From: a virus
IMG/VR virus record: IMGVR_UViG_3300045539_000120
Coordinates: 1-64,000 of that record
Strand: one strand, 5' to 3'
Length of the DNA: 64,000 nucleotides
Shown here: positions 1 through 64,000 of the stretch, piece after piece
Numbering within the stretch: the first letter of the stretch is position 1
Layout: every line of letters begins with the position of its first letter
Translations under genes and position numbers: made by a program
The notes under the pieces: model-generated
What the model was told of the DNA's origin: nothing
Databases searched by the model: none
What the model saw: only the letters and a program-made list of their open reading frames with translations

Positions 1-110
1 ACCCTAACAAACTTGCTTTAATTGCGTTTTTTCCAGGATTTAACTTGGAAGCTTCATTTAAAGTAATTGTACTCATAATATAATTTTTTTTATTTAATTT
101 ATATATATCT

Positions 111-302
111 TTAATTTTCAATCCAAATATGCATATCAATCTCAAGTATATTTGATTTGCCAGGGATATATTCCGGATTGTTAATGGTTTTCCATTTCAT
201 TCCACATCTTTTACATGTGCATTTTGTTGGCATCCATCCAAAATTATAGGAATATTTATGTCCTCTAATCTTGCAAATAATTTTGGCTATCGTGTTTTTC
301 AT
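111..302 (-). CDS. small Cys-rich (zinc-ribbon-like) hypothetical protein
   Basis: ORF track; CxxC...CxxC spacing (CKIRGH...CTCKRCG); no recognisable family. Confidence 0.3.
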   Translation of the reverse strand: MKNTIAKIICKIRGHKYSYNFGWMPTKCTCKRCGMKWKTINNPEYIPGKSNILEIDMHIWIEN

Positions 303-699
303 CTAATTCCTTTATTTTACCAACAACCTCTGCTATTTTTGCATTAAATAGTTCTGTCTTCTTTCTATACTCTTCGCGAATCCATTCCTCTTTGCCATTT
401 TCAAACATTGTCTTATTAACCAGTTTGCATATTTTGTTGTAAATTTCATTTTGCACAATTACAGGACCTTTATGGTCTGGCGTATAAAAAATACCTTTAA
501 TATCAAAATCTTCAAACGTTAAAAATAACTCAACAGATCTTGAATAAATTGCATAAACTTTCGCTTGGACAGCAACTTGGACAAATGGTCCAAGTTTCTT
601 AATTGATGCTCTACTTCCATCTGCCAATTTAGGTTGGTCAAGTCTAATATGATATACATCATGTAAATAATTCTCTACTATAAATTCTGGATAGGTCAT
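265..699 (-). CDS. hypothetical protein
   Basis: 144-aa ORF in the co-oriented minus-strand gene series. Confidence 0.35.
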   Translation of the reverse strand: MTYPEFIVENYLHDVYHIRLDQPKLADGSRASIKKLGPFVQVAVQAKVYAIYSRSVELFLTFEDFDIKGIFYTPDHKGPVIVQNEIYNKICKLVNKTMFENGKEEWIREEYRKKTELFNAKIAEVVGKIKELDEKHDSQNYLQD

Positions 700-700
700 A

Positions 701-907
701 TTATTTTAGATATTTTCGTTTGAATTTGGTTTCACTCCTATTTAAAACAATAATGTATTTTTGACCTGATTTGGTTTTATACACTTGAAATCTTTCAGCA
801 TTTTCAAAATGCCATTCATTGGTATAACTATGGTCTTTAATTCTTTCCTCCACTCCTCCACATGAAATTATGGTAAAAGTAAATAAGAGTGCTATTAAGT
901 ATTTCAT
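701..907 (-). CDS. putative small lipoprotein (start moved to internal Met, MKYLIALLFTFTIISCGG)
   Basis: signal-peptide-like hydrophobic N-terminus ending in SCGG lipobox; internal start removes overlap with upstream gene ending at 909. Confidence 0.35.
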   Translation of the reverse strand: MKYLIALLFTFTIISCGGVEERIKDHSYTNEWHFENAERFQVYKTKSGQKYIIVLNRSETKFKRKYLK

Positions 908-908
908 A

Positions 909-1463
909 TTATTCTTGATTAAGGTCTTCAATATTTTTAAGTTGTTGCTCCAATTCACTCACATGCCACTCGTAATCAAATAATTCATCAATAGATAATT
1001 TCCCAGCCTTATGTGATTTGTATGCCCTAGATAATTCCTTGCGTGCGCGCTGCAGCATCTTATTGATGTGCGTTGCAGATTCATGAACAGATTCAATTTT
1101 TTGTACATTCACCTCTTTTTTGGTTTTAGTACAAATATTAAATTCAAATTTATTAAAAAAATTCAAAAACCCTTTAAATGTGATTCTATCGTTATCCATT
1201 CCTATATGTATTAATTCTATAAGATTTATATTAGGATCTATGATTTGTTTCACTAACCACCCCTTATATTCATTTATATTTGCACCATGCAGTTCATATG
1301 TTTTGGATTCAATCCATCCTAAAACTATAATTCTATAACATGCATCTTCAAAAAAGTTTGATTTTGCAAATGAGAAACAAGTTAGAACCTGCTCATATGT
1401 TTCACAACTATTAATAATAGATTTAATCTTGTCTAATTTTTCTTGGATTTTCATCTGTTTCAT
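909..1463 (-). CDS. hypothetical protein
   Basis: 184-aa ORF, tightly packed with neighbours. Confidence 0.4.
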   Translation of the reverse strand: MKQMKIQEKLDKIKSIINSCETYEQVLTCFSFAKSNFFEDACYRIIVLGWIESKTYELHGANINEYKGWLVKQIIDPNINLIELIHIGMDNDRITFKGFLNFFNKFEFNICTKTKKEVNVQKIESVHESATHINKMLQRARKELSRAYKSHKAGKLSIDELFDYEWHVSELEQQLKNIEDLNQE

Positions 1464-1467
1464 TTTT

Positions 1468-1641
1468 TTAATTATCTAAAATATCTAACATTTCATCGAT
1501 GTGATTTACACAATCTTCAATACTCCTACCACAACCATATGCCTCATCACAATCCTCTGTGTTAGAGAAAATAAACTTAGATTCAGGATGTGCAGGATTA
1601 TAACAATCATTCGCCTCAATTTTGTAATTTTTGTAAGTCAT
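1468..1641 (-). CDS. small hypothetical protein (57 aa, below ORF-track cutoff)
   Basis: ATG at 1641 lies 8 nt downstream of the conserved intergenic element copy at 1645-1722; ORF runs to TAA at 1468. Confidence 0.3.
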   Translation of the reverse strand: MTYKNYKIEANDCYNPAHPESKFIFSNTEDCDEAYGCGRSIEDCVNHIDEMLDILDN

Positions 1642-1644
1642 AGT

Positions 1645-1722
1645 GTATCTGTTTTAATTATAATGTAAATATAACTATAATATTTGATATAAAAAAATCC
1701 TAGTCAAAAAGTTATTAACAAT
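1645..1722 (-). promoter_or_regulatory. conserved intergenic element copy (candidate phage promoter/leader)
   Basis: ctgttttaattataatgtaaatataactataatatttga...aaagttattaacaat; immediately 5' of a minus-strand ATG. Confidence 0.5.
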
Positions 1723-2025
1723 TTAACTAGGATTCCATTCTTTTTTATAAATTAGTTCCCAATGCGCTCGATATTCTCGAACATTCATCATTTTAATTGT
1801 GTAATTTGAGTACATACCATCTTCATAAATACTGACAAATATTGCCATTGATGATGGTGTAACATGGTGTAATTTTGCCCATTTAAAAAGTGCTTTAATA
1901 TTACCCTTCTGTCTCATCTTTTTGGCAAAAGTCTTAAAGTCACAATCCCATCTAGTAGGATAGTAGCTCAGAATACCCGGGATACCAAATCCTATATAAC
2001 CAATATTAAATACAATTTGACTCAT
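1723..2025 (-). CDS. hypothetical protein
   Basis: 100-aa ORF; its stop lies beside the element copy. Confidence 0.4.
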   Translation of the reverse strand: MSQIVFNIGYIGFGIPGILSYYPTRWDCDFKTFAKKMRQKGNIKALFKWAKLHHVTPSSMAIFVSIYEDGMYSNYTIKMMNVREYRAHWELIYKKEWNPS

Positions 2026-3149
2026 TAGTGAGAATCTCCAATGTTATTTTTCTCACCAAATATTAAGTACTCTGGGTTTATAACCTTTGCAACCTTATTT
2101 CTTGCACCAGTAATATGTTTAATTACAATTCCTTCATGTGGTACCTTAGTGCCTTCAATAAAGTTATTGAATGTAAATTTATCTTGTACCTCTTGATTCC
2201 ATAATCCATTATATAATATTTCAACATGTGGAAGTTCTAGAACATCTTCTATGATGTATTCGGTCATCTCAGGGTCAACATAAGTTCCATTGATTGTTAA
2301 ATCAAATGCCGCAAATTCAATTGTATCTAAACCATATTCATAGTTCTTTTGAATTCCTGCACCATAAATTTCACCATACAGAACAAAACCAGAACCAATT
2401 TCCTCAACACTTCTACCTTTCACAGCAGTCCAAAGTTTTTCTTTGATACCAAGAGTTTCGTTAATAGTTCTCCAAACATCAGTTGAATAGAACCCTTGTG
2501 TGTCAGATCCTTTTTCACAGTTATGAGATCCGTAAATATATTCATAATCAATCCACTCATTGGCAATTCCTAAGAATTTTCTTGCCCGATCCCAGAATGA
2601 CAATTTAGATTTCTTTACAATACCATAACGTGCATTTGTACCATGTAATTTTCTGGAGATTTGAACTCCATCTTCTTCAGTAAATAAACCTGCAACATTT
2701 TTCAAGTTTGGAAACTTGTAGTACACATGAAAGTTTTGATTATCTCTCCATTTGATTTTTCTACCAGAAGCCAATTGAATTTGTTTTACGGGTGGTTCGA
2801 ATTTAGTGATACCTAACTCTTCCATTAAGTCTCTACCTTCTCTGATACTTGAAGCTTTGATATGTATTACTGGAATGATTAAACATTCAGAATAAACACC
2901 ACGCAACTTTACAGTACGTACCCTGCTTCCTTTTCTCAAGTATGAAGTAACACCCATCTTTTCAGAAAGTGCCTCTGGGATAACTGCATCTGTTGTTGCA
3001 ATTACAGTTAAGGACCCTTCTTTAAATTCACCTTTCTTTGTGATGGCATTCCATCCTCCAGCAACGACCAATTCAATGTTATCTGCTCCTTCGATTGCTC
3101 TTACTTCGTTTATTTTTGCTACATAGCAAACTGAATTTTGATTTTCCAT
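2025..3149 (-). CDS. ATP-dependent RNA ligase (Rnl-type nucleotidyltransferase)
   Basis: covalent nucleotidyltransferase motif I KLHGTN (K-x-H/D-G) and an N-terminal domain typical of phage/bacterial RNA ligases; sits beside a tRNA array and a PNK-like kinase. Confidence 0.6.
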   Translation of the reverse strand: MENQNSVCYVAKINEVRAIEGADNIELVVAGGWNAITKKGEFKEGSLTVIATTDAVIPEALSEKMGVTSYLRKGSRVRTVKLRGVYSECLIIPVIHIKASSIREGRDLMEELGITKFEPPVKQIQLASGRKIKWRDNQNFHVYYKFPNLKNVAGLFTEEDGVQISRKLHGTNARYGIVKKSKLSFWDRARKFLGIANEWIDYEYIYGSHNCEKGSDTQGFYSTDVWRTINETLGIKEKLWTAVKGRSVEEIGSGFVLYGEIYGAGIQKNYEYGLDTIEFAAFDLTINGTYVDPEMTEYIIEDVLELPHVEILYNGLWNQEVQDKFTFNNFIEGTKVPHEGIVIKHITGARNKVAKVINPEYLIFGEKNNIGDSH

Positions 3150-3166
3150 TTCTATATTTTTTTAAT

Positions 3167-3307
3167 TTATCTGTCTGCTAATCTTTTAAATACTGCTGCA
3201 ACTTCTGGCTCTTCTAATTTCTTTTTCAAAGATTGCCATTTTTCCTCCAAGAATTGGTTGTACTCTTGTTCAGTTTTAAATCCCATCTTTTTCCAATCCA
3301 TTTTCAT
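3167..3307 (-). CDS. small hypothetical protein (46 aa)
   Basis: ATG directly downstream of the element copy at 3310-3400; below ORF-track cutoff. Confidence 0.3.
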   Translation of the reverse strand: MKMDWKKMGFKTEQEYNQFLEEKWQSLKKKLEEPEVAAVFKRLADR

Positions 3308-3309
3308 AA

Positions 3310-3400
3310 TATTGTTTGTTTTAATTATAATGTAAATATAACTATAATATTTGAACTATGAAAACTTTTTTGAATTTATTTCCAAAAAGTTATTAACAAT
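3310..3400 (-). promoter_or_regulatory. conserved intergenic element copy (candidate phage promoter/leader)
   Basis: attgtttgttttaattataatgtaaatataactataatatttgaactatgaaaactttttt...aaaagttattaacaat. Confidence 0.5.
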
Positions 3401-3403
3401 TTG

Positions 3404-3890
3404 TAGTCAGGACAGGAATCGAACCTGCAACGCAAAACTTAATTCGTCTTAGCCTACTTTCACCTGACTTCCGTTCTAATGGAGGCATCGCACCTCAAAG
3501 ACTGTTCATAAACTAGTTTAATTAGCGTAGTCAGGACAGGATTCGAACCTATATGAGTTTCTTTCACCTCCACTCCATATAGAGTTGCGTCTCTCCAATT
3601 CCGCCACCTGACCTTTTGCAATTATGGTTGATTAGACCTCATGAAGTTTATTGCCCTCCAAGCCCAGTTTCCGTAACGGCGCAACTGAATTTCAAAACCC
3701 GCTCTTGCCTCACGCCCAAGAGTATGTCGGTACGTTTTACAGATACGCACATCATCTGAGTAATCAACTCATTGTAGTTAGGGTAGGATTCGAACCTACG
3801 ACATTTGCAACCAAAGGGATGTGATAGACCGCTTTCACATTACGCAATACCTAACTTCCATAAACCTAGCCTGACCTTCCAGACAGTACA
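3404..3890 (-). tRNA. array of at least 4 tRNA-like genes; several are non-canonical (e.g. a ~66-nt element at 3404-3470 with a perfect 7-bp acceptor stem and T-arm but a shortened D/anticodon region)
   Basis: repeated minus-strand T-loop signatures (RC of ggaatcgaacc / ggattcgaacc) with complementary acceptor strands (AGTCAGG/CCTGACT; GGTCAGG/CCTGACT; AGTTAGG/CCTAACT); anticodon arms could not be folded canonically by hand. Confidence 0.4.
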
Positions 3891-3934
3891 TGTCAAAATT
3901 AATTTGGCGCCTTGTTATGTAGTAGGTTCTTATT

Positions 3935-4534
3935 TTATATCATTACATCAATAAATTGTTTCTTCCAATCTAACCAAGGTTCCTTTGTCACCTTGAAATG
4001 GGTTAAATATTTCCAATGCATAAATAGTTTACGTTCATTCCAATCTTCATATTTCTTAATCAGATCACTTTGTTTATCTAGTTCAGTTTTATAAGTATCT
4101 GCCTTTTCAGAAAGTTTAGTAAAAACATCATCTATTTTTGCCAATCGGTTTACTGCCTTTTCAGTTGGTAAACCTTGTACCGATAACGAAACTATCAATT
4201 CTTTAAGATTAACTATTTTACTAATCATAGAATTTAATGTTGGAACACATGCATTATATGAAGTCTTTGCAGATTCTAAATGTCTTTTAAAACCATCAAA
4301 GTTCTCTTGTAATTCTCTGTCCTCTAAATCCTCTTTAAATAAAGATTCGGGATCGATTCCAAAGTATTTGTCAAAATCGTCTCCACCTGGAAGTGGCGCT
4401 TTAACTGCCAAACCTGCAATGTCCATATCTTTAACTTCATTAAGAACCGCAACATAACAATTACCTCGTTGAGTTTCTAAAAGTTCTTTAACCTGTTTTT
4501 CGTTATATAGTTTCATATTATAATTTAATTTCAA
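3935..4534 (-). CDS. hypothetical protein
   Basis: 199-aa ORF. Confidence 0.45.
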   Translation of the reverse strand: MKLNYNMKLYNEKQVKELLETQRGNCYVAVLNEVKDMDIAGLAVKAPLPGGDDFDKYFGIDPESLFKEDLEDRELQENFDGFKRHLESAKTSYNACVPTLNSMISKIVNLKELIVSLSVQGLPTEKAVNRLAKIDDVFTKLSEKADTYKTELDKQSDLIKKYEDWNERKLFMHWKYLTHFKVTKEPWLDWKKQFIDVMI

Positions 4535-4913
4535 AACGTTCTTTCATCTTTACTAATGTTTCTTTTGGAACATTGTGTGAATTTATTCCTCCATGCCTGT
4601 TTTCTACAACTATAGAATGTACTCTATATCCATATTTTTTGGCTAAATCATAGTAGGCCTGCATTTCCCATTCTTGCGTAAATGTGTTTGATACTACTAC
4701 ACTATGCTCATATTTCATAAGAAACTCTACCTCTTCTTGACACCAATCATGGGCTTCTTTAATCAGAGAAAAGTCAAATTTGTAATTTCCATCTCCGTCT
4801 ATAAAATACATATCGGCCTCTTTGTGACAATAATCTTTATCACCAACTAACATTTTTGCCAATGTAGATTTTCCAGCTCCTGGTAATCCTCTTAATAAAA
4901 ATAGTTCTTTCAT
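4518..4913 (-). CDS. P-loop kinase, polynucleotide-kinase-like (AAA_33-type)
   Basis: Walker A GLPGAGKSTLAK at the N-terminus; small size and adjacency to RNA ligase and tRNAs. Confidence 0.5.
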   Translation of the reverse strand: MKELFLLRGLPGAGKSTLAKMLVGDKDYCHKEADMYFIDGDGNYKFDFSLIKEAHDWCQEEVEFLMKYEHSVVVSNTFTQEWEMQAYYDLAKKYGYRVHSIVVENRHGGINSHNVPKETLVKMKERFEIKL

Positions 4914-4914
4914 T

Positions 4915-5160
4915 TTAGTATCTTTTATAATTTATAATGATGGACCATTTAGGCCAGTTTTGATTGGTTTGATTTTCAAGTGTTTTACTACTTACAAATT
5001 CATATCCATTTTCTTTGTTAATAACCGATTGCCAATCATAATTAGGGTCATCTACAGAGAATAAAACTCTAACGTTTTCTTTATTCATAATATTGTTGTT
5101 TCTGTGATTCGTAATATTCCTCTTCAGTGATCGGTCTTTTATCATATATTGCACTAGCAA
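4915..5160 (-). CDS. hypothetical protein
   Basis: 81-aa ORF. Confidence 0.35.
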   Translation of the reverse strand: MLVQYMIKDRSLKRNITNHRNNNIMNKENVRVLFSVDDPNYDWQSVINKENGYEFVSSKTLENQTNQNWPKWSIIINYKRY

Positions 5161-5229
5161 CTAAAAATCCCATAGTGAACGCAGTTATTGCAACTACTAT
5201 AATAATCCACTTAGTATCATCGCTTTCCA

Positions 5230-5616
5230 TTAGTTGATTTGAGCAAATACAGATTCATTAACAAATTGACTATCTTCATTTAAGATGTCTAATTCGTTTT
5301 CAGTCATTTCACGATCTCCGTAATCTGCAGATTCAATGTATGCATCACAAAAATCTCCATAATCTTCCATGTCAATTCCTCCAACCATTACGTTACTAAT
5401 CTTAGAATAATCTAATTTTATATCTTCAGTTACCATTCTATTTAATTCATTTAGGTCAGAAAGAGAACATTGAAATCTTGTTCCTTGGTTTGAATAAACC
5501 GTTTCTACCACAGCGGAAGTTGAATTTTCTTGCAATATATTAACGACAGTGTTTGCGCTAATAATTATACCATCGATCTTAAGATTTTGTCCTTTGTAAA
5601 CTTTGTAATTTTTCAT
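5230..5616 (-). CDS. hypothetical protein
   Basis: 128-aa ORF preceded by an element copy. Confidence 0.4.
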   Translation of the reverse strand: MKNYKVYKGQNLKIDGIIISANTVVNILQENSTSAVVETVYSNQGTRFQCSLSDLNELNRMVTEDIKLDYSKISNVMVGGIDMEDYGDFCDAYIESADYGDREMTENELDILNEDSQFVNESVFAQIN

Positions 5617-5618
5617 AT

Positions 5619-5708
5619 TTGTAGTGTTTTAATTATAATGTAAATATAACTATAATATTTGAACCATGAAAACTTTTTTACACTTATTTTTCAAAAGTTA
5701 TTAACAAT
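5619..5708 (-). promoter_or_regulatory. conserved intergenic element copy
   Basis: gtgttttaattataatgtaaatataactataatatttgaaccatgaaaactttttt...caaaagttattaacaat; the TAA inside ATTGTTAATAAC serves as stop codon of the upstream gene 5701-6309. Confidence 0.5.
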
Positions 5709-6309
5709 CTTCTAAACTATCTGGATAATATAAAAGAGTTGGATTTTTTCTTTGGATATCAATTTCAGGATATTTCTCACTAAACGCTTTAACATCAAAT
5801 CGAGATGTGATTAAATGATTTCCATTTTTAGTTCTGATGTTAGCAATGATTTTAGCGCCAAACGGTCTACATTTAGTATTAATAAATAATTGAACTTCTC
5901 TATCGAATTGTTCATCTTTAGTATCAATATCTACAATCCATCTTTTCTCTTGTGTTTTGATTTGACCAACTACAGAATCAAATAAACCCTTTTGATTTGT
6001 GTTACCATCCTGGATTCTTTGTGCGAGTGCAACCATCATATTAAGTGACACATCAAAGTGATTTTGTTTTTGAACATGAATATATGCGCGAGCCTTAAAC
6101 ATCTCACACAGGTCCTGTATTTCACTCCACCTGCGTTCTAGATGTTCAATACTCTCAATACAATAAGTCTTAATAGTTCTTACTGATTGGTGATTATCTC
6201 TCTCCTCGACTGGCTGATCTTTCTTGCGTTTAAACACATAAAGCATATAAAAGTCTCCTTTGTTTTCAAAGTTTAGGAGAGGTTTGATTATTTCTAGGTT
6301 GTTTATCAT
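5701..6309 (-). CDS. hypothetical protein
   Basis: 202-aa ORF. Confidence 0.45.
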   Translation of the reverse strand: MINNLEIIKPLLNFENKGDFYMLYVFKRKKDQPVEERDNHQSVRTIKTYCIESIEHLERRWSEIQDLCEMFKARAYIHVQKQNHFDVSLNMMVALAQRIQDGNTNQKGLFDSVVGQIKTQEKRWIVDIDTKDEQFDREVQLFINTKCRPFGAKIIANIRTKNGNHLITSRFDVKAFSEKYPEIDIQRKNPTLLYYPDSLEDC

Positions 6310-6310
6310 T

Positions 6311-6619
6311 TTAATAAGCTATTTTATCCTTTGGAACTTCAATTCCATTTAGTGCATTCAATAAAACTTGAATTCCTTCTTCAGTGTTTGGTCTAATAGT
6401 TCCGGCACATTTCATAGAGAATTGTTCATCACTAATATCAGTTCTACCCGTTGAAGTAGCAGATACAGATTTCATAAACCATGGGTTTCGACTAGGTCTC
6501 ATTGTTAAAATGGCGTACCATTTGTTATTACTACATTGTACAAGGGTACCTTCAACACTTGTGGTTGATTTTAAAGGTTTACTTTTAATTACTGTAATCT
6601 CTACTTTTTCAGTTGACAT
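6311..6619 (-). CDS. hypothetical protein
   Basis: 102-aa ORF. Confidence 0.4.
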   Translation of the reverse strand: MSTEKVEITVIKSKPLKSTTSVEGTLVQCSNNKWYAILTMRPSRNPWFMKSVSATSTGRTDISDEQFSMKCAGTIRPNTEEGIQVLLNALNGIEVPKDKIAY

Positions 6620-6701
6620 ATATTGTTTGTTTTAATTATAATGTAAATATAACTATTATATTTGACATAGTAAACATTTATTTAATAAAGTTATTAACAA
6701 T
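6620..6701 (-). promoter_or_regulatory. conserved intergenic element copy
   Basis: tattgtttgttttaattataatgtaaatataactattatatttgacatagtaaacatttatttaataaagttattaacaat. Confidence 0.5.
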
Positions 6702-7247
6702 TTCATCGTAGACGTTTGATTGTTTAATACCTTCACTGCTTCTTGGTGTTAGGACGAAGTTTTCTAGTCCATAACCTCCATTTGCTTGAGGACTCATATT
6801 TAAGTCATCAACCGCAACCCATTCTTTTACGTTTGGATTTAATTCTAAATATTGAAGAATTTCAAGGATTCTTTTGCGTTCTAACCATCCTTTCCACATA
6901 AACAGATCATTTGCCATAGGATCGAATTCATGTAGGTTTGGTGTAATTGCAATAGGTCTTTTTGAGATACCTTGCGCCTCGTAATAATCTCCAAGTTCCT
7001 CTAAGGTTGCATGCAATTTCCAATCAGAACTTACAACTATTTCAGCACCTGTAACTTCAAGTACTTTATTTAATATCTTAATTGCTTTTTTATCAAAATC
7101 ATCAAAACGTATTTCAACAGGTGCATCCTTTAAATTTGGACTGGATTCCGGATTTTGGGATCTATATTTAGACCATTTCTTATTTCTACCTCCCCAATTA
7201 TTTAAGAGACAAATCACACCATCGTTATCTAAGAATATTACCTTCAT
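6678..7247 (-). CDS. HAD-superfamily phosphatase-like protein (start moved to internal Met MKVIFLDNDGV)
   Basis: DxDG-type motif FLDNDGV at the proposed N-terminus; the longer ORF-track start at 7364 would overlap the upstream gene by 113 nt. Confidence 0.4.
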   Translation of the reverse strand: MKVIFLDNDGVICLLNNWGGRNKKWSKYRSQNPESSPNLKDAPVEIRFDDFDKKAIKILNKVLEVTGAEIVVSSDWKLHATLEELGDYYEAQGISKRPIAITPNLHEFDPMANDLFMWKGWLERKRILEILQYLELNPNVKEWVAVDDLNMSPQANGGYGLENFVLTPRSSEGIKQSNVYDEIVNNFIK

Positions 7248-7251
7248 CTTC

Positions 7252-7764
7252 TTATTTCTTTTTAAATTTGTAAAAATCTTCCAACAATTTACGTTCAACT
7301 CCTTTACGGTATTTGCAACCAATAAATGTTGATGTAAAATATCCCATACCTTGTGGAATTTCATGTGCTATTTCTAAAATTGCTCCGGATCTATCAGATG
7401 CTCGGTTCTCAGAATTTGTAGCCAAGATGCATACATCTCTCTCATAAATAAATGCCCACCATTCATTTGCACAACTCCATTCCCTTTCAAACATTTCAGA
7501 TAACCATGCATTTCTTTGATGCACGTGGGCTCTCTCTACTGTTAATGCATCTTTTCTATTTGGAATTCTCGCAAAATCCACGGATGCAAATGAATCTAAT
7601 GCTGCCTGTGTAATACCTATAACCCTCCAACTATCTGTGTAAAATGCACCTTGTGATTGTGAAAATCCTCTAATCAAATAGGTTCTATTTACCCCTGGTG
7701 TATTATATGCCACTTGTGTTGCTTTAAAAATATTAAAGTAGCTTTCAATATGTTCTTGTATCAT
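7252..7764 (-). CDS. hypothetical protein
   Basis: 170-aa ORF directly downstream of an element copy. Confidence 0.45.
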   Translation of the reverse strand: MIQEHIESYFNIFKATQVAYNTPGVNRTYLIRGFSQSQGAFYTDSWRVIGITQAALDSFASVDFARIPNRKDALTVERAHVHQRNAWLSEMFEREWSCANEWWAFIYERDVCILATNSENRASDRSGAILEIAHEIPQGMGYFTSTFIGCKYRKGVERKLLEDFYKFKKK

Positions 7765-7850
7765 TGTGTTGTTTTAATTATAATGTAAATATAACTAAAG
7801 TTTATGACCCGTGAAAACTTTTTTACACTTATTTTCAAAAAAGATAAAAA
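7765..7850 (-). promoter_or_regulatory. conserved intergenic element copy (variant lacking the GTTATTAACAAT module)
   Basis: gttgttttaattataatgtaaatataactaaagtttatgacccgtgaaaactttttt. Confidence 0.45.
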
Positions 7851-7891
7851 AGTCTCTCTATCTCATGATAAATATCAATAAACCAAATCCC

Positions 7892-8029
7892 ATGGCAAAA
7901 GCTGCAACACAATCTAATGTACTTGAAAAACCAAAAAAGGTAAGAAAAGGGGTACATGCAAAAACAAAATCTTCAAAAAACAAGGGTTCTCAAAACTACA
8001 AAAAGATTTACAAAGGTCAAGGTAAATAA
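7892..8029 (+). CDS. small lysine-rich basic protein (45 aa), the only plausible plus-strand gene here
   Basis: MAKAATQSNVLEKPKKVRKGVHAKTKSSKNKGSQNYKKIYKGQGK; followed by a GC-rich non-coding region and a terminator readable on the plus strand; start codon choice uncertain. Confidence 0.25.
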   Translation: MAKAATQSNVLEKPKKVRKGVHAKTKSSKNKGSQNYKKIYKGQGK

Positions 8030-8034
8030 TCCCA

Positions 8035-8291
8035 TTTGGGCGACGTGATGCAGGGGCCTTTTAAATATCCCGACAATATGTGCCTATGATATTCTCCCCT
8101 CGGGAAGGTCTCATTGCTTCATTTGGCATCTAATAAATCAAATAGTCGGTTGGGTATTAATCAAAACATCGGAGGGTTACATGTACTTTAAGGGTTCTGT
8201 ACCCTCTGACCCATTCTGGGGAATAGGCAAGGGAATCCGAAGGGGACCCTTAAAAATAAATTTTCCAAAAATTCCCTGAGCACTCTGACAA
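8035..8291. ncRNA. candidate structured ncRNA (GC-rich, ORF-free island)
   Basis: local GC clearly above the ~30% background; nested helices readable, e.g. GAGGGTTACA...TGTACCCTC, ATTC-TGGG-GAAT, AAGGG...CCCTT; bounded by the terminator at 8292-8330; strand unresolved. Confidence 0.35.
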
Positions 8292-8330
8292 ATAAAAAAG
8301 ACCCTAATTGCTTAAGGTCTTTTGAGTTTA
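8292..8330. terminator. bidirectional intrinsic terminator
   Basis: AAAAAAGACC-ctaattgcttaa-GGTCTTTTGAGTTT: 6-bp stem with A-run on one side and T-run on the other; ends minus-strand gene 8347-8562 and any plus-strand transcript. Confidence 0.6.
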
Positions 8331-8346
8331 GTAGGTAGTTAGATTC

Positions 8347-8562
8347 TTAGATAGAACCTGGGCGTAATACTGTAATTGCTGAAGCAACCATAACAGAATC
8401 CCGAACTGTAAGTGCACCTGCCGCTTGCGCTTGGCCTGCTGCCTGAATTAAAACATTCAATGCTCCTTCTGGAGTAATGTTTTTAATTTCATCAAAGATT
8501 GGAGTGAATCCTTCTTCTTGTTCTACTTCCTGTGAACGTTCTTGTGTAGCTGATTTTGACAT
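8347..8562 (-). CDS. hypothetical protein (Ala/Gln-rich)
   Basis: 71-aa ORF followed by a strong terminator. Confidence 0.45.
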   Translation of the reverse strand: MSKSATQERSQEVEQEEGFTPIFDEIKNITPEGALNVLIQAAGQAQAAGALTVRDSVMVASAITVLRPGSI

Positions 8563-8602
8563 AATTTTTAATTTTGTTTATTGATTATTATATAGGTTCT
8601 TT

Positions 8603-9274
8603 TTATTTTGTTTCAATGATTGGTTTAATAATTAGGAAAGATGCAGTCCATTCATTTGTAATTTCAAACTTAAGTTTATTCTTTTTTACAAATTCTTCTA
8701 CTGCTGGATTTACACCAAATACTCCCGAGTAGCCATCTTCAACGCTACCTGCTTCTCCTTTAATAGACCACTGATAACCATCTGCCCAAACATGAATATC
8801 CTTTTTGTTTTTTAATTTTGGTACAGATTTCCAATCAACAATTAAATAATCATGACCTGACATTAATCCTCCCTGTTTTAATTTTGGCCACCATAATTCA
8901 AGGTCCTGTTTAACATGAGCATAATCGTGGTTTCCATCAATGTAAATATAGTCCAATGAATTATCTTGGAATAAATGTACCATTTCTTCTCCTAACCCTC
9001 TAAGCATAAATGCTCTATCTTCATATCCTCTAATAGATTCCATTGTTTGCGCAAAAGCATCTTGGTGATTTTTATGATTTGATGAGTCTAAATACTCTTC
9101 ATCAGATAATTCTCTCCATGGATCTATAAGATATAATGTACCATTCCATCTTTCTAAAATATTACGTGAAAATTCTCCTTTAAATACTCCAATCTCAACA
9201 CCAACATGTGAATTTGAATTATTTAGAATATTTGAGATAGTTTCAATTCTATCGGTGTTTAATGCTTTTTTCAT
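8603..9274 (-). CDS. class I SAM-dependent methyltransferase-like protein (Methyltransf_24/TylF-like)
   Basis: VGVEIGVFKGEFS (SAM-binding-like) and IYIDGNHDY...DLE...GG...GHDY pattern typical of this fold. Confidence 0.45.
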   Translation of the reverse strand: MKKALNTDRIETISNILNNSNSHVGVEIGVFKGEFSRNILERWNGTLYLIDPWRELSDEEYLDSSNHKNHQDAFAQTMESIRGYEDRAFMLRGLGEEMVHLFQDNSLDYIYIDGNHDYAHVKQDLELWWPKLKQGGLMSGHDYLIVDWKSVPKLKNKKDIHVWADGYQWSIKGEAGSVEDGYSGVFGVNPAVEEFVKKNKLKFEITNEWTASFLIIKPIIETK

Positions 9275-10173
9275 TATAGTGATTTTAACATTGATATTAA
9301 GTTTGGTTGCGGAGACATGTCTGATTTATCCTTACGCGTAGAAGTATGACTTAACATACCTTTCACCTTTCCTTTATAAGCATCTGCTTTAAAATCAAAT
9401 GCAACCTGTGGAGTTTCAGTTTTTAACCATTCAACTAATCCTTTTTTAATGTCTATTCCATTACGTTCTTTAATAAACAAGATTAATTCTCTGAGTGCCT
9501 CTATTTGTGCATCTGAATATTTATGATAATATTGAAACCCTCTAAACTTGAATCCCAAATCACATACTTGGTCCTTGTGAACGATTGCTCCTGTATATGT
9601 TTTAAAAACATCTCCAACCTTTGTTAATGGACCAAAGTTACAAACTTCAATTCCTACTGAATTAACATGCATTGATTGAGAACCATTATCACCAAGGTGA
9701 TTTGCGTAAGCACCATCAGGTAAACATTTTACAATAATACCATCGTATTTGGTTTCTTTACCATTTATAGATGGACCACCTACAATAAATTCAGTTGCAA
9801 TTCTACCTCTAGTATCGTCATTCCACATATCTGATGTTGCAATTGGATTTGGACCACCTGCCGTATGATGTAAAAATAAATACTCTGGTTTATTTGGACC
9901 TGAGTAATATTCATCAGTATCTAAATATGCTAATTCAAATTGAGACACTGTGATTTGTGTATCTAAATTCTTTTCTAATTTTTCTTTGTTGAAAATTGCA
10001 AGTTGTGTGGTTGGACCAACTAATCCATCCATAACAAGTCCTCTACTACCCTGAAAATTCTTTACAGTTTGTTCGGTCGTTGGACCAAATACACCGTCTG
10101 CCTTTAATCCTAATTCTTTTTGAAGTAACTTAACATCTTCGCCAGTGTCTCCTCTCTTTAATAAACTTCTCAT
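9274..10173 (-). CDS. endolysin: N-acetylmuramoyl-L-alanine amidase (PGRP/Amidase_2) with N-terminal peptidoglycan-binding repeats
   Basis: two PG_binding_1-like repeats (LKRGDTGEDVKLLQKELGL..DGVFGPTT; GSRGLVMDGLVGPTT) then FLHHTAG amidase motif. Confidence 0.65.
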   Translation of the reverse strand: MRSLLKRGDTGEDVKLLQKELGLKADGVFGPTTEQTVKNFQGSRGLVMDGLVGPTTQLAIFNKEKLEKNLDTQITVSQFELAYLDTDEYYSGPNKPEYLFLHHTAGGPNPIATSDMWNDDTRGRIATEFIVGGPSINGKETKYDGIIVKCLPDGAYANHLGDNGSQSMHVNSVGIEVCNFGPLTKVGDVFKTYTGAIVHKDQVCDLGFKFRGFQYYHKYSDAQIEALRELILFIKERNGIDIKKGLVEWLKTETPQVAFDFKADAYKGKVKGMLSHTSTRKDKSDMSPQPNLISMLKSL

Positions 10174-10592
10174 GCTATTATTTTATTTAAATTATCAATA
10201 CATTCCTGTATTTGGTTATATATTATCTCTTGATTTTTATGTTCTAGGGTGCATTTATAAACAACCTTATTAGATTGTAAATGTCGTAATTCACATCTTA
10301 ATGTGTATTTTGGGTTTTTAATTAATAATGGTTGTAGATGAGTAACTGCCCAAATTTGGGTCTTTGCTTCTCCTGCAAATGCATGTGTAGTTTTAATGTG
10401 AGCTATTAATGAATATTCTTCACTTTTAATATTGGCAAACTCTTGAAGTTCTTTAGTACCATTTGTAATTAAATAGAGTCGGTGGGCTATATTGTAATCT
10501 GAAGTAAGGACCTCTTTAAGGGTCCCTACTTCTAATTTTTTATTTAAATATAGACTTCTTAGTCGTACTTTTCCAACTATTAATTCGGTCAT
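10170..10592 (-). CDS. hypothetical protein
   Basis: 140-aa ORF. Confidence 0.4.
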   Translation of the reverse strand: MTELIVGKVRLRSLYLNKKLEVGTLKEVLTSDYNIAHRLYLITNGTKELQEFANIKSEEYSLIAHIKTTHAFAGEAKTQIWAVTHLQPLLIKNPKYTLRCELRHLQSNKVVYKCTLEHKNQEIIYNQIQECIDNLNKIIA

Positions 10593-10609
10593 TCTTTTTG
10601 TATTAAACG

Positions 10610-10840
10610 TTAATCTAAACTAATACTTCGATTTTTATCGTCAGACGATACATTTGTTCGATATGCGTATAAAGGACCCTTTCCTCCAACTGTCGACGAA
10701 CTTGTATTTATTGTTTCAGATATTCCTTTAAATGATTCAATAGATTCCTCGACGATTACTGTTTCTATTTCAGGTAAACTTTCATCCATCGATATTATAT
10801 CGATTTCAATAGATTCTACTTCATCTTCTAAACCATCCAT
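10610..10840 (-). CDS. acidic hypothetical protein
   Basis: 76 aa, D/E-rich. Confidence 0.3.
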   Translation of the reverse strand: MDGLEDEVESIEIDIISMDESLPEIETVIVEESIESFKGISETINTSSSTVGGKGPLYAYRTNVSSDDKNRSISLD

Positions 10841-10908
10841 TAATGTAGCATCCCATTCTGAAATTTCATCATCGCTATATGTAAATTCTATAGATTCCTC
10901 TATACTAT

Positions 10909-11424
10909 CTACTTTTTTTTTGGGTGATTAATCTCTTCAGAAATCACATCTAAATCGTTTGTTGTAATGTCATCAGACTCTTGTTCTGGTTTAATATAAT
11001 CTACAAGCGATTTAATAAATCCTAATGCAACTAAAGGTAAGATAGCTCCTGAAACTGCTGCTAATAATCTTTTTTGTGCTAATGGTTCCCATTCAACTAA
11101 ATTAAATAACTCTACCCATCCATTATATTCTTTAAGATTAATAAATGCATAATACATATTTCCTTGCATTTGCATTAGTGTAATTGTAATGAATAACGCC
11201 CATACTAATGTTTTATTCATTTTATCAAGGGTTATCAACGCTGCCAATGATGCGGCTGCACCAACTTCAAATCCAATTGCTAATGAAATTGCTAGCCATT
11301 CTGGATTTGATAATTTGAAAAAGTCAATTACGTGAATTGTTGAGATAACACTCACCAATAAATATAGTGATACAAATGTTCCTATAATAAATCCATTGAC
11401 TAATTTACTCTTTGATGTCTTCAT
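10909..11424 (-). CDS. membrane protein, holin candidate
   Basis: about 4 predicted TM helices; located 0.7 kb from the endolysin. Confidence 0.35.
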   Translation of the reverse strand: MKTSKSKLVNGFIIGTFVSLYLLVSVISTIHVIDFFKLSNPEWLAISLAIGFEVGAAASLAALITLDKMNKTLVWALFITITLMQMQGNMYYAFINLKEYNGWVELFNLVEWEPLAQKRLLAAVSGAILPLVALGFIKSLVDYIKPEQESDDITTNDLDVISEEINHPKKK

Positions 11425-11620
11425 CTTGTTCTTTATTTTTATAAAATACTTTATTAACTAAAAGGTTTGGATCGTTTAAAGCTTCCTCGCGGGGACCACA
11501 TCCACAGTCCTCATATCCTAAGGCTCTAGCGATTCGTTGTGCCGCTTGATCTGCATGTAGAAATTTAGCTACTTTAGCTATATCACTACCAAACCCTTCT
11601 GACTTTTTTTCAATTGCCAT
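11405..11620 (-). CDS. hypothetical protein
   Basis: 71-aa ORF. Confidence 0.35.
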   Translation of the reverse strand: MAIEKKSEGFGSDIAKVAKFLHADQAAQRIARALGYEDCGCGPREEALNDPNLLVNKVFYKNKEQDEDIKE

Positions 11621-11910
11621 TATTTAATACCTTCTAAATCTTTTATTTCTTTTTCGATTTGAGTTTGTCTTTGTACATCTAACATTTTTCTGTCAGTTGC
11701 TTGAATCATTCTCTTTTCAACATTTAATCCTTCGATTTTAATATCGGTTGCAGATGGTAATGAATCAATTACGATTTTTTCAATACGAGCCTCTTTTTTA
11801 AGAGTTGTAACTTCTGAATCAATTGAACATGTTTTTAACCAAGTTAAAATTATAAATGTTAGAATTAATTTAGTACCATGTTTTTCTAAAAATAGATTTA
11901 TCTTTTCCAT
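11620..11910 (-). CDS. membrane-anchored or lipoprotein-like coiled-coil protein, spanin candidate
   Basis: N-terminal hydrophobic segment ending LKTCSI then a charged coiled-coil region. Confidence 0.3.
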   Translation of the reverse strand: MEKINLFLEKHGTKLILTFIILTWLKTCSIDSEVTTLKKEARIEKIVIDSLPSATDIKIEGLNVEKRMIQATDRKMLDVQRQTQIEKEIKDLEGIK

Positions 11911-11954
11911 AATTTGTTTATTTTTAAGTGTTTATTGCTATTATATATTCCTAT

Positions 11955-13043
11955 TTATTTATATCTCTTATTAATCGATAGAATTTTTTCAGGGGTTAAT
12001 GCCTTTAAGAACTCAACATATAATTTGATAGCGTACTTAACATCTTTCTTGTGAGCCATTTCCACTGTGGTATGCATATACTTTAATGGAGTTGCAAGAA
12101 TTGCTGTTGGTGTATTTTCTAAAAAGAAAGCCATTGTATCATTACCCATTGAACCTACTGTTAATTGAACTGGAATCTTTTTATCCTTTGCAACTTCTCT
12201 TAACATTTTATTAATTTCTCTGTGGTTTTGTGCAGTATATTCTAAACATGGACCTTCTCCACCTTTGTTATCTCCATCTTTTGCTTTGTCAATTTTAGGA
12301 GTATTTGTGTTATGGCAAACATCATGTACTAATGCCAAATCTGCCTGAAGTGTCTTTGCAATCATTGAAGCACCATGTAAACCAACCTCTTCTTGTACTG
12401 AATTTACAATATGTAAATTATACGGTAGTTTAATATTTTTATCTACGATAATTCTAAGTGCCTCAGCAATGATATATCCGCCTATTTTATTATCTAATGA
12501 ACGTCCTACATAATAATCACCAATCTCTTCAAGTTGAGTATCGAATGTTATTAAATTACCAATCTCAACCCCTGCCTTTTCAACTGCCTCTTTATCAGAA
12601 AGACCCATATCGACCCATAATTCTTGTTGATCGTATCCCATTGATGTGTATTCTTTTCTAGTATGAATTGCTGGCCATCCAAAAAGTCCGCGTAATTTCT
12701 TACCATCATGTGTATGAATCATTACAGTTTTAGAAGGTGCAATCATATTATCTGAACCACCATGTCTTTTAACTCTAATCATTCCATCACTTTCGATGTA
12801 TGTAATAATCCATGCAATTTCATCGCAGTGAGCTTCAATTACCACTGAAAGTGGAGTACCTGAATTTGTATCATTAACTGATTTTCTATATAAGGTTCCA
12901 TACGCAGTTCCGTATGCATCGATATTTACCGTATCTACTAATGGTCTAATATAATCTATCCATATATTCTGTCCTTCAGTCTCTTGTGCAACTGGAGCAT
13001 ATGCATTTAAATAGTTATGTAAAAATTTCTTGTTTGCTTTCAT
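11955..13043 (-). CDS. M42-family metallo-aminopeptidase-like protein
   Basis: EAHCDEI, DNKIGG and the hallmark QEEVGLHGA motif. Confidence 0.55.
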   Translation of the reverse strand: MKANKKFLHNYLNAYAPVAQETEGQNIWIDYIRPLVDTVNIDAYGTAYGTLYRKSVNDTNSGTPLSVVIEAHCDEIAWIITYIESDGMIRVKRHGGSDNMIAPSKTVMIHTHDGKKLRGLFGWPAIHTRKEYTSMGYDQQELWVDMGLSDKEAVEKAGVEIGNLITFDTQLEEIGDYYVGRSLDNKIGGYIIAEALRIIVDKNIKLPYNLHIVNSVQEEVGLHGASMIAKTLQADLALVHDVCHNTNTPKIDKAKDGDNKGGEGPCLEYTAQNHREINKMLREVAKDKKIPVQLTVGSMGNDTMAFFLENTPTAILATPLKYMHTTVEMAHKKDVKYAIKLYVEFLKALTPEKILSINKRYK

Positions 13044-13044
13044 A

Positions 13045-13716
13045 TTAAAAATTTGTTTTGGTTGTATTTTTGCCTTTATTTATTGATTTGTGAAATTCTA
13101 TTATTTTGTTCATTGCCTCTTCTGCTGAATCTACTATTCTAAATAAATCAAAATCTTTGTCACTCATTTTACCATCCGCTAAGACCGTATTTCTAAGCCA
13201 ATCAACAAGACCTGTCCAATATTCTTTTCCTACCAAAACTATTGGGTATTTTACATTATGTCCACATTGTGCTAATGTAATTGCTTCAAACATCTCATCC
13301 AAAGTTCCTACACCTCCTGGGAAAATTACAAATCCTTGAGAGTATTTAAGAAACATTACCTTTCTCGTAAAGAAATATCTATTTTCAACTCCTTTATCAA
13401 CGTATGGATTCATACCTGCTTCGAATGGTAATTCAATTCCAATTCCAATAGATTTTCCACCAACTTCTTTAGCTCCTTGATTTGCAGCTTGCATGATTCC
13501 AGGACCTCCTCCTGTAATTACACCGAATCCTTCTCTACTTATAAGTGCTCCAAACTTTCTTGCTTCATTATACCATCTGGTATTTACTTCCGTTCTTGCA
13601 CTTCCAAAAATTGAAATACATGGAATATTTAAATCATTAAATGTATCGAATCCTTTTGTAAATTCTGCCTGAATCCTTAGGATTTGCCAGGTATCTTCTG
13701 CCTTATTATTTCTCAT
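13045..13716 (-). CDS. LOG-family protein (nucleotide 5'-monophosphate nucleosidase / cytokinin riboside 5'-monophosphate phosphoribohydrolase-like)
   Basis: GGGPGIM and PGGVGTLDE motifs. Confidence 0.7.
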   Translation of the reverse strand: MRNNKAEDTWQILRIQAEFTKGFDTFNDLNIPCISIFGSARTEVNTRWYNEARKFGALISREGFGVITGGGPGIMQAANQGAKEVGGKSIGIGIELPFEAGMNPYVDKGVENRYFFTRKVMFLKYSQGFVIFPGGVGTLDEMFEAITLAQCGHNVKYPIVLVGKEYWTGLVDWLRNTVLADGKMSDKDFDLFRIVDSAEEAMNKIIEFHKSINKGKNTTKTNF

Positions 13717-14470
13717 TATATTGTTTTAAACGTTTCATGAATTCTTTAAAATAGTATTTCATATCATTATATGTCATTGTGAATATCTGTGGCTTTTCAT
13801 CTATTTCATTAGCCATCCATACTTCGCATCCTGTGGGTACAATTCCAGTTCTTTCATAAAATGCAACCGAATAACCTGCAACTTGACAAAAATAATCTTC
13901 TATCCACTCATCTCTCTTTGGTTTTCTACTATTTTTATAATCAATAATTAGTACTTTGTTTCCGACCATTTCCGAAGCATTATCGAGAGTACCTGCATAA
14001 CCTCGCTTAGACCATATAAATTTCTCTGCTGCCAATACTTTAACTACTCTATCAAAAAAATCTTCATGGTGATTCCAAAACTTCATAAAGAATTCCCATC
14101 CAGCCTTTAACCAAACATCTCCACTGGGATCCTCGTTAAATTGATTGACCTCTTCGTCAGTTGATGTAATAACATGTAGTTGTGATAAACGCTCTGTGGG
14201 TGTACCCTTTATGCCTTTATATAATTCAATAAGACGATGCATTATAGTTCCTCGGTTCATTGACAGATTTGAGATTCTATCTGCCTCTTCATGGCCTATT
14301 TTATTTCGCCATTCATCAAGACCACCTTTGTCCTTTGTTTCACCAAGAATTGTTGTCATGCTTGGAAAGATTCCAATTACAATATCATCTACTGTTACTT
14401 TATAATGCCTTAATCCGTTTACATCAACTCGCTCAATATGTTCGCTCATGCAAATGCTGAAATTAACCAT
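13706..14470 (-). CDS. PD-(D/E)XK nuclease-like protein (YqaJ/lambda-exonuclease-like)
   Basis: IIDYKNSRKPK ... YFCQVAGYSV resembles the D..(D/E)xK...QxxxY core; weak. Confidence 0.35.
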   Translation of the reverse strand: MVNFSICMSEHIERVDVNGLRHYKVTVDDIVIGIFPSMTTILGETKDKGGLDEWRNKIGHEEADRISNLSMNRGTIMHRLIELYKGIKGTPTERLSQLHVITSTDEEVNQFNEDPSGDVWLKAGWEFFMKFWNHHEDFFDRVVKVLAAEKFIWSKRGYAGTLDNASEMVGNKVLIIDYKNSRKPKRDEWIEDYFCQVAGYSVAFYERTGIVPTGCEVWMANEIDEKPQIFTMTYNDMKYYFKEFMKRLKQYNEK

Positions 14471-14871
14471 CTTGCAAGAAATACTAATGTGGTAACAATT
14501 CCGGCAAATGCTGTATTTCGTAAAAATGACATTGAATTAAAGTAATCATTTTCTGGATAGAGAACTACTAGAAATTGATCTGTATTTTGGATTTTACTTA
14601 TTTCAGGATATGATAAATCTGAAAGACCATATTTTACTAAAATTTCATTAATAGGTCCTAACTCTTGAAATACCATTGATTGTTGTATCATTTCGGGTTG
14701 AGTTCTAAACTCTTCTTTAATTGATACTACACCATAAATTCTGCCAATCCAATCTATTCTTAGATTTGCAGTGTTTAATTCAGGTTCAATACTTTTTACA
14801 GCTTTGTAATATTTTCTTGTAATCCATGCCTCTTTAATAAAACGGGGCCAAAATAATAGTATGTCTTTCAT
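14446..14871 (-). CDS. hypothetical protein with C-terminal hydrophobic segment
   Basis: 141-aa ORF. Confidence 0.4.
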   Translation of the reverse strand: MKDILLFWPRFIKEAWITRKYYKAVKSIEPELNTANLRIDWIGRIYGVVSIKEEFRTQPEMIQQSMVFQELGPINEILVKYGLSDLSYPEISKIQNTDQFLVVLYPENDYFNSMSFLRNTAFAGIVTTLVFLARWLISAFA

Positions 14872-15109
14872 ATTAATATGTGTATTTAGTAGTTATATTA
14901 AAAAATGAGAATTTGTTTCATAAAAAAATGGGACCGAAGTCCCATTAGATTAAATAGATAAAAGGTCACCGCTATCACCTTTAGTGGTAGTTTTAGGAAT
15001 TACTTCCAAGGTTTTGAATTCTTTAATGTCTTGTTCTAAAAGACTCAACGACTGTTGCATCGTTACCGCACGAAACTACTTATACCTTAACGCGAAGCGG
15101 TTTTAAGAA

Positions 15110-15186
15110 TGGCGGTTCCAGTGGGATTCGAACCCACGACCTCCGCCGTGACAGGGCGGCGTTGTAACCAACTCTACTATGGAACC
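15110..15186 (-). tRNA. tRNA-Asp(GTC), CCA encoded
   Basis: hand-folded cloverleaf: acceptor GGTTCCA/TGGAACC, anticodon loop CTGTCAC, T-loop GGTTCGAATCC, 3' GCCA. Confidence 0.8.
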
Positions 15187-15195
15187 AATTTAAAG

Positions 15196-15269
15196 TAGTC
15201 AATAATGGACTCGAACCATTGACCTCCTCGGTATCAGCGAGGCGCTCTAACCAACTGAGCTAAATGACT
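15196..15269 (-). tRNA. tRNA-Ile(GAT)
   Basis: acceptor AGTCATT/ATTGACT (one mismatch), D-arm GCTCAGTTGGTTAGAGC, anticodon loop CTGATAC. Confidence 0.75.
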
Positions 15270-15699
15270 ATATATTCTTACCTCGATATGTTGAAGTTTG
15301 ACTATGGCAATTTGGACATAATATCCTTAGATTATCTAATTTATGATTAGTTCTATTGCCATCAATATGGTCTAATTCTAAAGATATATGATTATCCATC
15401 CACATACCTATATTACATATCTCACATTTATGTTCTTTAATACCTTCTCTTATCAACCTAATTCTTAATTTATTAGTTTGATAACTAGGGTGGTTTCCAA
15501 TTAAAATATCACTTAATTCTATTTTTGAACCATTGTGTCTTTTATTAGTACCCTTTCCTGATTGATTAGGATTATATACGTTTAAATCGATCGCTTTCTT
15601 TTTAAATGTATTAAAATGCATCTTTAATATAGCGGCTGCTTCGCTCATAGATTTTGCATTCTTGCACACATCTATTATTTGTTCATTTGTATTTTCCAT
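15268..15699 (-). CDS. HNH homing endonuclease
   Basis: CEICN...HIDGNRTNHKLDNLRILCPNCH HNH motif; inserted between tRNA genes. Confidence 0.75.
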   Translation of the reverse strand: MENTNEQIIDVCKNAKSMSEAAAILKMHFNTFKKKAIDLNVYNPNQSGKGTNKRHNGSKIELSDILIGNHPSYQTNKLRIRLIREGIKEHKCEICNIGMWMDNHISLELDHIDGNRTNHKLDNLRILCPNCHSQTSTYRGKNI

Positions 15700-15750
15700 A
15701 TTATATATATCTAAACACTAGTGACAAATTTTCCAACGTGTTAATTATAG

Positions 15751-15834
15751 TACCCAGGGCCAGACTCGAACTGGCACGGACATACTGTCCACAAGAGTTT
15801 AAGTCTTGCGTGGCTACCATTACACCACCTGGGC
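15751..15834 (-). tRNA. tRNA-Leu(TAA), type II with long variable arm
   Basis: acceptor GCCCAGG/CCTGGGT, anticodon loop CTTAAAC, variable hairpin GGACAGTATGTCC. Confidence 0.75.
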
Positions 15835-15921
15835 AGTTTTAATATTTAACAGGATAACCTTTTGTTGAGTTTACAGATTCAAGTTTTTAATTTGCTGAAT
15901 GTATCCTTCAATAAATATTAG

Positions 15922-15995
15922 TGGAGGTGACAGGAATCGAACCTGCGACCCTCTGCGTGCAAGGCAGATGCTCTAGCCAACTGAGCTACACCCCC
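15922..15995 (-). tRNA. tRNA-Ala(TGC)
   Basis: acceptor GGGGGTG/CACCTCC with G3-U70, anticodon loop CTTGCAC. Confidence 0.8.
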
Positions 15996-16059
15996 AATAC
16001 AGGTTCCATTTTCTTTAACAGATGAGTATACCAATTCCTCCACTCCTTAATAAATTAGG

Positions 16060-16145
16060 GAGGTAGGACTCGAACCTACAACGTCTTTCGACTTCTGTTT
16101 CCTTATAGAATTTGATTGCTGTAAGGAACCTTTAATGTTTAGTAT
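16060..16145 (-). tRNA. degenerate tRNA-like element (possible pseudogene)
   Basis: T-arm GTAGGTTCGAGTCCTAC present but no complementary 5' acceptor strand found within 100 nt; sits in a ~380-bp ORF-free tract. Confidence 0.25.
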
Positions 16146-16375
16146 GTTAAAGAACTTCGATAGTATATATCATTTAAAAATTTGCAATATGAGAAACTAG
16201 CCTATTCCATTTAAAACTCATATCACTTCGGGATCCAACCGCTTTAGTCTCAGGTTCAGTGTTAGAACCACTACTTATCGTTATTGACTAGTGACCTTTA
16301 TCTATATATTTGTCCACCACTTTAGCGTCAGAGTGAATAAGTCGTAACGCCTACTCGAACAGTTTTTTAAATTAA

Positions 16376-16552
16376 TTAGACTTTTTTAGCGTCTGATACA
16401 GAAACTCTTACATCTTGCGCAAGGGTCTTGATAGTTTGCATTGCTTTACGAACTCTTGTTCCAGCAGCACCATTTCCTTTTTCTTCAAACTTAGCTGCAT
16501 CTTCTCTAACTGAATCAACTGCTGCTACGATTTGGTTTAATAAATCTTCCAT
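16376..16552 (-). CDS. histone H1-like small DNA-binding protein (58 aa, below ORF-track cutoff)
   Basis: MEDLLNQIVAAVDSVREDAAKFEEKGNGAAGTRVRKAMQTIKTLAQDVRVSVSDAKKV; the KGN-AAGTR-RK core matches Bacteroidota Hc1/H1-like proteins. Confidence 0.5.
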   Translation of the reverse strand: MEDLLNQIVAAVDSVREDAAKFEEKGNGAAGTRVRKAMQTIKTLAQDVRVSVSDAKKV

Positions 16553-16615
16553 TGTTTTTGTTTTAAATTATTAATTATTACTATTGTTATATTGGTGAAA
16601 CTTATATTGTTTCAG

Positions 16616-16840
16616 TTATTTTTCAGTAAATTTTGATAATGTTTCGCCATCAATTAAAATTGCAAGAATTGGATCCTCTTTTGTTGATGTAATATACTTT
16701 ATATATGCTACTGGATTTTTCACATTATCATATACTTTGATTCGACTTCCATAATGTACCTCTACGCTATGTCCACCTGGTGTTGTTGATAGGGAATTTG
16801 TTCTAAATTCCTGGCTAACAAATACTTTACTTTTTCCCAT
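16616..16840 (-). CDS. hypothetical protein
   Basis: 74-aa ORF. Confidence 0.35.
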   Translation of the reverse strand: MGKSKVFVSQEFRTNSLSTTPGGHSVEVHYGSRIKVYDNVKNPVAYIKYITSTKEDPILAILIDGETLSKFTEK

Positions 16841-17066
16841 TTTCTATTACTATTTTGATTCTATTAAATAATTTTTCTAAATCTTCTATGGAATCTACTG
16901 ACCAACCTTCTGTTTTTAAAACAAAGAAACAATCTCCATCTCTGTCTATTCCTAATGAACTTTGGGCTTTAACCTCTATAAATTCATATTCATTACTAGA
17001 TAAACAATTAGCATCTTGTGAAAATCTAAACTTTGCCTCTTCTAATATTAAACCTTGCTCTTCCAT
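16827..17066 (-). CDS. hypothetical protein
   Basis: 79-aa ORF. Confidence 0.35.
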   Translation of the reverse strand: MEEQGLILEEAKFRFSQDANCLSSNEYEFIEVKAQSSLGIDRDGDCFFVLKTEGWSVDSIEDLEKLFNRIKIVIENGKK

Positions 17067-17077
17067 GATTATTGTAT

Positions 17078-17677
17078 CTAAATTGTATGGTTTGTTTCAC
17101 TAATTATTTTATTTATAAAGAAATTATTGTCAAATTCAGGACGTTCTGGATGCCACTGTATTGCATAGATCCTTCTTTCAATATCTTCTATTCCTTCTAC
17201 TATATTTCCACAACTAACACTCCTATATGTTATTCTAAAATTATCTGCAATTATTGAACAATGTTGATGGTGTCTACTATTTACCATAAATGAACCTCCA
17301 TCCTCATCTTCAACTAAATGGTATTGTGAAGCTCTTTCACCATGGTCATTGTCATCTTCAAATGAATCCAACCTATGGGATTCTTCTGCCTTTTCATTTA
17401 AACTATTTACCATTCCTCCGAAATAAACATTTAATATTTGCATACCTCGACAAACTCCAAATATTGGTTGTCCATTTTCAAGTGCACTTCTAATCCAATT
17501 AAATTCTAATCTGTCTCGCTTTTTATTTACACCAATATCTGCACCTCCACATAATAGTAATGGTTGGTTAATTGTGGTAATTTCAGGGGTCAATACGGTA
17601 TATTTAAGGCCATGTTGATTTAACCATTGTATATAAAGTTCCAATTCAGATGAACCTCTCGGTGGTGCTATAAACAT
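17078..17677 (-). CDS. class I glutamine amidotransferase-like protein (peptidase C26 / gamma-glutamyl hydrolase-like)
   Basis: catalytic Cys context GVCRGMQ and His context IQWHPE. Confidence 0.7.
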   Translation of the reverse strand: MFIAPPRGSSELELYIQWLNQHGLKYTVLTPEITTINQPLLLCGGADIGVNKKRDRLEFNWIRSALENGQPIFGVCRGMQILNVYFGGMVNSLNEKAEESHRLDSFEDDNDHGERASQYHLVEDEDGGSFMVNSRHHQHCSIIADNFRITYRSVSCGNIVEGIEDIERRIYAIQWHPERPEFDNNFFINKIISETNHTI

Positions 17678-17889
17678 TACTTCTTCTTTTTATCGTCACC
17701 TGGTGACTTTAAAATTCTTAAATAGAAATCAGTATCTTTAATACATTCCTCGCAATATGGTGCATAATATTCTCCTTTATCTTCAGGAACTCCTCTATGC
17801 ATTTTTCTTACTACAGTGTACATTTCCTTTGTAATAAATTCATCTAAACAATTTGCACATACCGTGGTTGATACTACTCTTTTTGCCAT
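17677..17889 (-). CDS. zinc-ribbon hypothetical protein
   Basis: CANC...CEEC pairs. Confidence 0.35.
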   Translation of the reverse strand: MAKRVVSTTVCANCLDEFITKEMYTVVRKMHRGVPEDKGEYYAPYCEECIKDTDFYLRILKSPGDDKKKK

Positions 17890-17900
17890 TTTAAATATTT

Positions 17901-18140
17901 TTATTTTGCGTAATTTCTATCTAATAAATCATGCCATGTTAATACTCCAACTAAATGTGGAAGTGAATATGAATCAGTGTTCATTTCCCAATCTCCATCA
18001 AAATTAGTAAATTGAATCATATAACAATCTTCTAAAATTGTTATTAAACATTTATCATTTGCCCATTTATTAGGGCAAACATTTTTGAATGAGTTTCTAC
18101 CTAAGAAACTTTCCACATAAGGATTAACAATCTCTTCCAT
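17901..18140 (-). CDS. hypothetical protein
   Basis: 79-aa ORF. Confidence 0.35.
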   Translation of the reverse strand: MEEIVNPYVESFLGRNSFKNVCPNKWANDKCLITILEDCYMIQFTNFDGDWEMNTDSYSLPHLVGVLTWHDLLDRNYAK

Positions 18141-19419
18141 TTTCGTATATTGCTTTAACTGTTGGAAATCTTAAACTTGTTCCACCATTTTGGTTGTGAG
18201 TTTCTTCGAAATATTGGACACATATTTGTTTTCCAAGAATTTCACTAGGATTTTCGAAATAATATCTTTTTTGTTCGTGTGTAAATCCACTACCTACTTG
18301 TACTCTACTTCCTTTATGTTCTATCACAACATTTTTCATCATTAACTCTTCAACTTCTTTTCCATCTACGATAACTCTGTTTAATGCATTTTCAATATCG
18401 ACAACCACATATTCTGCATCAAAGAATTGTTTAACCTTTAAGATATCATTGCTACGTTTTCCTTGGTAAGTTGCATCTCTACGTAACATTAATCCTTCCC
18501 AACCATTTTCTTTAGCTAATTGACTATAGTATGTTATCATTCTCTCATCAATTAGGATTTGTTGGTCTAAACATCCAATATTTTTAAATTCTTTTTCAAA
18601 GAATAAATTATCTAATTGCACATTTCTAATTGAAAATGGAGTTGTTCCTTCCTTTGTAACAAATTCATCCATCGATAATATATCAAACATATAAAAGAAT
18701 GGATTCTCAATCGTATGGTCTTTACGTTTAATTTCTTTAATGATACCTTGGAAATTCTCATTTCCATTTGCATCCATCATACAAATTTCTCCATCAATTA
18801 CCATATTCTTTAGACCTAATGAAATTATTTCAGCATCTAAATTTTTAAGTGTTAGAAATTCATTTCCTCCACGTGAAAAATACGTAGGTTCACCTTCCGC
18901 ATCGATAATACAAATACATCTACAACCATCTAATTTTCTACTAACATACCAAACATCTTTGTCCATGTCAACTTTCTTAGCGGTTTTTTCATCGTATGAA
19001 TTTGCCAAAGCAACATCAAATGTTGGAATCAAGTTTGGAATAACTTTATTAACCATTGAAGCAGTAGAACGTGTTTTTAAATTTCTATCAATAATAGAGA
19101 AAATTAAATCCTCGTGCTTTTTGTTTGCTTCTACAAATCCATTTACTAAACTAATTGCCAAGTGACCTGTGATAAATCGTATTGATAAATCATCTAACAA
19201 TTTAAAAAGATCGCTATAACCATATTTGATTAAGTTTGAATTCTTTTTGCAATTAGCAGAAGTTACTCCATATTGTTTAAACGTATTGTAAGTATATTCT
19301 AAAGCATTACGAACTGCTTCATTTTCTGAGTATTGTTTTAACACATTTAATTTATCAGTGTTTGAGTTTGTAGAATTTTGTGCATCTACGAATTCTTGTA
19401 TTTGTTCTAAATTTGTCAT
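18124..19419 (-). CDS. ATP-dependent DNA ligase
   Basis: adenylation motif I RKLDGCR (KxDGxR), motif IV-like EGLMLR, motif V-like LKVK. Confidence 0.6.
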   Translation of the reverse strand: MTNLEQIQEFVDAQNSTNSNTDKLNVLKQYSENEAVRNALEYTYNTFKQYGVTSANCKKNSNLIKYGYSDLFKLLDDLSIRFITGHLAISLVNGFVEANKKHEDLIFSIIDRNLKTRSTASMVNKVIPNLIPTFDVALANSYDEKTAKKVDMDKDVWYVSRKLDGCRCICIIDAEGEPTYFSRGGNEFLTLKNLDAEIISLGLKNMVIDGEICMMDANGNENFQGIIKEIKRKDHTIENPFFYMFDILSMDEFVTKEGTTPFSIRNVQLDNLFFEKEFKNIGCLDQQILIDERMITYYSQLAKENGWEGLMLRRDATYQGKRSNDILKVKQFFDAEYVVVDIENALNRVIVDGKEVEELMMKNVVIEHKGSRVQVGSGFTHEQKRYYFENPSEILGKQICVQYFEETHNQNGGTSLRFPTVKAIYENGRDC

Positions 19420-19502
19420 AATTTGTTTGTTTTAATTATAATGTAAATATAACTATTAACTTTGACCCGTGAAACATTTATTTGATAAAGTTATTAACAA
19501 TG
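19420..19502 (-). promoter_or_regulatory. conserved intergenic element copy
   Basis: atttgtttgttttaattataatgtaaatataactattaactttgacccgtgaaacatttatttgataaagttattaacaat. Confidence 0.5.
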
Positions 19503-20041
19503 TTCTTTATATTCATTAGATGTTTATTTAATTCAGGATTTGAAGATTTCTTAACATTCCATATTTGGTACATTTTAATCCTATTGAATTTGAATATTTG
19601 AGGGAACACCATCACTCTTAAACGTATCCAGAGTATATTCAGGGACTTCCACATTAATGATTTGGGTGAAGTTGATGTAACAATTACTCCAAGTTTCTTG
19701 TCCTCTAGGAGACCCTTACCATCCTTAAATGCAAAGTTATTAATGAAAACTTGGTCAATAAATCCTTCGATTAGTGGAGATAATGAGAGCCATCTACTTG
19801 GTGAGATTATCCAAATATGTTGTGATGTTTTTATTAGGTGTCGATATGATTTTGCGAAAGCATTATCGTTTATTTTAGAAAGATCTCCGACGAACGATGA
19901 TGGATTATAACCATCAAGATAGAGATCCACTACTTGGACATAATGTCCCTCCTTATTATAGCACATCCTAATCGTTTTTAAGAGTTTGGTATTCTCAAAT
20001 GAAGTACGATCTGGATGTGCTATAACTATAAGGCAATTCAT
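19478..20041 (-). CDS. flavodoxin-like NAD(P)H-dependent oxidoreductase (NQO1/azoreductase-like)
   Basis: N-terminal MNCLIVIAHPDRTSFEN pattern typical of the Flavodoxin_2 family. Confidence 0.5.
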   Translation of the reverse strand: MNCLIVIAHPDRTSFENTKLLKTIRMCYNKEGHYVQVVDLYLDGYNPSSFVGDLSKINDNAFAKSYRHLIKTSQHIWIISPSRWLSLSPLIEGFIDQVFINNFAFKDGKGLLEDKKLGVIVTSTSPKSLMWKSLNILWIRLRVMVFPQIFKFNRIKMYQIWNVKKSSNPELNKHLMNIKNIVNNFIK

Positions 20042-20367
20042 TATTTTTTTAGGTAGTTTCTATAGCTAATTGTTCTTTTTGCAATAATTTCAAGGCGAGA
20101 TTCTGGATTCATTTCCATAATTCTTTCAACAGATTCAAAATAACTTCCTTTTCTCCATGAAGATTCCTTTTTAGATACTATGGTTTTATTCAATTGATAG
20201 ATTCGAATATAACGACTTCCGGTTGTTTCTCTTCTTCGAACATAACCACTTTCATAACTTAGATAATCACATTTAGCAATTGGGTCATGAAAACATTGAG
20301 TTCCATTGTTTGCTTGGCGTTGACTCGTTACTTCGATTAATCCTAATACATTTAATTTACTTGTCAT
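20041..20367 (-). CDS. hypothetical protein
   Basis: 108-aa ORF. Confidence 0.4.
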   Translation of the reverse strand: MTSKLNVLGLIEVTSQRQANNGTQCFHDPIAKCDYLSYESGYVRRRETTGSRYIRIYQLNKTIVSKKESSWRKGSYFESVERIMEMNPESRLEIIAKRTISYRNYLKK

Positions 20368-20368
20368 A

Positions 20369-20432
20369 ATTTGTTTGTTTTAATTATAATGTAAATATAA
20401 CTATAATATTTGACCCGTGAAAACTTTTTTGC
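20369..20432 (-). promoter_or_regulatory. conserved intergenic element copy (no GTTATTAACAAT module)
   Basis: ttgtttgttttaattataatgtaaatataactataatatttgacccgtgaaaactttttt. Confidence 0.45.
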
Positions 20433-20546
20433 AATTATTTTTTATTTTTTTTATTGATAATATTTCCATTATCATCTACCTCAGGTGCTGCCCGAATTGC
20501 AAGTACAATCCATATTATATATATGACAGCTATTAATAAAATACCC

Positions 20547-20885
20547 TTAAGCATTAAATATTTTTACAATAATCTTTACACAAATCATTTTAAATTTAGA
20601 AGGTTTATGTCCCCATAGGATTTGCTCTTCCACATCACATACCCAATCATATAGTGGAGTACTTAGATATAAAATATCCCAATTTACGAATCGTACCTTA
20701 GTACGTTCTGCTCCATTTGGTAATCTAAACTCAATTGACAATAATGAATATGGTCTATGGTCTTTAACTATTTCACAAAGTGAAAATCCCCAACATTCAT
20801 CTCCATCGTGCAAATAAATGTCAAGTAAATTAAACTTAAGATTCCATTTTCTAGTTGCCCATGATATTTTCTGTAGTAGTCCCAT
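20547..20885 (-). CDS. hypothetical protein
   Basis: 112-aa ORF. Confidence 0.4.
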   Translation of the reverse strand: MGLLQKISWATRKWNLKFNLLDIYLHDGDECWGFSLCEIVKDHRPYSLLSIEFRLPNGAERTKVRFVNWDILYLSTPLYDWVCDVEEQILWGHKPSKFKMICVKIIVKIFNA

Positions 20886-20887
20886 AA

Positions 20888-21574
20888 TTATTTGAATTTA
20901 TTTATATATATTCTAATTAGCATTACAACATCCATTGCATCTTCAAGTGCATTATGTGTTACAACACCATCAATTCCAGCACGTTGCTTACATTGGTCTA
21001 AACTTGGAATTGATTCGTCATTAATCCAATCCACAAATAAGATGCCTGGATCTAGAACTCTACTACGAATTGAAAATACTTGTTTCCATCTCGGCAACTT
21101 CTCTAAGAATTTCTTGTCAAATCCTGCAAAGTTCTTACCTGCGCAGTTCAGGTAGGTTTTTACCATATTTGAACCTAAAATTGGATATGGAATACCATCA
21201 ACTATTTTCATTTGTTTATTTAAAAAGTTAGGGTCTAAATCAACCAAACCATTTCTGAAACAAAATTGATACAGTGCCTCTACAACCTCATCTTCATGAT
21301 AAAACTTGGCTCCAAATGATTCCTCAACTTCTTGCTTTAATTCATCGGTTTTTGATTCAGAATAATCCTTCATTGCTTGGATTAAATCTTTGTTTAAATT
21401 GAGTGCAAAGATACTGCCATACACACTTTCGCGCTTAATAACAGCATGAAACTTTGGTAATTCTTCGAATGGAAGAGGATTTAAAGTGTCTTCAATTACT
21501 GCTCCTATTGAAAGGATTTGATTAAGATCTGCGTCTAATCCGGTGGTCTCGATATCTATTGAAATATACTTCAT
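20888..21574 (-). CDS. DEDDh-family 3'-5' exonuclease (DnaQ-like)
   Basis: Exo I SIDIETTGLD and Exo III HNALEDAMD motifs. Confidence 0.7.
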   Translation of the reverse strand: MKYISIDIETTGLDADLNQILSIGAVIEDTLNPLPFEELPKFHAVIKRESVYGSIFALNLNKDLIQAMKDYSESKTDELKQEVEESFGAKFYHEDEVVEALYQFCFRNGLVDLDPNFLNKQMKIVDGIPYPILGSNMVKTYLNCAGKNFAGFDKKFLEKLPRWKQVFSIRSRVLDPGILFVDWINDESIPSLDQCKQRAGIDGVVTHNALEDAMDVVMLIRIYINKFK

Positions 21575-21575
21575 A

Positions 21576-21833
21576 TTATTTATTTTCTGGGTTCATAGCT
21601 TTATAATTAGCCAATACATATTTTTGAACTCTTTTGGATGCCTTAGAAGTTCCATTTAAAATTGCTTCGTGTGCTTCTTTAAAACTCAAATTAACATATC
21701 TCAAATGTCTGTATAATTCTCGATGAATTGGATATGGTTGATTTGACCATCCATTTCCATTTTCAGATATGTACATTCCTTGTACTTCTCTAATATCAGA
21801 AAAATCTAGTTTTGTTCCTGTATAAAATGGCAT
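21576..21833 (-). CDS. hypothetical protein
   Basis: 85-aa ORF. Confidence 0.35.
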   Translation of the reverse strand: MPFYTGTKLDFSDIREVQGMYISENGNGWSNQPYPIHRELYRHLRYVNLSFKEAHEAILNGTSKASKRVQKYVLANYKAMNPENK

Positions 21834-21856
21834 AATTTTTTATTTTAAGTTATATC

Positions 21857-22243
21857 TTAAATCTTAGAAAAGTTTAAAAATTCTGTTGCTTTTCTCGCAT
21901 CGTTAAAAATCTTTAGTGCAGATTTAAATGATACCTTTCTACCTGAATTTGTTGTCAATAACTGAATTCCGGAATCTTTGAAATCATAGTCAGTTCCCCA
22001 TACTAAATAGTAATTAGATACCACATTACCATTTTTTAGATTGTAAGATCTTTTATAAGTAATCTCTCCTAAATTACTCCATTTTTCAGAAACATAAGGT
22101 TTCATTGTTGAAGTAACTAATGCAATTACCTTTGGTAAATCCTTACCATCTTCTGTTCTTTGGAAGCTCATTAAAACTTCTACCTTTCCTAAATCTTTGT
22201 GATTAAAAAATCTTTCCATGTTTATTTTTTTAAGGGGTTCCAT
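21857..22243 (-). CDS. hypothetical protein
   Basis: 128-aa ORF. Confidence 0.4.
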   Translation of the reverse strand: MEPLKKINMERFFNHKDLGKVEVLMSFQRTEDGKDLPKVIALVTSTMKPYVSEKWSNLGEITYKRSYNLKNGNVVSNYYLVWGTDYDFKDSGIQLLTTNSGRKVSFKSALKIFNDARKATEFLNFSKI

Positions 22244-22264
22244 TCATCGTTCCAATAAATAAAA

Positions 22265-22495
22265 TCAGAACAGTTCTTCGTGTTTTTCATATTTATATTT
22301 ACCTTTAATAGTTTCATTTAGCGCTTTACCAATTGAATCCGTATTTATCAATTTCAAATAATCCTCAAGAGTAACATCAAAATATGTGTACGTTACTCCA
22401 TGAATAAACGTTACCATAAGATTATTATCACTAGTAGAATAGTATAACGATTCTATTGTTGAAGATTTTACCAATGTTGTTTGTGATTTTATCAT
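22265..22495 (-). CDS. KTSC-domain protein
   Basis: IESLYYSTSDNNLMVTFIHGVTYTYFDVTLEDYLKLINTDSIGKALNETIKGKY matches the KTSC pattern. Confidence 0.45.
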   Translation of the reverse strand: MIKSQTTLVKSSTIESLYYSTSDNNLMVTFIHGVTYTYFDVTLEDYLKLINTDSIGKALNETIKGKYKYEKHEELF

Positions 22496-22674
22496 TATTC
22501 TGCGATTGATTTTAAATGTTTTTCCTTTAATACCTTAACTAAATCATTGTAAGTTTCTACTGCAGTGTTTGCGTCAACACTCTTTGCTCTAATTAATTGC
22601 AAAGTCTTTGCATCTCTAATCATAATAACATCTACGTCTAATTCTACCGATAATCCTCCTACTAAATTTTTCAT
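22495..22674 (-). CDS. small hypothetical protein (59 aa)
   Basis: ATG just downstream of a variant element copy; 1-nt TAATG overlap with the next gene. Confidence 0.35.
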   Translation of the reverse strand: MKNLVGGLSVELDVDVIMIRDAKTLQLIRAKSVDANTAVETYNDLVKVLKEKHLKSIAE

Positions 22675-22740
22675 GTTGTTTGTTTTAAATTGATATGTAA
22701 ATATAACTATAATATTTGACCTGTGAAAACTTTTTATAAA
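22675..22740 (-). promoter_or_regulatory. conserved intergenic element copy (variant)
   Basis: ttgtttgttttaaattgatatgtaaatataactataatatttgacctgtgaaaactttt. Confidence 0.45.
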
Positions 22741-23156
22741 CTATTATCTAATTCTTTTTTAATTTCATTTAAGGATTTTTGAATATTTCCCGTTATATCA
22801 TTTTCCATTTTTACTCTCATACCTTCCATTTTATTATCGAAAACATCTAAAGTTTTATTTAGTGTTCTACCTCCAATTGGGATTGTATAACTATAAACAT
22901 GATTTATAATTTGAATAGAACTGGAACCAATGATTACAAAGATTTCCTCACTGTCTAATTTGATATATCTTTTACCGCTTAAGGGCGACATTAGGAGAAT
23001 TGCTCCTGGTTTTTCAATTAACTTTTTACAAATTAAATAGGCTGAAGTTTGTTGATTATTAACTTCTCCTTTATACGCTGAATCAAATGTTGATTTTCTC
23101 CAGATATAAAATTTCTGCTTAATTCTTTTTAATTTGTGATTTAATGTTGCTTTCAT
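22734..23156 (-). CDS. hypothetical protein
   Basis: 140-aa ORF. Confidence 0.4.
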   Translation of the reverse strand: MKATLNHKLKRIKQKFYIWRKSTFDSAYKGEVNNQQTSAYLICKKLIEKPGAILLMSPLSGKRYIKLDSEEIFVIIGSSSIQIINHVYSYTIPIGGRTLNKTLDVFDNKMEGMRVKMENDITGNIQKSLNEIKKELDNSL

Positions 23157-23160
23157 TTTT

Positions 23161-23367
23161 TTAAATTTTAGTTAGTGGAATCCATTTACCTTCTTTAAAT
23201 TTGTGAGGTACACCATCAATTGTTTTAAATGTACTATGCAAATTTACTTGATTATCGTCAATCTTTGCCTTGCTTAAAGTATTTTCAAAATCTTCAGCGG
23301 TAGTTCTGCGTCTTACTATCGAAGGATCTACCTTCTTTTTTCTTCTTGGTCCATTATAGTATGCCAT
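23161..23367 (-). CDS. hypothetical basic protein (start moved to internal Met to avoid 80-nt overlap)
   Basis: MAYYNGPRRKKK... start. Confidence 0.3.
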   Translation of the reverse strand: MAYYNGPRRKKKVDPSIVRRRTTAEDFENTLSKAKIDDNQVNLHSTFKTIDGVPHKFKEGKWIPLTKI

Positions 23368-23401
23368 ACTGATATTATATAAAATATTAAAGTTTTGTTT
23401 C

Positions 23402-24046
23402 TTATTCGTGGTGGTCCTTAAATGCAAACATGGATTTAACAGGTTGTTTTTGCATGATTGAAAGAACCTCACGTAATTCAATTGGTTTTAAATCATTACC
23501 ATCAACTCCGACATCCATCATTCTCCCTGGACCTAGTCTTCTACCTTTTGGTAAATGAACATGGCCATGTAAATGCATAACCCCTTGTCCCATATCTTGC
23601 CAACTTGCCATTGGATAGTGGCTTAATATAAATCTGTTCTTTTGTGCAGGAAGGTTCTTAGAAATTGCCTGTATTACCACAGTAACATATAGGTAATGAT
23701 TAACACTTAAGAAATTATCTCTAACATCTTCCTTGTTATTTTCAATATGATGGTCATGATTTCCTAGGATTAGGTGAATATTTTTACAAACTATTCGGTT
23801 TCTAAACTCAGATATTTTCTCAATTCCACCAAAACTCCAGTCACCTAGGTGAATCAATATGTCATTCTCTCCTACTGTATTGTTTATATTATCTACCAGA
23901 ACTTGATTCATCTGGTGTAACGTATTGAACTCACGTGTTCCTCTTGAACCATCCCATTGGGAGATACCTCCACATATATTGGTGTGGTTATAATGTGTAT
24001 CACTTGTAAAAAATACCCTTTGTCCTTTTTCTACTACTATTTTCAT
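23402..24046 (-). CDS. calcineurin-like metallophosphoesterase
   Basis: SDTHYNH, HLGDWSFGG and LGNHDHH motifs. Confidence 0.75.
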   Translation of the reverse strand: MKIVVEKGQRVFFTSDTHYNHTNICGGISQWDGSRGTREFNTLHQMNQVLVDNINNTVGENDILIHLGDWSFGGIEKISEFRNRIVCKNIHLILGNHDHHIENNKEDVRDNFLSVNHYLYVTVVIQAISKNLPAQKNRFILSHYPMASWQDMGQGVMHLHGHVHLPKGRRLGPGRMMDVGVDGNDLKPIELREVLSIMQKQPVKSMFAFKDHHE

Positions 24047-24048
24047 AA

Positions 24049-24273
24049 CTATCTTTCTAAAATTACATATTCCCCAAACGCATTATCAAATGTTTGTACT
24101 AAATATTCATAATCACCACTCATCATATCTGCGATAAGAGCATCTCCTCGGTCTAACCATCCTAATTGGGTTGCAAATCTTTTAGCGTAAGCCATAAGCG
24201 CATATGCATTTCCATCAGGTCCTGTTAAATCTATAACGATTTGGTCATTTGTTTTTTGTTTACTTCGTATCAT
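24049..24273 (-). CDS. hypothetical protein (start moved to MIRSKQ, directly after the element copy)
   Basis: the ORF-track N-terminal extension runs into the conserved intergenic element. Confidence 0.4.
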   Translation of the reverse strand: MIRSKQKTNDQIVIDLTGPDGNAYALMAYAKRFATQLGWLDRGDALIADMMSGDYEYLVQTFDNAFGEYVILER

Positions 24274-24275
24274 AA

Positions 24276-24364
24276 TATTGTTTGTTTTAATTATAATGTA
24301 AATATAACTATAATATTTGAACCATGAAAACTTTTTTACACTTATTTTCAAAAAGTTATTAACA
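24276..24364 (-). promoter_or_regulatory. conserved intergenic element copy
   Basis: attgtttgttttaattataatgtaaatataactataatatttgaaccatgaaaacttttttacacttattttcaaaaagttattaacag. Confidence 0.5.
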
Positions 24365-24416
24365 GAAAAAAGTCCCTTATTAATAAGGGACTTTGATATA
24401 TCTTTTATTTATTGAA

Positions 24417-25262
24417 TTATTTGATACCAATCATGGAATTTGTTTTGTCACCTAGCATTGTTTCAGGTAATTTACCATTCCATTTGTTAATCCATTCTAA
24501 TTGAAGTAGCATTGGTGTGATGGTTTTTTGTTTTAAACTATTTGCCTCAGCCTCAGCTCTTGCAGATGCCAACATTGCAGCGGCATTACCGTTTGCAGTC
24601 GCAACTTTAATTTTAGCTTGTGCCTCTGCTGTTTTAACTTCATTTTCTGCTCTTAATGCTGACTGTACTGCATTGTTCTTAGCTTCAATTGATCGTTTAA
24701 ATGTCTCTGGATAAATTAAGTTTGATGTAAATTGATTAATAACGAATCCCTCTTTAAGTAATTGTCCTTCAAGTAATCTTCGTACTTCTACTTCAAACAC
24801 TGCACGATTTGAAATTAATTCGTCTGCTGTATATTTATTAGTAGCTAAACGGAATGCATCATAAACTGCTGTTTTTAAGAATCCTTCCTCGATTTCTGGA
24901 AGAGATCTACGATATTTAGCAAAAATTGCTGGTACTTTTTCTGACCTAACAGAGTAATTCATAATTGGAGAAACGCTAAATTCAGAACCATCCTTTGAGT
25001 TTACAATAAATGAATTATCTACTTCTTCGGTTTTCTTATATTCTTTATGTTGAATATAAGTTGGAAACTCATAAATTTTTGTTGAAATTGGATTAAAAAA
25101 TACAACTCCAGTACATGCCGTAACATCATCTACCCCTTTACCACTTCCATAAAGGTTAACCTTTACGCCAACATGTCCTGCATCAATACGCTCACATGAA
25201 AATACTAAAAATACTGATAAAAATACTACCGAAATAATTGCAATAATTGATTTAATTGTCAT
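24417..25262 (-). CDS. SPFH/band-7 (stomatin/prohibitin-like) membrane protein
   Basis: N-terminal TM segment then an Ala/Glu-rich coiled region (AEAQAKIKVATANGNAAAMLASARAEAEA) typical of SPFH C-termini. Confidence 0.5.
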   Translation of the reverse strand: MTIKSIIAIISVVFLSVFLVFSCERIDAGHVGVKVNLYGSGKGVDDVTACTGVVFFNPISTKIYEFPTYIQHKEYKKTEEVDNSFIVNSKDGSEFSVSPIMNYSVRSEKVPAIFAKYRRSLPEIEEGFLKTAVYDAFRLATNKYTADELISNRAVFEVEVRRLLEGQLLKEGFVINQFTSNLIYPETFKRSIEAKNNAVQSALRAENEVKTAEAQAKIKVATANGNAAAMLASARAEAEANSLKQKTITPMLLQLEWINKWNGKLPETMLGDKTNSMIGIK

Positions 25263-25482
25263 TTTGTTTTGTTTTTGAATTGTTAAACATTGAATAAATA
25301 GCGTATCCTATAGCACCGATACATGTTGTGTAAATAAAGAAACCTGCAAAAAAGCTTATATCACTTGGATATGTCATTAAATAATTTGCAAGATCTATTG
25401 CCTTAATCGTTACGACTCCAATAATAAACCAAATATAAAATTTGAGGAATCGTTCATAAAAATCTTTTAATTTTTCTTTCAT
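25252..25482 (-). CDS. small membrane protein
   Basis: two hydrophobic helices. Confidence 0.35.
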   Translation of the reverse strand: MKEKLKDFYERFLKFYIWFIIGVVTIKAIDLANYLMTYPSDISFFAGFFIYTTCIGAIGYAIYSMFNNSKTKQNDN

Positions 25483-25483
25483 T

Positions 25484-25565
25484 AATTTGTTTGTTTTAAT
25501 TATAATGTAAATATAACTATTATATGTGAACCGTGAAAACTTATTTTTATAAAGTTATTAACAAT
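25484..25565 (-). promoter_or_regulatory. conserved intergenic element copy
   Basis: taatttgtttgttttaattataatgtaaatataactattatatgtgaaccgtgaaaacttatttttataaagttattaacaat. Confidence 0.5.
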
Positions 25566-25568
25566 GTT

Positions 25569-26204
25569 CTAGTCCCACCATCGTTCAATATTTTGTTCCA
25601 TTATTTTGAATAACAATTTTCTTGCTCGATCGTGATTAATGTAACCTATATTCATAGCAATAACTTGTTTGTCATCTTCACGCCCTTCACGACCAAATGG
25701 ACCTTCTCCACCTAAAACTCGTTTATAGATTAATGGATATTTTTTAAAGAAATCTTCAAAGTTCTCTTCTAATAATTTAGATTCCCATGTACTATAACCT
25801 TCTTTTCCTGGTACATCTTCAAACCAATGCTTTGTTTTATGATAGTCAGAGTATTCACTGCTATAAGTTTCCTCTTGTACCAATTTCATAAGTCGGACGC
25901 ATGTCATCATGATTTCAGCATCCCTTTTGGCTCTGGTATGAATATCTCGACTTCCGATATATTCCGATTGAGCCTTGATTTTATGTGACAAGATTTCAAA
26001 GATATAGTGAGAATCCCAGTGTCTGTCTTTCCAAATGATAGGAAACCAATACCAAATATTCTTTACTCCCTGTTTAAGGTACTTATGATAATATCTACCA
26101 TCATTATCCCACCATAGCGGAATGCACTTTAGTTTTCTTACGAGCCATGATTCTTTTTCACGCGCTTCTGCCCACTGGTCAAATATGTCTTTTTCTGGTT
26201 CCAT
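25569..26204 (-). CDS. hypothetical protein
   Basis: 211-aa ORF. Confidence 0.45.
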   Translation of the reverse strand: MEPEKDIFDQWAEAREKESWLVRKLKCIPLWWDNDGRYYHKYLKQGVKNIWYWFPIIWKDRHWDSHYIFEILSHKIKAQSEYIGSRDIHTRAKRDAEIMMTCVRLMKLVQEETYSSEYSDYHKTKHWFEDVPGKEGYSTWESKLLEENFEDFFKKYPLIYKRVLGGEGPFGREGREDDKQVIAMNIGYINHDRARKLLFKIMEQNIERWWD

Positions 26205-26209
26205 ATTAA

Positions 26210-26917
26210 TTATATAAATGTGATTTCGTTTGTTTCAGGATTCCAATCAAATGTTACTGGTTTGTTATTATATTCATATCTCTCGTTTAATATAGATGCA
26301 TTAAAGAAATGTGTTCCATTATGAAACTTATAACCATATCCACCATGAATGTGTCCAAATACATGAATCTTAGGTGGTTGTTCATCTACCTTTTCTCTAA
26401 GTAATGCACATCCTAAATGAGGTTCATTGTATGGAGGACCACTAACATCTAAATGGTCTTGTGGTGGTCCATGTGTAATAAGAATATCAGTATCTTTAGG
26501 AATTGCTTCCCATTTTGACATTAATCCTGGACCACCCTTTGGTAAGTTAAATGCCCAACTATAAAATTCAGGTTGCCAAGGACTACCGTAAATAACTGTT
26601 TGCTGATCGTCTTGATCCCATAGATCTAATCTGTTATCTTGAAGATATTCAATGTTCTTAAAAGAAGTATAAATCTCACTTGCCATTTCTGGGTCATTTT
26701 CAAAGATTCTGTCATGATTCCCAGCAATAAACACCTTCGTATCGTATTGGTTTAAACTGTCGAACCATTTACAGAATTGATGAATATCCACTGGATTTCT
26801 ACCAGAATTCATGATATCTCCGGCATGAATTAATAGGTCTCCTCCTGGTAAATCTTTTGGATCGTAAGATAACTCATCATGTTTTGTGTGAGTGTCAGAA
26901 ATTAGTGTAATTCTCAT
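26210..26917 (-). CDS. calcineurin-like metallophosphoesterase
   Basis: SDTHTKH, HAGDIMNSG, AGNHD and GHIHGG motifs. Confidence 0.75.
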   Translation of the reverse strand: MRITLISDTHTKHDELSYDPKDLPGGDLLIHAGDIMNSGRNPVDIHQFCKWFDSLNQYDTKVFIAGNHDRIFENDPEMASEIYTSFKNIEYLQDNRLDLWDQDDQQTVIYGSPWQPEFYSWAFNLPKGGPGLMSKWEAIPKDTDILITHGPPQDHLDVSGPPYNEPHLGCALLREKVDEQPPKIHVFGHIHGGYGYKFHNGTHFFNASILNERYEYNNKPVTFDWNPETNEITFI

Positions 26918-26974
26918 TTGCTTAAATATTTACATCTATTATATTTGTATTTTAACCTTTGTTTCTAAAGATTA

Positions 26975-27250
26975 TTAACATTTACAAATTTTAATATTAA
27001 TATCTTTAAGGAATTCATGTATTTTAAAAAGTGATGGTTTTGCGTTCTCATGTTCTAATGTAAACCACCAACCTTTACCTTCACTATCAGTGATACTTAT
27101 AGTACCCGATATGAATTCATATACCCTTTCTACTGTAATATTCTGCATTACAGTTTGACCATATTGATCTTTAACATGAAGTGCATCATTGTCTTTAACT
27201 AATTTAAGACAATCTCCTTCGTAATTTATAAGTCCTATTGAATTTTTCAT
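26975..27250 (-). CDS. hypothetical protein
   Basis: 91-aa ORF. Confidence 0.4.
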   Translation of the reverse strand: MKNSIGLINYEGDCLKLVKDNDALHVKDQYGQTVMQNITVERVYEFISGTISITDSEGKGWWFTLEHENAKPSLFKIHEFLKDINIKICKC

Positions 27251-27251
27251 A

Positions 27252-27749
27252 TTATTCTACGTCTTTTAATTCTGTTCTTAATCTACCAATTGCAGACTCC
27301 ATTGTATTATAGAGTGGGATATTATATCTGCTGCAAACTATATCTACATTACCTTTACGATAAAATCCATCTGGACAACATACTATTATTTTACATGAAG
27401 TAGCATACAATCCAAGTTCTAATAAACTAATTGGACTCTTTGTTTCTGGTGAAAAGTACATGAAAATAATGTCAGCTTTGTCAAGGTGGTCTAATTCCCA
27501 ATTAACTTGTTCACTAAATTGAGGACTGGATTCTGTTTGTTCCCAACTAGAATCCCAATCATTGCGTCTAGGATTTAAGAATATCAATTCTTCGCGATCT
27601 TTAAATATTTGTGGAATTACAGCTTGCCAATCTTCGGCTTTACCCATTTCTATAGAACCCGCTAAGAAAATAGTGGTATTATTACTTAGTGCTTCTTTAT
27701 ATGGTGGTTTAATTACTTTCATTTTTGTTTGTGTATTATATTTGTACAA
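27252..27749 (-). CDS. nucleoside 2-deoxyribosyltransferase-like protein (Rcl/NDT family)
   Basis: IFLAGSIEMG N-terminal motif and overall length and architecture. Confidence 0.5.
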   Translation of the reverse strand: MYKYNTQTKMKVIKPPYKEALSNNTTIFLAGSIEMGKAEDWQAVIPQIFKDREELIFLNPRRNDWDSSWEQTESSPQFSEQVNWELDHLDKADIIFMYFSPETKSPISLLELGLYATSCKIIVCCPDGFYRKGNVDIVCSRYNIPLYNTMESAIGRLRTELKDVE

Positions 27750-27994
27750 TTTCCTTTATGTGAACCCCATTGAAAGTTACCCATTCCAACTACAATATAT
27801 TCACAACCTTCAAGAGTGTATGTCCTATAAGTTCTATCAGAATATTGTGAAGTACTATCTAATTCGTAACGACTAGCACTAGTATTTTGATGTGGGTCTT
27901 TATAATTTTCTGGTTTGCAGCTAGTAACCATAAAGATTACTAGTGCAGCCAAGATTATTATTATTAATGGTATGGGTGAGTTTTGTCTATTCAT
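27719..27994 (-). CDS. small secreted or lipoprotein-like protein
   Basis: hydrophobic N-terminus ending VTSCKP. Confidence 0.35.
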   Translation of the reverse strand: MNRQNSPIPLIIIILAALVIFMVTSCKPENYKDPHQNTSASRYELDSTSQYSDRTYRTYTLEGCEYIVVGMGNFQWGSHKGNCTNIIHKQK

Positions 27995-29493
27995 TATAGA
28001 TTAGTTAAACGTTTTCTAATTTCTGTCAAAGTAGTTTGGTTTTCTAATTGGCCATTGATATAGATAGTTTTTAACATTCCTTTACTCTCATCTTCCCATG
28101 AGCATTGATCGACTAGCATATAACAATCGTTAATACTTTTATTAAAAATTTTAGCAACATGCAATAAACCTTTTGCAGATTTCTTAACACCATCATCTGT
28201 GATTGGATCTTTAAAGATTTCACGACCTTCGATTGTGTAAGCTGGACTTCCAGATTCTGCTGGATGTTTAACTTCTACATAGGTGGCTTTCATTGCAAAA
28301 CCAAATGTATCTCTAGTGTTATATTGGTATGTAAAACTTCCAACACCTAATACAATATTTGTACTTGCAAAACCTTTTGCCTCTAATCTTGTGAAGATTT
28401 GTTCAGCACGGTCTAATGTAATACTGTCTCCGTAGATTGCTCCAATATGAGGGTCTAATACTTTATAACCTTGGTCGTTAATAGTTCCACCAAATACATC
28501 CCAAAGTAATTCAATAACTCCTTTATCTTGTGGCATTGTTCCAGGAATACTGTACTCACAACCACAAATAATATCTACTGGATCACCAGAGTCAGGTCTA
28601 ATAACTACTTTACCATCACGGGCTAAAATCTCTTCTTTCAAAGTAACGATATGTTCGGTACAAACTTTCCATAAATCCCAAGTATCTGATACAATTGAAA
28701 GAATTCCTGTTGGATATGTTTCCATCAAGTTTCTAAATGTTCCAACCTCATCTTCTTTACTTCCAGCACACATCACTGAGTGTTCAGTCGCATTCACAGA
28801 TCCAGATACAAATCCAGTTTCATTATAGAATTTACGTGCTCCAAAGATTGCTGGTAAACTGTCTGAACCTGAGAAACTTGTCAAGTGACCTAATCCTGAA
28901 CTAATAGTTGCATCAATAGAATCCATACCTCTCATTGAGAAATCATGTGCTTGCCAATCTACGAACCAACCTTTTTCAGCATCAGTTTTTTCTTGCCATG
29001 AAGTAAATAATTTACGATATGCATGCGCAATAGTTGCAGAAGTCATTGGTTTCCATAACAGGTTAGAAATAACTGTTTCTAAATAATTTGTAATCCAATA
29101 GAAATCCGGATGTGTATTATAAATTGTCAATACTGGAACTCTCATTGGTACTAAACTACCTTCTTCAATTGATTTAACAACGATAGGCAAATAACCTAAA
29201 TCATGTAAAGCTTCGAAGTGAGATACGTCATAGTCTGTATTTAAATACATTGACAATTCATTTTTCATTTCTCCACAAACTTCATCTTTAGGTTTACTAA
29301 AGAAATCTTTTTCAAAAGCTTCGTGAATTTGTTTAACTACCATTTGTTGTCCAAATGATACTAATTGATCGCAACCTTGGGGTGCGTACTTATTACTACG
29401 AGGAGTAAAGTTAGAATAAACCAACGTTGTTCCTTTTGGATATTGTTGGTGATGTCCTGTTTTGTAACCGTCTGTTAAGAATAATGGATTCAT
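27994..29493 (-). CDS. nicotinamide phosphoribosyltransferase-family protein (NadV/NAMPT-like; could be a Namat-type enzyme)
   Basis: N-terminal NPLFLTDGYKTGHHQQYP signature and ~500-aa length. Confidence 0.75.
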   Translation of the reverse strand: MNPLFLTDGYKTGHHQQYPKGTTLVYSNFTPRSNKYAPQGCDQLVSFGQQMVVKQIHEAFEKDFFSKPKDEVCGEMKNELSMYLNTDYDVSHFEALHDLGYLPIVVKSIEEGSLVPMRVPVLTIYNTHPDFYWITNYLETVISNLLWKPMTSATIAHAYRKLFTSWQEKTDAEKGWFVDWQAHDFSMRGMDSIDATISSGLGHLTSFSGSDSLPAIFGARKFYNETGFVSGSVNATEHSVMCAGSKEDEVGTFRNLMETYPTGILSIVSDTWDLWKVCTEHIVTLKEEILARDGKVVIRPDSGDPVDIICGCEYSIPGTMPQDKGVIELLWDVFGGTINDQGYKVLDPHIGAIYGDSITLDRAEQIFTRLEAKGFASTNIVLGVGSFTYQYNTRDTFGFAMKATYVEVKHPAESGSPAYTIEGREIFKDPITDDGVKKSAKGLLHVAKIFNKSINDCYMLVDQCSWEDESKGMLKTIYINGQLENQTTLTEIRKRLTNL

Positions 29494-29575
29494 ATATTGT
29501 TTGTTTTAATTATAATGTAAATATAACTATTATATTTGACATGGTAAACATTTATTTAATAAAGTTATTAACAAT
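29494..29575 (-). promoter_or_regulatory. conserved intergenic element copy
   Basis: tattgtttgttttaattataatgtaaatataactattatatttgacatggtaaacatttatttaataaagttattaacaat (near-identical to the 6620 copy). Confidence 0.5.
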
Positions 29576-29576
29576 T

Positions 29577-29780
29577 TTAATTTTTTCTAATTCCTGTTAC
29601 CATTACATATTTAAACGTTCCATTTGATAAAAACGTATGTTGAATAAATGTTACCTCGTATGTTGCGGCTTTTTCCATTGTTATTAATTCATCTATTAAT
29701 GGTTTTTCAACTTCGCAAATAAAATCATGTTCGCAAACACCTTTATTCATTAGGATAAATCTACACTTCGTCATTGTCAA
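29577..29780 (-). CDS. hypothetical protein
   Basis: 67-aa ORF. Confidence 0.3.
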   Translation of the reverse strand: MTMTKCRFILMNKGVCEHDFICEVEKPLIDELITMEKAATYEVTFIQHTFLSNGTFKYVMVTGIRKN

Positions 29781-30564
29781 TATTTTTAGATGGGTTTAAC
29801 AATCCTCTAATAAAAAATCTGTCCTGGGTAAATGTTGGAGTTTCAATAACTTGCCATTTGTTTCTGGTAAAAGTTCCGTTATCATTTGTTGTTGTAACTT
29901 CAACTTTAGCAATCGCTCCTCCTCTTTTCTTACGGAAATCATAATCATTCCAATTAATTCCTTTTTGGAAGATAAATTCTTGCATTTGATCAGTTTTAAC
30001 TCCATGCAGTTCTTTAGTACTATAAAGGCTTTGTGCAACTGAAGAGATACTATTTCTTACAGCATCTTGCTGTCTCCAGATAAAATAGTTTTCTACCTCA
30101 TCAATAAATGGAATTTGAAATGCTCTAGCATCGAATTCTGCCATTCTCATTGCTTTAATATGCTCAGGTTCCAGAAATATTTGACTATTTCTCATCATCC
30201 TCATCATTCGGAGTCTGTTAAATTCTGAGGTTGCCATAGATGCAGCAACACTTACCATTTTCTGCAGATTATTGTCGAACCAAGCATGAGTTCCTAAGTC
30301 ATCAAAGTCTGTTAGGACTAAACTAATCTCATCTGATTGTACATAACCAAATTTAGCACCTTGAATATTCTTACAAAGATATGCAGTAGTTGCATTCATA
30401 TCTTCAATAAGACCCTCATCAAATGGTCTTGTTAATCCTTTAGTGTAAGTGTGGAATGCCTTACCATCAATTCTAATAATTGTGTAAGTTCTTCGTGGAA
30501 GTTTGATTCTAGTTCTATCCTCATAGAACTCTTTCATTCTGTCGCCAAGTGCGTCATTTTTCAT
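29761..30564 (-). CDS. Thg1-like protein (tRNA-His guanylyltransferase family, 3'-5' nucleotide addition enzyme)
   Basis: TIIRIDGKAFHTY, RPFDEGLIEDM and YVQSDEISLVL align with the conserved Thg1/TLP catalytic core (VVRLDGRNFH..., SDEYSFVF). Confidence 0.55.
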   Translation of the reverse strand: MKNDALGDRMKEFYEDRTRIKLPRRTYTIIRIDGKAFHTYTKGLTRPFDEGLIEDMNATTAYLCKNIQGAKFGYVQSDEISLVLTDFDDLGTHAWFDNNLQKMVSVAASMATSEFNRLRMMRMMRNSQIFLEPEHIKAMRMAEFDARAFQIPFIDEVENYFIWRQQDAVRNSISSVAQSLYSTKELHGVKTDQMQEFIFQKGINWNDYDFRKKRGGAIAKVEVTTTNDNGTFTRNKWQVIETPTFTQDRFFIRGLLNPSKNIDNDEV

Positions 30565-30644
30565 AATATATGTTATTGTGCAACCTTCGTGTGTTGGATG
30601 CTGGTTATGGTTATTATATAAGTATTACTTATTTTGTTTCAACA

Positions 30645-30893
30645 TTATACATAACATGCAAAATATTCATCTTCTAGCATCCAATTAAGTTGTGCTAATT
30701 TAATAGCATCTTCTTCGCTTAATATTTCAATTACATCTTCGGCATTAATACTATAAATAATATCATGTTCGGCTGCACAAATGACATTTTTTTCGGTGTA
30801 TTTTGCTAAAATTTGTAATCCTTGAAAGGCATTATCACCTTCCCATTTAGATTGTGTTTCTTCAAAAATCTCTTCTAATCTTTCTAGTGTCAT
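30645..30893 (-). CDS. hypothetical acidic protein
   Basis: 82-aa ORF. Confidence 0.35.
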   Translation of the reverse strand: MTLERLEEIFEETQSKWEGDNAFQGLQILAKYTEKNVICAAEHDIIYSINAEDVIEILSEEDAIKLAQLNWMLEDEYFACYV

Positions 30894-30895
30894 AT

Positions 30896-31369
30896 TTATT
30901 TAATTTGATTTTTAACTAAATTTAATGCTTGTCCTAAAAGGTTTAAACCTAACCAATAAGATGGGTCATCAATTCCTTCTGCATTTTCATCAAGTCCAAT
31001 ACCCCAAATATTATCTAATGGAGATGCTTCAACAAAAAAGCGATCACCTGTGTTTAACATTTCGTATCTTAATTCAGGATTTTGTTTGAATTTTGCCAAG
31101 TTTCCTTCATAAACAATTGCCAAACAATTTTTATCCCAAGTTGCTTTATCAAAATTTTGGATTTGTCTACCATATTTCTTTTGCTCTCTTGGATTCGTTT
31201 CTTGCATAATTTGTTCTGCAATATCTTCATCTCCAAATAACAATGCTTTTTGATGCATCATATATTGTTCACAAGAATTATATTCAATATTGTCAATTGT
31301 CATTGGCGCTTTATGCCATTGTGAGTAAATTCCATTCCAGAAAAATACATGTTTGTCTGTGATTTTCAT
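30896..31369 (-). CDS. NADAR-domain protein (YbiA-like)
   Basis: VFFWNGIYSQW...EQYMMHQKALLFGD...IWGIG pattern of NADAR/DUF1768. Confidence 0.65.
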   Translation of the reverse strand: MKITDKHVFFWNGIYSQWHKAPMTIDNIEYNSCEQYMMHQKALLFGDEDIAEQIMQETNPREQKKYGRQIQNFDKATWDKNCLAIVYEGNLAKFKQNPELRYEMLNTGDRFFVEASPLDNIWGIGLDENAEGIDDPSYWLGLNLLGQALNLVKNQIK

Positions 31370-31372
31370 TTC

Positions 31373-31945
31373 TTATGGTTTATAAATTACTACTGACACT
31401 TTCATGTCTTTTAGTTCTGTTTGAATAATCTTTTTAATTCTGTTCCAATCTCCACCCGCTAATCCTGCACCAATCTTTGGCAATCCAATATGTTTACCAC
31501 TAAATACATTATTGATTTTTCTCATACAAAGGGTTAGTGCTTCGTAATCCAAAGGTTTTGAAACTCCATCGGTATGATTCTTACCATAACGAAATTGGGT
31601 GTATGAATTCACAACCGATAATTCAGGTTCATTCAATTTATTGTCAGCATCCTCTAAAGACCAAATAGCATTTTCTCCAATAACGAATTCTTGCCAATCA
31701 ATACAACCAAGTTTTTCAATTGTTGCACCCCAAAGTTCCATTTCAAATTTATCAACTCCAAATGCCTTTGCCATTTGAGGTGCAATTCCAGCTCCCATAT
31801 TTGAAAGACAATTACAACCATGCGTAATTACATCAAAAGTACCTTGCTTTGCTAATGTAATTAAATCACCTTCAATTTCTTGATATGTTGTTTGTTCATT
31901 AGTTTCTATCGCCGATTTTATAAAATCATTAAGTTGTCTTTTCAT
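31373..31945 (-). CDS. macro-domain protein (ADP-ribose binding/processing)
   Basis: ITHGCNCLSNMGAGIAPQMAKAFG matches the macrodomain N.xN..L..G.G core. Confidence 0.6.
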   Translation of the reverse strand: MKRQLNDFIKSAIETNEQTTYQEIEGDLITLAKQGTFDVITHGCNCLSNMGAGIAPQMAKAFGVDKFEMELWGATIEKLGCIDWQEFVIGENAIWSLEDADNKLNEPELSVVNSYTQFRYGKNHTDGVSKPLDYEALTLCMRKINNVFSGKHIGLPKIGAGLAGGDWNRIKKIIQTELKDMKVSVVIYKP

Positions 31946-32457
31946 TATGCAAATCTAAATTGTTTTAAAAACTCTCTTAAGAATACGATTCTTCGAGCCT
32001 CTTGTTCATCAAATTTCATCATCCAATCCCAGTAGCTTGTTGCTTCTGGAGTTCCATCGACATAAAAAGTTCCATCATATTCTGGCCAAGTAACTTTGTC
32101 AAATACTCTGTCATCAACTAAAAAAACTACTGCAGTTAATTGGTCACCTAAATCTGGTTCAAAGAAACTACGAAATTGAACACCTTCGTCTGATAATAAT
32201 TGTCTATGATTATTTAAAGAACCGATATGGTCATGACCTAGCACAAACCTAGTGTTTGTTGTTCCTCCATTTAAAATGATAAAAGTTTTGTCTTCTTTGG
32301 CCCATTTCTGGTATTCTGGAGTTTCAAAAAACTCTAATCCATATTCTACAACAGCATGTCCAAACTGAATGCCTTGTTGGATTGGGCTTATGTTGTAAGG
32401 CACCAATCCATACATTCTATATGTTCTATTGCTCATTAGTAGTTTCCTCTGGAGCAC
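31945..32457 (-). CDS. hypothetical protein
   Basis: 170-aa ORF between macro-domain and PRS-like genes. Confidence 0.45.
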   Translation of the reverse strand: MLQRKLLMSNRTYRMYGLVPYNISPIQQGIQFGHAVVEYGLEFFETPEYQKWAKEDKTFIILNGGTTNTRFVLGHDHIGSLNNHRQLLSDEGVQFRSFFEPDLGDQLTAVVFLVDDRVFDKVTWPEYDGTFYVDGTPEATSYWDWMMKFDEQEARRIVFLREFLKQFRFA

Positions 32458-32568
32458 CTAGATCTGCCTCTACTTCAACTGATTGCAACTCATATCTTGA
32501 ACCTAAGATCGCATCTTGTACTAATACTAAACGGTCCACTGTTTCTGTTTTAATTTCTTTATTCATTT

Positions 32569-32784
32569 TTATATTAATTTTAAGTGTTTTAATTCCTCTA
32601 TTGCATCGTCAAATGCTTCTTGCCAAGTTCGGTGTAAATACCAATTTTTAATTTCGATTCTTTCGTAGTTTCCAAAATGTGTATACTTAAATATATCATA
32701 TGCATACTTAGGGGCACTCGTCTGGTCTAAACTTATTTCTATAATGTAACCACGTTCCGTATATAATGAATCAATGGTGTACAT
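32569..32784 (-). CDS. hypothetical protein
   Basis: 71-aa ORF. Confidence 0.4.
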   Translation of the reverse strand: MYTIDSLYTERGYIIEISLDQTSAPKYAYDIFKYTHFGNYERIEIKNWYLHRTWQEAFDDAIEELKHLKLI

Positions 32785-33680
32785 TATATTACCTTGAATG
32801 TTGTTGCGTTTGTTTTTTCTTCGTACTCATTATCTGCAATATCTCTGTGAGAATTTGTAGTATAAATATGTTCAAAGTATTGTGATAATTCTTTGAATCC
32901 AGCACTGAAAATACCATGTGTAACTATTAAATAAATCTTAGCACTTATTCTTTCATTCTTGATTGCTTTAGCTAATTCTATAAAAGTTCTACCGCCGTCA
33001 CATATATCGTCAATGATTACATATTTCATACCATCGTTAGCAGAGTTAGGGTCTCCAATAGATCCTGGTAAGTTTGGCAATTCAGTTTTAAGAATTTTAC
33101 CAGTTCTCATGTCTCGCACTTTATTTGCCGTAACAATATTTTGGATTTGAAACTTCTTAGCAACGTCGAAGATTTTCTTGTATGCTCCAGCATCTGGGCT
33201 TACTAAGCAAATTCTTTCTTGAGCATCTTTTCTATTATCAATTTCAGTAAGTGCATATTTAACTACAGTGTGATTATCTAATTTTTCATAGTTATTCAAA
33301 CATGCTTCTAAAACATCTGAATGTGGATCTAATGTAATTACCGTTACAAAATTTAAGGAATTAATAATTGGACAAATTACTTGTTTCAAATAATTAACTC
33401 CACCTTCAACAAATTTACGATCTGAACGAGCACCCATAAAGTATGGAACGTAAAGAGCAATTTCTCGATTTGGTTTAATATTTCTGATTGCTGCCGTTGC
33501 ACAAATAATTAATTCTAAATCTTTAAAACTATTTAAACGTGAACTAATTTTCACAGCATCTTCATATATTAATAAGTCATTCCATTCTATAAGGTCTACT
33601 GTTTGTTGACCATCTGGAAATTGACTAATTTTGTACTTGATTTGTGATTTTTCCGGATTAACTAAATCTAATGTTATCAT
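32784..33680 (-). CDS. ribose-phosphate pyrophosphokinase-like protein (PrsA-family; possibly ADPR-PP synthetase type)
   Basis: PRTase nucleotide loop VIIDDICDGGRTF and PRS-like N-terminal domain. Confidence 0.65.
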   Translation of the reverse strand: MITLDLVNPEKSQIKYKISQFPDGQQTVDLIEWNDLLIYEDAVKISSRLNSFKDLELIICATAAIRNIKPNREIALYVPYFMGARSDRKFVEGGVNYLKQVICPIINSLNFVTVITLDPHSDVLEACLNNYEKLDNHTVVKYALTEIDNRKDAQERICLVSPDAGAYKKIFDVAKKFQIQNIVTANKVRDMRTGKILKTELPNLPGSIGDPNSANDGMKYVIIDDICDGGRTFIELAKAIKNERISAKIYLIVTHGIFSAGFKELSQYFEHIYTTNSHRDIADNEYEEKTNATTFKVI

Positions 33681-33681
33681 T

Positions 33682-33771
33682 ATGTGTTTGTTTTAATTTA
33701 TATGTAAATATAACTAAAAGTTTCTATATAAAAAAATATTTAACTACTTATTTTTAAAACTTATTAACAAT
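33682..33771 (-). promoter_or_regulatory. conserved intergenic element copy (variant)
   Basis: tatgtgtttgttttaatttatatgtaaatataactaaaag...aaaacttattaacaat. Confidence 0.45.
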
Positions 33772-34134
33772 TATTCTGCCAGTAATCTGTGTTCCATTAA
33801 GAGTATCTTGAGTTGCCCAATCAATAAGATCGCTTCGCATTATTTCATCACAGATTTCTCTTTTAATAGCAACCTTAATAGTATCTAACGCAAAATTGGT
33901 ACCTTTTGCAACATCAGCACCATACAACATTTGCATATTAGACATATTCTTTGTACTTCTGATTTCGATAGGATTTCCTACTTTAATATCGTATTTAAAT
34001 ACCTTTCCTGTTTCAAATTGGTTTGCATTCTTACCTTTCATAAAAATACTGAATGGAAATAGGTGTCTAAGGGCAGATTTAATTGCTTCAATTGTACTTT
34101 TAAAATCTACCTTTTTATTTAATATTGATTCCAT
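33754..34134 (-). CDS. hypothetical protein
   Basis: 126-aa ORF. Confidence 0.4.
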   Translation of the reverse strand: MESILNKKVDFKSTIEAIKSALRHLFPFSIFMKGKNANQFETGKVFKYDIKVGNPIEIRSTKNMSNMQMLYGADVAKGTNFALDTIKVAIKREICDEIMRSDLIDWATQDTLNGTQITGRIIVNKF

Positions 34135-34136
34135 AA

Positions 34137-34562
34137 TTAACTTCTATAAATACATTCTTTATTCTTATAAATACTTAATACACTTCCTTGGCCATGTGTG
34201 ATTGCAAATTGGTACCCATAGAAATCATAAACCATTGAAGAGAAGTTCTCTGTTAGACCATCGATTGGGTCTATTTCAACTCCTTCTTTTGATGCAATTT
34301 CCCACATTAAATTCAAGATATGCAAGGTACTATCAGTATATGTTGAGTAATGTCTCTTGTCATATTTCTTCTGCTTCTCTAATATTGTTAACATTAAGTC
34401 GTCAAATGTTGCATCATCACAAACTCCCCATCTTTCTATAATACCTTTGGCTCTTGCCTGTTCGATAGCATCCCGCTGTGCAAGTTTATTAAAGTAATTT
34501 TCCATACTTTTTTGTCCTTCGGGACTCTTCATATATTCTAATGCTTCTTTCATTTTACTCAT
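34137..34562 (-). CDS. hypothetical protein
   Basis: 141-aa ORF. Confidence 0.4.
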   Translation of the reverse strand: MSKMKEALEYMKSPEGQKSMENYFNKLAQRDAIEQARAKGIIERWGVCDDATFDDLMLTILEKQKKYDKRHYSTYTDSTLHILNLMWEIASKEGVEIDPIDGLTENFSSMVYDFYGYQFAITHGQGSVLSIYKNKECIYRS

Positions 34563-34696
34563 TATCTGTATTTTTATATGTTGGTGTTAAAAGCAATGCC
34601 CATAATGGTGTTGCTGAACTTGTGAAATAACATGCGAACCCTATTAAGCCGAAGAATGCAATGTATATTAGTGTTATTGAAAAATGTTTCATAATT

Positions 34697-35239
34697 TTAT
34701 TTTGTTGAATGTTTCCAATCTATTTTAGGGCAATATTTGTTATAAGATGCTTTAACAAATTCTACAATTATATTTGGTTGTTTTTCTGTAGGTTCGTCCC
34801 AAATTCTATAACCGTTTGCATCGTATTTAATGTTACGATTTTTCCATTTCATTTTAAGGTATTGTATTCCTTGATAGATTCCAATTGTAATTGCAGCGCC
34901 CCAACCTATAGTTCCTGTGACAAATAATTGCATATACAAAGTATCTTTACCCGGAAGACTTATGAAAATAGGTGCTAATACAGCTATCATGCATGTTAGC
35001 ATAAATAATAAGAACCATAAAATGAATCCCATACCTGCTCGTTCTCCCGTTGAATGATATCTGCTTCTATCTAATCTTTCCATGATAATCATTGGAAGAG
35101 ATAAAATAGAATAAGGTACAATAAGTAACCACATTAGGACTAATTTCCAGAAGTATGGACATAATGAATATGGCATTCTATTTGTTCCATAGAACCATCT
35201 ATATAATTGTGCTGTGTTTGAATTGATGTTTAATTTCAT
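34697..35239 (-). CDS. integral membrane protein
   Basis: about 4 TM helices. Confidence 0.4.
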   Translation of the reverse strand: MKLNINSNTAQLYRWFYGTNRMPYSLCPYFWKLVLMWLLIVPYSILSLPMIIMERLDRSRYHSTGERAGMGFILWFLLFMLTCMIAVLAPIFISLPGKDTLYMQLFVTGTIGWGAAITIGIYQGIQYLKMKWKNRNIKYDANGYRIWDEPTEKQPNIIVEFVKASYNKYCPKIDWKHSTK

Positions 35240-35243
35240 ATTT

Positions 35244-35654
35244 TTAGTTATTAATGATTACGTGAAAACCTTTGTCTGAACTTTCTATTAATTCATCTAC
35301 ATATTCCTGTGCTTCTTCAGTAGATTCGAAGTTAACTCCTAATGAATGTTTATAACTCAAGTACACTGTAACATGCGCCTTGTTATAAATACGTTTATTA
35401 TTCTCATCAATTCGATACCATTGGTAATCATCAAAGTATGATGATTGTATTCGATTCCAAGGACGGTATTCCCTTCCATCGTCATCAACTTTATTGTTCC
35501 AACCGGCAATAATTCCAGGTTTCATACCATACTTAATTCCTAAAAATGTTTTAGGGCTTGGTGGAATAGAAGGGTACCATCGGTAACTTGATTCTTTTTC
35601 GTAGGTCAATGTAATTGATTCTACTTTGTCTAATTCGAAATAATTCTTTGTCAT
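35244..35654 (-). CDS. hypothetical protein
   Basis: 136-aa ORF. Confidence 0.4.
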   Translation of the reverse strand: MTKNYFELDKVESITLTYEKESSYRWYPSIPPSPKTFLGIKYGMKPGIIAGWNNKVDDDGREYRPWNRIQSSYFDDYQWYRIDENNKRIYNKAHVTVYLSYKHSLGVNFESTEEAQEYVDELIESSDKGFHVIINN

Positions 35655-35900
35655 TTAATAAGTATTAGTGATTTGTGTTGTTAGTATATGTGTATCTCTT
35701 TCCTGTGATTCGATTCCTAATGATATGGATTTTCCATAAGCAATTGCTTTAATCTGATCATCTTTTTCATCAAATATAAATCTTACAAATCCGGCTCCTG
35801 TTGCGATTTCATTGTGACCAACCATATCTTTATGTTGGATTGCAGCCGAGAATATGATGGCACATCCATCGACTATTACGTATTTTGCTGAACTTAACAT
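35655..35900 (-). CDS. hypothetical protein
   Basis: 81-aa ORF. Confidence 0.35.
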   Translation of the reverse strand: MLSSAKYVIVDGCAIIFSAAIQHKDMVGHNEIATGAGFVRFIFDEKDDQIKAIAYGKSISLGIESQERDTHILTTQITNTY

Positions 35901-35901
35901 A

Positions 35902-36240
35902 TTACTTAACTTCTATAATGTTAGGATATGAACTCAAAAAACCAATACGGTAACCTGATGTTTTAAAGGTATATGTAGAATCTTGTTTAAGTTTACCATA
36001 CACATCGCTTGAATAAAAATTACCGCGGAAAAGATCATCTTCTAATTTGAATGTACCTTTATCGGTATAAACTAAATAGAACGATTCAATGTCTTTTCCA
36101 ACTGATTCTGTGATTCTTTCTTTACCTTCAACTTTTACGTTTATGGTATTTACGTTACCATATCCGGTAATTCCAAAACCAATCGCTCCGATAATAATTG
36201 CTACTACTAAAATTTGAATTAATCCAATTGAATTTCTCAT
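35902..36240 (-). CDS. hypothetical protein with N-terminal TM or signal anchor
   Basis: 112-aa ORF. Confidence 0.4.
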   Translation of the reverse strand: MRNSIGLIQILVVAIIIGAIGFGITGYGNVNTINVKVEGKERITESVGKDIESFYLVYTDKGTFKLEDDLFRGNFYSSDVYGKLKQDSTYTFKTSGYRIGFLSSYPNIIEVK

Positions 36241-36244
36241 AATG

Positions 36245-36335
36245 TTTTGTTTTAAATTGTTTGTTTTAATTATAATGTAAATATAACTATTAAATTTGAC
36301 CCGTGAAAACTTATTTGCAAAAAGTTATTAACAAT
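36245..36335 (-). promoter_or_regulatory. conserved intergenic element copy
   Basis: ttgttttaaattgtttgttttaattataatgtaaatataactattaaatttgacccgtgaaaacttatttgcaaaaagttattaacaat. Confidence 0.5.
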
Positions 36336-36338
36336 TTT

Positions 36339-36704
36339 TTATAGTGTTAACATTGGAAAATCTATTAATTCGATTAGTTTTATTACCTTTGAAGTATCTT
36401 GTTTTATTACTAGGTGTTGGAACCTTTCGTAGAATCTTACATCTTCTGCGTGGAATTCATGAACATACCATCCATGTGATTGCAATCTAATAATATCCTC
36501 TTTAGTAAACCATTTCCATAGGGATTCTAAACTATCAGTCGCAGATAACCATCCTACGATGCTTTCATCGAATTCCATTTGAAGTTCTCTATTTGCACAA
36601 AAATCAAATTTGCCGTGGATTAATCCTGTAAAATCTCCATCATACGCATACCATAATCCTTGTAAGGTTTCTTTATGGCATACTCTATAGTATGTTTGTT
36701 TCAT
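36339..36704 (-). CDS. hypothetical protein
   Basis: 121-aa ORF. Confidence 0.4.
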   Translation of the reverse strand: MKQTYYRVCHKETLQGLWYAYDGDFTGLIHGKFDFCANRELQMEFDESIVGWLSATDSLESLWKWFTKEDIIRLQSHGWYVHEFHAEDVRFYERFQHLVIKQDTSKVIKLIELIDFPMLTL

Positions 36705-36708
36705 ATCT

Positions 36709-36858
36709 TTAGTTTTTATAAAATGCTAATAATTCTTTTGATTTCTTGATTTGTTGTCGCAGTTCTTCCATCTTTGAGTGGGAAAGCTCTGACATTTCAT
36801 ACAATGCTTGCATCATCACTATTTGATTTTCTAACATTAACATTTCTATTCCGTTCAT
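36709..36858 (-). CDS. small hypothetical protein (49 aa)
   Basis: ATG immediately after the element copy at 36859-36950. Confidence 0.3.
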   Translation of the reverse strand: MNGIEMLMLENQIVMMQALYEMSELSHSKMEELRQQIKKSKELLAFYKN

Positions 36859-36950
36859 AATTTGTTTGTTTTAATTATAATGTAAATATAACTAATTCCC
36901 GTGACATAAAAAAATTTAATTGTACTTATTTTCAAAAAGTCTCCGGAACA
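36859..36950 (-). promoter_or_regulatory. conserved intergenic element copy (variant 3' module)
   Basis: aatttgtttgttttaattataatgtaaatataactaattcccgtgacataaaaaaatttaattgtacttattttcaaaaagtctcc. Confidence 0.45.
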
Positions 36951-37183
36951 CCTTATTTTACCCACAGGCTTAAAGACTTTAGTTATATTGTCCACGTGGA
37001 TATTTGTTTCAGATATTAAAATTATCTTTGTAAATAATATATCATGTGCAGGTTAAAATAGGCCAGGTTGCAATCCCTGTATACATTTGTTTGATTATTA
37101 ATTGTTAGATGTTATGTTTTACAATAATATTATTGATGTCCTAGAATCATCCAAATGAACCTATATAATTTACCCAGAAGACA

Positions 37184-37210
37184 TAAAAAAACCAGACTAA
37201 TTTGTCTGGT
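37184..37210 (-). terminator. intrinsic terminator
   Basis: minus strand reads CCAGAC-aaatta-GTCTGG followed by TTTTTTT; 10 nt downstream of the stop of gene 37221-37622. Confidence 0.55.
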
Positions 37211-37220
37211 TAATTTGTAT

Positions 37221-37622
37221 TTATAAACTTTTAAGGATTTCTTTACCCTCGGAATGCTCTTCACATAACGTTGATATCCAACCAGGTCCTCTGACTTGAC
37301 CAAGATTTCCACATTTTTCGCAAGTAATGTAGGACGCAGATTCTGCCAAATGAATGCGCTGCCAAATTTCTTCACTACCACTATTAATATAAAATCGCAG
37401 ACCTCCAAACTTTTCTTTAACTTGACATATTTGTTTGTCCCATCCAAGTTCTATAAGATCTTCAATTAATCTTTTAATAATACCATACCATCCCCTATGG
37501 CATGAAAAGAAACCGGCACTTTTGATTGTTGGTCTATTGGAGTAAAATCCATTTTCCAATCCACCAATGCTCTCGAGGAATTCATTCATTTCCTCATCTG
37601 TCATGTAATTATTATTCATCAT
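37221..37622 (-). CDS. hypothetical protein (Cys/His-containing)
   Basis: 133-aa ORF followed by a terminator. Confidence 0.45.
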   Translation of the reverse strand: MMNNNYMTDEEMNEFLESIGGLENGFYSNRPTIKSAGFFSCHRGWYGIIKRLIEDLIELGWDKQICQVKEKFGGLRFYINSGSEEIWQRIHLAESASYITCEKCGNLGQVRGPGWISTLCEEHSEGKEILKSL

Positions 37623-37630
37623 TTCCCATT

Positions 37631-38035
37631 TTATACAGTATGTTCAATTCTTACTCTTATACAGTTCTGTGGCAATCTATGGATATGTCGATAGTTATTT
37701 ATATAACCCATCATATTTGCGCTACCAACTGCATTTGCAGAGTGTATTACAACATCAACAACAGTAGCTCCATCCAACCATTGATTGACCAACCATTTAG
37801 TGCAATCCATTCCAGTCTTCTCTGTAATATTATCATAGTTCAATTCGTAGTTGTGATATACGTTTTTATGCCATTCAGCCATCGCGGTGTCTCCTAAGTC
37901 ATGGTCTAATGAAATTAAATCGATGTTCTCAAGTCCAATTTCAGTAACTTTTTCTACAAATTCATCGTAACTTCTAACAACAACCCAGTCTTTTTCAACT
38001 GGAGTTCTTACATCATCTAAATATACTCTAATCAT
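37631..38035 (-). CDS. hypothetical protein
   Basis: 134-aa ORF. Confidence 0.4.
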   Translation of the reverse strand: MIRVYLDDVRTPVEKDWVVVRSYDEFVEKVTEIGLENIDLISLDHDLGDTAMAEWHKNVYHNYELNYDNITEKTGMDCTKWLVNQWLDGATVVDVVIHSANAVGSANMMGYINNYRHIHRLPQNCIRVRIEHTV

Positions 38036-38318
38036 TTTTTAATTCCTTTAAATAGTTTACCAAATCTTGCAATTTATCAGCGTCCTTTGGATTAAATATA
38101 AATTCATCAAAGGCTCCATAATTACATTGATATCCAAAAATGTATTTTATTCCATGTTTAACTCGTTGCCAAAATGGTTTTTTAGTTAAATGTATATGAA
38201 AATAACATGTTGGATATTTGTGCCCTTCGACCTCATCTTCATCGTATAATATTATGAGTTGGTGGTCGGTCGAGTGACAAGCACAAATTAAAATCTCTTT
38301 ATCTTCTAGTTGTTTCAT
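38028..38318 (-). CDS. hypothetical protein
   Basis: 96-aa ORF. Confidence 0.4.
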   Translation of the reverse strand: MKQLEDKEILICACHSTDHQLIILYDEDEVEGHKYPTCYFHIHLTKKPFWQRVKHGIKYIFGYQCNYGAFDEFIFNPKDADKLQDLVNYLKELKND

Positions 38319-38347
38319 ATCTATTATATGTACAAATGTGATTTTGT

Positions 38348-39088
38348 TTATTTTTTCTCAAATGTAGGTTTTAACCACATACCATCTTTAAAAACAAGAT
38401 TTAAAAATCCTGGAATAACTTGGTCAATATCTACCAATAATCTAAGACTTCTTGGAGTATCGTGTGCCATCATTTTAAATATTTCTTCTCTAATTCTTTG
38501 GCCGCTTACGGTTTGCTCAAGTTTCTTCAGGATGTTTGGTTGTTTCATTGCCTCCCAAATATCATCACTCATAATGAAATCCTTTGTAACTGTAAATCTC
38601 AATGCTCTTAATATTCTTAATGGGTCATCCATTAGGGTAACTTTAGCATCCATTGGAGTACGTAAAATACCAACCTTTAAATCTTCAATACCTCCAAAAA
38701 GATCAATAATGTTTCCATCAATATCTTCTGCTAAGGCATTTAAGGTAAAATCTCTACGAAGTAAATCATCTTCTAAAGTACCTAATTCTAAGATTGGTCT
38801 ACGAGTTCCTTTCGTGTAACCTATTTCCTTACGAGCCATTACAAAATCTGCAACCAGTCCTGCAAATTGATGGTCCTTTGGAAACTTGGCGCGAATTGTA
38901 AAACAATCTGGAGTACTTAAGAATATTTCAAATCCTTGGTCCGTCATCCAGTTCGTCATGATTTGAAAACCATCTTCAACTGTAAATCCTTTGGTATCTT
39001 CTAATACGAATGTGAAATCTATATCTTTGGAATCTACACCAAGGAATTTATCCCTGATGCAACCTCCTACTTTAAATATTTTTGCCAT
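38348..39088 (-). CDS. tRNA nucleotidyltransferase (CCA-adding enzyme / poly(A)-polymerase head-domain family), minimal form
   Basis: VGGCIRDKFLGVDSKDIDF (GGxVRD...DxD) and RRDFTLNALA motifs; start placed at MAKIFKVGG. Confidence 0.7.
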   Translation of the reverse strand: MAKIFKVGGCIRDKFLGVDSKDIDFTFVLEDTKGFTVEDGFQIMTNWMTDQGFEIFLSTPDCFTIRAKFPKDHQFAGLVADFVMARKEIGYTKGTRRPILELGTLEDDLLRRDFTLNALAEDIDGNIIDLFGGIEDLKVGILRTPMDAKVTLMDDPLRILRALRFTVTKDFIMSDDIWEAMKQPNILKKLEQTVSGQRIREEIFKMMAHDTPRSLRLLVDIDQVIPGFLNLVFKDGMWLKPTFEKK

Positions 39089-39095
39089 TTTTATC

Positions 39096-39449
39096 TTAAT
39101 TAAATAAGGTACTTGGTGCACCTACGTTATACATTAAACTTGCGAAGAATTTAAAACCTTTATATGAAGTTCCATCCGCACTTCCAATTGCATTCATTAA
39201 ATCATTACCTACAAATGCCTGAACAAATCCACCTCCTTGATAACCAACCCCCCATTTTGTACAAAGAATCGATGTACCTATTTGGATAATATGATTCTTT
39301 TCAGATTCTGGTAATTCAGATAAATTTAACCATTGAGCATTTTCAGCAAAATAATTAGTTACTACTTCTTTTACGATTTCAATTTGGTCTACTGTGTTCA
39401 TATTGTTTATGTTTTTAATTATAATGTAAATATAACTAAAAAAAGCCAA
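39096..39449 (-). CDS. hypothetical protein
   Basis: 117-aa ORF. Confidence 0.4.
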   Translation of the reverse strand: MAFFSYIYIIIKNINNMNTVDQIEIVKEVVTNYFAENAQWLNLSELPESEKNHIIQIGTSILCTKWGVGYQGGGFVQAFVGNDLMNAIGSADGTSYKGFKFFASLMYNVGAPSTLFN

Positions 39450-39494
39450 ACAAGAAAACGTTTGGCTAATTATTTTATAAAAGTTATTAACAAT
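39401..39494 (-). promoter_or_regulatory. conserved intergenic element copy split by an embedded intrinsic terminator
   Basis: gtttttaattataatgtaaatataact + aaaaaaaGCCAAACaagaaaacGTTTGGC + taattattttataaaagttattaacaat. Confidence 0.5.
39438..39467 (-). terminator. intrinsic terminator inside an element copy
   Basis: minus strand GCCAAAC-gttttctt-GTTTGGC followed by TTTTTTT. Confidence 0.55.
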
Positions 39495-39512
39495 GTGTAA
39501 TTACTAAATAAT

Positions 39513-40394
39513 TTATTGGACATATATTGTCTGTGTATCTTTTTTCCAATATGTAGTTGATATTGGGTTGCCAACATTATTAGTACTTGCTCTATATGAA
39601 TTTACTAAATTGACATTATTTACTTTAATCTCATATAAGTTTGGATTATTAGAGGTTGAACATGTTCTAGGTACACCATTATTTGCAGTATTTTTAATAT
39701 TTAAAGTGCGTAAATCGCAACCATCTAACACTATTACATTTAATATTGGATTTTCAGATAAATCTAAATGTTGTATAGGATTTCCTCCATTTGGATTATT
39801 AAAACCTACGCCTAACCAAAGATCAGTTAATCGTGGGCAATTACTTACGTCTAGACTTGTAATTCTATTTACCCATAAATATATTCTTTCTAGTTTAGTA
39901 TTATATGTTAAATCCAAGCCTATTAATCCTTTTGTTTTTCCATATTCATATGTAGGGTCAGATATCCGTTGGCTATTATTTTGAAAATCAAGTTCTACTA
40001 ATTCGGTATTTTGTGATAAATCCAAGATTGTCAATGGGCATTCGCTTAATCCTAATAATTTTAACTTTTTTAAACTTCTTAAATTAATAGAAGTAAAATC
40101 ATTATCCCATAGTAAAAGAGTTTCCAAGTTTATAAAACTTTCAATTCCAGAAATATTTTCAATTCTCAAATGTTCAAGTCTAATAGATCTTAATAAAGAT
40201 ATATTAGAAGTTAGTACCTTTCCATCTAAAAGATTATCATGTCCTAGCGATATCAATGCTGTTTCAAATTTTAGATCTGGAATTAAAGTCCATTCCGGAA
40301 GTGCAGGAGGAGTAATTATGTATGGCTCCTCGGTAATGCTAGGAGTTGAACATGACACAATTGTAATTGCTAATAGTAACAGTAATTTTTTCAT
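39513..40394 (-). CDS. leucine-rich-repeat lipoprotein
   Basis: lipoprotein signal MKKLLLLLAITIVSCS followed by repeated LxxLxLxxN-type units. Confidence 0.5.
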   Translation of the reverse strand: MKKLLLLLAITIVSCSTPSITEEPYIITPPALPEWTLIPDLKFETALISLGHDNLLDGKVLTSNISLLRSIRLEHLRIENISGIESFINLETLLLWDNDFTSINLRSLKKLKLLGLSECPLTILDLSQNTELVELDFQNNSQRISDPTYEYGKTKGLIGLDLTYNTKLERIYLWVNRITSLDVSNCPRLTDLWLGVGFNNPNGGNPIQHLDLSENPILNVIVLDGCDLRTLNIKNTANNGVPRTCSTSNNPNLYEIKVNNVNLVNSYRASTNNVGNPISTTYWKKDTQTIYVQ

Positions 40395-40466
40395 AATTTT
40401 AATTTTGATTAATAATATTCAAATATAACTAAATAAAATGACATAAAAAAACATTGTTAATAACTT

Positions 40467-40979
40467 TTATTTTCCAATAAAAAGATAATCTTTCCACTCT
40501 TCTGGAATATGGTCAATAGTTTTCATTAACATCAAATAATGTGGTCTCTTTGGATTTGGAATTTCTTTACCATATTCCTCAAGGCTAAGATCTGCCTTTT
40601 CACCATTACATTTTCTGCATGCTGTAACAAGATTCTCCCAACTGTTTGGTCCACCCTTACTTTGTGGAATAACATGGTCAAGTGTTAGTACCTTTCTATT
40701 TGTTTGTCCACAATAAACACATGTCCATTCATCTCTTTTAAATACATTATCTCTGGTTAATGGAACACTCACATGTCTAGTATTTACATACTTAGGAACT
40801 CTAATGATAGATGGTTTGTGTAAAATAACAGTAGGATCGCACATATTAAATGTTGCATCATGGTTTTGAACAATACTAGCGTTTCCCTTATACACAATGA
40901 CAAAGGATCTTAAGCTACTAATAATACTACGAGGAATATAGCTTGAATCTAACACTAATGTTTTTGAATATTTGTCCAT
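40467..40979 (-). CDS. HNH endonuclease
   Basis: CVYCGQ...LTLDHVIPQSKGG...WENLVTACRKCN. Confidence 0.75.
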   Translation of the reverse strand: MDKYSKTLVLDSSYIPRSIISSLRSFVIVYKGNASIVQNHDATFNMCDPTVILHKPSIIRVPKYVNTRHVSVPLTRDNVFKRDEWTCVYCGQTNRKVLTLDHVIPQSKGGPNSWENLVTACRKCNGEKADLSLEEYGKEIPNPKRPHYLMLMKTIDHIPEEWKDYLFIGK

Positions 40980-41095
40980 GTTTTTATTTAATAGTATAAC
41001 ATATTGGTAATAATTTGGGTGTAAGGACGGTACCGCCCCGTCTTCTCAAGATTCACAGTCTTGCACTTCACTAAAAAGCTTCGAACACCATATAA

Positions 41096-41152
41096 TTTGG
41101 GAAACGGTAGGATTCGAACCTACGAAGACCTCCGTTGTCTCATTTCCCCTTT
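41096..41152 (-). tRNA. tRNA-like minihelix (~54 nt: acceptor stem + 4-bp hairpin + canonical T-arm, no D-arm)
   Basis: minus strand GGGAAAT-GAGACAACGGAGGTCTTC-GTAGGTTCGAATCCTAC-C-GTTTCCC-A; 7-bp acceptor with one G-U. Confidence 0.3.
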
Positions 41153-41514
41153 GTACCGACTACAAGTTACGCTCTTGTCTGAAAATACTTATGAGATATT
41201 TTCGATCCTAGATCAAGTCGGCAATTATACTCCATACCCATCACGTTAAGGCTGATTATGGGCGACGCAACCTACGGTCAACTTTCGTTATGGAGTTTGC
41301 GGAAAGCAGAGGTATCGATCCCCATACCATTAAAGGTACGATTCGCTTAGCAAGCGGTCCTGAATCCTATTCAGTTTACTTTCCATTTAGAGAGACTTTG
41401 GGTCTTTCAGGGTTACTGGTTAAATGCAATGAGTGAGCTCTTCCTACTACTAACCCTTTTTCAGAAATTAATACACTCTACCTTTTAACTACAGCTTAAA
41501 CTGTCTCTCTATTG

Positions 41515-41594
41515 TACCCAGGGAGAGACTCGAACTCTCAAGCTTTCGCCACGGCTTCTAAGACCGCTGTGTCTACCAATTCCACCACCAAGGC
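41515..41594 (-). tRNA. tRNA-Leu(TAG), type II
   Basis: T-arm GAGAGTTCGAGTCTCTC, acceptor GCCTTGG/CCTGGGT (one mismatch), anticodon loop CTTAGAA, variable hairpin GCGAAAGC. Confidence 0.6.
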
Positions 41595-41691
41595 ATAAAG
41601 CCAATCCCGTAGATTGGCCGCTCAACTTAAGGTATTGAGTTTGCAAGAATAAATCTCTGACCAGGTCATGCGTCCTTTGGGCGCCGACAGT

Positions 41692-41763
41692 GACCCCGGT
41701 GGGACTCGAACCCACGACTCCCTGATTAAAAGTCAGGTGCTCTACCAACTGAGCTACGAAGTC
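41692..41763 (-). tRNA. tRNA-Lys(TTT)
   Basis: acceptor GACTTCG/CGGGGTC, D-arm GCTCAGTTGGTAGAGC, anticodon loop CTTTTAA. Confidence 0.8.
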
Positions 41764-41820
41764 TTGCCTTTTTTAGAGTTTTTATAGAACTCAAGGATAG
41801 TACAACCTATAAACTAAAGT

Positions 41821-41892
41821 AGCGGGTGAGGGACTCGAACCCCCGACCTTAAGCTTATGAGGCTCACGAGATACCAACTTCTACCAACCCGC
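41821..41892 (-). tRNA. tRNA-Met(CAT)
   Basis: acceptor GCGGGTT/CACCCGC, anticodon loop CTCATAA. Confidence 0.6.
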
Positions 41893-41903
41893 AATATATC
41901 TTG

Positions 41904-41975
41904 TAGTCAATAAAGGACTCGAACCCTTATTCCCGAGTTCGTAGCCCGGTGTTCTATCCATTGAACTAATCGACT
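41904..41975 (-). tRNA. tRNA-Arg(ACG)
   Basis: acceptor AGTCGAT/ATTGACT, anticodon stem CCGGG/CTCGG, loop CTACGAA. Confidence 0.75.
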
Positions 41976-41977
41976 AA

Positions 41978-42054
41978 TGGTGGTCCATTCAGGACTCGAA
42001 CCTGAGACCTACTGATTATGAGTCAGGCGCTCTAACCAACTGAGCTAAAAGACC
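41978..42054 (-). tRNA. tRNA-Met or tRNA-Ile2(CAT), CCA encoded
   Basis: D-arm GCTCAGTTGGTTAGAGC, anticodon loop CTCATAA, 3' ACCA. Confidence 0.65.
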
Positions 42055-42059
42055 ATTAA

Positions 42060-42470
42060 ATAATAAGTTGTTCCATACCGAACTATTAGGAACTATTAGG
42101 GCTTCTCGGACGAGGTGCACAACCCATAACGGCTATGATATGTTCTCTGTTACTTGGCTCCACCTACATGGATTAATCAGGAATCGAACCCACCTAATCG
42201 ATATATGCCTATATCAATGTTCACAGCATATCAACTTATCATTTTGCACAAGCAGAAGGGGTCGAACCTTCATCATCGGTTTTGGAGACCGGTATGCTAC
42301 CATTGCACCATACTTGTATTTTGTGGGAGATTATGGAATCGAACCATACCCTCTTACAGAACGATTTTACAGACCGCTTACATCACCAGATGCTGAAACC
42401 TCCCAAATTTAACTACCACCTGACTCCTTTCGAGCAGTGGAAACTCGTATCATTCAATTTTGGTAGTTAG
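42060..42470 (-). tRNA. tract of tRNA-like elements and fragments with aberrant arms
   Basis: several minus-strand T-loop signatures (RC of ggaatcgaacc, ggtcgaacc, ggaatcgaacc) without canonical full cloverleafs on hand-folding. Confidence 0.3.
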
Positions 42471-42471
42471 C

Positions 42472-42545
42472 TCCCCAGCTAGGACTCGAACCTAGGACCC
42501 CCTGATTAACAGTCAGGTGCTCTAACCAACTGAGCTACTGAGGAA
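42472..42545 (-). tRNA. tRNA-Asn(GTT)
   Basis: acceptor TCCTCAG/CTGGGGA, anticodon loop CTGTTAA, T-arm CTAGGTTCGAGTCCTAG. Confidence 0.8.
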
Positions 42546-42780
42546 TATTGTTGACTAATAAGGATTTGAACCTTAATCCTGTGTCCGCCCTCAGTCACTT
42601 CCGTACTTACTAACTTCTACTGTGCACCATACACCATAATCATTCCGAATGTTTCGAACCATTCAGTCTTAAGATTAATTACTTCTTAAGATTTGTTGCG
42701 ATTAGAGGAATCGAACCTCTCAGTGGTATATCTACCAAATCGTCTCATGAGAACGAACCTACACCGATATCGCAATTTAG
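42546..42780 (-). tRNA. tract of tRNA-like elements
   Basis: includes acceptor+T-arm minihelix TGACTGA...TAAGGTTCAAATCCTTA-TTAGTCA; a perfect 8-bp palindromic hairpin TCTTAAGA-agtaattaa-TCTTAAGA; further T-loop-like motifs. Confidence 0.3.
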
Positions 42781-42782
42781 TG

Positions 42783-42856
42783 TCTTTACATGGGATTCGA
42801 ACCCATACTCTTCGGGCTCAGTGCCCGCGTTCCAAACCAAGTTAAACTACGTAAAG
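42783..42856 (-). tRNA. tRNA-Gln(CTG)-like (4-bp anticodon stem)
   Basis: acceptor CTTTACG/TGTAAAG, anticodon hairpin CGGG-CACTGAG-CCCG, T-arm TGGGTTCGAATCCCA. Confidence 0.4.
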
Positions 42857-42954
42857 CAATCAATTAAAATTACAGAAATTAGTGTCGACAAATTTCTTTA
42901 AGCTATATGTAATCTTAATCGTTAGGAAGATATTGCTGATCAGGCATCTTCTTT

Positions 42955-43062
42955 GTAATTATGATTGGATTCGAACCAATTTCAGCTTTACAATAAAGAG
43001 TATATTTCAACTCAACCTTTGTGAGGTGCCGCCAACCAATGGCCTCATAATCATTTGTGGAT
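42955..43062 (-). tRNA. tRNA-like element with long extra arm and no readable standard anticodon
   Basis: acceptor GATTATG/CATAATT (G-U at bp 1) and T-arm ATTGGTTCGAATCCAAT. Confidence 0.25.
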
Positions 43063-43547
43063 AGAAACCAGACCTATCCTAGAGCTGCAGCTCTGTTATA
43101 ACTTATGCATCATCCTCAATGCTTCAACCCTTTGGCTATTACGGGTGTGGACTCGAACCACATTTTTCAGTTACCTATGCTTTTTCAAACTTGGTTTTAG
43201 TTGCTTTCCTTGCGCAAGGTTCATAACTAATTTCCAGTATCACCACGAGGAGGTGTTTGATTGATACCGCTACGCTTCGTTGGTACTTGCCGTTTCTTAA
43301 GTCGACACTTTCCCCGTTGCACGTTTTATTTAAGTGTACTTCCCTACTAGCGTCCTTGAAGCCAACACTTTTTAATTTGAGCTGCCTTATTACTAAGGTT
43401 TCGGATCGCATCTTTGATTAGGTAGCGAACCTATCATTAACGTCTCAAAGTAATTGTTAGTCTTTTCCTTACCTCTTAATAATTACACTGCCCGTCAGAT
43501 GTTACTGTCTGATGCTTACCAATCATACTGGGGTAATTATTAAATTG

Positions 43548-43619
43548 TAACGCCACGGAGAATCGAACTCCGATTTTTAGGATGAAAACCTAATGTCCTA
43601 ACCGTTAGACGATGGCGTC
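43548..43619 (-). tRNA. tRNA-Glu(TTC)
   Basis: acceptor GACGCCA/TGGCGTT, anticodon stem TTAGG/CCTAA, loop TTTTCAT, T-arm CGGAGTTCGATTCTCCG. Confidence 0.7.
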
Positions 43620-43651
43620 ATTTAAATTATTATCAAGATGTCAAATAACGT

Positions 43652-43727
43652 TTGTTCTAATTTGTTATGTAAATATAACTATAATATTTGAACCATGAAA
43701 ACTTTTTTCCAAAAGTTATTAACAATT
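43652..43727 (-). promoter_or_regulatory. conserved intergenic element copy heading a tRNA operon
   Basis: tgtcaaataacgtttgttctaatttgttatgtaaatataactataatatttgaaccatgaaaacttttttccaaaagttattaacaat; nearest downstream minus-strand feature is tRNA-Glu, no ATG. Confidence 0.5.
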
Positions 43728-43731
43728 TTTG

Positions 43732-43803
43732 AGCGACTAGAGAGAATCGAACTCTCATCTTCAGATTGGAAGTCTGAAGTAATGACCATTATACGATAGT
43801 CGC
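43732..43803 (-). tRNA. tRNA-Gly(TCC)
   Basis: perfect acceptor GCGACTA/TAGTCGC, anticodon loop CTTCCAA. Confidence 0.8.
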
Positions 43804-43812
43804 ATTGTATTG

Positions 43813-43901
43813 TGCAAGAAGCTGGGATCGAACCAGCGGCACGTCCATGTTCCTTCCAACCGAAGTACTGGGGATTGCTCTACCAACTGAGCTATTCTTG
43901 C
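43813..43901 (-). tRNA. tRNA-like gene with canonical acceptor, D- and T-arms but expanded, unfoldable anticodon region (possible Tyr-GTA type or pseudogene)
   Basis: acceptor GCAAGAA/TTCTTGC, D-arm GCTCAGTTGGTAGAGC, T-arm GCTGGTTCGATCCCAGC; 39 nt between D- and T-arms contains CAGTACT. Confidence 0.35.
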
Positions 43902-44044
43902 ATTTGGGTAGGTCAGAGGCCTTCTGCCTACCGAGACCTCGTCGTTGAACTTCTGGAAGCCAGAGCGTACCGAGACACTTTTTAAATAAAAATCAGGATC
44001 GGTTTGTTTTTAGTGCTCTACCAACTGAGCTACTTGCTTTTCAT

Positions 44045-44115
44045 CAAGATACACAAGGTCGGATTCGAACCGACGACCACTGCTTTAAAAGAGCTGTTTG
44101 TTACTGTTTGCTGTA
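44045..44115 (-). tRNA. tRNA-like element (T-arm GTCGGTTCGAATCCGAC)
   Basis: T-arm plus CTTTTAA-like loop, but stems not canonical. Confidence 0.25.
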
Positions 44116-44136
44116 ACGATCCTTATTATTTTATTG

Positions 44137-44209
44137 AGCTTCTGACCGGGTTCGAACCGATGACATCTTCATTACAAGTGAAGTGCTCTACCAACTAAGC
44201 TACAGAAGC
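44137..44209 (-). tRNA. tRNA-Thr(TGT)
   Basis: perfect acceptor GCTTCTG/CAGAAGC, anticodon stem CTTCA/TGAAG, loop CTTGTAA. Confidence 0.8.
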
Positions 44210-44271
44210 AAATTAGAGTTTTCGTATTATTAAAGCCAATACCCGGAATAATCTCTCAACCAAAACACTAG

Positions 44272-44342
44272 TCCCCTCAGGTGGAATCGAACCACCGCCA
44301 ATTGCATGTAAAACAATTACGCTACCATTACGCCATGTGGGG
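44272..44342 (-). tRNA. tRNA-Val(TAC)
   Basis: acceptor CCCCACA/TGAGGGG (one A-A mismatch), anticodon stem ATTGT/GCAAT, loop TTTACAT. Confidence 0.6.
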
Positions 44343-44401
44343 AATTCTAATTCTACGCTCACAATATGTAGTTCTATGAATTAGTAACAGTCTCGTCTGT
44401 G

Positions 44402-44472
44402 TCTAATAGGCAGGATTCGAACCTGCGTACTCCTCAGTCCAAGTGAGGCATGTGACCTAGCTTCGCTACTAG
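44402..44472 (-). tRNA. tRNA-Pro(TGG)-like
   Basis: acceptor CTAGTAG/CTATTAG, perfect anticodon stem CCTCA/TGAGG with loop CTTGGAC; D-arm atypical. Confidence 0.45.
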
Positions 44473-44483
44473 AAATTTAATTT

Positions 44484-44562
44484 GTTGCCTATGAAGGTAC
44501 TGACCCTCCTCCGATGCTGTCAAAGAGCATTGTACCACCTTTATACGAATAGGCAAAAAGTT
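44484..44562 (-). tRNA. tRNA-Gln(TTG)-like with aberrant T-loop (probable pseudogene)
   Basis: acceptor GCCTATT/CATAGGC, anticodon hairpin ATGCT-CTTTGAC-AGCAT; T-loop lacks the TTCGA motif. Confidence 0.3.
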
Positions 44563-44566
44563 TCAG

Positions 44567-44639
44567 TGGACCCTACAGGAATCGAACCTGTTCCTCTAGT
44601 TCTTCAGACTAGCGTACGCACCAGCTATACCAAAGGTCC
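44567..44639 (-). tRNA. tRNA-Phe(GAA)
   Basis: acceptor GGACCTT/AGGGTCC, anticodon stem CTAGT/ACTAG, loop CTGAAGA. Confidence 0.75.
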
Positions 44640-44655
44640 ATCTATTATTACCAAT

Positions 44656-44750
44656 ATGTCAAATAACGTTTGTTTTAATTTCTTATACAAATATAACTAT
44701 TACATTTGAAATAAAAAAACTTTTAATGTTAAATTTATGTTAACATTTTT
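44656..44750 (-). promoter_or_regulatory. degenerate element copy heading a tRNA operon
   Basis: atgtcaaataacgtttgttttaatttcttatacaaatataactattacatttga...; shares an extra 5' segment (tgtcaaataacgtttgtt) with the 43652 copy. Confidence 0.4.
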
Positions 44751-44751
44751 G

Positions 44752-44822
44752 AGTTCAGTATTGGAATCGAACCAATATCTCAGAGTTTGCAATCCTGCGC
44801 CTAACCATTCGGCCAACCGAAC
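44752..44822 (-). tRNA. tRNA-Cys(GCA)
   Basis: acceptor GTTCGGT/ACTGAAC, anticodon loop TTGCAAA (as in E. coli tRNA-Cys), T-arm ATTGGTTCGATTCCAAT. Confidence 0.6.
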
Positions 44823-45125
44823 TTGTAAAATCAAAAAAGGACCAATCATTTCTGAAAGGTCCTTTTGAATATATTATATGTTAATAGCGCTTAGCTCATA
44901 CTAACATTTCTTTTTTCAAAAAGACCAACTTGCTTCCATTCATTATAAAAGGGACATATCGTGCCAACCATTCCTAGGACCGGTTGAAAACTATTTATAT
45001 GTTGCTGAGTTGTTTGCATTTTAATTGTTTTGTTCTTAATAAACAAGAGCGTTAATGTTCTTGTGTTAATTATATATCTATATATCTTTTTGTTTCAGTG
45101 AATTCACACTTTATTTAAATTATTT

Positions 45126-45413
45126 TCAAAAAAGTTCATTTCCATGATTCTTTATTATCTTTATGATAATATCTCCATGACATGGGCCTGGTTTGCACCA
45201 ACATCCAAGTGTCTTTCCTTTTAATTCTTGTAAACTTTCCATCAGTTCACTATTTGAAAGTAGATATTTTTCATATGCACTTATTGCTTCCTTTATTGTG
45301 TTTACTTTAAATTCTGCAAGTGTTCCATCTTTATGCGAATATGGATTTCCCCAAATACTTGGCCTTCCGATATAAACATCGTATGGTTCTTTATTTATAT
45401 GTACTACTTTCAT
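45126..45413 (-). CDS. DUF4326-like protein
   Basis: GRPSIWGNPY ... CWCKPGPCHGD pattern. Confidence 0.5.
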   Translation of the reverse strand: MKVVHINKEPYDVYIGRPSIWGNPYSHKDGTLAEFKVNTIKEAISAYEKYLLSNSELMESLQELKGKTLGCWCKPGPCHGDIIIKIIKNHGNELF

Positions 45414-45416
45414 TTG

Positions 45417-45490
45417 TGATTCGGACAGGATTCGAACCTGTGGCCTACGGTTTAGAAAACCGTTGCTCTATCCGGCTGAGCTACCGAACC
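45417..45490 (-). tRNA. tRNA-Arg(TCT)
   Basis: acceptor GGTTCGG/CCGAATC, anticodon stem ACGGT/ACCGT, loop TTTCTAA. Confidence 0.8.
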
Positions 45491-45500
45491 TAATTGTTAA

Positions 45501-45902
45501 TTATATATCAATTGCCATCTTTGTTTCAAGCGCCTTGATATGTTTACAGTGTCCTCTTCTAAATGAAGATGCTGGACAATTACAATTCCACTGCTCTCTT
45601 TTATAAGTAACTAAATATTCAGACTTGCCATTTGACGATGGTACCTTAAATTCAAGTTCTTTCTGAGATATTTCAGGTGATTTTAAGGGTTGCTTATATT
45701 TGTCAACTGTTATATCATCACTAAATTCTATATCATCTCGGGTTGTTCCTTCATCAACAGGGATCCATCCTGGACAGATATATAGACCATTTAATGTTCT
45801 TACAATTCCAAAATCCTTAAACACAGGGTGTCTTGCTATTTTATACTTACTCATACGTTTGTTTTTTATTATATACAAATATAAACAAAAAAAGCCAAAC
45901 AA
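45501..45902 (-). CDS. SWIM-type zinc-finger hypothetical protein
   Basis: WNCNCPASSFRRGHCKHIKALE (CxCx...CxH). Confidence 0.4.
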   Translation of the reverse strand: MFGFFCLYLYIIKNKRMSKYKIARHPVFKDFGIVRTLNGLYICPGWIPVDEGTTRDDIEFSDDITVDKYKQPLKSPEISQKELEFKVPSSNGKSEYLVTYKREQWNCNCPASSFRRGHCKHIKALETKMAIDI

Positions 45903-45916
45903 AAAAATGTTTGGCT
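45887..45916 (-). terminator. intrinsic terminator
   Basis: minus strand GCCAAAC-attttttt-GTTTGGC then TTTTTTT; same stem as the terminator at 39445. Confidence 0.5.
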
Positions 45917-45941
45917 ACTTATTTTCAAATAAAATTAATTT

Positions 45942-46112
45942 TTATTTTACTGAATCAATTTTAACTGTAGCAGAATCTGTTTGAACTAATGTACTATCAG
46001 TTTGAACTAATGTACTGTCAGTTGTTGTAGTTTCTTCAGTTGTTGCTGAATTGTTTTTGCAAGAAGTCAATGTTGCGATAGCTATTAAAGCTAATAAAAA
46101 TACTTTTTTCAT
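45942..46112 (-). CDS. small lipoprotein with tandem DSTLVQT repeat (56 aa)
   Basis: MKKVFLLALIAIATLTSCKNN lipobox; below ORF-track cutoff. Confidence 0.35.
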   Translation of the reverse strand: MKKVFLLALIAIATLTSCKNNSATTEETTTTDSTLVQTDSTLVQTDSATVKIDSVK

Positions 46113-46177
46113 GTTTGAATTGTTTTGATTAATTTATTATTTGATAATTATATATTTAAATTTAAAAAGGTTTCAAT

Positions 46178-46675
46178 TTATTTTTTAATTTCTTTCATTT
46201 TTTCTATAGCCCAATCGACTCCTTCATCTCCACCCCATAGTAACCAAGCAACGTATCCTCGGTCTTTCCATGGAGTGTCTTTATATTCGGGTGCAATTGT
46301 AGAATTTTTGCGATGTCTATTAAATTGTGCAATACGTGAAACTACATCTGCTGAAAGTTTTTCACCTTTAGATAATTGGCTTGCACGTTGCCATCCTACT
46401 GGAGTACCTGCATCAACTTCATCTCTACCATATTCGTCTCGCCATTCAATTGCCTGTTTTGCATTTTTCTTTGCGGCTGCAGGATAATCGCCATACGTTT
46501 CTTCTGCCTCATTTAAGGACTCTTCAACTTTTATTTCAATAGGGGAATTATCATGGCCACATTCATGGCAAATAAATGGATCTTCTCCACCATCTTCTAA
46601 TCTCCATTTCCAACCACAATTATCGCACTGTACTTGATTTGCTGAAAATTCGTCAAATAATTTTATTTTTTTCAT
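46178..46675 (-). CDS. hypothetical protein with zinc-ribbon; shares its N-terminus with the next two genes
   Basis: MKKIKLFDEF...CDNCGW...CHECGH. Confidence 0.45.
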   Translation of the reverse strand: MKKIKLFDEFSANQVQCDNCGWKWRLEDGGEDPFICHECGHDNSPIEIKVEESLNEAEETYGDYPAAAKKNAKQAIEWRDEYGRDEVDAGTPVGWQRASQLSKGEKLSADVVSRIAQFNRHRKNSTIAPEYKDTPWKDRGYVAWLLWGGDEGVDWAIEKMKEIKK

Positions 46676-46688
46676 AATTTAATACACT

Positions 46689-47702
46689 CTATTTTACCGA
46701 AATAGGATCTAAACTTGATTTATATTCTTCAGGATATTCACTAGCCATCATGCTTCTATGTTTATTTACAATTTCTTGTAATTCTTCTTCGCATTCTTTA
46801 GATATATCAATACCTAATGCCATTTTTTGAAATGATTTGTAAATTGAAAGAAACATTGATGGTCCAATTCCTGGAGCTCCATTAATTTCTGGTACCCATA
46901 AAGCACCTGATTTATCTAGGATTAAATCAATATTATAAAATTCAAGTTTAACACTCTTATTAAGTTCGTCCATGATTTCATTGATTCTATCAATATGTTC
47001 AAATGTTTCTAGGTTCTGATCAAAATAAACAAGGTCTATTTTCTCATCTATTCCTTTTTTACCAACTGACATATCATTATTCGCATTAGTAATTCTTTCA
47101 GCGATATGAATAACCTTTTTATCCATTATAAATGCACGAAATTCACGATCTATTTCTTTACCTTCTTGCCAAACATCAAACGTTGATTTACTCTTTTTAG
47201 CATCATCGTATGTATCAAATTTCTCAATACCTTGTGCACTGAAACCTTGTGATGGTTTTGCAATTATTGGCAAATCTAAGTTTTCAATATCATCTAATGA
47301 ATATACCGTCTTTGGAATAAAATTAGTATTTGGGAAAGTTTTATAAAATAATTTTTTATCAGCACTTAATTGCAAATCTTCAATTTTATTATAAACCTTT
47401 GCTTGCATATCAGATACAAAATTATGATCCGTAGAAGTAAAGTTTAAAAGTGGAACATTGTATTTAATTTTATTAAATCTTCTATTGCCTGGTATTCTGT
47501 CTTCTCTATTATATTCATCACTTCCATCAATCAAAACCATGTGGATATATTTGTCATAAAGTGTTGCCATTAATTCTTTGGTAAAATCTTCAGTTTTAGA
47601 AGTTAAACCAATAGTTCCTCTTAATGTGATTTGTAATTGTGGGATTTGGTCGTCGATGTATCTTTCATTTAAGAACTCCTCGAATAATTTGATTTTTTTC
47701 AT
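46689..47702 (-). CDS. ATP-grasp-fold ligase-like protein (paralog A)
   Basis: PIIAKPSQGFSAQGIEKF (nucleotide-binding loop-like) and EINGAPG near the C-terminus; N-terminus MKKIKLFEEF. Confidence 0.5.
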   Translation of the reverse strand: MKKIKLFEEFLNERYIDDQIPQLQITLRGTIGLTSKTEDFTKELMATLYDKYIHMVLIDGSDEYNREDRIPGNRRFNKIKYNVPLLNFTSTDHNFVSDMQAKVYNKIEDLQLSADKKLFYKTFPNTNFIPKTVYSLDDIENLDLPIIAKPSQGFSAQGIEKFDTYDDAKKSKSTFDVWQEGKEIDREFRAFIMDKKVIHIAERITNANNDMSVGKKGIDEKIDLVYFDQNLETFEHIDRINEIMDELNKSVKLEFYNIDLILDKSGALWVPEINGAPGIGPSMFLSIYKSFQKMALGIDISKECEEELQEIVNKHRSMMASEYPEEYKSSLDPISVK

Positions 47703-48646
47703 TATAATTTGATTTCAAAATTTTTAGTTTTGTCTGAGGCTGTAACCTCATCCATGTATTTACTTAGTTTATCTATTTCGGTATTAGATTCTTTAGATAG
47801 ATCTTTTTTATAAAAATCTTTAAAGATTAATTTATATAATTCATTAGGTACGTTAAAAGGTGAACCTGGGTGACTGTTTCCTTCAATTACATATATTTTA
47901 CCATCTTTGTCTTCCATAATATCGAAACAAACAAATGGTAAATCTTTGAATATTTCAGCAAATTCGGAAACAACATCACTAAAGTTTTTTGGTAATTTAT
48001 TAATGTCCTTTTTAATGTACTTAAACATCATTCGATCTTCACCGTTACCATTCCCTGATTTAGCTTTATCATTTACTGGATTTCTTTCCATCCAAAAGAA
48101 TGGAGTTCCTTTAAATAACATAACTCTATGTTCTGATTTTTTATCAACGTACACAGAATAAACATTAAATTTTGAATGATCTGCAGCATCCCAATCTTTT
48201 TGATTTTTAAAGATTTGAATACCTAATCCAGAATGTCCTTTTGCTGGTTTTGCAATTAGGGGAAATCCAATCTTTAAAGCATCTTCAGTATTATATGCAG
48301 TTTTCGGTATGTTATCATTTCCATTTACTCGTTTATGGAATTCTTTCTTAGAACCAACGATTGGATAAAATTCCGGAAGATTATATACATTTTCTTTTTT
48401 AATTCTACCAGAATCTAATAAATCTTGAGAAATTGTCTTATTGTAAGTTAATACTGGAAATTCTTTGTCAATATTAATTTTATCGTAATTTTCTGGAGTA
48501 ATCCATTTGTAAATTGAAGAATCTTTAAAATCCTTATGATTATACCACTTTTGATCTGGTCCATCCATTGTGATATAAATTTTGTGCAAATCAGAATTAT
48601 TTTCTTTCTCTGTAATAAACTCCTCAAATAATTTAATTCTTTTCAT
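47702..48646 (-). CDS. ATP-grasp-fold ligase-like protein (paralog B)
   Basis: PLIAKPAKGHSGLGIQIF and VIEGNSHPG; N-terminus MKRIKLFEEF. Confidence 0.5.
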   Translation of the reverse strand: MKRIKLFEEFITEKENNSDLHKIYITMDGPDQKWYNHKDFKDSSIYKWITPENYDKINIDKEFPVLTYNKTISQDLLDSGRIKKENVYNLPEFYPIVGSKKEFHKRVNGNDNIPKTAYNTEDALKIGFPLIAKPAKGHSGLGIQIFKNQKDWDAADHSKFNVYSVYVDKKSEHRVMLFKGTPFFWMERNPVNDKAKSGNGNGEDRMMFKYIKKDINKLPKNFSDVVSEFAEIFKDLPFVCFDIMEDKDGKIYVIEGNSHPGSPFNVPNELYKLIFKDFYKKDLSKESNTEIDKLSKYMDEVTASDKTKNFEIKL

Positions 48647-48661
48647 TTATTATATATTTAT

Positions 48662-49225
48662 TTATATACCTTTAAATTCTGCAAATGGCTTGATATCGCT
48701 TCTACCTGATTCAGAGTATATTTTATATGCATTTCTTTTATCACTGCTTGATAAATCATTGTACATTTTCAAGATTTCCTTTTCTTGTTGAGATCCTTTA
48801 TTATACACATTAGAACTATCAGAGTACATGTATGTGCTATCAAAACCTTTGAAATTTAATTCCCATCGTTCTAGTGGAGTTAAACCCTTATTAGTTAATA
48901 TGGTATGAATATCAGATTCTGACATTTTCTTTTTATTTAGATACCATTCCCAACTTCCTAAAAATCTACCAATTTTAAATGCATGCAAGGTATCTCCTGT
49001 TGTAGTTTTAATTTCGAATTTGATTCCTTTTTTATCATCTGAAATATCTTCCACTGAAGATATCCACTTATCATCAAACGTTGGAGCTAAATGTTTAGCT
49101 CTAATTGTTACATCACTTTCCAAATCATCTCTAAGTTTTTCGATATTGTTTCCAAGTTTATCACCATTCTTACTATAATCAGAATATGTTTGGTATGCTT
49201 CGAATGTCATTACTATTTTGCTCAT
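48662..49225 (-). CDS. hypothetical protein
   Basis: 187-aa ORF. Confidence 0.45.
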   Translation of the reverse strand: MSKIVMTFEAYQTYSDYSKNGDKLGNNIEKLRDDLESDVTIRAKHLAPTFDDKWISSVEDISDDKKGIKFEIKTTTGDTLHAFKIGRFLGSWEWYLNKKKMSESDIHTILTNKGLTPLERWELNFKGFDSTYMYSDSSNVYNKGSQQEKEILKMYNDLSSSDKRNAYKIYSESGRSDIKPFAEFKGI

Positions 49226-49275
49226 AATTCTTGTATTTATTTAATCTATTTATCTTTATTTTATAGTACAAATAT

Positions 49276-49325
49276 AATAAAAAATCCTGAGATAAAAAAA
49301 TCTCAGGATTAAAGTTATTAACAAT
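49276..49325 (-). terminator. intrinsic terminator followed by an isolated GTTATTAACAAT module
   Basis: 11-bp perfect stem AATCCTGAGAT-aaaaa-ATCTCAGGATT with flanking A/T runs; then aaagttattaacaat. Confidence 0.5.
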
Positions 49326-49537
49326 TAAATTGTTTCGTGATTTTTAATTTTATGTTGCTTTTTATAATGCTCAATGAAAAAATCTCCAACTCCAATTTCA
49401 TCTATAACATATTCATTTGGAATTAATGGTTTTCTAGCATTACCATTTATAATTCGGTCTGGATTTTGTTCAGTTTCAAATACAGTCATGTACTTTTTCT
49501 TTGAACTTTCAGATTTTCGGTATACAACAACTACCAT
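49325..49537 (-). CDS. hypothetical protein
   Basis: 70-aa ORF. Confidence 0.35.
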   Translation of the reverse strand: MVVVVYRKSESSKKKYMTVFETEQNPDRIINGNARKPLIPNEYVIDEIGVGDFFIEHYKKQHKIKNHETI

Positions 49538-50133
49538 TATGCTACAGATTCTTCGATGATTGCCTTACCTCTACGGATTCTATTTTTAATGGTCTGCAAT
49601 GGAAGGTTGTGCTTTTCAGCAATATCTTCATATTTCATATCATTAATAAGACGGTCAACTACGATTCCTTTGTACATTTCCTTAAGAGAATCAATTGCTT
49701 TTAAAGCATTACCATATTTTAACATTAACTCATCTTCCTCTTCAAGAAAATCTTGTTCTGTTTTCATTTCGTAATCGTCAAATGCTCCTTGTAAACCATT
49801 TGTAAATTCTCCAGCTTCATTGATTTCAACTCCAAATTCTGATAAAGCATCTAAAGATGTTTTCTTGTTTCTACTGTTGATATGTCCTAATGCATCGTTA
49901 AATGCAATTCTATATAACCAAGTGGTGATTTGATATTGTGGATCGTATTGGTCAATTTTTGTCCACAATTTTGTTAATGTATTAATAGCAATATCCTCAG
50001 ACATTTCTCTGTCCTTTACAATTTTGTTAATATAGGAAGTTAATCCCGGTTTAACTTTGTAAAATAAAGCTGTGAAATCTGCGTCTGAACGTGTTTGTAA
50101 AAAGTTTTCTGTTAATTCTCTGTAACTTGCCAT
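49537..50133 (-). CDS. sigma-70-family (ECF-like) RNA polymerase sigma factor
   Basis: region-2-like TWLYRIAFNDALGHINS and region-4 HTH IAEKHNLPLQTIKNRIRRGK. Confidence 0.7.
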   Translation of the reverse strand: MASYRELTENFLQTRSDADFTALFYKVKPGLTSYINKIVKDREMSEDIAINTLTKLWTKIDQYDPQYQITTWLYRIAFNDALGHINSRNKKTSLDALSEFGVEINEAGEFTNGLQGAFDDYEMKTEQDFLEEEDELMLKYGNALKAIDSLKEMYKGIVVDRLINDMKYEDIAEKHNLPLQTIKNRIRRGKAIIEESVA

Positions 50134-50144
50134 AAATTTGTTTT

Positions 50145-50237
50145 TATTTGTTTGTTTTAATTATAATGTAAATATAACTATAATGTTTGATATAAAAAAA
50201 CTTTTTTGCAATTATTTTCAAAAAGTTATTAACAATT
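50145..50237 (-). promoter_or_regulatory. conserved intergenic element copy
   Basis: tttgtttgttttaattataatgtaaatataactataatgtttgatataaaaaaacttttttgcaattattttcaaaaagttattaacaat. Confidence 0.5.
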
Positions 50238-50757
50238 ACTGATTAACCTCATCAAGTAATTCTATAATTTTGGAAACCTCAATAGGTTTAAAATCCCAAA
50301 GGTCACACGCACAATTAATTACGCGAGTTTTATGATTAGTTTTATGTTCTTTTGCAGGATATCCAATAATGGAATAGGTTCCTTTTGATTTTCTTGGCCA
50401 TTCACTTAATGGCCAATAGGACATAACCACGTTTGCCTCTGGATGTTCCTCGATTGCATTGTATAGGAAATCAATATCTACAATACCTGACATTTCGGCA
50501 ATATCTCTGGCCGCGTTATCATGCTCTCCTGATATAACTATAATATTTCCATTTAGAGATTTAACAACAACCTCTAGGGTTTCAGGATCCCATGCAAAAT
50601 TTCCAAGCACATATACAATATCATCAATACCAACTACCGAATTCCAAATATTTATTAGTTGGAGATCCATATCGTCAGTATCAATGAATGGCCTTTTATA
50701 CGCCCTTATGGCGCCTTTTCTACCAAATTGTTGGTTTGACGTTACGAATACTTTCAT
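50236..50757 (-). CDS. metallophosphoesterase-like protein
   Basis: DIVYVLGNF and ISGEHDN motifs (weaker than the other two MPEs). Confidence 0.45.
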   Translation of the reverse strand: MKVFVTSNQQFGRKGAIRAYKRPFIDTDDMDLQLINIWNSVVGIDDIVYVLGNFAWDPETLEVVVKSLNGNIIVISGEHDNAARDIAEMSGIVDIDFLYNAIEEHPEANVVMSYWPLSEWPRKSKGTYSIIGYPAKEHKTNHKTRVINCACDLWDFKPIEVSKIIELLDEVNQ

Positions 50758-51294
50758 TTATACTATTGCAAATTTTACATTAAAATTATCCCACAGATTT
50801 TGTAGGAATTTTTGTTCGTTTACTGCAGTAGAACCATTTACGATTTTACCATCAGGTGATGTGTCAATAAACATATACATAACAAAATCGTATGCCGTTG
50901 AATAAATTACAGATTGTCCAAATCCTTCACGAAGTGCAGAACCTCTATCACCTTTTTTAAATTCAATTGCAATAATAACTCCATCACTTTCAATTGTCAT
51001 GTCTGGTCTATTTGCAGTTCCCATAAATTGAATGTTTTTTACGGTAGTGTTTACATTACCTTCCCATTTAATCATGGTTCTTGCCTTTTCTCTAGCAAGA
51101 CCTCTACTAAAGCCTTTCTTTTCTACAACGTATTCCGTTATTTGGTCAAGCAGGTGAGGATAAATAAATTGCTTTATTTTATCCTCGCTCTGTGACTTAT
51201 AATTAATTGTTTCGAAAATATCACGCGTAGTGATTCCACCTTGGATAGCTTCTAATAGATCTATTCTTTTCTTAGATTTACTTGCTAATTTCAT
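50758..51294 (-). CDS. hypothetical protein (possible restriction-endonuclease-like fold)
   Basis: DMTIESDGVIIAIEFKKGD pattern. Confidence 0.3.
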   Translation of the reverse strand: MKLASKSKKRIDLLEAIQGGITTRDIFETINYKSQSEDKIKQFIYPHLLDQITEYVVEKKGFSRGLAREKARTMIKWEGNVNTTVKNIQFMGTANRPDMTIESDGVIIAIEFKKGDRGSALREGFGQSVIYSTAYDFVMYMFIDTSPDGKIVNGSTAVNEQKFLQNLWDNFNVKFAIV

Positions 51295-51308
51295 TTGATT
51301 TATTTTTT

Positions 51309-51815
51309 TTAAATCTGTTCTACCTCTACTGTAGGTTTTTCAGCATTTTCGATTTCAATATCTAATTCTGCTAATGCGACATGTCTTTCTTGAATAACTG
51401 TGTTGTTATCTGCCATTTCTTTCAAAGCATCGGTGATTTGAGCACCTACGTTTGTTAATAATTTTGTAAATCTACGTGCAGATTCAATTCCTACTCCATT
51501 GATATTTGTTAATACAGTGTACAATGTATTTAATTGCATACTATTTAAAGAAATTTCAGTACTTTTTTCTTTAGAGTTTGTGTTGATTTTCTTTTGATCG
51601 TTTAAAGTATCGTAAAGATTAATCAAAAATGCAGCATTCTTAATATTCCAACCATAACTCTTGTCGATTTGAGTAAGAATAGCATTTAAATTACTTGCGT
51701 TTTCAATATCTACTGAATATTCTCTAGTTGCAAGTTCCGTTTGTAATTCGTTTACTTCAATTTCTAATTGAGCACGTAAATCCTTTAATTCATTAGTTGA
51801 TTTTGCTTTTGCCAT
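51309..51815 (-). CDS. hypothetical coiled-coil protein
   Basis: 168-aa ORF. Confidence 0.4.
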   Translation of the reverse strand: MAKAKSTNELKDLRAQLEIEVNELQTELATREYSVDIENASNLNAILTQIDKSYGWNIKNAAFLINLYDTLNDQKKINTNSKEKSTEISLNSMQLNTLYTVLTNINGVGIESARRFTKLLTNVGAQITDALKEMADNNTVIQERHVALAELDIEIENAEKPTVEVEQI

Positions 51816-51832
51816 TTGTATTTTATTTATTG

Positions 51833-52312
51833 TTAAAAATTTTGATTTGTTATTATACAGTCGTAATTCAAAAAGTTTCCGAATTGCTCATTATCTGCCT
51901 GAATTCTTCTTTCGATTGTATCATCTTTGTCGTTACGTTGATATAATCTAGCTCTTCTGGTTTCCTCAGGGATGTCTAGGTAGATTACAAATAATCTGTT
52001 GCGGTATACATCATCTAGTAATTCAACAGCCTCAGCATTAAGTATCATTACATCACATCGTTCGAATTCGTCAACAGTTAAACCATATCTCCAATCGTTA
52101 AATGCTTGCCATTCTACAAATTGTCCATTGTCAATATTTAATTGAAATTCTTCTTGAGATAGGAAGTAGTAATCTTCTCCATGGATTTCTCCAGGTCGAG
52201 GTGGTCTGGTAGTGCATGAAACACCATACTCAAACCCTCTATTCATAAATCGTTTTCTTAGATAATCTTTGCCGGAAGTCGCGGCTCCTACTAATGCAAT
52301 TTTGCCTTTCAT
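51833..52312 (-). CDS. guanylate-kinase-like nucleoside monophosphate kinase
   Basis: VSCTTRPPRPGEIHGEDYYFLSQEEF closely matches the GMP-kinase substrate-binding motif. Confidence 0.55.
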   Translation of the reverse strand: MKGKIALVGAATSGKDYLRKRFMNRGFEYGVSCTTRPPRPGEIHGEDYYFLSQEEFQLNIDNGQFVEWQAFNDWRYGLTVDEFERCDVMILNAEAVELLDDVYRNRLFVIYLDIPEETRRARLYQRNDKDDTIERRIQADNEQFGNFLNYDCIITNQNF

Positions 52313-52347
52313 TTATGTGTTTTTAGAATATTATATAACCCTTTTAA

Positions 52348-52800
52348 TTAGAACGGCCCTTCGGCAACTTGCATACATGTGATACCATTGTCTCTCCACA
52401 TTTTAACTACCTTGTCTCTATCATCAAAAACACACATAACGTTATGTCCATCTTGAATCAAATCATCTAACCACATTTTTTTAAGTTTATCATCAGGCGT
52501 AAAACTTCCGTTTTTACGCATTTTCAAAAATGCAGGTTTAATTCCAAATGTTGCTAACCAATCAATGGTAACTTCTCTACTAATATCATCTCTACCACTA
52601 AAGATTCCAACTGTAAAACCTGCAAGTTGTAATGCCTTGAATGTATTAATTACTGGCCAGTTTGGTTTATCCAATCCAATATTTACTGGATTAAAAAAAG
52701 CTTTCCAATTCATTTTTCCATCAGGAAATGTGGCCAATGCTCGTCTTTCATCGATAAGGGCAAGTGTACCATCTAAATCGAAAATTACAGTCTGTGTCAT
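52348..52800 (-). CDS. HAD-superfamily phosphatase (PNK 3'-phosphatase-like)
   Basis: N-terminal VIFDLDGTL motif. Confidence 0.55.
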   Translation of the reverse strand: MTQTVIFDLDGTLALIDERRALATFPDGKMNWKAFFNPVNIGLDKPNWPVINTFKALQLAGFTVGIFSGRDDISREVTIDWLATFGIKPAFLKMRKNGSFTPDDKLKKMWLDDLIQDGHNVMCVFDDRDKVVKMWRDNGITCMQVAEGPF

Positions 52801-52801
52801 T

Positions 52802-53017
52802 TTATTTCTTTGTTGATGTTGTTGTTTTAAATAATAATGAAAATAAGAAATTTAATCCTAACGCTTGCCAAAATCCAATTTCATGGGTTCCGTCAACCGC
52901 GGGCACTAAACATCCATTCCATAATAATTGTACTGGCCATGCCAATACTATAGCTGCAAATGCTATTAAAAATATTGAAGCTAAAAATAATCCTAATCCT
53001 TGTGTTACCTTTTCCAT
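52802..53017 (-). CDS. small membrane protein
   Basis: two TM helices. Confidence 0.35.
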   Translation of the reverse strand: MEKVTQGLGLFLASIFLIAFAAIVLAWPVQLLWNGCLVPAVDGTHEIGFWQALGLNFLFSLLFKTTTSTKK

Positions 53018-53157
53018 AATTGTTTTATTGTGTTATTACTATATACTTTACTGTTTCTATTTCTTTGGTTATTCCAGAGGCAACCAATACCTTTACTTCT
53101 TCTAAATCGTGAGCTGCCATTAAATTTAATGTTTGCTCCATATAAATTAATTTCATA

Positions 53158-53388
53158 TTAATATCCTCTTTCCATTCGTTGAACTAACTCATGATGCTCA
53201 TGCTCAGAGTATAAATTAAGATTCAACCATTTATTTTCATTTATATTAAATAAATGTGTTTTAGTTTCTTCAGCATCCCACTCTTTACAAAATTCATACT
53301 CCTCTTTGGTTAAATACTCTGCGGTGTTTATTAAAGATTGAAATTTAATGTAATCCTGATTTGCCTGGTAATCTTGTTCGTTTGTCAT
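53158..53388 (-). CDS. hypothetical protein
   Basis: 76-aa ORF. Confidence 0.4.
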   Translation of the reverse strand: MTNEQDYQANQDYIKFQSLINTAEYLTKEEYEFCKEWDAEETKTHLFNINENKWLNLNLYSEHEHHELVQRMERGY

Positions 53389-53389
53389 G

Positions 53390-53470
53390 ATTTGTTTGTT
53401 TTAATTATAATGTAAATATAACTATAATATTTGACCTGTGAAAACTTATTTGCAAAAAGTTATTAACAAT
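53390..53470 (-). promoter_or_regulatory. conserved intergenic element copy
   Basis: atttgtttgttttaattataatgtaaatataactataatatttgacctgtgaaaacttatttgcaaaaagttattaacaat. Confidence 0.5.
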
Positions 53471-53612
53471 CTTCGGACTTACCCTTGTGTTTTGTCTTTT
53501 TAAAATATTTCTTTTTATTTCTATGAGGTGTTGGCATTTTTAATGCATCAAACCATTCAGTAAGTGTTAAATTAATTTTAGTTAATTTTCTGTTATGTGG
53601 GTTTTGTTCCAT
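53463..53612 (-). CDS. small basic hypothetical protein (49 aa)
   Basis: flanked by two element copies; its stop codon is the TAA inside the GTTATTAACAAT module. Confidence 0.25.
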   Translation of the reverse strand: MEQNPHNRKLTKINLTLTEWFDALKMPTPHRNKKKYFKKTKHKGKSEDC

Positions 53613-53700
53613 GTTTTTAGTATTTAATTATAATGTAAATATAATCAATTCCGGTGACATAAAAAAACTTTTAATACTTTTTTATTAAATATTTTTCATA
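53612..53700 (-). promoter_or_regulatory. conserved intergenic element copy (variant)
   Basis: tttttagtatttaattataatgtaaatataatcaattccggtgacataaaaaaactttt. Confidence 0.4.
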
Positions 53701-54273
53701 ACTTCCTTTAACTGATTTATTTGGAAAATAATACGTCTTAAATAATTTTCCATTAAGTGTTATAACCTTTGAAAAACCAGTTGGAATGCTTGCTCCTGTG
53801 GGTAATCTAGATGATTTTGAGAAATCAACGTAAATTGTAATTGTAACTATATTATTGATGGCAAGTTCCTTCTCGTATGCTTCAAGTTCCTTCCAAGGTC
53901 CACGGTTAAGGTCTTTATGTTGCAATGCACAATTTACATAAGAAAATGTTCTTTTTAAATCATTTAAGTTACAATTAAATGCAGCAGCAGGAGCCATGTG
54001 TCCCTTGTCCCATTGATTATTAAAATAGTCAGCATCATCTGATGTGTGTATTGTTGGCTCTTTATAAAATGTTAATCCACTTCTACTATAATATTTCTTA
54101 GATAATTTATTGCATGTTATTTTATATTCAATTTGAGTAGGTTGTTCCAACTCCTGTGAATAAATGATATGATATGTTTGGTTTTTAATATCTACGTTTG
54201 GAAGCGAAGTATTAAATGCTAAAAAAAGGCATGTAAACAATAATGTAAACATGCCAATTAAAATCTTCTTCAT
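53671..54273 (-). CDS. secreted DNA/RNA non-specific endonuclease (NUC/EndoG-like)
   Basis: signal peptide MKKILIGMFTLLFTCLFLA and active-site-like NQWDKGHMAPAA. Confidence 0.6.
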   Translation of the reverse strand: MKKILIGMFTLLFTCLFLAFNTSLPNVDIKNQTYHIIYSQELEQPTQIEYKITCNKLSKKYYSRSGLTFYKEPTIHTSDDADYFNNQWDKGHMAPAAAFNCNLNDLKRTFSYVNCALQHKDLNRGPWKELEAYEKELAINNIVTITIYVDFSKSSRLPTGASIPTGFSKVITLNGKLFKTYYFPNKSVKGSYEKYLIKKY

Positions 54274-54276
54274 AGA

Positions 54277-54594
54277 CTATTTATCATTAGTGGAAGTGGT
54301 ACATGTAACTGTCCAATTAGGTTGACCGGGTGAAGTTCCTGGAGTACTCCAATCGATATATGGTTGTAAAATAGGTTGGTGCCATGGATTTGTTTGATTT
54401 GGATAATTTGGAATGTAACTACCTGATTCTTTTTCTTTTAATAAGGTAACTGCCTCTAGTTTTGTAATATTACCATCATTTGCAAGATCTGAAATAATTT
54501 CAGTTTTCCCATGTTTATTATTTAAAATAGCATCTGCCATTTCAATGGTGATATGTCCTTCTGTTAATAATCTTTCAATAATACGATCTTTCAT
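54277..54594 (-). CDS. hypothetical protein
   Basis: 105-aa ORF. Confidence 0.4.
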   Translation of the reverse strand: MKDRIIERLLTEGHITIEMADAILNNKHGKTEIISDLANDGNITKLEAVTLLKEKESGSYIPNYPNQTNPWHQPILQPYIDWSTPGTSPGQPNWTVTCTTSTNDK

Positions 54595-54672
54595 GTCTAA
54601 GTATTTTTATTTATAATTATACTAAATGGGTTGGTTTTGTTTCATAAAAAAACCCAGAAATTCTGGGTTTTG

Positions 54673-54757
54673 CGGAGGATGTAGGATTCGAACCTACGGT
54701 ACCTTGCGGTACAACAGTTTTCAAGACTGCCGCGATCGACCACTCTGCCAATCCTCC
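54673..54757 (-). tRNA. tRNA-Ser(TGA), type II
   Basis: perfect acceptor GGAGGAT/ATCCTCC, anticodon loop CTTGAAA, variable hairpin GTACC-gcaa-GGTAC, T-arm GTAGGTTCGAATCCTAC. Confidence 0.8.
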
Positions 54758-54803
54758 AATATCATTATATATCTATTATATAAATGTTTTTATTTTAGTT
54801 TCT

Positions 54804-57500
54804 TTATTGTTTAGAAACATCAATAATTTTAATTGCTCTATCAAATCTTGCTTCCAAGTCTTGTATTGCATCTATCAATGGCTGTAAATCAATTGATTCG
54901 CCAGCGGCTTTAGTATCTTTATTTATTTTATCTGCTGTTTTCTTAACTCCTATTACTGTTTCTTTAACTGTGTCCATTACACCAGAAACAACGTCTCCAA
55001 TTCCACTGGTAGCCTTTCCTTGTGTTTCAACTGATTTTTCAAGATTTTCCACAGTTCCAGATAATTGTTTAACTGCTTCTAATAATTTATCGGCTAAAAC
55101 TGACATTGCAGATTCTCCTTTATTTTTGGCAAGATCAGTTAATGCAGTAAACATACTCGTAGTTGCATTAATTGCTGGAATATTCATAACCTTACTAGAA
55201 TCGGCAATCATCTTATATGATTTTCCTATTTTAACGCTTGCATCTGCACGTGCATTAAAATCATCAACATCAACTTCATCATTAAAGTTAATAGCAGCTT
55301 CAAACGCTTTCATAACTCCACCTGCTGCAAGGTTAATTGCAGAGAACCCTTTACCAACTTCGGTTAATGGTTTTGCTAAGTTTTGTATATTTGGACCTAA
55401 TAATGCAATTTTTTCAAGTAATTCAATTGGCGATGGAGTATCTCCTCCAAATAATTTTCCGATTCCTTCGAATAATCCTCCAATTGCAGTTCCAATTCCA
55501 CCCACAACACTTGCTCCACCTATTGCTGCAGAGAATATTAACCATGCTCCTCCTAATGCTGCAACACCAACTGCAAGACCAAGCATATTTTCAATTCCTA
55601 TTTCATTTTTAAATCTTGCAAAAACATCTACGATACCATTTATTGGTGCTAATAATACTTCGGTTATTCCCTTTGCAACAGTAACCAATGATGGCATGGC
55701 AGGGGCTAACGCTGATAAAATCCAACCAACTGCAACTATAGTGATTGCTGCTACAATAATTCCAAGTGCTCCTAATAATAAGGTCACTGGTGTTAGTGCA
55801 GTAACCGCAATTCCCATTACCACTATGGCGGCACCCATAACTCCAAGAGCAAGAGCAACATTCATGGTCCAATCCTGCGGAGGTGCAATCATCGCTGATG
55901 GTAAAAGTTGAAATAACCACGCGACTGCTACTACTGCGAATGCAGCAACAACTACACCAACAAGAGCCTTTAACATATCGCCTATTCCCATTTTTCCAAC
56001 TGTTTTGCTAGATAGCCAAAGAATTGTACCAAATATAACAACTGACAATCCGGCCTTTAACGTCCATCCTGGTTCAGGTGCTACAAAATCAATTCCGCCT
56101 AATGCTTGAAAAATCCATGCAGTTGCAAGAACTCCAAATGCAACTATTGGAATAGCAAGTGTCATAAATAACATTTCTTTAATATTCATTCCTCCAATTG
56201 CCTTCGATATAATATAGAATGGAATTGCAAATATTAATAGTGCAAATCCTGCTTTAAGAACCCACATTGGATCTGGAGCAACCCATGTACTAACATCTCC
56301 TAATAATCCAAATATAAATGCCGTAGCAACAATTCCAATTGCCATCAATGGAATGGCTATTGAACCAAATATAAGTTCTTTAATACTTGCTCTTTTAACT
56401 GCTTTCAATATAAAGTAAAATCCTATTGCAAATAATCCAATTGCGAATGCAGATTTTAAAGTCCACATTGGATCTGGAGCAACCCATGTACTAACATCTC
56501 CTAACATTCCAAATATAAGTGCAACTCCAAGAATTGATACTGCCATTAATGGAATAGCAACTGATGCAAAAATAATATCTTTTAAACTTGCTCTTTTAAT
56601 TGCTTTTAATATAAAACTGAATCCAATTGCAAATAATCCAATAGCCAATCCAGCTCTTAAAGTCCATCCTAAATCCGGAGCAACCGGATTACTTGGCATT
56701 AACATAAATGCATAAGCAACTCCAACAACTCCTATGGCAATTGCTACCATAGATAAACTTACCATACCTAATGTCATTAATCCCTTCTTATCGGCTGTTA
56801 AACCACTCTTAGTTAATGATCGAGTTATCATTCCAAATGACAATGATAAAAAGATAAAAGCGATTCCTATCAATGCAGCTGTTGCAAATTGTGCAAACGA
56901 AATTGGCTTTACCATAGAAAGAATATATGAAGCAGCAGTAGTTCCAGCTGCCATTATCACCATGGCAAGTCCAACACCTGCAAGTAATTTACTCATACTT
57001 GGAGTATCTCCATTTCCTACTCCTGATACCTTTCCAATTATCCTATCAGTTAGGCCAGGTCCTTTAAACGCTTCACTTATTTTAACAAACATAGGTACTA
57101 ACATTACGAATAATACTCCAAGTGCTAGGGCCGTTAATATTTGTATAGCGCTAACAGGTTGCATATATCCTAGAATTCCAGAAGCAGCAACTAAAGCACC
57201 TGCCATTATTACGATTGCAACACCAGTTTTGGCAGCACCCATAATACCTGGCATTTTAGTTTTTCCTCCACCTCCAGAACCACCTTCTTTTTGATCAGCT
57301 TGTTGTTTTAATAAACCTTTAATATCTAATAAAACATCAGTTTGTTTTTTTAATTCCTTTACTGTATCTATTGCATAAGTACTAAGACTTATAACAACGG
57401 CGTTAATTTGCATTAAAATACTAGCGGATGCCTCGGAAGCTTCTGCTATTCTTTGTAATGGCGATGCTAAAATTGAAAGTTGTTTTGTATTATTAGTCAC
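54804..57500 (-). CDS. tape-measure-like protein with highly hydrophobic tandem internal repeats
   Basis: 898 aa; Gly-rich linker GGSGGGGKTK; at least 4 repeats of ~71 aa (AP(D/E)P(M/G)WTLKAGxAxxxFAIxFxxIxKAxxxxxIKExxF...), coiled-coil C-terminus; position downstream of the sheath-tube genes; could instead be a membrane protein. Confidence 0.45.
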   Translation of the reverse strand: MTNNTKQLSILASPLQRIAEASEASASILMQINAVVISLSTYAIDTVKELKKQTDVLLDIKGLLKQQADQKEGGSGGGGKTKMPGIMGAAKTGVAIVIMAGALVAASGILGYMQPVSAIQILTALALGVLFVMLVPMFVKISEAFKGPGLTDRIIGKVSGVGNGDTPSMSKLLAGVGLAMVIMAAGTTAASYILSMVKPISFAQFATAALIGIAFIFLSLSFGMITRSLTKSGLTADKKGLMTLGMVSLSMVAIAIGVVGVAYAFMLMPSNPVAPDLGWTLRAGLAIGLFAIGFSFILKAIKRASLKDIIFASVAIPLMAVSILGVALIFGMLGDVSTWVAPDPMWTLKSAFAIGLFAIGFYFILKAVKRASIKELIFGSIAIPLMAIGIVATAFIFGLLGDVSTWVAPDPMWVLKAGFALLIFAIPFYIISKAIGGMNIKEMLFMTLAIPIVAFGVLATAWIFQALGGIDFVAPEPGWTLKAGLSVVIFGTILWLSSKTVGKMGIGDMLKALVGVVVAAFAVVAVAWLFQLLPSAMIAPPQDWTMNVALALGVMGAAIVVMGIAVTALTPVTLLLGALGIIVAAITIVAVGWILSALAPAMPSLVTVAKGITEVLLAPINGIVDVFARFKNEIGIENMLGLAVGVAALGGAWLIFSAAIGGASVVGGIGTAIGGLFEGIGKLFGGDTPSPIELLEKIALLGPNIQNLAKPLTEVGKGFSAINLAAGGVMKAFEAAINFNDEVDVDDFNARADASVKIGKSYKMIADSSKVMNIPAINATTSMFTALTDLAKNKGESAMSVLADKLLEAVKQLSGTVENLEKSVETQGKATSGIGDVVSGVMDTVKETVIGVKKTADKINKDTKAAGESIDLQPLIDAIQDLEARFDRAIKIIDVSKQ

Positions 57501-57550
57501 GTGAACTTTATTTTTTTATATAAGACATATCTAGCATTATATATCTAAAT

Positions 57551-57580
57551 AAAAAGGATCCCACTCGGGGATCCTTTTTT
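57551..57580. terminator. bidirectional palindromic hairpin
   Basis: AAAAA-GGATCCC-actcg-GGGATCC-TTTTTT (two BamHI sites). Confidence 0.5.
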
Positions 57581-57851
57581 ATAGCTTCGGCATTTTCATG
57601 CTAGGCATTTTCATGCTAGGCATTTTCATGTTATTCATCATTCCTGCTGTTGAATCATTTTGCCCTTCGTTCTGTTTATTCTCCGCCTTAATATGTTCTA
57701 TTAAGTCTTTCACCAAATAATGGAATTCATAATATTCCAAATTCTCAAGTTCGCTTGGTTGTATATGTAATTTAAGATAAATATGAAATTTAGTCTTAAA
57801 GAAGTTCTCCAGCGATATCTTGAACAATGAAAAGAGATTTGATGCCGTCAC
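57579..57851 (-). CDS. hypothetical protein with C-terminal MKMPS tandem repeats
   Basis: 3 x 16-bp DNA repeat ggcattttcatgctag at 57590-57637. Confidence 0.3.
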   Translation of the reverse strand: MTASNLFSLFKISLENFFKTKFHIYLKLHIQPSELENLEYYEFHYLVKDLIEHIKAENKQNEGQNDSTAGMMNNMKMPSMKMPSMKMPKL

Positions 57852-58764
57852 GAAAGCTAATGGGAACCTCTTCCTCCTCGTCCCCTAATTGCACTAACAT
57901 ATTTGGTTGAATTCCTATTTTCATTTTTTCAGCAAGTGTATATACTAAATTGTATTTTTTACTTGACCATCCATTCAATTCAATTTCGAAATCAAATAAC
58001 GTTTTATCGTTAAATCCTCTCCAATCATGATGCAAATAAGGTATGATTTGTAAAATAGACTGATCTATCTTTTCTCCCTTTTGTTGTCTTTCCTTAATGT
58101 ATGCTGTGATTTTTTGCATAACTCCAATAACAGGTGGTCTCATTGAAATGTTTCCAAAAGACTTTGTTTCAACAATAAAAGATCTTACATCATTATCATA
58201 ATATTTATCTAATTCTGCTGGAATTTGAAAATATTGAAAATAATCCTTTTTAATTTCAACTTGGTGCTTTTCACCTTTCTTACTTCTATGGTCAATTTTT
58301 AAACTTGACTCTGGTTCTGGAAATGTTAATTCTCTAATTGATAAAATAATATAAAATCTATCTTCTTCTAAAATATCTTTATAAGATAATCTTTTAGCCG
58401 CACATGTGATTCTTATACATGATTCTACAATTTGATTTAATTTTTCATCAATATCTAATACATTGGTTTCATCGATTGTTGAAAAGTGTCTAACTTCTCC
58501 AACCTTTGCAGAACGTATTGAAATTTCAGTTCCTTCTGGATAAAACATACCACCTGATGGTAATGAAATTACAGGGATATCATGATATCCTAAGTGAAAA
58601 TCTGCTCCTTCAGCTCGTTGTGCACTAAAACGTTCCATGTTAACTTTACCTAAATTAACAGGTTGCTCCTGTACTTCTTCAACATACTGTACATTCTCAT
58701 CAGATTGAACAATATTCTTATATTGTTCCTCTAAGTTTAAATCATTTTCTTTCTCGTTACTCAT
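57796..58764 (-). CDS. hypothetical protein (tail-module position)
   Basis: 322-aa ORF between the tube and tape-measure-like genes. Confidence 0.4.
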   Translation of the reverse strand: MSNEKENDLNLEEQYKNIVQSDENVQYVEEVQEQPVNLGKVNMERFSAQRAEGADFHLGYHDIPVISLPSGGMFYPEGTEISIRSAKVGEVRHFSTIDETNVLDIDEKLNQIVESCIRITCAAKRLSYKDILEEDRFYIILSIRELTFPEPESSLKIDHRSKKGEKHQVEIKKDYFQYFQIPAELDKYYDNDVRSFIVETKSFGNISMRPPVIGVMQKITAYIKERQQKGEKIDQSILQIIPYLHHDWRGFNDKTLFDFEIELNGWSSKKYNLVYTLAEKMKIGIQPNMLVQLGDEEEEVPISFRDGIKSLFIVQDIAGELL

Positions 58765-58767
58765 AAA

Positions 58768-58983
58768 TTATTTGTCTTTAAGTTTTCTGATGTCAATTTT
58801 TTCAAAAGGCTTGTCATCTTTTACCTTATTTTCTATTTCCTGTCTGATTATTTCTCTAATAAATGCTGAAATTGAAATTGGTCTTTCACCTGTTTCTATT
58901 GCTTCATTTAAAATAATTCTATTAATTAAAGATACTTCCTCTTCTGACAGAAGAACTTGTAACTTTTTTGTAAGTTTATCCAT
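58768..58983 (-). CDS. hypothetical protein
   Basis: 71-aa ORF. Confidence 0.35.
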   Translation of the reverse strand: MDKLTKKLQVLLSEEEVSLINRIILNEAIETGERPISISAFIREIIRQEIENKVKDDKPFEKIDIRKLKDK

Positions 58984-59077
58984 TTAGCTTTGATATATTA
59001 TATTATCATTATATTATGTTTTTGTTTCATAAAAAATGGGGGATAATTTTGCAACTATCCCCCATTTATGAAATAAT

Positions 59078-59632
59078 TTATGCTAAGTCTTCTTTCCAAG
59101 CATCGCATCTCCAACCCATTTCTAATGTAGCTGCTTCTGATGAATCGTATCCTAAGTCATTTGTGAAACCTACTGCTGTAGAAATTAAACAATCTTCTAA
59201 AGTTACAGTTCTAAAAATATCTCCTGCTCTATTAAATTGTACAACTACGATAGTTCCAACGTAATCTTTCTTAAGTCCCATTGAACCATTTGTTGGGTCA
59301 TATTGCTTGTGGTACCATTGTCTCATTGATTTATAAAGGTAAGCTTGGTTAGCCTCATTTAAGTTTAATGAAAAGTTAATTGTTACATCAACTGCGGTTC
59401 CGTCAGGCATACCAGCAAATGATCTGGTTGCGAATTTATACTTTTGCTCGATTGGACCAACTTCTTTGTGTAAATCCAATCCTCCGATTGAATTAATATG
59501 TTGAAGCATTAAAGGCGCATCCGATACTCCAGCTGGAGGTAAAATCGTAACTTCGAATAAATTACCTTGTACAGGTTCGAAGTTTCTACCTTTTCTAGAT
59601 GTTTGATCTTGTGAATAATGTGGTAAAGCCAT
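59078..59632 (-). CDS. tail tube protein candidate
   Basis: 184-aa ORF directly after the sheath gene (conserved sheath-tube order); no diagnostic motif. Confidence 0.45.
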   Translation of the reverse strand: MALPHYSQDQTSRKGRNFEPVQGNLFEVTILPPAGVSDAPLMLQHINSIGGLDLHKEVGPIEQKYKFATRSFAGMPDGTAVDVTINFSLNLNEANQAYLYKSMRQWYHKQYDPTNGSMGLKKDYVGTIVVVQFNRAGDIFRTVTLEDCLISTAVGFTNDLGYDSSEAATLEMGWRCDAWKEDLA

Positions 59633-59665
59633 GTTTATTAATGTTTTATTTTTTTATATATCTTA

Positions 59666-62599
59666 TTAACCTAGGTTACCAGATTGTATTTCTCCTGTAT
59701 TTAAAATTGTAGTTCTATGAACAACGATTTCTAAACCTTTAACTGGTTCTACATAGGTATCAATGATTCCGATGTTATTATCGATAACTTCATTTGTGTT
59801 ATTGGTATTATCCATAACATTTTTAAATTCGTAAACTCCACCATCTTGTTTAATACCTGACATGAAAGAATCTGCAAGCGTTTTAATTTCTAATCTTGTT
59901 TGTACGTTATTAAATTCGAATACGTAATCTTTTAAAATATCTGCCATACCATCTTGGATATAAATAAGTGCTTCTCTAACGTGAGCTGAAGAAAGTGCTG
60001 ATTTAATAGATTGTTGTGCAGTTTTATTTCCTAAGATTGTTAATCCTACTCCTCTTTGGAATACGATAGGATTGATTCCGAATGGTTCTAGGTTATCTCT
60101 ATCATCTTTGTCAAATGAATATTCAACACCTTTAACGTTGGTACCTGCGACAACTCCACGTCTTGGTCCAGCAACAATTGACCATGGAAGGGCATTTGTA
60201 TATTTGTCTAAGAAGTTATTTGAAACATAAGCCGCAGCTGGTACAATGATATCTTTACCATTGTCAGATACAATTAATCCAGGACCATAGTAAAATGCGT
60301 AATTTGCACCTGCATTAATACTAGGTAATGAATAAACCTTAGTTGGATTTTTATCTTGATTTCCTCCAGTAGAAACATACAATGAATTAAATACTCCATT
60401 CTCATCAGTGAATGATGGATCTGTTGATTTTTTAAAATCTTCGATTGTTGGTGCATTTAAAATAGCAGATGCATTTTGTCTGTCTTTTGCTAATTGAGAA
60501 AGATTTGATTTATTATTAATTCCATTTAAATCAAAAGAAGTAAAGGTATCAACAACATATCTAAAATCGATAATATCTTTGTCGATTAAAGCGTCATATA
60601 ATCCATTTCCACCTGAAAGAACTGATAAATAATCGCTGATGTTTTTAACAGCAACTTCAGATTTTCCTAATACGAATGTTTTGTAAACATTAGAAGCATT
60701 TTCAAATGATTTAATAATTCTATCATTGTAATCTGGTGTAATGTCTGTGAATATTTCAAATATTGTATTTAATCCTACAATTTTCTTTGAAATTCTATTA
60801 ACTCTAGCAATTCTACCAGTTGTTGTTGAATCTACATAATCTCCAGGAATAATTTCAAAAGAAAATCCTGTTAAAGGAAGTGCTGACGTTAAGTATGTTA
60901 CAATGAAACTTGTACTATTACCTAAACCTGGAGTAACTACTCCACCATAATAATCTCCAAATGCATATAAACCAACTCTACCGTTTGAAACATGTAAGAA
61001 TTCTAAAGTATCTCCAATTGATGGCGATGCATCAATATATGTTGTACTGATATTTGCGTCACACTCTATTGTTAAAGTACCTAATGCAACTGGATTTCCT
61101 AAGATAACACCGTTATCAGCAAAAAGATTAAAGTTAGCTGATCCTGCGTTTGATACTGCGAATGTTCCAGAACCTACCGCAGTAAGAACCGTTCCAACAC
61201 CTGCTACAAAAGCAACAGTAAATGCAGTATTTGCAATACCAGTTCCTGCTAATAAAAACGAACCTGTTAATATTGGAGTAACTAATAGTGGATCTGTATA
61301 ATTATTAAAAACTAATGGATTTGAGTTTGTAATTGTTAAAACCGTATTTCCAGCTGAAAGTACTTTACTATCATCAGTCAATAAACCGAATGTAGTAGAT
61401 GCTGTATTGTTATAAGTATTTGGTGTTGCTGGAGTTGTTTCAACCCATGTTGTATTTGTAATGGTTGTATATTCTCCAGTAGAAAGAGCTAATAATGAAT
61501 CTTCACCTTCAATTGCGTTGTTAGCTTCGCCGAATGTAATATCGGTAATAGTTATTGTATCTGTTGATACTGCAACACTTTCAATTCCTGTAAATGTAAT
61601 TGGATTTTGTCCAACTTCTACAATTTGTTTTACTGAATGTGATAATAATTCATAATCTTGATCTACGTCAACAATATGTCCAACAAAATCAATTTTAGTT
61701 CCATTATCATTAAGTACTGCATCTTCATCAACTGCACAGAATAAACCTGTTCTTCTTGCTTCTGCATTAATAATTGATTCAATATATAAGTTTCTACCTT
61801 CAAGATCTTTAAATCCTGGTAGGATAGAACCAGTGTATTGCGCAATTAAACTAACTTGTCTTAAATTTGCAAATTCATTTAATTTGGTTTTATCTAAACC
61901 TTCTGTTGTAAAATATTCAGAGTAGATTGGGTCAACTGCCATTATTGCAGCATCAAATTCTCCTTTAAATACAAAAACATCTAGCATAAAATCTGCCATT
62001 TTGTCGAAGTCATTTAAATATTCTGGAACGTTTCCTTGACCGTACCATTCTCTAGCTGTTAAATCAAATTCTTTAACAGAAGCAGCTTGTCTTACTATAA
62101 TAGTAATTGAATCTTGTTTAATGTTAACAAAGTTTAATAAATTGTTATCGCCATTTCCAATAGTATTTAATGTATTGGTATCTGATGGTGTCATGAATTT
62201 ATCATTATCGAAGAATTTATCATAATCTTCAGAACCTTCAACTGCAGTGTTACCTTGTATTGAACCCTGTGTCGAAAGAGATTGATAATTTGCATAATCA
62301 ATTTCTGATGTAAATTTACCTAAATTCAATGCTAAGATAGGACCTCTTGAAAGAGCTTCTAAACATGATCTGTGGAAAAACATTCCCTTTTTTTCTAATC
62401 CCTTGTCAATTGAACCAAAAACATTGTTAAATGTTTCTTGTGAATCAATTAAAACTGGAGTATTGTAAGGTCCTTTTTTAGAGTGACCTACTACTAATCT
62501 AAGAGTCTCTACGTTAATATTAGCCGTTTGAGATTTATCAAACTCTAGTCTATAAACTCCTGAGCTCTTAAAATTCAATAATTGAGGACTTAATGCCAT
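59666..62599 (-). CDS. contractile tail sheath protein (unusually large, 977 aa)
   Basis: N-terminal SSGVYRLEFDKSQ (sheath S-x-GVY-x-E-x-D-x-S signature) and C-terminal FGINPIVFQRGVGLTILGNKT (sheath C-domain signature). Confidence 0.65.
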   Translation of the reverse strand: MALSPQLLNFKSSGVYRLEFDKSQTANINVETLRLVVGHSKKGPYNTPVLIDSQETFNNVFGSIDKGLEKKGMFFHRSCLEALSRGPILALNLGKFTSEIDYANYQSLSTQGSIQGNTAVEGSEDYDKFFDNDKFMTPSDTNTLNTIGNGDNNLLNFVNIKQDSITIIVRQAASVKEFDLTAREWYGQGNVPEYLNDFDKMADFMLDVFVFKGEFDAAIMAVDPIYSEYFTTEGLDKTKLNEFANLRQVSLIAQYTGSILPGFKDLEGRNLYIESIINAEARRTGLFCAVDEDAVLNDNGTKIDFVGHIVDVDQDYELLSHSVKQIVEVGQNPITFTGIESVAVSTDTITITDITFGEANNAIEGEDSLLALSTGEYTTITNTTWVETTPATPNTYNNTASTTFGLLTDDSKVLSAGNTVLTITNSNPLVFNNYTDPLLVTPILTGSFLLAGTGIANTAFTVAFVAGVGTVLTAVGSGTFAVSNAGSANFNLFADNGVILGNPVALGTLTIECDANISTTYIDASPSIGDTLEFLHVSNGRVGLYAFGDYYGGVVTPGLGNSTSFIVTYLTSALPLTGFSFEIIPGDYVDSTTTGRIARVNRISKKIVGLNTIFEIFTDITPDYNDRIIKSFENASNVYKTFVLGKSEVAVKNISDYLSVLSGGNGLYDALIDKDIIDFRYVVDTFTSFDLNGINNKSNLSQLAKDRQNASAILNAPTIEDFKKSTDPSFTDENGVFNSLYVSTGGNQDKNPTKVYSLPSINAGANYAFYYGPGLIVSDNGKDIIVPAAAYVSNNFLDKYTNALPWSIVAGPRRGVVAGTNVKGVEYSFDKDDRDNLEPFGINPIVFQRGVGLTILGNKTAQQSIKSALSSAHVREALIYIQDGMADILKDYVFEFNNVQTRLEIKTLADSFMSGIKQDGGVYEFKNVMDNTNNTNEVIDNNIGIIDTYVEPVKGLEIVVHRTTILNTGEIQSGNLG

Positions 62600-62653
62600 A
62601 ATTTTAAATGTATTTTTTTTCTTTTATTATATATCCTTTTTAATTGTGATTAT

Positions 62654-64000
62654 TTACAGCAAATCATAAATATCGTACTGTAAATCGCCTTGAATATCAT
62701 TATCTTTATAAAGTATTCTTTCCATTAGGAGATGCTTTTCAGGTTCTATTATATCTAATAATTCCTCGACGTAATCTGCATAATCACTTGTTCCAAAAAA
62801 TTCAGTTCCTGTGATGCACGTCATGATTGTATCATCATTACCCATCTGCGCTCCATAACTTCCATTTCTTAATGTACCAAATAAACTTGCCTCCTGTACT
62901 GTTATAATATCGTTAACAATAATACGATTCATTTCAATTAATTTCTTAAAGTTTTGACAGAACACTGATTTATTATCTGATTTTAATCTTATACCTGGTT
63001 TTAATGCTCTAGAATCATGTCTATGTTTAAACCTAAGAACCATCTCATCTTCAAAATCATTTCTACCTGGAAATACAGTACTTAAGTATTGTAATAAAAT
63101 ACTTCCGTATGTATTGTACTCTATAATCATCTTAACATTTTCTGAATTAAATACATCAATTGCTAATGTATAAAGTACCTTGGCGAAATCTTCAATCGAA
63201 TGTTCATTACTTCTAAACACTGCAACTTGGTTTAATCTAAAGAAATCATACATTGCTCCTGGACTAACAAAGTTTTCAATATCCCTATCATCCATTGCCT
63301 CTACTTCAAATACGTTAATTACTGAATAATCACCGCCATTTCCTTCTGCAATATCTACCGAAAATAAATAATACTTATTTGATTCAGAAGAAGAGTCAAC
63401 ATCAAAGTCTGGGTCAAATGATAAAAATCCTTCGGTTGCTATATGAATATTATCAAAATCCTCTAAATCATGATAAACAAATTTCTTAGCATTTTTTCTT
63501 ATATTTTTCATAGTACCTGGACTTAATAATAAACTCGATGAACTTGTAAATTCATTTCCATATTGTCTATTAAAAGCATCTTCCGAACCTAAGTTTCCAA
63601 GTTCTCTTTTGTACCATGCATCATCTCGGTCTGGATGTTGCCACCAATCTATTCTTGTTGCTTTATATTCGTTATTACCCTTTTCGGCATCAGCATAAAT
63701 TTCATAGAATTTATTAAATCCATTTGGTGTAGATGTGATATTAATTCTTGAGATTTTAGATGCAGATAACGTTGGATAAACGTTTTCATAGAATGAATCC
63801 ACAATAGTCGGATGGACGTGAGCAAACTCATCTAAGTATAAATTATGAATCGTAAAACCAATACCAGATTTTGCGGTTGTTGATTGTCCTACTAAACGAC
63901 ATCCATTGTCTGAACGAACATTCATTACATCATACTTAATAATACCGGGTTTCATGAAAAATGGAAGGTTTTCAATTACAACCTTTGCCTTGTCAATAAT
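62654..64000 (-). CDS. terminase large subunit (partial; frame stays open to the window edge)
   Basis: ATPase-end motifs LYLDEFAH (Walker B) and ITSTPNG, then a nuclease-domain-like region with acidic clusters; no in-frame stop upstream of the listed Met, so the N-terminus lies beyond 64000. Confidence 0.7.
   Translation of the reverse strand: MIDKAKVVIENLPFFMKPGIIKYDVMNVRSDNGCRLVGQSTTAKSGIGFTIHNLYLDEFAHVHPTIVDSFYENVYPTLSASKISRINITSTPNGFNKFYEIYADAEKGNNEYKATRIDWWQHPDRDDAWYKRELGNLGSEDAFNRQYGNEFTSSSSLLLSPGTMKNIRKNAKKFVYHDLEDFDNIHIATEGFLSFDPDFDVDSSSESNKYYLFSVDIAEGNGGDYSVINVFEVEAMDDRDIENFVSPGAMYDFFRLNQVAVFRSNEHSIEDFAKVLYTLAIDVFNSENVKMIIEYNTYGSILLQYLSTVFPGRNDFEDEMVLRFKHRHDSRALKPGIRLKSDNKSVFCQNFKKLIEMNRIIVNDIITVQEASLFGTLRNGSYGAQMGNDDTIMTCITGTEFFGTSDYADYVEELLDIIEPEKHLLMERILYKDNDIQGDLQYDIYDLL

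Follow-up and report, generated by a model that had tools for sequence, protein, structure and literature searches.

Conserved folded RNAs, some of them apparent tRNA look-alikes, between the tRNA genes of a huge uncultured myovirus

The gaps between the tRNA genes of this phage prove, on comparison with related contigs, to be about a dozen conserved folded RNAs rather than decayed tRNA copies. The setting is a huge uncultured myovirus with a long array, all on one strand, in which ordinary tRNA genes alternate with independently folding RNA cassettes; the lineage carrying it has been seen so far in metagenome assemblies only. We analysed positions 42060-43545 of a stretch of 64,000 nucleotides (the window; positions 1 to 64,000 of IMG/VR record IMGVR_UViG_3300045539_000120). 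In annotations of phage tRNA clusters, whatever is not a tRNA is usually put down as junk or pseudo-tRNA. The "junk" of this array consists of densely packed RNA structures under selection, about a dozen in 1.5 kb, and yields several new candidate RNA families. An earlier note on this DNA had described a mosaic of degenerate tRNA-like elements, hairpins and GC-richer segments; its observations are mostly real and are partly confirmed below, its reading needs to change, and its interpretation (repeated tRNA duplication and decay, or tRNA-like decoys) is partly supported.

With at most one mismatch, the T-loop pattern GGTTCRANNCC occurs 57 times in the 64-kb window against 11.5 +/- 3.3 expected, and 11 of these matches lie on the minus strand of 42060-43545. 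Nine are exact (42180, 42258, 42335, 42482, 42562, 42707, 42793, 42967 and 43149) and two have one mismatch (42650 and 43421), which bears out the at least eight minus-strand signatures claimed before. The GC-richer segments are also real (0.405 at 42001-44000 versus about 0.31 for the genome), as is the stretch described as holding only short overlapping ORFs: 42858-43546 contains short ORFs only, none of which is conserved in position or in size in six relatives. The palindromic hairpin that had been pointed out, TCTTAAGA-agtaattaa-TCTTAAGA, is present at 42667-42691 and is conserved with compensatory changes in 16 distinct sequences. The list of canonical tRNAs has to be enlarged. Only Asn and a weaker Gln(CTG) had been thought to fold canonically; ARAGORN and Rfam add tRNA-Trp(CCA) and a class II tRNA-Tyr(GTA), and the weak Gln is a tRNA-like RNA (GlnX below) whose "anticodon" loop of 4-12 nt is unconserved among relatives. 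The ARAGORN check thus found ordinary Trp, Tyr and Asn tRNAs, two of them missed earlier, and left conserved non-canonical leftovers.

The ordinary tRNAs of the interval are:
42246-42317, minus strand: tRNA-Trp(CCA) (ARAGORN; Rfam tRNA 60.9 bits)
42323-42404, minus strand: class II (long variable arm) tRNA-Tyr(GUA) (ARAGORN)
42470-42544, minus strand: tRNA-Asn(GUU) (ARAGORN; Rfam 71.1 bits)

After clan competition, the Rfam match left for the tRNA-Tyr is tRNA-Sec (40.3 bits, below the threshold of 47), and its homologs in related contigs L001 and L002 behave in the same way. Outside the interval, tRNA-Gln(UUG) at 44484-44555 has a degenerate T loop. The trinucleotide right after the discriminator is CAA in 113 of the 224 tRNAs of this phage group (background 4%) and CCA in one.

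We regard the leftover modules as structures because of the comparison with relatives, not because of the sequence alone: single-sequence folding energies were not significantly better than those of shuffles (z = -0.38, -1.78 and -1.86). For every leftover stretch there are counterparts of 66-100% identity in related contigs, 6-20 distinct ones in each case. In the ten modules tested (mean pairwise identities 79-93%, lowest pairs 60-82%), 94-99% of the predicted pairs are formed, with 2-10 compensatory pairs each versus 0-4 in slid controls; kinship of the sequences inflates shuffle-based statistics, and the slid controls are the safer comparison. Simple decay, and with it duplication and decay as the general explanation offered earlier, is rejected because all ten modules are kept with this degree of pairing and with compensatory pairs relative to the slid controls. 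Invariant G.U pairs, which read correctly only on the minus strand, point to selection on RNA, not DNA. The alignments show each cassette to be a selected RNA structure of that strand. Sequence variation is confined to loops and to the lower half of the tRNA-like elements, and decay is visible only locally, in the window copy of M4 (below) and in the T loop of tRNA-Gln(UUG).

The mosaic character noted before also stands, since identical cassettes occur in differing orders and combinations across related contigs and some elements are clearly tRNA-derived. Judged from the contig maps, cassettes are shown to be reshuffled between related phages. Certain cassettes travel together: M6 with GlnX, hp1 and hp2 with B2, and the candidate ribozyme followed by an M4 unit or a tRNA.

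Comparison with homologs shows several cassettes to be tRNA-derived look-alikes, in which the upper half (acceptor stem, T arm and D-like element) is kept and the anticodon end is free in length and sequence. The tRNA-like elements are:
42551-42642, minus strand: B2 tRNA-like domain (16 distinct homologs; middle region subject to large indels)
42695-42775, minus strand: B1, a non-canonical tRNA with a long variable arm (10 distinct homologs)
42782-42857, minus strand: GlnX, a tRNA-like RNA (ARAGORN Gln(ctg); Rfam tRNA 30.8 bits, threshold 29)
42956-43053, minus strand: M5, a 98-nt tRNA-like RNA (17 homologs)
43059-43180, minus strand: M4 unit (15 distinct copies)

GlnX, B1, B2, M5 and the M4 of relatives each have an acceptor stem and a T arm whose loop is of the GUUCRANYC type, and both stems show compensatory changes. 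A conserved anticodon in a 7-nt loop, carried on a 5-bp stem, is absent from GlnX, B2, M5 (5-nt loop) and M4 (3-5 nt); it is found in B1 alone, where the stem covaries and CUCAUGA is invariant in 10 sequences. The N-CAA(A/U) trailer is common to M4, M5, B2 and B1. Among the leftovers only GlnX reaches the RF00005 gathering threshold of 29 bits, marginally, and no other leftover module reaches an Rfam threshold. B1, B2, M5, M4 and module A (below) went unreported by the Rfam search even at E<=10, and their homologs in L001, L002, L005 and L011 gave no Rfam tRNA report; the sole leftover homolog reported in these four contigs is the GlnX of L011 (29.6 bits).

GlnX has a conserved acceptor stem, D arm and T arm (9 homologs, 20 pairs, 98% paired, 6 compensatory), and its "anticodon" hairpin loop has no conserved sequence; ARAGORN labels its homologs Gly(acc), Tyr(ata) or ???(tt). 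In B1 the 7-bp acceptor stem pairs UUGCGAU with AUCGCAA and the D region is reduced to a 12-nt replacement; the T arm is normal, a 5-bp anticodon stem bears the invariant loop (CAU = 42749-42747), and the variable arm, GGUA-GAUA-UACC, is long. The 22 pairs of B1 are 99% paired, with 4 compensatory changes that include the anticodon stem. ARAGORN calls the L002 copy tRNA-Met(cat), 87 nt, and in L087 and L090 the B1 slot holds an ordinary initiator-type tRNA-Met instead. B1 is very probably a decoder, or at least an RNA that presents an anticodon.

B2 conserves an acceptor stem (UGAUUA/UUAGUCA), a 4-bp D-like arm, a T arm and the 3' trailer A-CAA, and the region replacing its anticodon and variable arms ranges from about 16 to 70 nt across homologs. 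A minihelix TGACTGA...TTAGTCA, proposed earlier, can be drawn in the window sequence but is not the pairing kept in 16 relatives, which is that of the outer TGATTA (42642-42637) with TTAGTCA/TAATCA, closing the 92-nt tRNA-like domain. ARAGORN calls B2 "Thr(agt)" in L002 and L195 and makes no call in the window. In M5 the acceptor stem is 8 bp long (UGAUUAUG/CAUAAUUA), the T arm is normal and the 3' trailer is CAAA; a D-like stem (4 bp by alifold, GCCA/UGGC) encloses a loop with a conserved UUGG, and three small hairpins replace the anticodon and variable arms (25 pairs, 98.3% paired, 7 compensatory). Over 107 nt the window copy is 100% identical to those of L002 and L131, an identity seen between genomes whose neighbouring protein is 84% identical. 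ARAGORN detects M5 at a relaxed threshold only, with a 2-base "anticodon".

The M4 unit has three parts. Its 5' domain is closed by GGUAAC/GUUAU and includes a hairpin that resembles a T loop (43163-43145); an invariant hairpin follows, AGAGC-UGCA-GCUCU (43094-43081), and the 3' part is a tRNA-like domain. Copies in relatives measure about 160 nt and end, on the 3' side, in a 6-bp acceptor stem, GUCUGGUUAAAG, a short hairpin and a T arm; only these 6 acceptor pairs are clear in the tRNA-like domain. The window copy is truncated there to GGAUAG-gucugguuu-CUAUCC (43079-43059), the only one of 15 copies to have lost the hairpin and T arm. The unit has 36 pairs, 97.7% paired, with 11 compensatory versus 0-2 when slid, and its observed score was reached by 0 of 500 shuffles. 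It is tandemly duplicated in L148.

The remaining leftovers have folds of other kinds:
42057-42244, minus strand: module A, an RNA of about 190 nt (20 distinct homologs)
42405-42468, minus strand: S1, a 64-nt hairpin (9 distinct homologs)
42647-42664, minus strand: hp2, hairpin GAAUG-GUUCGAAA-CAUUC, similar to a T arm and with a loop of 8 nt (16 sequences)
42667-42691, minus strand: hp1, a palindromic 8-bp hairpin UCUUAAGA-aguaauuaa-UCUUAAGA (conserved, 16 sequences)
42858-42950, minus strand: M6, a two-hairpin element (13 homologs; 28 pairs, 98.9% paired, 5 compensatory)
43185-43268, minus strand: candidate HDV-like self-cleaving ribozyme (Rfam RF02682, 18.5 bits, threshold 44)
43269-43377, minus strand: 5' domain of M3, structured (whole M3: 6 homologs)
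43372-43453, minus strand: M2, a three-way junction (11 homologs; 26 pairs, 98.6% paired, 2 compensatory)
43457-43542, minus strand: M1, a three-way junction (9 homologs; 23 pairs, 98.6% paired, 6 compensatory)

The non-tRNA-like leftovers A, S1, M1, M2, M3, M6 and the candidate ribozyme make up about half of the leftover sequence. A terminal stem of 12-13 bp (AUAAGUUG/CAACUUAU) closes module A, which lies between tRNA-Trp and tRNA-Met and whose 3' half, GGGUUGUGCACCUCGUCCGAGAAGCCCUAAUAGUUCCUAAUAG, is highly conserved (37 predicted pairs, 97.8% paired, 7 compensatory). A more distant group has swapped the closing stem for another complementary pair, UGUAUCA/UGAUACA. In 11 of the 12 contexts examined, the T arm and acceptor end of a tRNA lie just upstream, so that the module directly follows a tRNA 3' end despite differing flanking tRNAs and closing stem, and in most contexts a tRNA 5' end lies within a few nt downstream. 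The module A motif is present in 18 IMG/VR contigs and has no Rfam match in the window or the related loci.

S1, here between tRNA-Asn and tRNA-Tyr and in other slots in L195 and L168, is closed by a stem of 8 bp and conserves its internal loops, GAAUGAUACGAG / UUCGAAAGGAGUCAG (17 pairs, 98% paired, 5 compensatory). The hp2 stem covaries (GAAUG/CAUUC, GAUGG/CCAUC, GUCAG/CUGAC), and hp1 shows two compensatory pairs, UUCUAAGA...ACUUAGAA, in L189 and L083. M6 is the 5' neighbour of GlnX, adjacent to it in all mapped contigs with M6. The whole of M3, an insertion relative to L001, L002, L005, L011 and L083, has the weakest support, with 35 pairs, 94% paired, and 4 compensatory, a number that one slid control also gave. 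M2 has a 10-bp closing stem (UUACUUUGAG/CUCAAAUUAA), a pentaloop hairpin and a GNRA hairpin (CCUUA-GYAA-UAAGG), and is present twice in L189. M1, which begins 4 nt after tRNA-Glu, is closed by a stem of 10-11 bp; one of its two hairpins carries the conserved loop NRGUAACR, and its purine-rich tail, AAGAGGUAAGGAAAAGAC, is invariant.

One cassette, a probable self-cleaving ribozyme, fits the HDV-like ribozyme fold. In the model, P1 pairs GGUAUC (43268-43263) with GAUACU (43241-43236), 6 bp with a G.U first pair; P2 pairs UCAAAC (43260-43255) with GUUUGA (43190-43185); P3 pairs ACC with GGU, L3 being UCCUCGU; P1.1 pairs GG (43235-43234) with the CC of L3; P4 is UUAGUU...AACUAA; and J4/2 is AACCAA, with C43194 invariant. 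The cut is predicted between C43269 and G43268. The RF02682 core aligns to the candidate despite the low score, which is to be read in the light of a model that cannot score the candidate's P2 or P1.1 and differs from it in P4 length. Eight aligned homologs share the nested double pseudoknot in canonical order (P1, P1.1, P2, 3-bp P3, P4), with 97% pairing. A generic descriptor run over both strands of 2.3 Mb gave 12 matches, all of them this element, against 0-1 in shuffles. All 19 distinct homologs contain the core, and in 16 of them P4 is well paired (5-6 of 6 pairs). For P3 the homologs have either ACC/GGU or GCC/GGC, never a mixture, and P4 covaries (UUAGUU/AACUAA, UUGGUU/AACCAA, UUAGAC/GUCUAA). 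P1, P2 and P1.1 are invariant across homologs, partly forced by the search pattern, and are without covariation support because they never vary. In the J4/2 variants AACCAA, AACUAA and GCUAA the invariant C is preceded by 1-2 nt.

The candidate resembles RF02682, the Faecalibacterium prausnitzii HDV-like ribozyme, in the core ACaCCUCnnCGUGGu...GG and a CUAAG/CCAAG junction, and its nested double-pseudoknot layout is that of HDV-like ribozymes: P1 with a G.U first pair, P1.1, P2, a 3-bp P3, P4 and a C within J4/2. It differs from RF02682 in score, in its 6-bp P1 and in J4/2, where two extra A precede the candidate catalytic C and RF02682 has one nt before its CUAAG. Theta ribozymes are HDV-like, lie next to phage tRNAs, have been proposed to process 3' trailers and are reported from gut phages only (Kienbeck et al. 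2024, PMC10879173). Like them, the candidate lies inside a phage tRNA array, where the predicted cut would make a 3' end; unlike them (<=5 nt from a tRNA), it follows a non-tRNA structured RNA. The contigs carrying it come from environmental, not gut, metagenomes, where theta ribozymes are unreported.

All elements are oriented as the tRNAs are, on one strand, and every non-tRNA module is flanked by tRNAs or tRNA-like domains at a distance of a few nt. Cargo adjoins tRNA-like domains in M6 before GlnX, hp1/hp2 before B2 and the 5' domain before the tRNA-like domain of M4. A repeated promoter-like element precedes tRNA-Glu and tRNA-Phe, and terminator-like sites show no excess in the array. We lean towards the view, which we hold to be slightly better than evenly probable, that the array is co-transcribed and cut up by tRNA-processing enzymes and a ribozyme, the tRNA-like domains serving as handles for cargo RNAs. 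Phage promoters would drive transcription of the array into long precursors, a continuous transcript being suggested by the shared strand and by terminator-like sites that are in no excess. The tRNA-maturation machinery would then cut these into discrete small RNAs: RNase P at the 5' side of every tRNA or tRNA-like domain, and RNase Z or exonucleases at the shared N-CAA trailer, which in the tRNA-like domains matches that of real tRNAs, as does its spacing. CCA could be added by the PolyA_pol/CCA-adding family enzyme encoded at 38348-39121, and the candidate ribozyme would set one further 3' end, that of the M3 5' domain. The tRNA-like domains would thereby act as processing or stabilising handles (punctuation) for the non-tRNA cargo. 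In the window M4 this domain is truncated with the upstream cargo intact, which would mean that the handle can be dispensed with or that this copy is in decay. The array also has many real tRNAs, and a need for extra handles is not obvious.

The cargo RNAs probably serve the phage in the tRNA/RNA conflict to which the neighbouring repair genes point. The window also encodes Thg1, a kinase with a PNKP phosphatase, an RNA ligase, cREC, HAD_SAK_2 and an RNase T-like exonuclease, together with the NAD/ADP-ribose counter-defence genes NADAR and NAMPT. Its RNA-repair genes match the set of jumbo phages that has been described as a response to host attack on tRNA (PMC7824862). Because the array sits amid tRNA-repair genes, it offers concrete, testable RNAs for the question of how large phages defend or manipulate the tRNA pool.

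Such a setting would also suit tRNA-like domains that are themselves the product: CCA-tailed, perhaps aminoacylated, anticodon-less mimics acting as decoys or sponges that shield the phage tRNAs. We think this possible but unlikely, and are just as tentative about its conceivable targets, host factors that would read the upper half or the 3' end of a tRNA (acceptor- or CCA-targeting toxins, tRNA-sensing defence systems or modification enzymes). Selection on the acceptor stem, T arm and D-like element with a free anticodon end speaks for it, the window is dense in Thg1, the CCA-adding family enzyme, PNKP, RNA ligase, cREC, NADAR and NAMPT, and a YrlA-like permuted tRNA mimic lies in the same array. 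It leaves the non-tRNA modules (A, S1, M1-M3, M6; about half of the leftovers) unexplained, however, and known anticodon nucleases require an anticodon loop, which these RNAs lack. Decoys and processing handles are compatible, and both could be true. A wider proposal, that the array is an expression platform for CCA-tailed anticodon-less mimics (decoys or cofactors against tRNA-targeting immunity) together with new active folds (A, S1, M1 and M2), we also rate as improbable though conceivable; if true, it would mean a repertoire of undescribed small RNAs in this huge-phage lineage. Tools may instead have missed genuine decoding tRNAs with expanded arms and odd loops, perhaps used in recoding. 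The invariant 7-nt CUCAUGA of B1 on its covarying stem and the several homologs called tRNAs by ARAGORN fit this, but for the tRNA-like elements as a whole it is very unlikely: the supposed loops of GlnX, B2, M5 and M4 vary in length (3-12 nt or more) and sequence, their assigned identities shift from genome to genome, and a suppressor anticodon is conserved in none.

Duplicated tRNAs in neutral decay, accompanied by chance hairpins, would account for the T arm lost from the window M4, the degenerate T loop of tRNA-Gln(UUG) and the gain and loss of cassettes between genomes, and both tRNA clusters have HNH homing endonuclease genes inside them or at their border (40467-40979 and 15268-15699). 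For the modules as families this is contradicted by covariation and conservation: 6-20 distinct contigs keep the same non-canonical forms, 94-99% paired and bearing compensatory substitutions, M5 is identical over 107 nt beside a protein at 84%, and variable regions are limited to loops and the lower half. We give this explanation hardly any weight. The same HNH genes, the cassette-like mobility, the near-identical blocks within otherwise diverged genomes and the tandem M4 duplication in L148 could point to DNA-level or selfish elements with no RNA role (recombination or homing sites, miniature mobile elements, or HNH-spread intron remnants). Strand-specific G.U pairs with compensatory changes argue for selection on RNA pairing, all elements share the single orientation of the tRNAs, and terminal repeats or target-site duplications were not noticed (no systematic search), so that selfish DNA is, to our minds, highly improbable. 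Finally, 42858-43546 or more might be one giant ornate RNA of the GOLLD/ROOL kind rather than separate small RNAs. It offers about 690 nt of contiguous, ORF-free, structured, GC-richer sequence beside phage tRNAs, which GOLLD and ROOL often adjoin and sometimes contain, and the 5' half of GOLLD is variable and modular. Yet no Rfam GOLLD, ROOL or large-RNA match was found at E<=10 in 41000-46000, nor at E<=1 in four related loci; each module closes with a terminal stem of its own; contigs differ in the order of their modules, and a given module may be single, duplicated or missing; and long-range pairing between modules was not seen. A single giant RNA is thus most unlikely.

The favoured reading, tRNA-like handles in a processed array, has parallels elsewhere. 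The small RNAs C and D of phage T4 are stable non-tRNA RNAs in its tRNA cluster, co-transcribed and matured with the tRNAs; T4 has two and this array a dozen modules of several kinds, and the likeness drawn here is one of layout. The t-elements of plant mitochondria are non-decoding tRNA-like parts of longer transcripts, where RNase P and RNase Z cuts define the ends of neighbouring RNAs (PMC1920247), and mascRNA-type elements of MALAT1/NEAT1 likewise provide RNase P/RNase Z sites in longer transcripts (PMC8457004, PMC9777231). The phage look-alikes also keep acceptor and T parts without decoding, and a non-decoding tRNA-like fold lies beside conserved structured cargo as in those systems. Those elements belong to eukaryotes or organelles and adjoin mRNAs or long non-coding RNAs, whereas here the setting is a phage tRNA array, the cargo is small and structured, and cleavage is predicted only. 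The TMERs of gammaherpesvirus 68 are clustered viral genes in which a tRNA-like part has its role in expressing and processing the small RNAs attached to it, not in decoding (PMC4337559). The array resembles them as a viral cluster in which a tRNA-like part is proposed to act without a decoding role; they differ in their eukaryotic virus, Pol III promoters and microRNA cargo, with no sequence relation. As in the tRNA-like domain of tmRNA, a D-loop substitute without a stem links the acceptor stem to the T arm (the spacer of M4 given above; 12 nt in B1). ARAGORN found no tmRNA in the array, which has, unlike tmRNA, no tag reading frame and no pseudoknot ring, and the resemblance is one of form only.

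These elements provide a natural series of tRNA look-alikes keeping only the half read by RNase P, RNase Z, the CCA-adding enzyme and elbow-binding factors. In arrays of this kind, ARAGORN-type calls (Gln, Gly, Tyr and Thr for non-decoding elements) inflate and distort phage tRNA inventories.

A further tRNA mimic lies outside the interval:
44012-44081, same array: YrlA-like permuted tRNA-like domain (RF02553, model positions 24-84 align)

YrlA belongs to Ro60/RtcB RNA-repair modules, and ROT/TROVE proteins are carried by some jumbo phages (PMC7824862); the 60 window ORFs scanned against Pfam contain no TROVE domain. RF02553 scores 35 bits in the window and 36.3 bits in L002 (threshold 69), with the Ro-binding helix unmatched. 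Unlike YrlA, the tRNA-like domains within 42060-43545 are not permuted. The element at 44012-44081 has the permuted layout of T arm, closed acceptor hairpin and D arm, and its MFE fold places this layout within a closing stem, GGAUCG/CGAUCC.

The RNA array that runs through positions 42060-43545 of the window is a set of modular, conserved structured RNAs, comprising anticodon-less tRNA mimics, a single unusual CAU tRNA, a probable ribozyme of the HDV-like kind and a number of folds of unknown class. The observation made in the earlier note was largely right. Its "at least 8" T-loop signatures correspond to 11 minus-strand matches in this interval, 9 of them exact, and the signature GGTTCRANNCC (at most one mismatch) has 57 matches in the window where 11.5 would be expected. 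The interval is also above genome G+C, as had been noticed, the palindromic hairpin lies at 42667-42691, and only short ORFs are present, none of them conserved in six relatives. Where the note had accepted only tRNA-Asn and a weak tRNA-Gln as canonical, a tRNA-Trp(CCA) (42246-42317, 60.9 bits) and a class II tRNA-Tyr(GUA) (42323-42404) are also encoded, and the conserved pairing of the B2 acceptor is the outer one and not TGACTGA/TTAGTCA. Automated tRNA finders recovered the ordinary Trp, Tyr and Asn tRNAs and no regular, leftover-free set: with these and a marginal "Gln(ctg)" (30.8 bits) removed, about 1.1 kb is left (42055-42245, 42405-42469, 42545-42781 and 42858-43546).

Conserved RNA modules of the array (minus strand)
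42057-42244: module A, about 190 nt, with a 12-13-bp closing stem
42551-42642: B2 domain; acceptor stem, D-like arm and T arm kept, middle region of about 16-70 nt
42695-42775: B1; invariant 7-nt loop CUCAUGA on a covarying stem, reduced D region, GAUA-capped long variable arm
42782-42857: GlnX; acceptor stem, D arm and T arm kept
42956-43053: M5; 8-bp acceptor stem, short D-like stem, three small hairpins, T arm
M4 unit, about 160 nt in relatives: 5' domain, invariant hairpin, tRNA-like domain

The window has a G+C content of about 31% and carries almost all of its genes on the minus strand. Its 977-aa tail sheath is closest to that of the 462-kb uncultured phage LR756500 (49% identity), followed by those of 0.6-0.7-Mb metagenomic phages, Tenacibaculum jumbo phages and Prevotella Lak megaphages, and on the strength of these relatives the source is a huge, uncultured myovirus, with Bacteroidota as the hosts of its nearest cultured relatives. 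Of the 24 tRNAs that ARAGORN detects in the window, 18 form a single minus-strand cluster (41514-45490). Only one of 224 tRNA genes in this phage group encodes CCA; half have CAA directly 3' of the discriminator, where the background rate is 4%. The tRNA-like domains of M4, M5, B2 and B1 carry the same CAA trailer and are followed by a gap of a few nucleotides before the next element, as real tRNAs are.

Relatives were found through the DUF4326 gene inside the array (45126-45413, minus strand, 95 aa, between tRNA-Arg(UCU) and tRNA-Cys), which led to IMG/VR contigs with the same array; exact-motif scans with conserved leftover pieces added viral and metagenome contigs. The DUF4326 protein has relatives encoded in 147 IMG/VR stretches and is 69-92% identical in the best dozen related loci. 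A second flanking protein (39513-40394) returned no relatives from IMG/VR when used as a query. In BLAST and nhmmer maps every leftover piece is present in 6-20 distinct contigs, at 74-100% pairwise identity for the first BLAST homologs and at a mean of 79-93% (lowest pairs 60-82%) in the final module alignments. These pieces are arranged like cassettes: the order M5-M6-GlnX-B1-B2 of the window becomes B1-M5-B2-M6-GlnX in one related contig (L083) and M1-M5-M3-M4-M6-GlnX in another (L090), S1 occupies three different slots across contigs, and M3 is found in some contigs only. M5 is 100% identical over 107 nt to its copy in the related contig L002, with only 84% identity between the DUF4326 proteins. 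Duplications were also seen, of the M4 unit in tandem (period 166 nt) in metagenome contig Ga0070747_1021818 at 2395-2577, and of M2, which is in two copies in L189. The main tRNA cluster has a free-standing HNH endonuclease gene at its edge (40467-40979, minus strand) and the smaller cluster has another inside it (15268-15699, minus strand), and it is possible that such enzymes drive cassette exchange. Among GenBank phages, megablast and blastn matches fell at tRNAs only, with the modules in no deposited phage. A module A 19-mer gave five matches in contigs of bacterial MAGs, two with module A truly present (L203, Rhodothermales, 530 nt; L205, Vicinamibacteria, 3.2 kb); these two are probably mis-binned phage fragments, and the bacterial MAG matches gave no sign of a host origin for module A.

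The earlier note had read the interval as tRNA duplication and decay, or as deliberate tRNA-like decoys. For each module, distinct homologs were aligned, a consensus fold was predicted and pairs were counted, the control being 3' partners slid by 1-3 columns. Pairing per module was 94-99% of cells with 2-10 compensatory pairs, and dropped in the slid controls to 14-54% with 0-4; M3 had the least support, one of its slid controls likewise giving 4 compensatory pairs. In a dedicated covariation test the M4 unit had 36 pairs, 97.7% paired, and 11 compensatory pairs against 0-2 in slid versions, a score reached by none of 500 shuffles. The structures belong to the minus-strand RNA, since invariant G.U pairs would read C.A on the other strand. 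The modules are therefore selected RNA structures, and the pairing, the compensatory changes and the strand-specific G.U pairs rule out neutral decay as a general explanation. Decay does hold for one or two local copies; the M4 tRNA-like domain has lost its hairpin and T arm in the window copy alone. Single-sequence folding was uninformative (z-scores of -1.78 for module A, -1.86 for a YrlA-like element and -0.38 for the 689-nt stretch). Protein coding in the leftovers was rejected because no ORF is kept in position or size among the six relatives, and a 78-aa ORF (43175-43411) needs the M2/M3 junction, which relatives lack. A tRNA with a group I intron, spanning M2-M5, was likewise rejected: the intron mode of ARAGORN made spurious calls only, and Rfam returned no intron matches.

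GlnX, B2, M5 and M4 have in common that the upper half of the tRNA is kept and the lower half is free. In GlnX the loop of the "anticodon" hairpin ranges over 4-12 nt and shares no sequence between homologs, which ARAGORN labels Gln, Gly, Tyr or undetermined; in relatives, the D arm of the M4 tRNA-like domain is replaced by a stemless substitute and its anticodon arm by a short hairpin. B1 is probably a non-canonical CAU tRNA, and an ordinary initiator-type tRNA-Met occupies its slot in two related contigs (L087 and L090). At 44012-44081 (minus strand; possibly 43995-44117 with a closing stem) lies a tRNA-like domain in permuted order, made up of T arm, closed acceptor hairpin and D arm. It matches positions 24-84 of Rfam YrlA at 35 bits (threshold 69); at the homologous site in L002 (11221-11350) the match covers the whole model and scores 36.3 bits. 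The window ORFs scanned include no Ro60/TROVE gene.

The remaining modules are not tRNA-like. In a distant group, another complementary pair takes the place of the module A closing stem. Immediately upstream of this module there is a tRNA 3' end in 11 of 12 contexts examined, and in most there is a tRNA 5' end within a few nucleotides downstream. S1, M1, M2 and M6 are hairpins or three-way junctions, each with its own closing stem. Neither these four nor module A came up to any Rfam threshold, and a search for a complementary partner to the M1 purine tract gave nothing beyond chance. Hammerhead ribozymes were considered for S1 and M2 and rejected, as essential core positions mismatch on inspection and Rfam gave no match.

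The 3' part of M3 (43268-43185) is a candidate HDV-like ribozyme. It scores 18.5 bits against the Rfam F. prausnitzii HDV-like ribozyme (threshold 44) with a close aligned core, and by manual reading fits the full nested double pseudoknot.

Elements of the candidate ribozyme (43268-43185, minus strand)
P1: GGUAUC/GAUACU, with a G.U first pair
P2: UCAAAC/GUUUGA
P3: ACC/GGU
L3: UCCUCGU, its CC pairing with the GG after P1
P4: present
J4/2: with an invariant C

A generic HDV-like descriptor run over both strands of 2.3 Mb gave 12 matches, all to this element (shuffles, 0-1), and found no such fold in other modules. Among 19 distinct homologs after a further scan, P3 takes one of two forms, ACC/GGU or GCC/GGC, and P4 shows covariation; P1, P2 and P1.1 never vary, so that these helices carry no covariation signal. 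For 3'-end formation there is a published precedent in the HDV-like "theta" ribozymes that adjoin phage tRNAs (PMC10879173), whereas the candidate here comes after a structured non-tRNA RNA and is followed 5-10 nt later by the M4 unit or a tRNA.

All array elements are on one strand, and tRNAs or tRNA-like domains flank every non-tRNA module. The simplest reading would be a polycistronic precursor cut at each tRNA-shaped unit by RNase P and RNase Z or exonucleases, and at one further site by the candidate ribozyme, releasing stem-closed small RNAs; the tRNA-like domains could thus serve as handles for cargo RNAs. Terminator-like and sigma-70 sites showed no excess over shuffles between 40900 and 45700, and the host probably does not follow the sigma-70 consensus. 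Upstream of both tRNA-Glu and tRNA-Phe (43627-43729 and 44645-44747, minus strand) lies a repeat of about 100 nt with AACAAACGUUAUUUGACAU, probably serving the phage as a promoter or regulatory element; it includes AACAAACGTTATTTGACAT, in two exact copies against 0.15 expected, and is found elsewhere in related genomes (contigs L001, L002 and L003).

The kinds of element behind the array are known ones: tRNA-like processing elements, tRNA-associated ribozymes and the stable RNAs of phage tRNA clusters, for which RNAs C and D of phage T4 offer a comparison. The RNA-repair and NAD/ADP-ribose set of the window is unusually complete.

RNA-repair genes of the window
2025-3149: RNA ligase
29761-30564: Thg1
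38348-39121: CCA-adding-family nucleotidyltransferase
51833-52800: kinase and PNKP phosphatase

Also encoded are cREC, HAD_SAK_2, an RNase T-like exonuclease, NADAR and NAMPT, together with an AAA_33 kinase, a PRPP-synthetase-like protein and a weak Macro match, the set being spread over 2025-3149, 4518-4913, 6678-7364, 20888-21574, 27994-33680, 37631-39121 and 51833-52800. Because it matches the RNA-repair and NAD-conflict gene set of jumbo phages described by Iyer et al. (PMC7824862), a role for the array in tRNA-centred conflict is plausible. Given the same genes, the tRNA look-alikes may alternatively be decoys, a less probable reading.

Further irregular tRNAs were noted. A tRNA-Gln(UUG) at 44484-44555 (minus strand) has a degenerate T loop, GGAGG-GUCAGUA-CCUUC, and is missed by ARAGORN at its default threshold and by Rfam even at E<=10; the T loop is normal in the homologs from L002, L008 and L001 (54-61 bits for the L002 and L001 copies). 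The 90-nt "tRNA" at 43812-43901 (minus strand; Rfam 46.6 bits) is called Tyr(gta), or Pro(tgg) with a 10-nt intron, by ARAGORN, and may be another tRNA-like RNA since its anticodon region forms no normal stem. The terminase large-subunit ORF (62654-63955, minus strand, 433 aa) matches only the later part of profiles, for example positions 73-205 of Terminase_6N; a split gene or an N-terminal truncation is possible. At a relaxed threshold ARAGORN gives weak candidates at 41017-41088, 41153-41222 and 41299-41384. T-loop signatures outside normal tRNA calls also lie on the minus strand at 3405-3470, 3527-3613, about 3786-3796, 16066-16076 and 41110-41120, and the phenomenon thus extends beyond the flagged interval; two adjoining elements among these sites have the acceptor GTCAGG/CCTGAC in common, and the Pro(tgg) call for one of the two scores only 34 bits.

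Follow-up and report, generated by a model that had tools for sequence, protein, structure and literature searches.

A short N-terminal peptide shared by two ATP-grasp ligases and a zinc-ribbon protein of an uncultivated virus: a probable capsid-targeting tag of the T4 type

Why do two ATP-grasp ligases and a zinc-ribbon protein, encoded by three consecutive genes in a 64,000-nucleotide stretch of viral DNA (hereafter the window), begin with the same short peptide? A first-pass annotation of the locus proposed a peptide-modification module with a leader of its own. Our analysis points instead to a tag of the kind that directs internal proteins into the head of T4.

Three consecutive genes with a common N-terminus

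All three genes lie on the minus strand, which the first-pass annotation had left unstated although its positions were correct. According to the ORF list, the first encodes a 314-aa ATP-grasp ligase (47702-48646, start MKRIKLFEEFITE) and the second a 337-aa paralog (46689-47702, start MKKIKLFEEFLNE), whose start codon shares an ATGA with the stop codon of the gene before it. The third (46178-46675, start MKKIKLFDEFSAN) encodes a 165-aa protein in which the AlphaFold2 (AF2) model separates the tag, a zinc ribbon, a linker and a helical domain that we call X. We treat the products as putative cargo 1, 2 and 3, respectively. Their first ten residues read MKRIKLFEEF, MKKIKLFEEF and MKKIKLFDEF. In the ligases the tag has 13 residues and ends at a predicted cleavage site, I11-T12-E13/K14 in the 314-aa protein (tag at 48608-48646, minus strand) and L11-N12-E13/R14 in the 337-aa protein (47664-47702, minus strand), the slash marking the cut.

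A six-frame search of the window with the pattern M[KR][KR]I[KR]LF[ED][ED]F gave exactly three sites, each of them an ORF start, and the looser pattern [LIVM]F[ED][ED]F again gave these three only. When the N-termini of the window were scored with a position-specific scoring matrix (PSSM) built from 158 tags, the trio reached 28-38 bits, the runner-up (48662-49225) 3.7 bits and all others less than -2.6, so that the decapeptide noticed earlier is indeed confined to the trio within the window. In the first 10 codons of the three genes, pS ranges from 0.52 to 1.09, synonymous sites being saturated, while pN is only 0.04-0.08. Since the DNA of the tags has diverged at synonymous sites, the peptide is under selection and does not stem from a recent DNA copy, as the first-pass annotation had already supposed. 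Near-identical DNA was sought among GenBank phages, with no match.

Two simple explanations were rejected. Chance or simple paralogy as the source of the shared start is ruled out, since the 165-aa protein has no relation to the ligases and about 100 families carry the tag. A signal peptide is ruled out because acidic residues break the hydrophobic run.

A virus-specific tag on many unrelated proteins

The consensus of the tag is M-K-[RK]-I-K-L-F-E-[EQ]-F-[IL]-x-E. A DNA scan of IMG/VR for the exact tag yielded 57 ORFs on 46 contigs, belonging to at least 19 unrelated families, and the exact and looser scans together raised the number of unique tagged ORFs (50-380 aa) to at least 225, in at least about 102 families, most of which have no ATP-grasp gene nearby. 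In a logo drawn from 158 distinct N-termini, the information is high up to position 13 and then collapses. The most conserved positions are F7 and F10 (149 and 150 of the 158, respectively), and an aliphatic residue at 11 together with Glu at 13 was found in 124. Among the matches listed, the tag is carried by nearly all of the 164 homologs of the 314-aa protein and by most of the 406 homologs of the 165-aa protein, which come in many architectures; 85 homologs were found for the 337-aa protein. Conservation of the N-terminus, whose absence from homologs would have spoken against the first-pass annotation, holds for each of the families, nearly all listed homologs having the tag or a shortened form of it. 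The tag remains at the extreme N-terminus even in ATP-grasp variants of 376-381 aa with inserted domains, and in members of the X family with zinc-ribbon or DUF5824 insertions. Internal copies occur only at the junctions of fusion proteins, in some fusions, where the core LFE[EQ]F[IL]xE is kept even when M-K-x-I-K has decayed (for example ...ITERKSLFEEFLLEK...).

Tagged genes can form arrays of up to six genes per 2.5 kb, as at locus L080. Their products include proteins of kinds common in counter-defence, among them an Acb1-like 2H phosphoesterase (PF23474, 31.3 bits against a cutoff of 27), a Tad3-like protein (PF25185, E = 3e-15) and GNAT proteins, and some of them resemble ordinary metabolic enzymes (cytidylyltransferase-like, P-loop kinase). 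As a cellular control, the same DNA pattern was run against 596 Gb of bacterial and archaeal genomes; the 63 ORF matches were mostly internal Met codons or spurious ORFs, and only one combined [LIVMF] at 11 with E13. The tag is essentially absent from cellular genomes, including those of Bacteroidota, and is a modular, virus-specific and nearly always N-terminal element that is selected as a peptide. Full-text literature searches for the tag sequence found no paper containing it.

In the AF2 models of the 314-aa and 165-aa proteins, residues 1-20 have a pLDDT of 46-66 (50-66 in the former, where a helix at residues 7-17 is not packed against the core). Both models predict the tag, with low confidence, as a flexible helix outside the folded core; the helix for which the first-pass annotation had suggested a check is seen in this form.

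It is hardly credible that the shared N-terminus lacks any function at the protein level and merely reflects a translation-initiation bias (A-rich codons in an AT-rich, Shine-Dalgarno-poor genome) or a scar of cassette shuffling. MKK starts are common among the genes of the window, and the passage of PMC12373910 that cites Repoila et al. (1994) links sequence conservation at the 5′ ends of internal-protein genes in T-even phages to cassette exchange. However, neither process accounts for a near-invariant peptide over saturated synonymous sites, for an information content that stops sharply at E13, for a conserved F-E-E-F-[IL]-x-E that is not A-rich, or for a motif that cellular genomes essentially lack.

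Two ATP-grasp ligases

Both ligase proteins give weak ATP-grasp matches in Pfam, the 337-aa protein scoring 26.1 bits with PF07478 (cutoff 24). AF2 modelled the 314-aa protein with a pLDDT of 88 and a pTM of 0.87, and in Foldseek the model matched 613 PDB chains at E ≤ 1e-3, with ArgX/LysX, D-Ala-D-Ala ligase (Ddl) and RimK at the top (E ~1e-11), a best TM of 0.62 with RimK 5zk6, and PsnB also among the fold matches. The two paralogs share 26% identity overall. Their motifs are AKPAKGHSGLGI and EGNSHPG in the 314-aa protein and AKPSQGFSAQGI and EINGAPG in the 337-aa protein; the loop and the E-x-N-x-x-PG motif described by the first-pass annotation are thus present in both, except that Ala replaces the second glycine of the loop in the 337-aa protein. 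All four elements lie on the minus strand. In the 314-aa protein, the predicted ATP-binding Lys and glycine-rich loop (IAKPAKGHSGLGI, residues 131-143) are at 48218-48256 and the predicted Mg-binding E-x-N motif (residues 255-261) at 47864-47884. In the 337-aa protein, the predicted ATP-binding Lys and loop (IIAKPSQGFSAQGI region, residues 147-159), placed from the sequence and its alignment to the 314-aa paralog, are at 47226-47264, and the E-x-N motif (residues 272-278), read from the sequence, is at 46869-46889. Across 84 aligned sequences including both paralogs, K133, P134, S139, G142, I143, E172, R174, D242, E255 and N257 are invariant. With the fold of the superfamily (AF2/Foldseek, Pfam) and its catalytic residues (Lys, glycine loop, D...E-x-N) both in place, the call of two ATP-grasp paralogs was well founded, and both genes encode genuine ligases that are apparently active.

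The likeness of these ligases to the RimK family is one of fold only, since the 337-aa protein scored 18.7 bits with NCBIfam TIGR00768, against a cutoff of 143.4, and the 314-aa protein gave no match. RimK, LysX and ArgX join amino acids to protein C-termini. This clade resembles the window ligases in fold (TM up to 0.62, E ~1e-11) and has the same ATP-binding Lys, glycine loop and D...E-x-N Mg ligands, but sequence identity is only 13-18%, and the window has no S6- or LysW-like partner gene and its ligases an extra N-terminal tag. With a fold closest to these enzymes, the ligases could possibly modify a protein; our guess is that the target is a host protein or a small molecule, modified early in infection.

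The first-pass annotation saw in the shared N-terminus a leader or interaction helix that links the ligases to the zinc-ribbon protein as their substrate or partner, a reading that we now consider very unlikely. It has in its favor two ligases that look catalytically competent and are nearest in fold to RimK, LysX and ArgX, as well as the recognition of helical leader peptides by graspetide ATP-grasp ligases, PsnB being one of the fold matches. An ATP-grasp gene also lies directly before an X-domain gene in the window and at loci L032 and L177, and close to one at L004. However, the trio is not kept as a unit in related phages: L032 and L177 have one ATP-grasp gene followed by the X-domain gene but no second paralog, L032 moreover having seven extra genes between its homolog of the upstream 187-aa gene and the ATP-grasp gene, while the ATP-grasp gene lies beside an Acb1-like gene at L178 and alone at L179, without an X gene next to it in either case. 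The same tag heads at least about 102 unrelated families, mostly at loci without ATP-grasp, and it sits on the enzymes themselves and not on a small substrate peptide. We found no small precursor-peptide ORF with the tag, as a graspetide-type RiPP locus would have, and the neighbors vary. The C-termini of the X family are rich in Lys and Glu, yet not conserved. The ATP-grasp enzymes may or may not act on the X protein at its C-terminus, given that this end varies within the family and that the genes are not universally adjacent.

The zinc-ribbon protein and domain X

The zinc ribbon called by the first-pass annotation is present in the 165-aa protein as C17xxC20...C36xxC39 (46559-46627, minus strand), with weak Pfam zinc-ribbon matches and an AF2 pLDDT of 74-83. 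It is followed by a disordered linker (pLDDT below 50 at residues 47-56) and by domain X (residues 57-165; 46181-46507, minus strand), which has five helices and no known fold. The putative targeting part of the tag, MKKIKLFDEF (46646-46675, minus strand), continues with SAN at residues 11-13, a variant that recurs among the zinc-ribbon members of the X family. The lack of [IL]xE at these positions is one of the observations that we count against a capsid destination. The protease site of this protein appears to have shifted to L54-N55-E56 (46508-46516, minus strand), predicted as an internal site in the linker immediately before domain X; of 101 family members, 85 have [LIMVF]xE directly before X, as do 67 of the 79 in which the site is internal.

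Domain X is also found within the prohead protease of HGTV-1, the portal-MuF protein of HRTV-28 and the capsid maturation protease of DSL-LC01. It reaches capsids by covalent fusion in these other viruses, which we count in favor of a capsid tag. Polyvalent proteins, MuF- or portal-fused effectors and the Dar system of P1 likewise deliver domains for anti-defence and host modification (2H phosphoesterase and GNAT among others) along with the DNA (PMC7824862), and domain X itself occurs inside such head-assembly fusions. However, delivery in those systems depends on covalent fusion to a head protein, whereas we find separate small genes with a detachable tag.

Likeness to the T4 capsid targeting sequence

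The internal proteins IPII and IPIII of T4 begin MKTYQEFIAE/A, with residues 4 and 7 of this capsid targeting sequence (CTS) serving in targeting and residues 8 and 10 in processing (PMC9026906). When YQEFIAE and FEEFLNE are aligned from the cut, they agree at all four functional positions, F7 and F10 of our tag falling on Y4 and F7 of T4. In both peptides, positions -7 and -4 are aromatic, -3 is aliphatic and -1 is Glu, the [LI]-x-E ending being ITE and LNE in the two ligases. Among homologs of the 337-aa protein, the tag grades into 10-mers of T4 aspect, such as MKSFLEFINE and MKTFNEFINN, a series that bridges the two forms. As in T4, where the leader cut by gp21 is the only similarity among IPI, IPII, IPIII and Alt, unrelated and non-essential proteins, a short N-terminal peptide is common to unrelated proteins encoded by three, and possibly four, genes of the window. 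The trio adjoins a tRNA cluster, as do the ip genes of T4, and counter-defence proteins are found in both sets, Ip1-3 of T4 being restriction inhibitors (PMC12373910).

There are also differences. The T4 CTS has 10 residues and the tag 13, with an extra basic K-I-K turn. The tagged proteins include sizeable enzymes (ATP-grasp ligases, Acb1-like, GNAT, nucleotidyltransferase-like), the protease of the tag lineage forms a single protein with the scaffold, and fusion proteins can hold the tag internally. To our knowledge, only about ten injected internal proteins have been described, all from T-even phages. The tagged families exceed T4-type cargo roughly tenfold, and this excess, together with the arrays and the metabolic-like enzymes, also counts against the capsid reading.

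The prohead protease and the head-assembly genes

The tag belongs to a lineage of large myoviruses related to T4; among sequenced phages, metagenomic huge phages and the Tenacibaculum jumbo phages are closest to it. At locus L018, a protease-scaffold fusion matches Peptidase_S77 (PF03420, 41.7 bits against a cutoff of 27) and, by tblastn, T4 gp21; its best database relative, at 65% identity, is in LR756500.1, also the closest relative of the tail sheath of the window (49% identity). Homologs of the gp21-family protease are present in LR756500.1, the Lak phages and the Tenacibaculum phages. The head module lies outside the window, where matches were confined to a gp17-like terminase and a gp18-like sheath, an absence that we set against the capsid reading; the phage of the window presumably has a gp21-type protease, as its relatives do.

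In 19 loci with portal, protease-scaffold or major capsid protein (MCP) homologs, 12 tagged genes lie between portal and protease and 9 between protease-scaffold and MCP. The former placement matches that of the T4 prohead-core genes 67 and 68, between the portal (20) and protease (21) genes. The scaffold regions of all 13 protease-scaffold proteins are about 2-fold enriched in [LI]xE, although the reversed control E.[LI] is enriched in 8 of the 13 too; [AGS]xE is not enriched in them. In LR756500.1, the closest complete relative, there is no tagged gene among the portal, protease and capsid genes, and the ATP-grasp protein has a diverged start (MKFIKPYEEF), observations that we also weigh against a capsid tag.

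The phiKZ-like giants (phiKZ, 201phi2-1, SPN3US) are likewise myoviruses of large size, and their prohead protease, a relative of gp21, also cuts after Glu. Many of their head-internal proteins are injected, and paralogs such as gp53 and gp54 of SPN3US have identical N-terminal propeptides (PMC5694885). However, their motif is [AGS]-x-E, their propeptides mostly exceed 100 residues, unlike the short tag described here, and no one short tag is common to dozens of their families.

A proposed role for the tag

Taken together, these comparisons make it probable that the peptide is a capsid-targeting and processing tag of the T4 type, and that the two ligases and the X protein are packaged and injected cargo. 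The amphipathic N-terminal helix, which is aromatic at positions -7 and -4 relative to the cut, would bind the prohead scaffolding core, so that the tagged protein is enclosed; the gp21-family prohead protease would then cut after the Glu of [IL]-x-E, freeing the mature protein inside the head, from which it would exit with the DNA at infection and act in the new host ahead of phage gene expression. Encapsidation, cleavage and injection are steps that we infer by analogy with T4. The window would then hold a small cargo cluster consisting of two ATP-grasp ligases and the zinc-ribbon/domain-X protein, and maybe the 187-aa gene.

The tag could also be a signal for recognition and cleavage, localisation or turnover without encapsidation (a propeptide, a degron, or a signal for another phage-built structure), which we regard as rather unlikely. 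Retention of LFE[EQ]F[IL]xE in fusions where M-K-x-I-K has decayed does fit a protease site more than an N-terminal address, the tagged families in their tandem arrays resemble early host-takeover arrays, and some tagged proteins are metabolic enzymes. On the other hand, such a signal leaves unexplained both the tagged genes within the portal-protease-capsid block of the 19 loci and the fusion of domain X to head-assembly proteins elsewhere, and it turns the agreement with the T4 CTS at its two targeting positions into a coincidence. Moreover, in relatives of the lineage no protease other than the prohead protease, which works inside proheads, is known to cut at sites of the [IL]xE type (PMC9026906).

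For the lineage as a whole, our judgement is evenly balanced on whether these huge, uncultivated T4-related phages pre-load the capsid, by means of one detachable 13-residue tag, with a fast-changing set of enzymes and counter-defence proteins that are injected with the DNA. The set would comprise ATP-grasp ligases, Acb1-like, Tad3-like and GNAT proteins, domain X and many uncharacterised proteins. Injected phage proteins act ahead of any phage gene expression and are very hard to spot by sequence. Should the tag indeed direct proteins to the capsid, the injected cargo of an uncultivated huge-phage lineage could be read directly from metagenomes with a simple sequence pattern, and would amount to more than a hundred families, mostly of unknown function. 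Such a list, being long and mostly uncharacterised, would thus lead to new activities in counter-defence and host takeover, the two ATP-grasp ligases included; ATP-dependent ligases would enter the cell already made, and would modify a target in the host within seconds of the start of infection. The T4 CTS is already used in phage engineering, and the tag would be a short, cleavable natural address by which to bring foreign proteins into large phage heads. The question would also shift, from what three genes make jointly to why these enzymes travel inside the virion.

Candidate promoters and the upstream gene

A TATATAA element (48662-48668, minus strand), 22 nt upstream of the first tagged gene, is weakly suggested as a promoter of the trio. 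The same element precedes the tail-sheath, tail-tube and guanylate-kinase-like genes by 25-34 nt, and of its 31 gene-strand copies 18 fall in non-coding DNA, which makes up 15.5% of the window. TATATAA[TA] is also enriched in non-coding DNA and, since it precedes the guanylate-kinase-like gene as well as the trio and the structural genes, it says nothing on the timing of expression. The T4 late promoter TATAAATA shows no enrichment (16 copies against 15.5 expected). The lack of a late-promoter signal, and the failure of TATATAA to set structural genes apart from non-structural ones, count against the capsid reading too.

Directly upstream of the trio lies the 187-aa gene (48662-49225, minus strand), whose product matched nothing in Pfam or PHROG. 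It begins with a degenerate tag-like MSKIVMTFEAY, the fourth-best PSSM score in the window, and is a possible fourth tagged gene. Its homologs start with MKAIMTFEKY (L032) and MSKIIMTFEAY (L177), and gene arrays in LR756502.1 have a comparable start, MKYIMTFESI.

A shared peptide at the start of three consecutive genes

The window is AT-rich (GC 32%), and its minus strand holds nearly all the genes, among them three consecutive ORFs that encode proteins of 314 aa (48646→47702, minus strand, N-terminus MKRIKLFEEFITE), 337 aa (47702→46689, minus strand, N-terminus MKKIKLFEEFLNE) and 165 aa (46675→46178, minus strand, N-terminus MKKIKLFDEFSAN). The first-pass annotation had reported a near-identical decapeptide at the head of all three, and ORF calls together with a six-frame search confirmed it: the motif occurs in the window at these three ORF starts only, and a six-frame search with the more permissive [LIVM]F[ED][ED]F gave no site in the window beyond them. 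It had further noted that the underlying DNA differs, which holds as well, since most differences among the copies within the ten codons are at synonymous sites (pS 0.52-1.09 vs pN 0.04-0.08); thus it is the peptide that is conserved and not the DNA. Outside this N-terminal tag, the 314-aa and 337-aa proteins have only 26% identity, and the 165-aa protein is unrelated to both.

Upstream of the trio, the 187-aa gene (48662-49225, minus strand) starts with MSKIVMTFEAY, a degenerate tag whose score against a matrix built from 158 tags is the fourth-best in the window. Its homologs in related viruses start with MSKIIMTFEAY or MKAIMTFEKY, and its N-terminus resembles the MKYIMTFESI found in gene arrays of the huge phage LR756502.1. 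Family searches with the 187-aa protein returned no match; judged by its start, the gene is possibly a further member of the tagged cluster.

The proteins behind the tag

The AlphaFold2 model of the 314-aa protein (pLDDT 88, pTM 0.87) matches the ATP-grasp structures of ArgX/LysX, D-Ala-D-Ala ligase and RimK, the best TM being 0.62 with S6-bound RimK, while the 337-aa protein is above the Pfam cutoff for PF07478. In an alignment of 84 sequences, both paralogs among them, there is no variation at the ATP-binding lysine (K133), in the glycine-rich loop or at the Mg ligands D242, E255 and N257, and the assignment of these two genes as ATP-grasp paralogs is therefore upheld. The modelled fold suggests ligases that attach an amino acid to a carboxylate acceptor, which might be the C-terminus of a protein, as it is for RimK, LysX and ArgX. 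By sequence, neither ligase belongs to the RimK family (18.7 bits vs a cutoff of 143).

In its model, the 165-aa protein consists of a disordered tag (residues 1-11), the zinc ribbon that had been proposed (CxxC...CxxC), a disordered linker (residues 47-56) and a very confidently modelled domain of five helices (residues 57-165), here called domain X, for which structure and family searches gave no match. Both models (314-aa and 165-aa) show the shared N-terminus as a helix of low confidence, not packed on the core.

Occurrence of the tag

When the decapeptide was back-translated and IMG/VR DNA was scanned, we found 57 ORFs starting with it on 46 contigs, in at least 19 unrelated families. Pooled with a second, looser IMG/VR scan (pattern M-x-x-[IV]-K-L-F-E-[EQ]-F), this amounts to at least 225 distinct ORFs bearing the tag, 50-380 aa long and belonging to at least about 102 families; among the matches listed, as many as six tagged genes lie within 2.5 kb. 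Tagged families include Acb1-like 2H phosphoesterases (PF23474, above cutoff), which were the commonest in the exact-tag scan, a Tad3-like protein (PF25185, E 3e-15), GNAT, a GATase1/DJ-1-like protein, a cytidylyltransferase-like protein and a P-loop kinase, and part of the tagged proteins are metabolic in appearance. Nearly all listed homologs of the three window proteins carry the tag or a shortened form of it. Extra domains are inserted after it, as in 376-381-aa ATP-grasp variants and in the zinc-ribbon or DUF5824 insertions of the X family, and the tag therefore stays at the extreme N-terminus. Some fusion proteins harbor a second copy at the junction of two domains. Such internal tags (X-tag-GNAT, X-tag-zinc ribbon) were seen in homologs P0133, P0161, P0180, P0186-P0204, P0209, P0219, P0226 and P0235 of the 165-aa protein, and some X fusion proteins retain LFEEFLLE with a decayed M-K-x-I-K, like a polyprotein cleavage site.

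When 596 Gb of genomes from bacteria and archaea were searched with the same DNA pattern, 63 ORF hits were obtained, most of which were spurious ORFs or lay at internal Met codons, and only one of them had the [LIVMF]11/E13 signature that is present in 124 of 158 viral tags. Since this cellular control was near-empty and the Acb1-like homolog of Maribacter phage Molly is without the tag, the tag is virus- and lineage-specific rather than family-specific. In two more distant phages of 630-640 kb (L051, LR745206.1; L052, LR756502.1), 5-7 of about 12 adjacent ORFs have N-termini that are related to the tag yet distinct from it, with variants such as MKHLKKFNES, MNHLRRFNEN, MKYIKLFESI and MKYIKYFEAI in long arrays; the tag family thus seems to span the whole huge-phage clade in lineage-specific dialects. 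Full-text literature searches for the tag sequence found no report of it.

Comparison with the T4 capsid targeting sequence

The logo of 158 distinct N-termini reads M-K-[RK]-I-K-L-F-E-[EQ]-F-[IL]-x-E, after which conservation is lost abruptly, and its last three residues, [L/I]-x-E, are the motif at which gp21, the prohead protease of T4, cuts its substrates. As read from the T4 genome, the internal proteins IPII and IPIII start with MKTYQEFIAE|A. In this capsid targeting sequence (CTS), targeting depends on residues 4 and 7 (Y, F) and processing on residues 8 and 10 (I, E), while Asp at position 10 stops cleavage and leaves targeting (PMC9026906). When YQEFIAE of T4 and FEEFLNE of the tag are aligned from the cleavage point, they agree at all four functional positions, and homologs of the 337-aa ligase bridge the 13-mer and the T4-length form (MKTLLSYTQFLNE, MTFGEFLNE, MKSFLEFINE, MKTFNEFINN).

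By analogy with T4, we regard the tag as probably a capsid-targeting and processing signal of the T4 type. Its amphipathic helix would bind the scaffolding core as the prohead assembles, an S77 protease would cut after E13, and the mature protein would remain in the head and be ejected with the DNA. The tagged cluster of the window would, on this reading, be a set of cargo genes, and we infer encapsidation, cleavage and injection of the tagged proteins. The tag would then offer a direct sequence handle on the injected proteins of uncultivated huge phages. The T4 CTS/internal-protein system is the closest known one and has its logic and key residues in common with the system described here. However, the tag has 13 residues instead of 10, the protease is fused to the scaffold, internal tag copies occur, and the proposed cargo repertoire, which includes ATP-dependent enzymes, is about ten times that of T-even phages.

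Head-assembly genes of the lineage

A gp17-like terminase, a gp18-like sheath and a tube gene are found in the window in T4 order. The sheath is closest to that of LR756500.1, a 462-kb metagenomic phage (49% identity), followed by those of other huge phages, Lak phages and Tenacibaculum jumbo phages. On a related contig (L018), a protease-scaffold fusion is encoded together with a portal and a major capsid protein. The protease scores above the cutoff for Pfam Peptidase_S77, to which gp21 belongs, and tblastn likewise matched it to T4 gp21. The best relative of this protease is again in LR756500.1 (65% identity), followed by homologs in Lak and Tenacibaculum phages; the gene of Tenacibaculum phage PTm1 bears the annotation "prohead core scaffolding protein and protease". 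The head module of this phage lies outside the window, and an S77 protease is predicted for it from its relatives.

In the 19 loci with such head genes, 12 tagged genes are situated between portal and protease and 9 between protease-scaffold and capsid gene. The former interval, from portal (20) to protease (21), is in T4 the place of the prohead-core genes 67 and 68. A further [LI]xE site is found at the start of the lineage's capsid proteins, M-x-x-L-I-N-E-[AS]. Within the scaffold regions, [LI]xE was about twofold enriched in all 13 protease-scaffold proteins analysed, but the reversed control E.[LI] was enriched as well in 8 of the 13, and this comparison was uninformative. The head block of LR756500.1 has no tagged genes, and the tag of its ligase has diverged. 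The main rival, that a tag ending in a cleavage motif is a protease, activation or turnover signal without relation to capsids, seems to us rather unlikely.

Domain X in other viruses

Domain X (about 100 aa, helical) also occurs inside head-assembly proteins of haloarchaeal tailed viruses, roseophages and actinophages. We found it within an 889-aa "prohead protease" of Halogranum virus HGTV-1 (gp11), a 1140-aa portal/MuF protein of HRTV-28 (gp10), gene 40 of roseophage CRP-823, which lies between portal and capsid, and a capsid maturation protease of phage DSL-LC01 (loci L053-L056). In those viruses X would reach the procapsid by being built into a protein of head assembly, whereas in this lineage the domain carries the tag instead, and this lends the proposed capsid role of the tag independent support; X appears to be a widespread, undescribed capsid-interior domain.

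Directly before X, [LIMVF]-x-E (usually LNE|AEETY) is found in 85 of 101 family members, and in 67 of the 79 with an internal site. The tag of the 165-aa protein has SAN in place of the cleavage triplet, and L54-N55-E56|A57 lies in the disordered linker, which suggests an insertion of the zinc ribbon within the tag and a predicted cut that would release X alone.

Gene order in relatives

The suggestion that the trio forms a module of interacting parts was not borne out, since the tag is borne by so many families and the trio is not kept as a unit in L032, L177, L178 or L179. The closest relatives, L032 and L177, have one ATP-grasp gene of the 314-aa type followed by the X protein, without the 337-aa paralog; L178 has a tagged Acb1-like gene and then an ATP-grasp with an extra domain, without X; L179 has an ATP-grasp alone. 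In L032, seven additional genes set the homolog of the 187-aa gene apart from the ligase gene. The locus thus behaves like a variable cargo hot-spot and not like an operon of interacting parts, with a guanylate-kinase-like gene and a sigma factor as its conserved backbone, even if the repeated ATP-grasp/X adjacency could be functional.

Other features of the window and its relatives

The window has 24 tRNA genes (41514-45490, 3527-3613, 15110-15995 and 54672-54757), of which 18 form a single cluster immediately downstream of the trio; the T4 ipII/ipIII genes likewise lie beside a tRNA cluster. Duplicates occur for Met, Tyr, Pro, Leu and Arg, and two tRNAs are unusually long, tRNA-Tyr (43812-43901, 90 nt) and tRNA-Pro (3527-3613, 87 nt, anticodon at position 37). 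The next ORF downstream of the trio (45942-46112, minus strand, MKKVFLLALIAIATLTSC...) encodes a lipoprotein-like product of 56 aa with a tandem TDSTLVQ-TDSTLVQ repeat.

PHROG hits identified a nicotinamide phosphoribosyltransferase and a ribose-phosphate pyrophosphokinase (27994-29493 and 32784-33680, minus strand), an NAD+ salvage pair of a kind linked to countering NAD-depleting defences. A 200-aa protein (53671-54273, minus strand) is probably a secreted or periplasmic non-specific nuclease, judging from its Pfam Endonuclease_NS domain and an N-terminus that resembles a signal peptide; its gene adjoins a HAD_PNKP-like 150-aa gene (52348-52800). Downstream of the terminase-sheath-tube block, an 898-aa ORF (54804-57500, minus strand), overlapped by several long antisense ORFs, had no PHROG or Pfam match and no similarity to gp20, though it lies roughly at the T4 portal position.

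The sequence TATATAA[TA] occurs on the gene strand 10-42 nt upstream of gene starts (e.g. 62633, 59660, 52337, 48668, 46154 and 45875), and 18 of its 31 copies fall in the non-coding 15.5% of the window; it is a candidate -10 element of phage promoters. It does not, however, set structural genes apart from non-structural ones, and the T4 late promoter motif showed no enrichment (16 copies against 15.5 expected). In LR756500.1, the closest complete relative (L001, L050), several copies of a protein of about 330-600 aa, which resembles homing-endonuclease or mobile-gene families, share a conserved C-terminal module (…NGVYWHNE…HLQGN…GGASRLFK…) and lie between core genes, including beside split ribonucleotide reductase and DNA polymerase genes.
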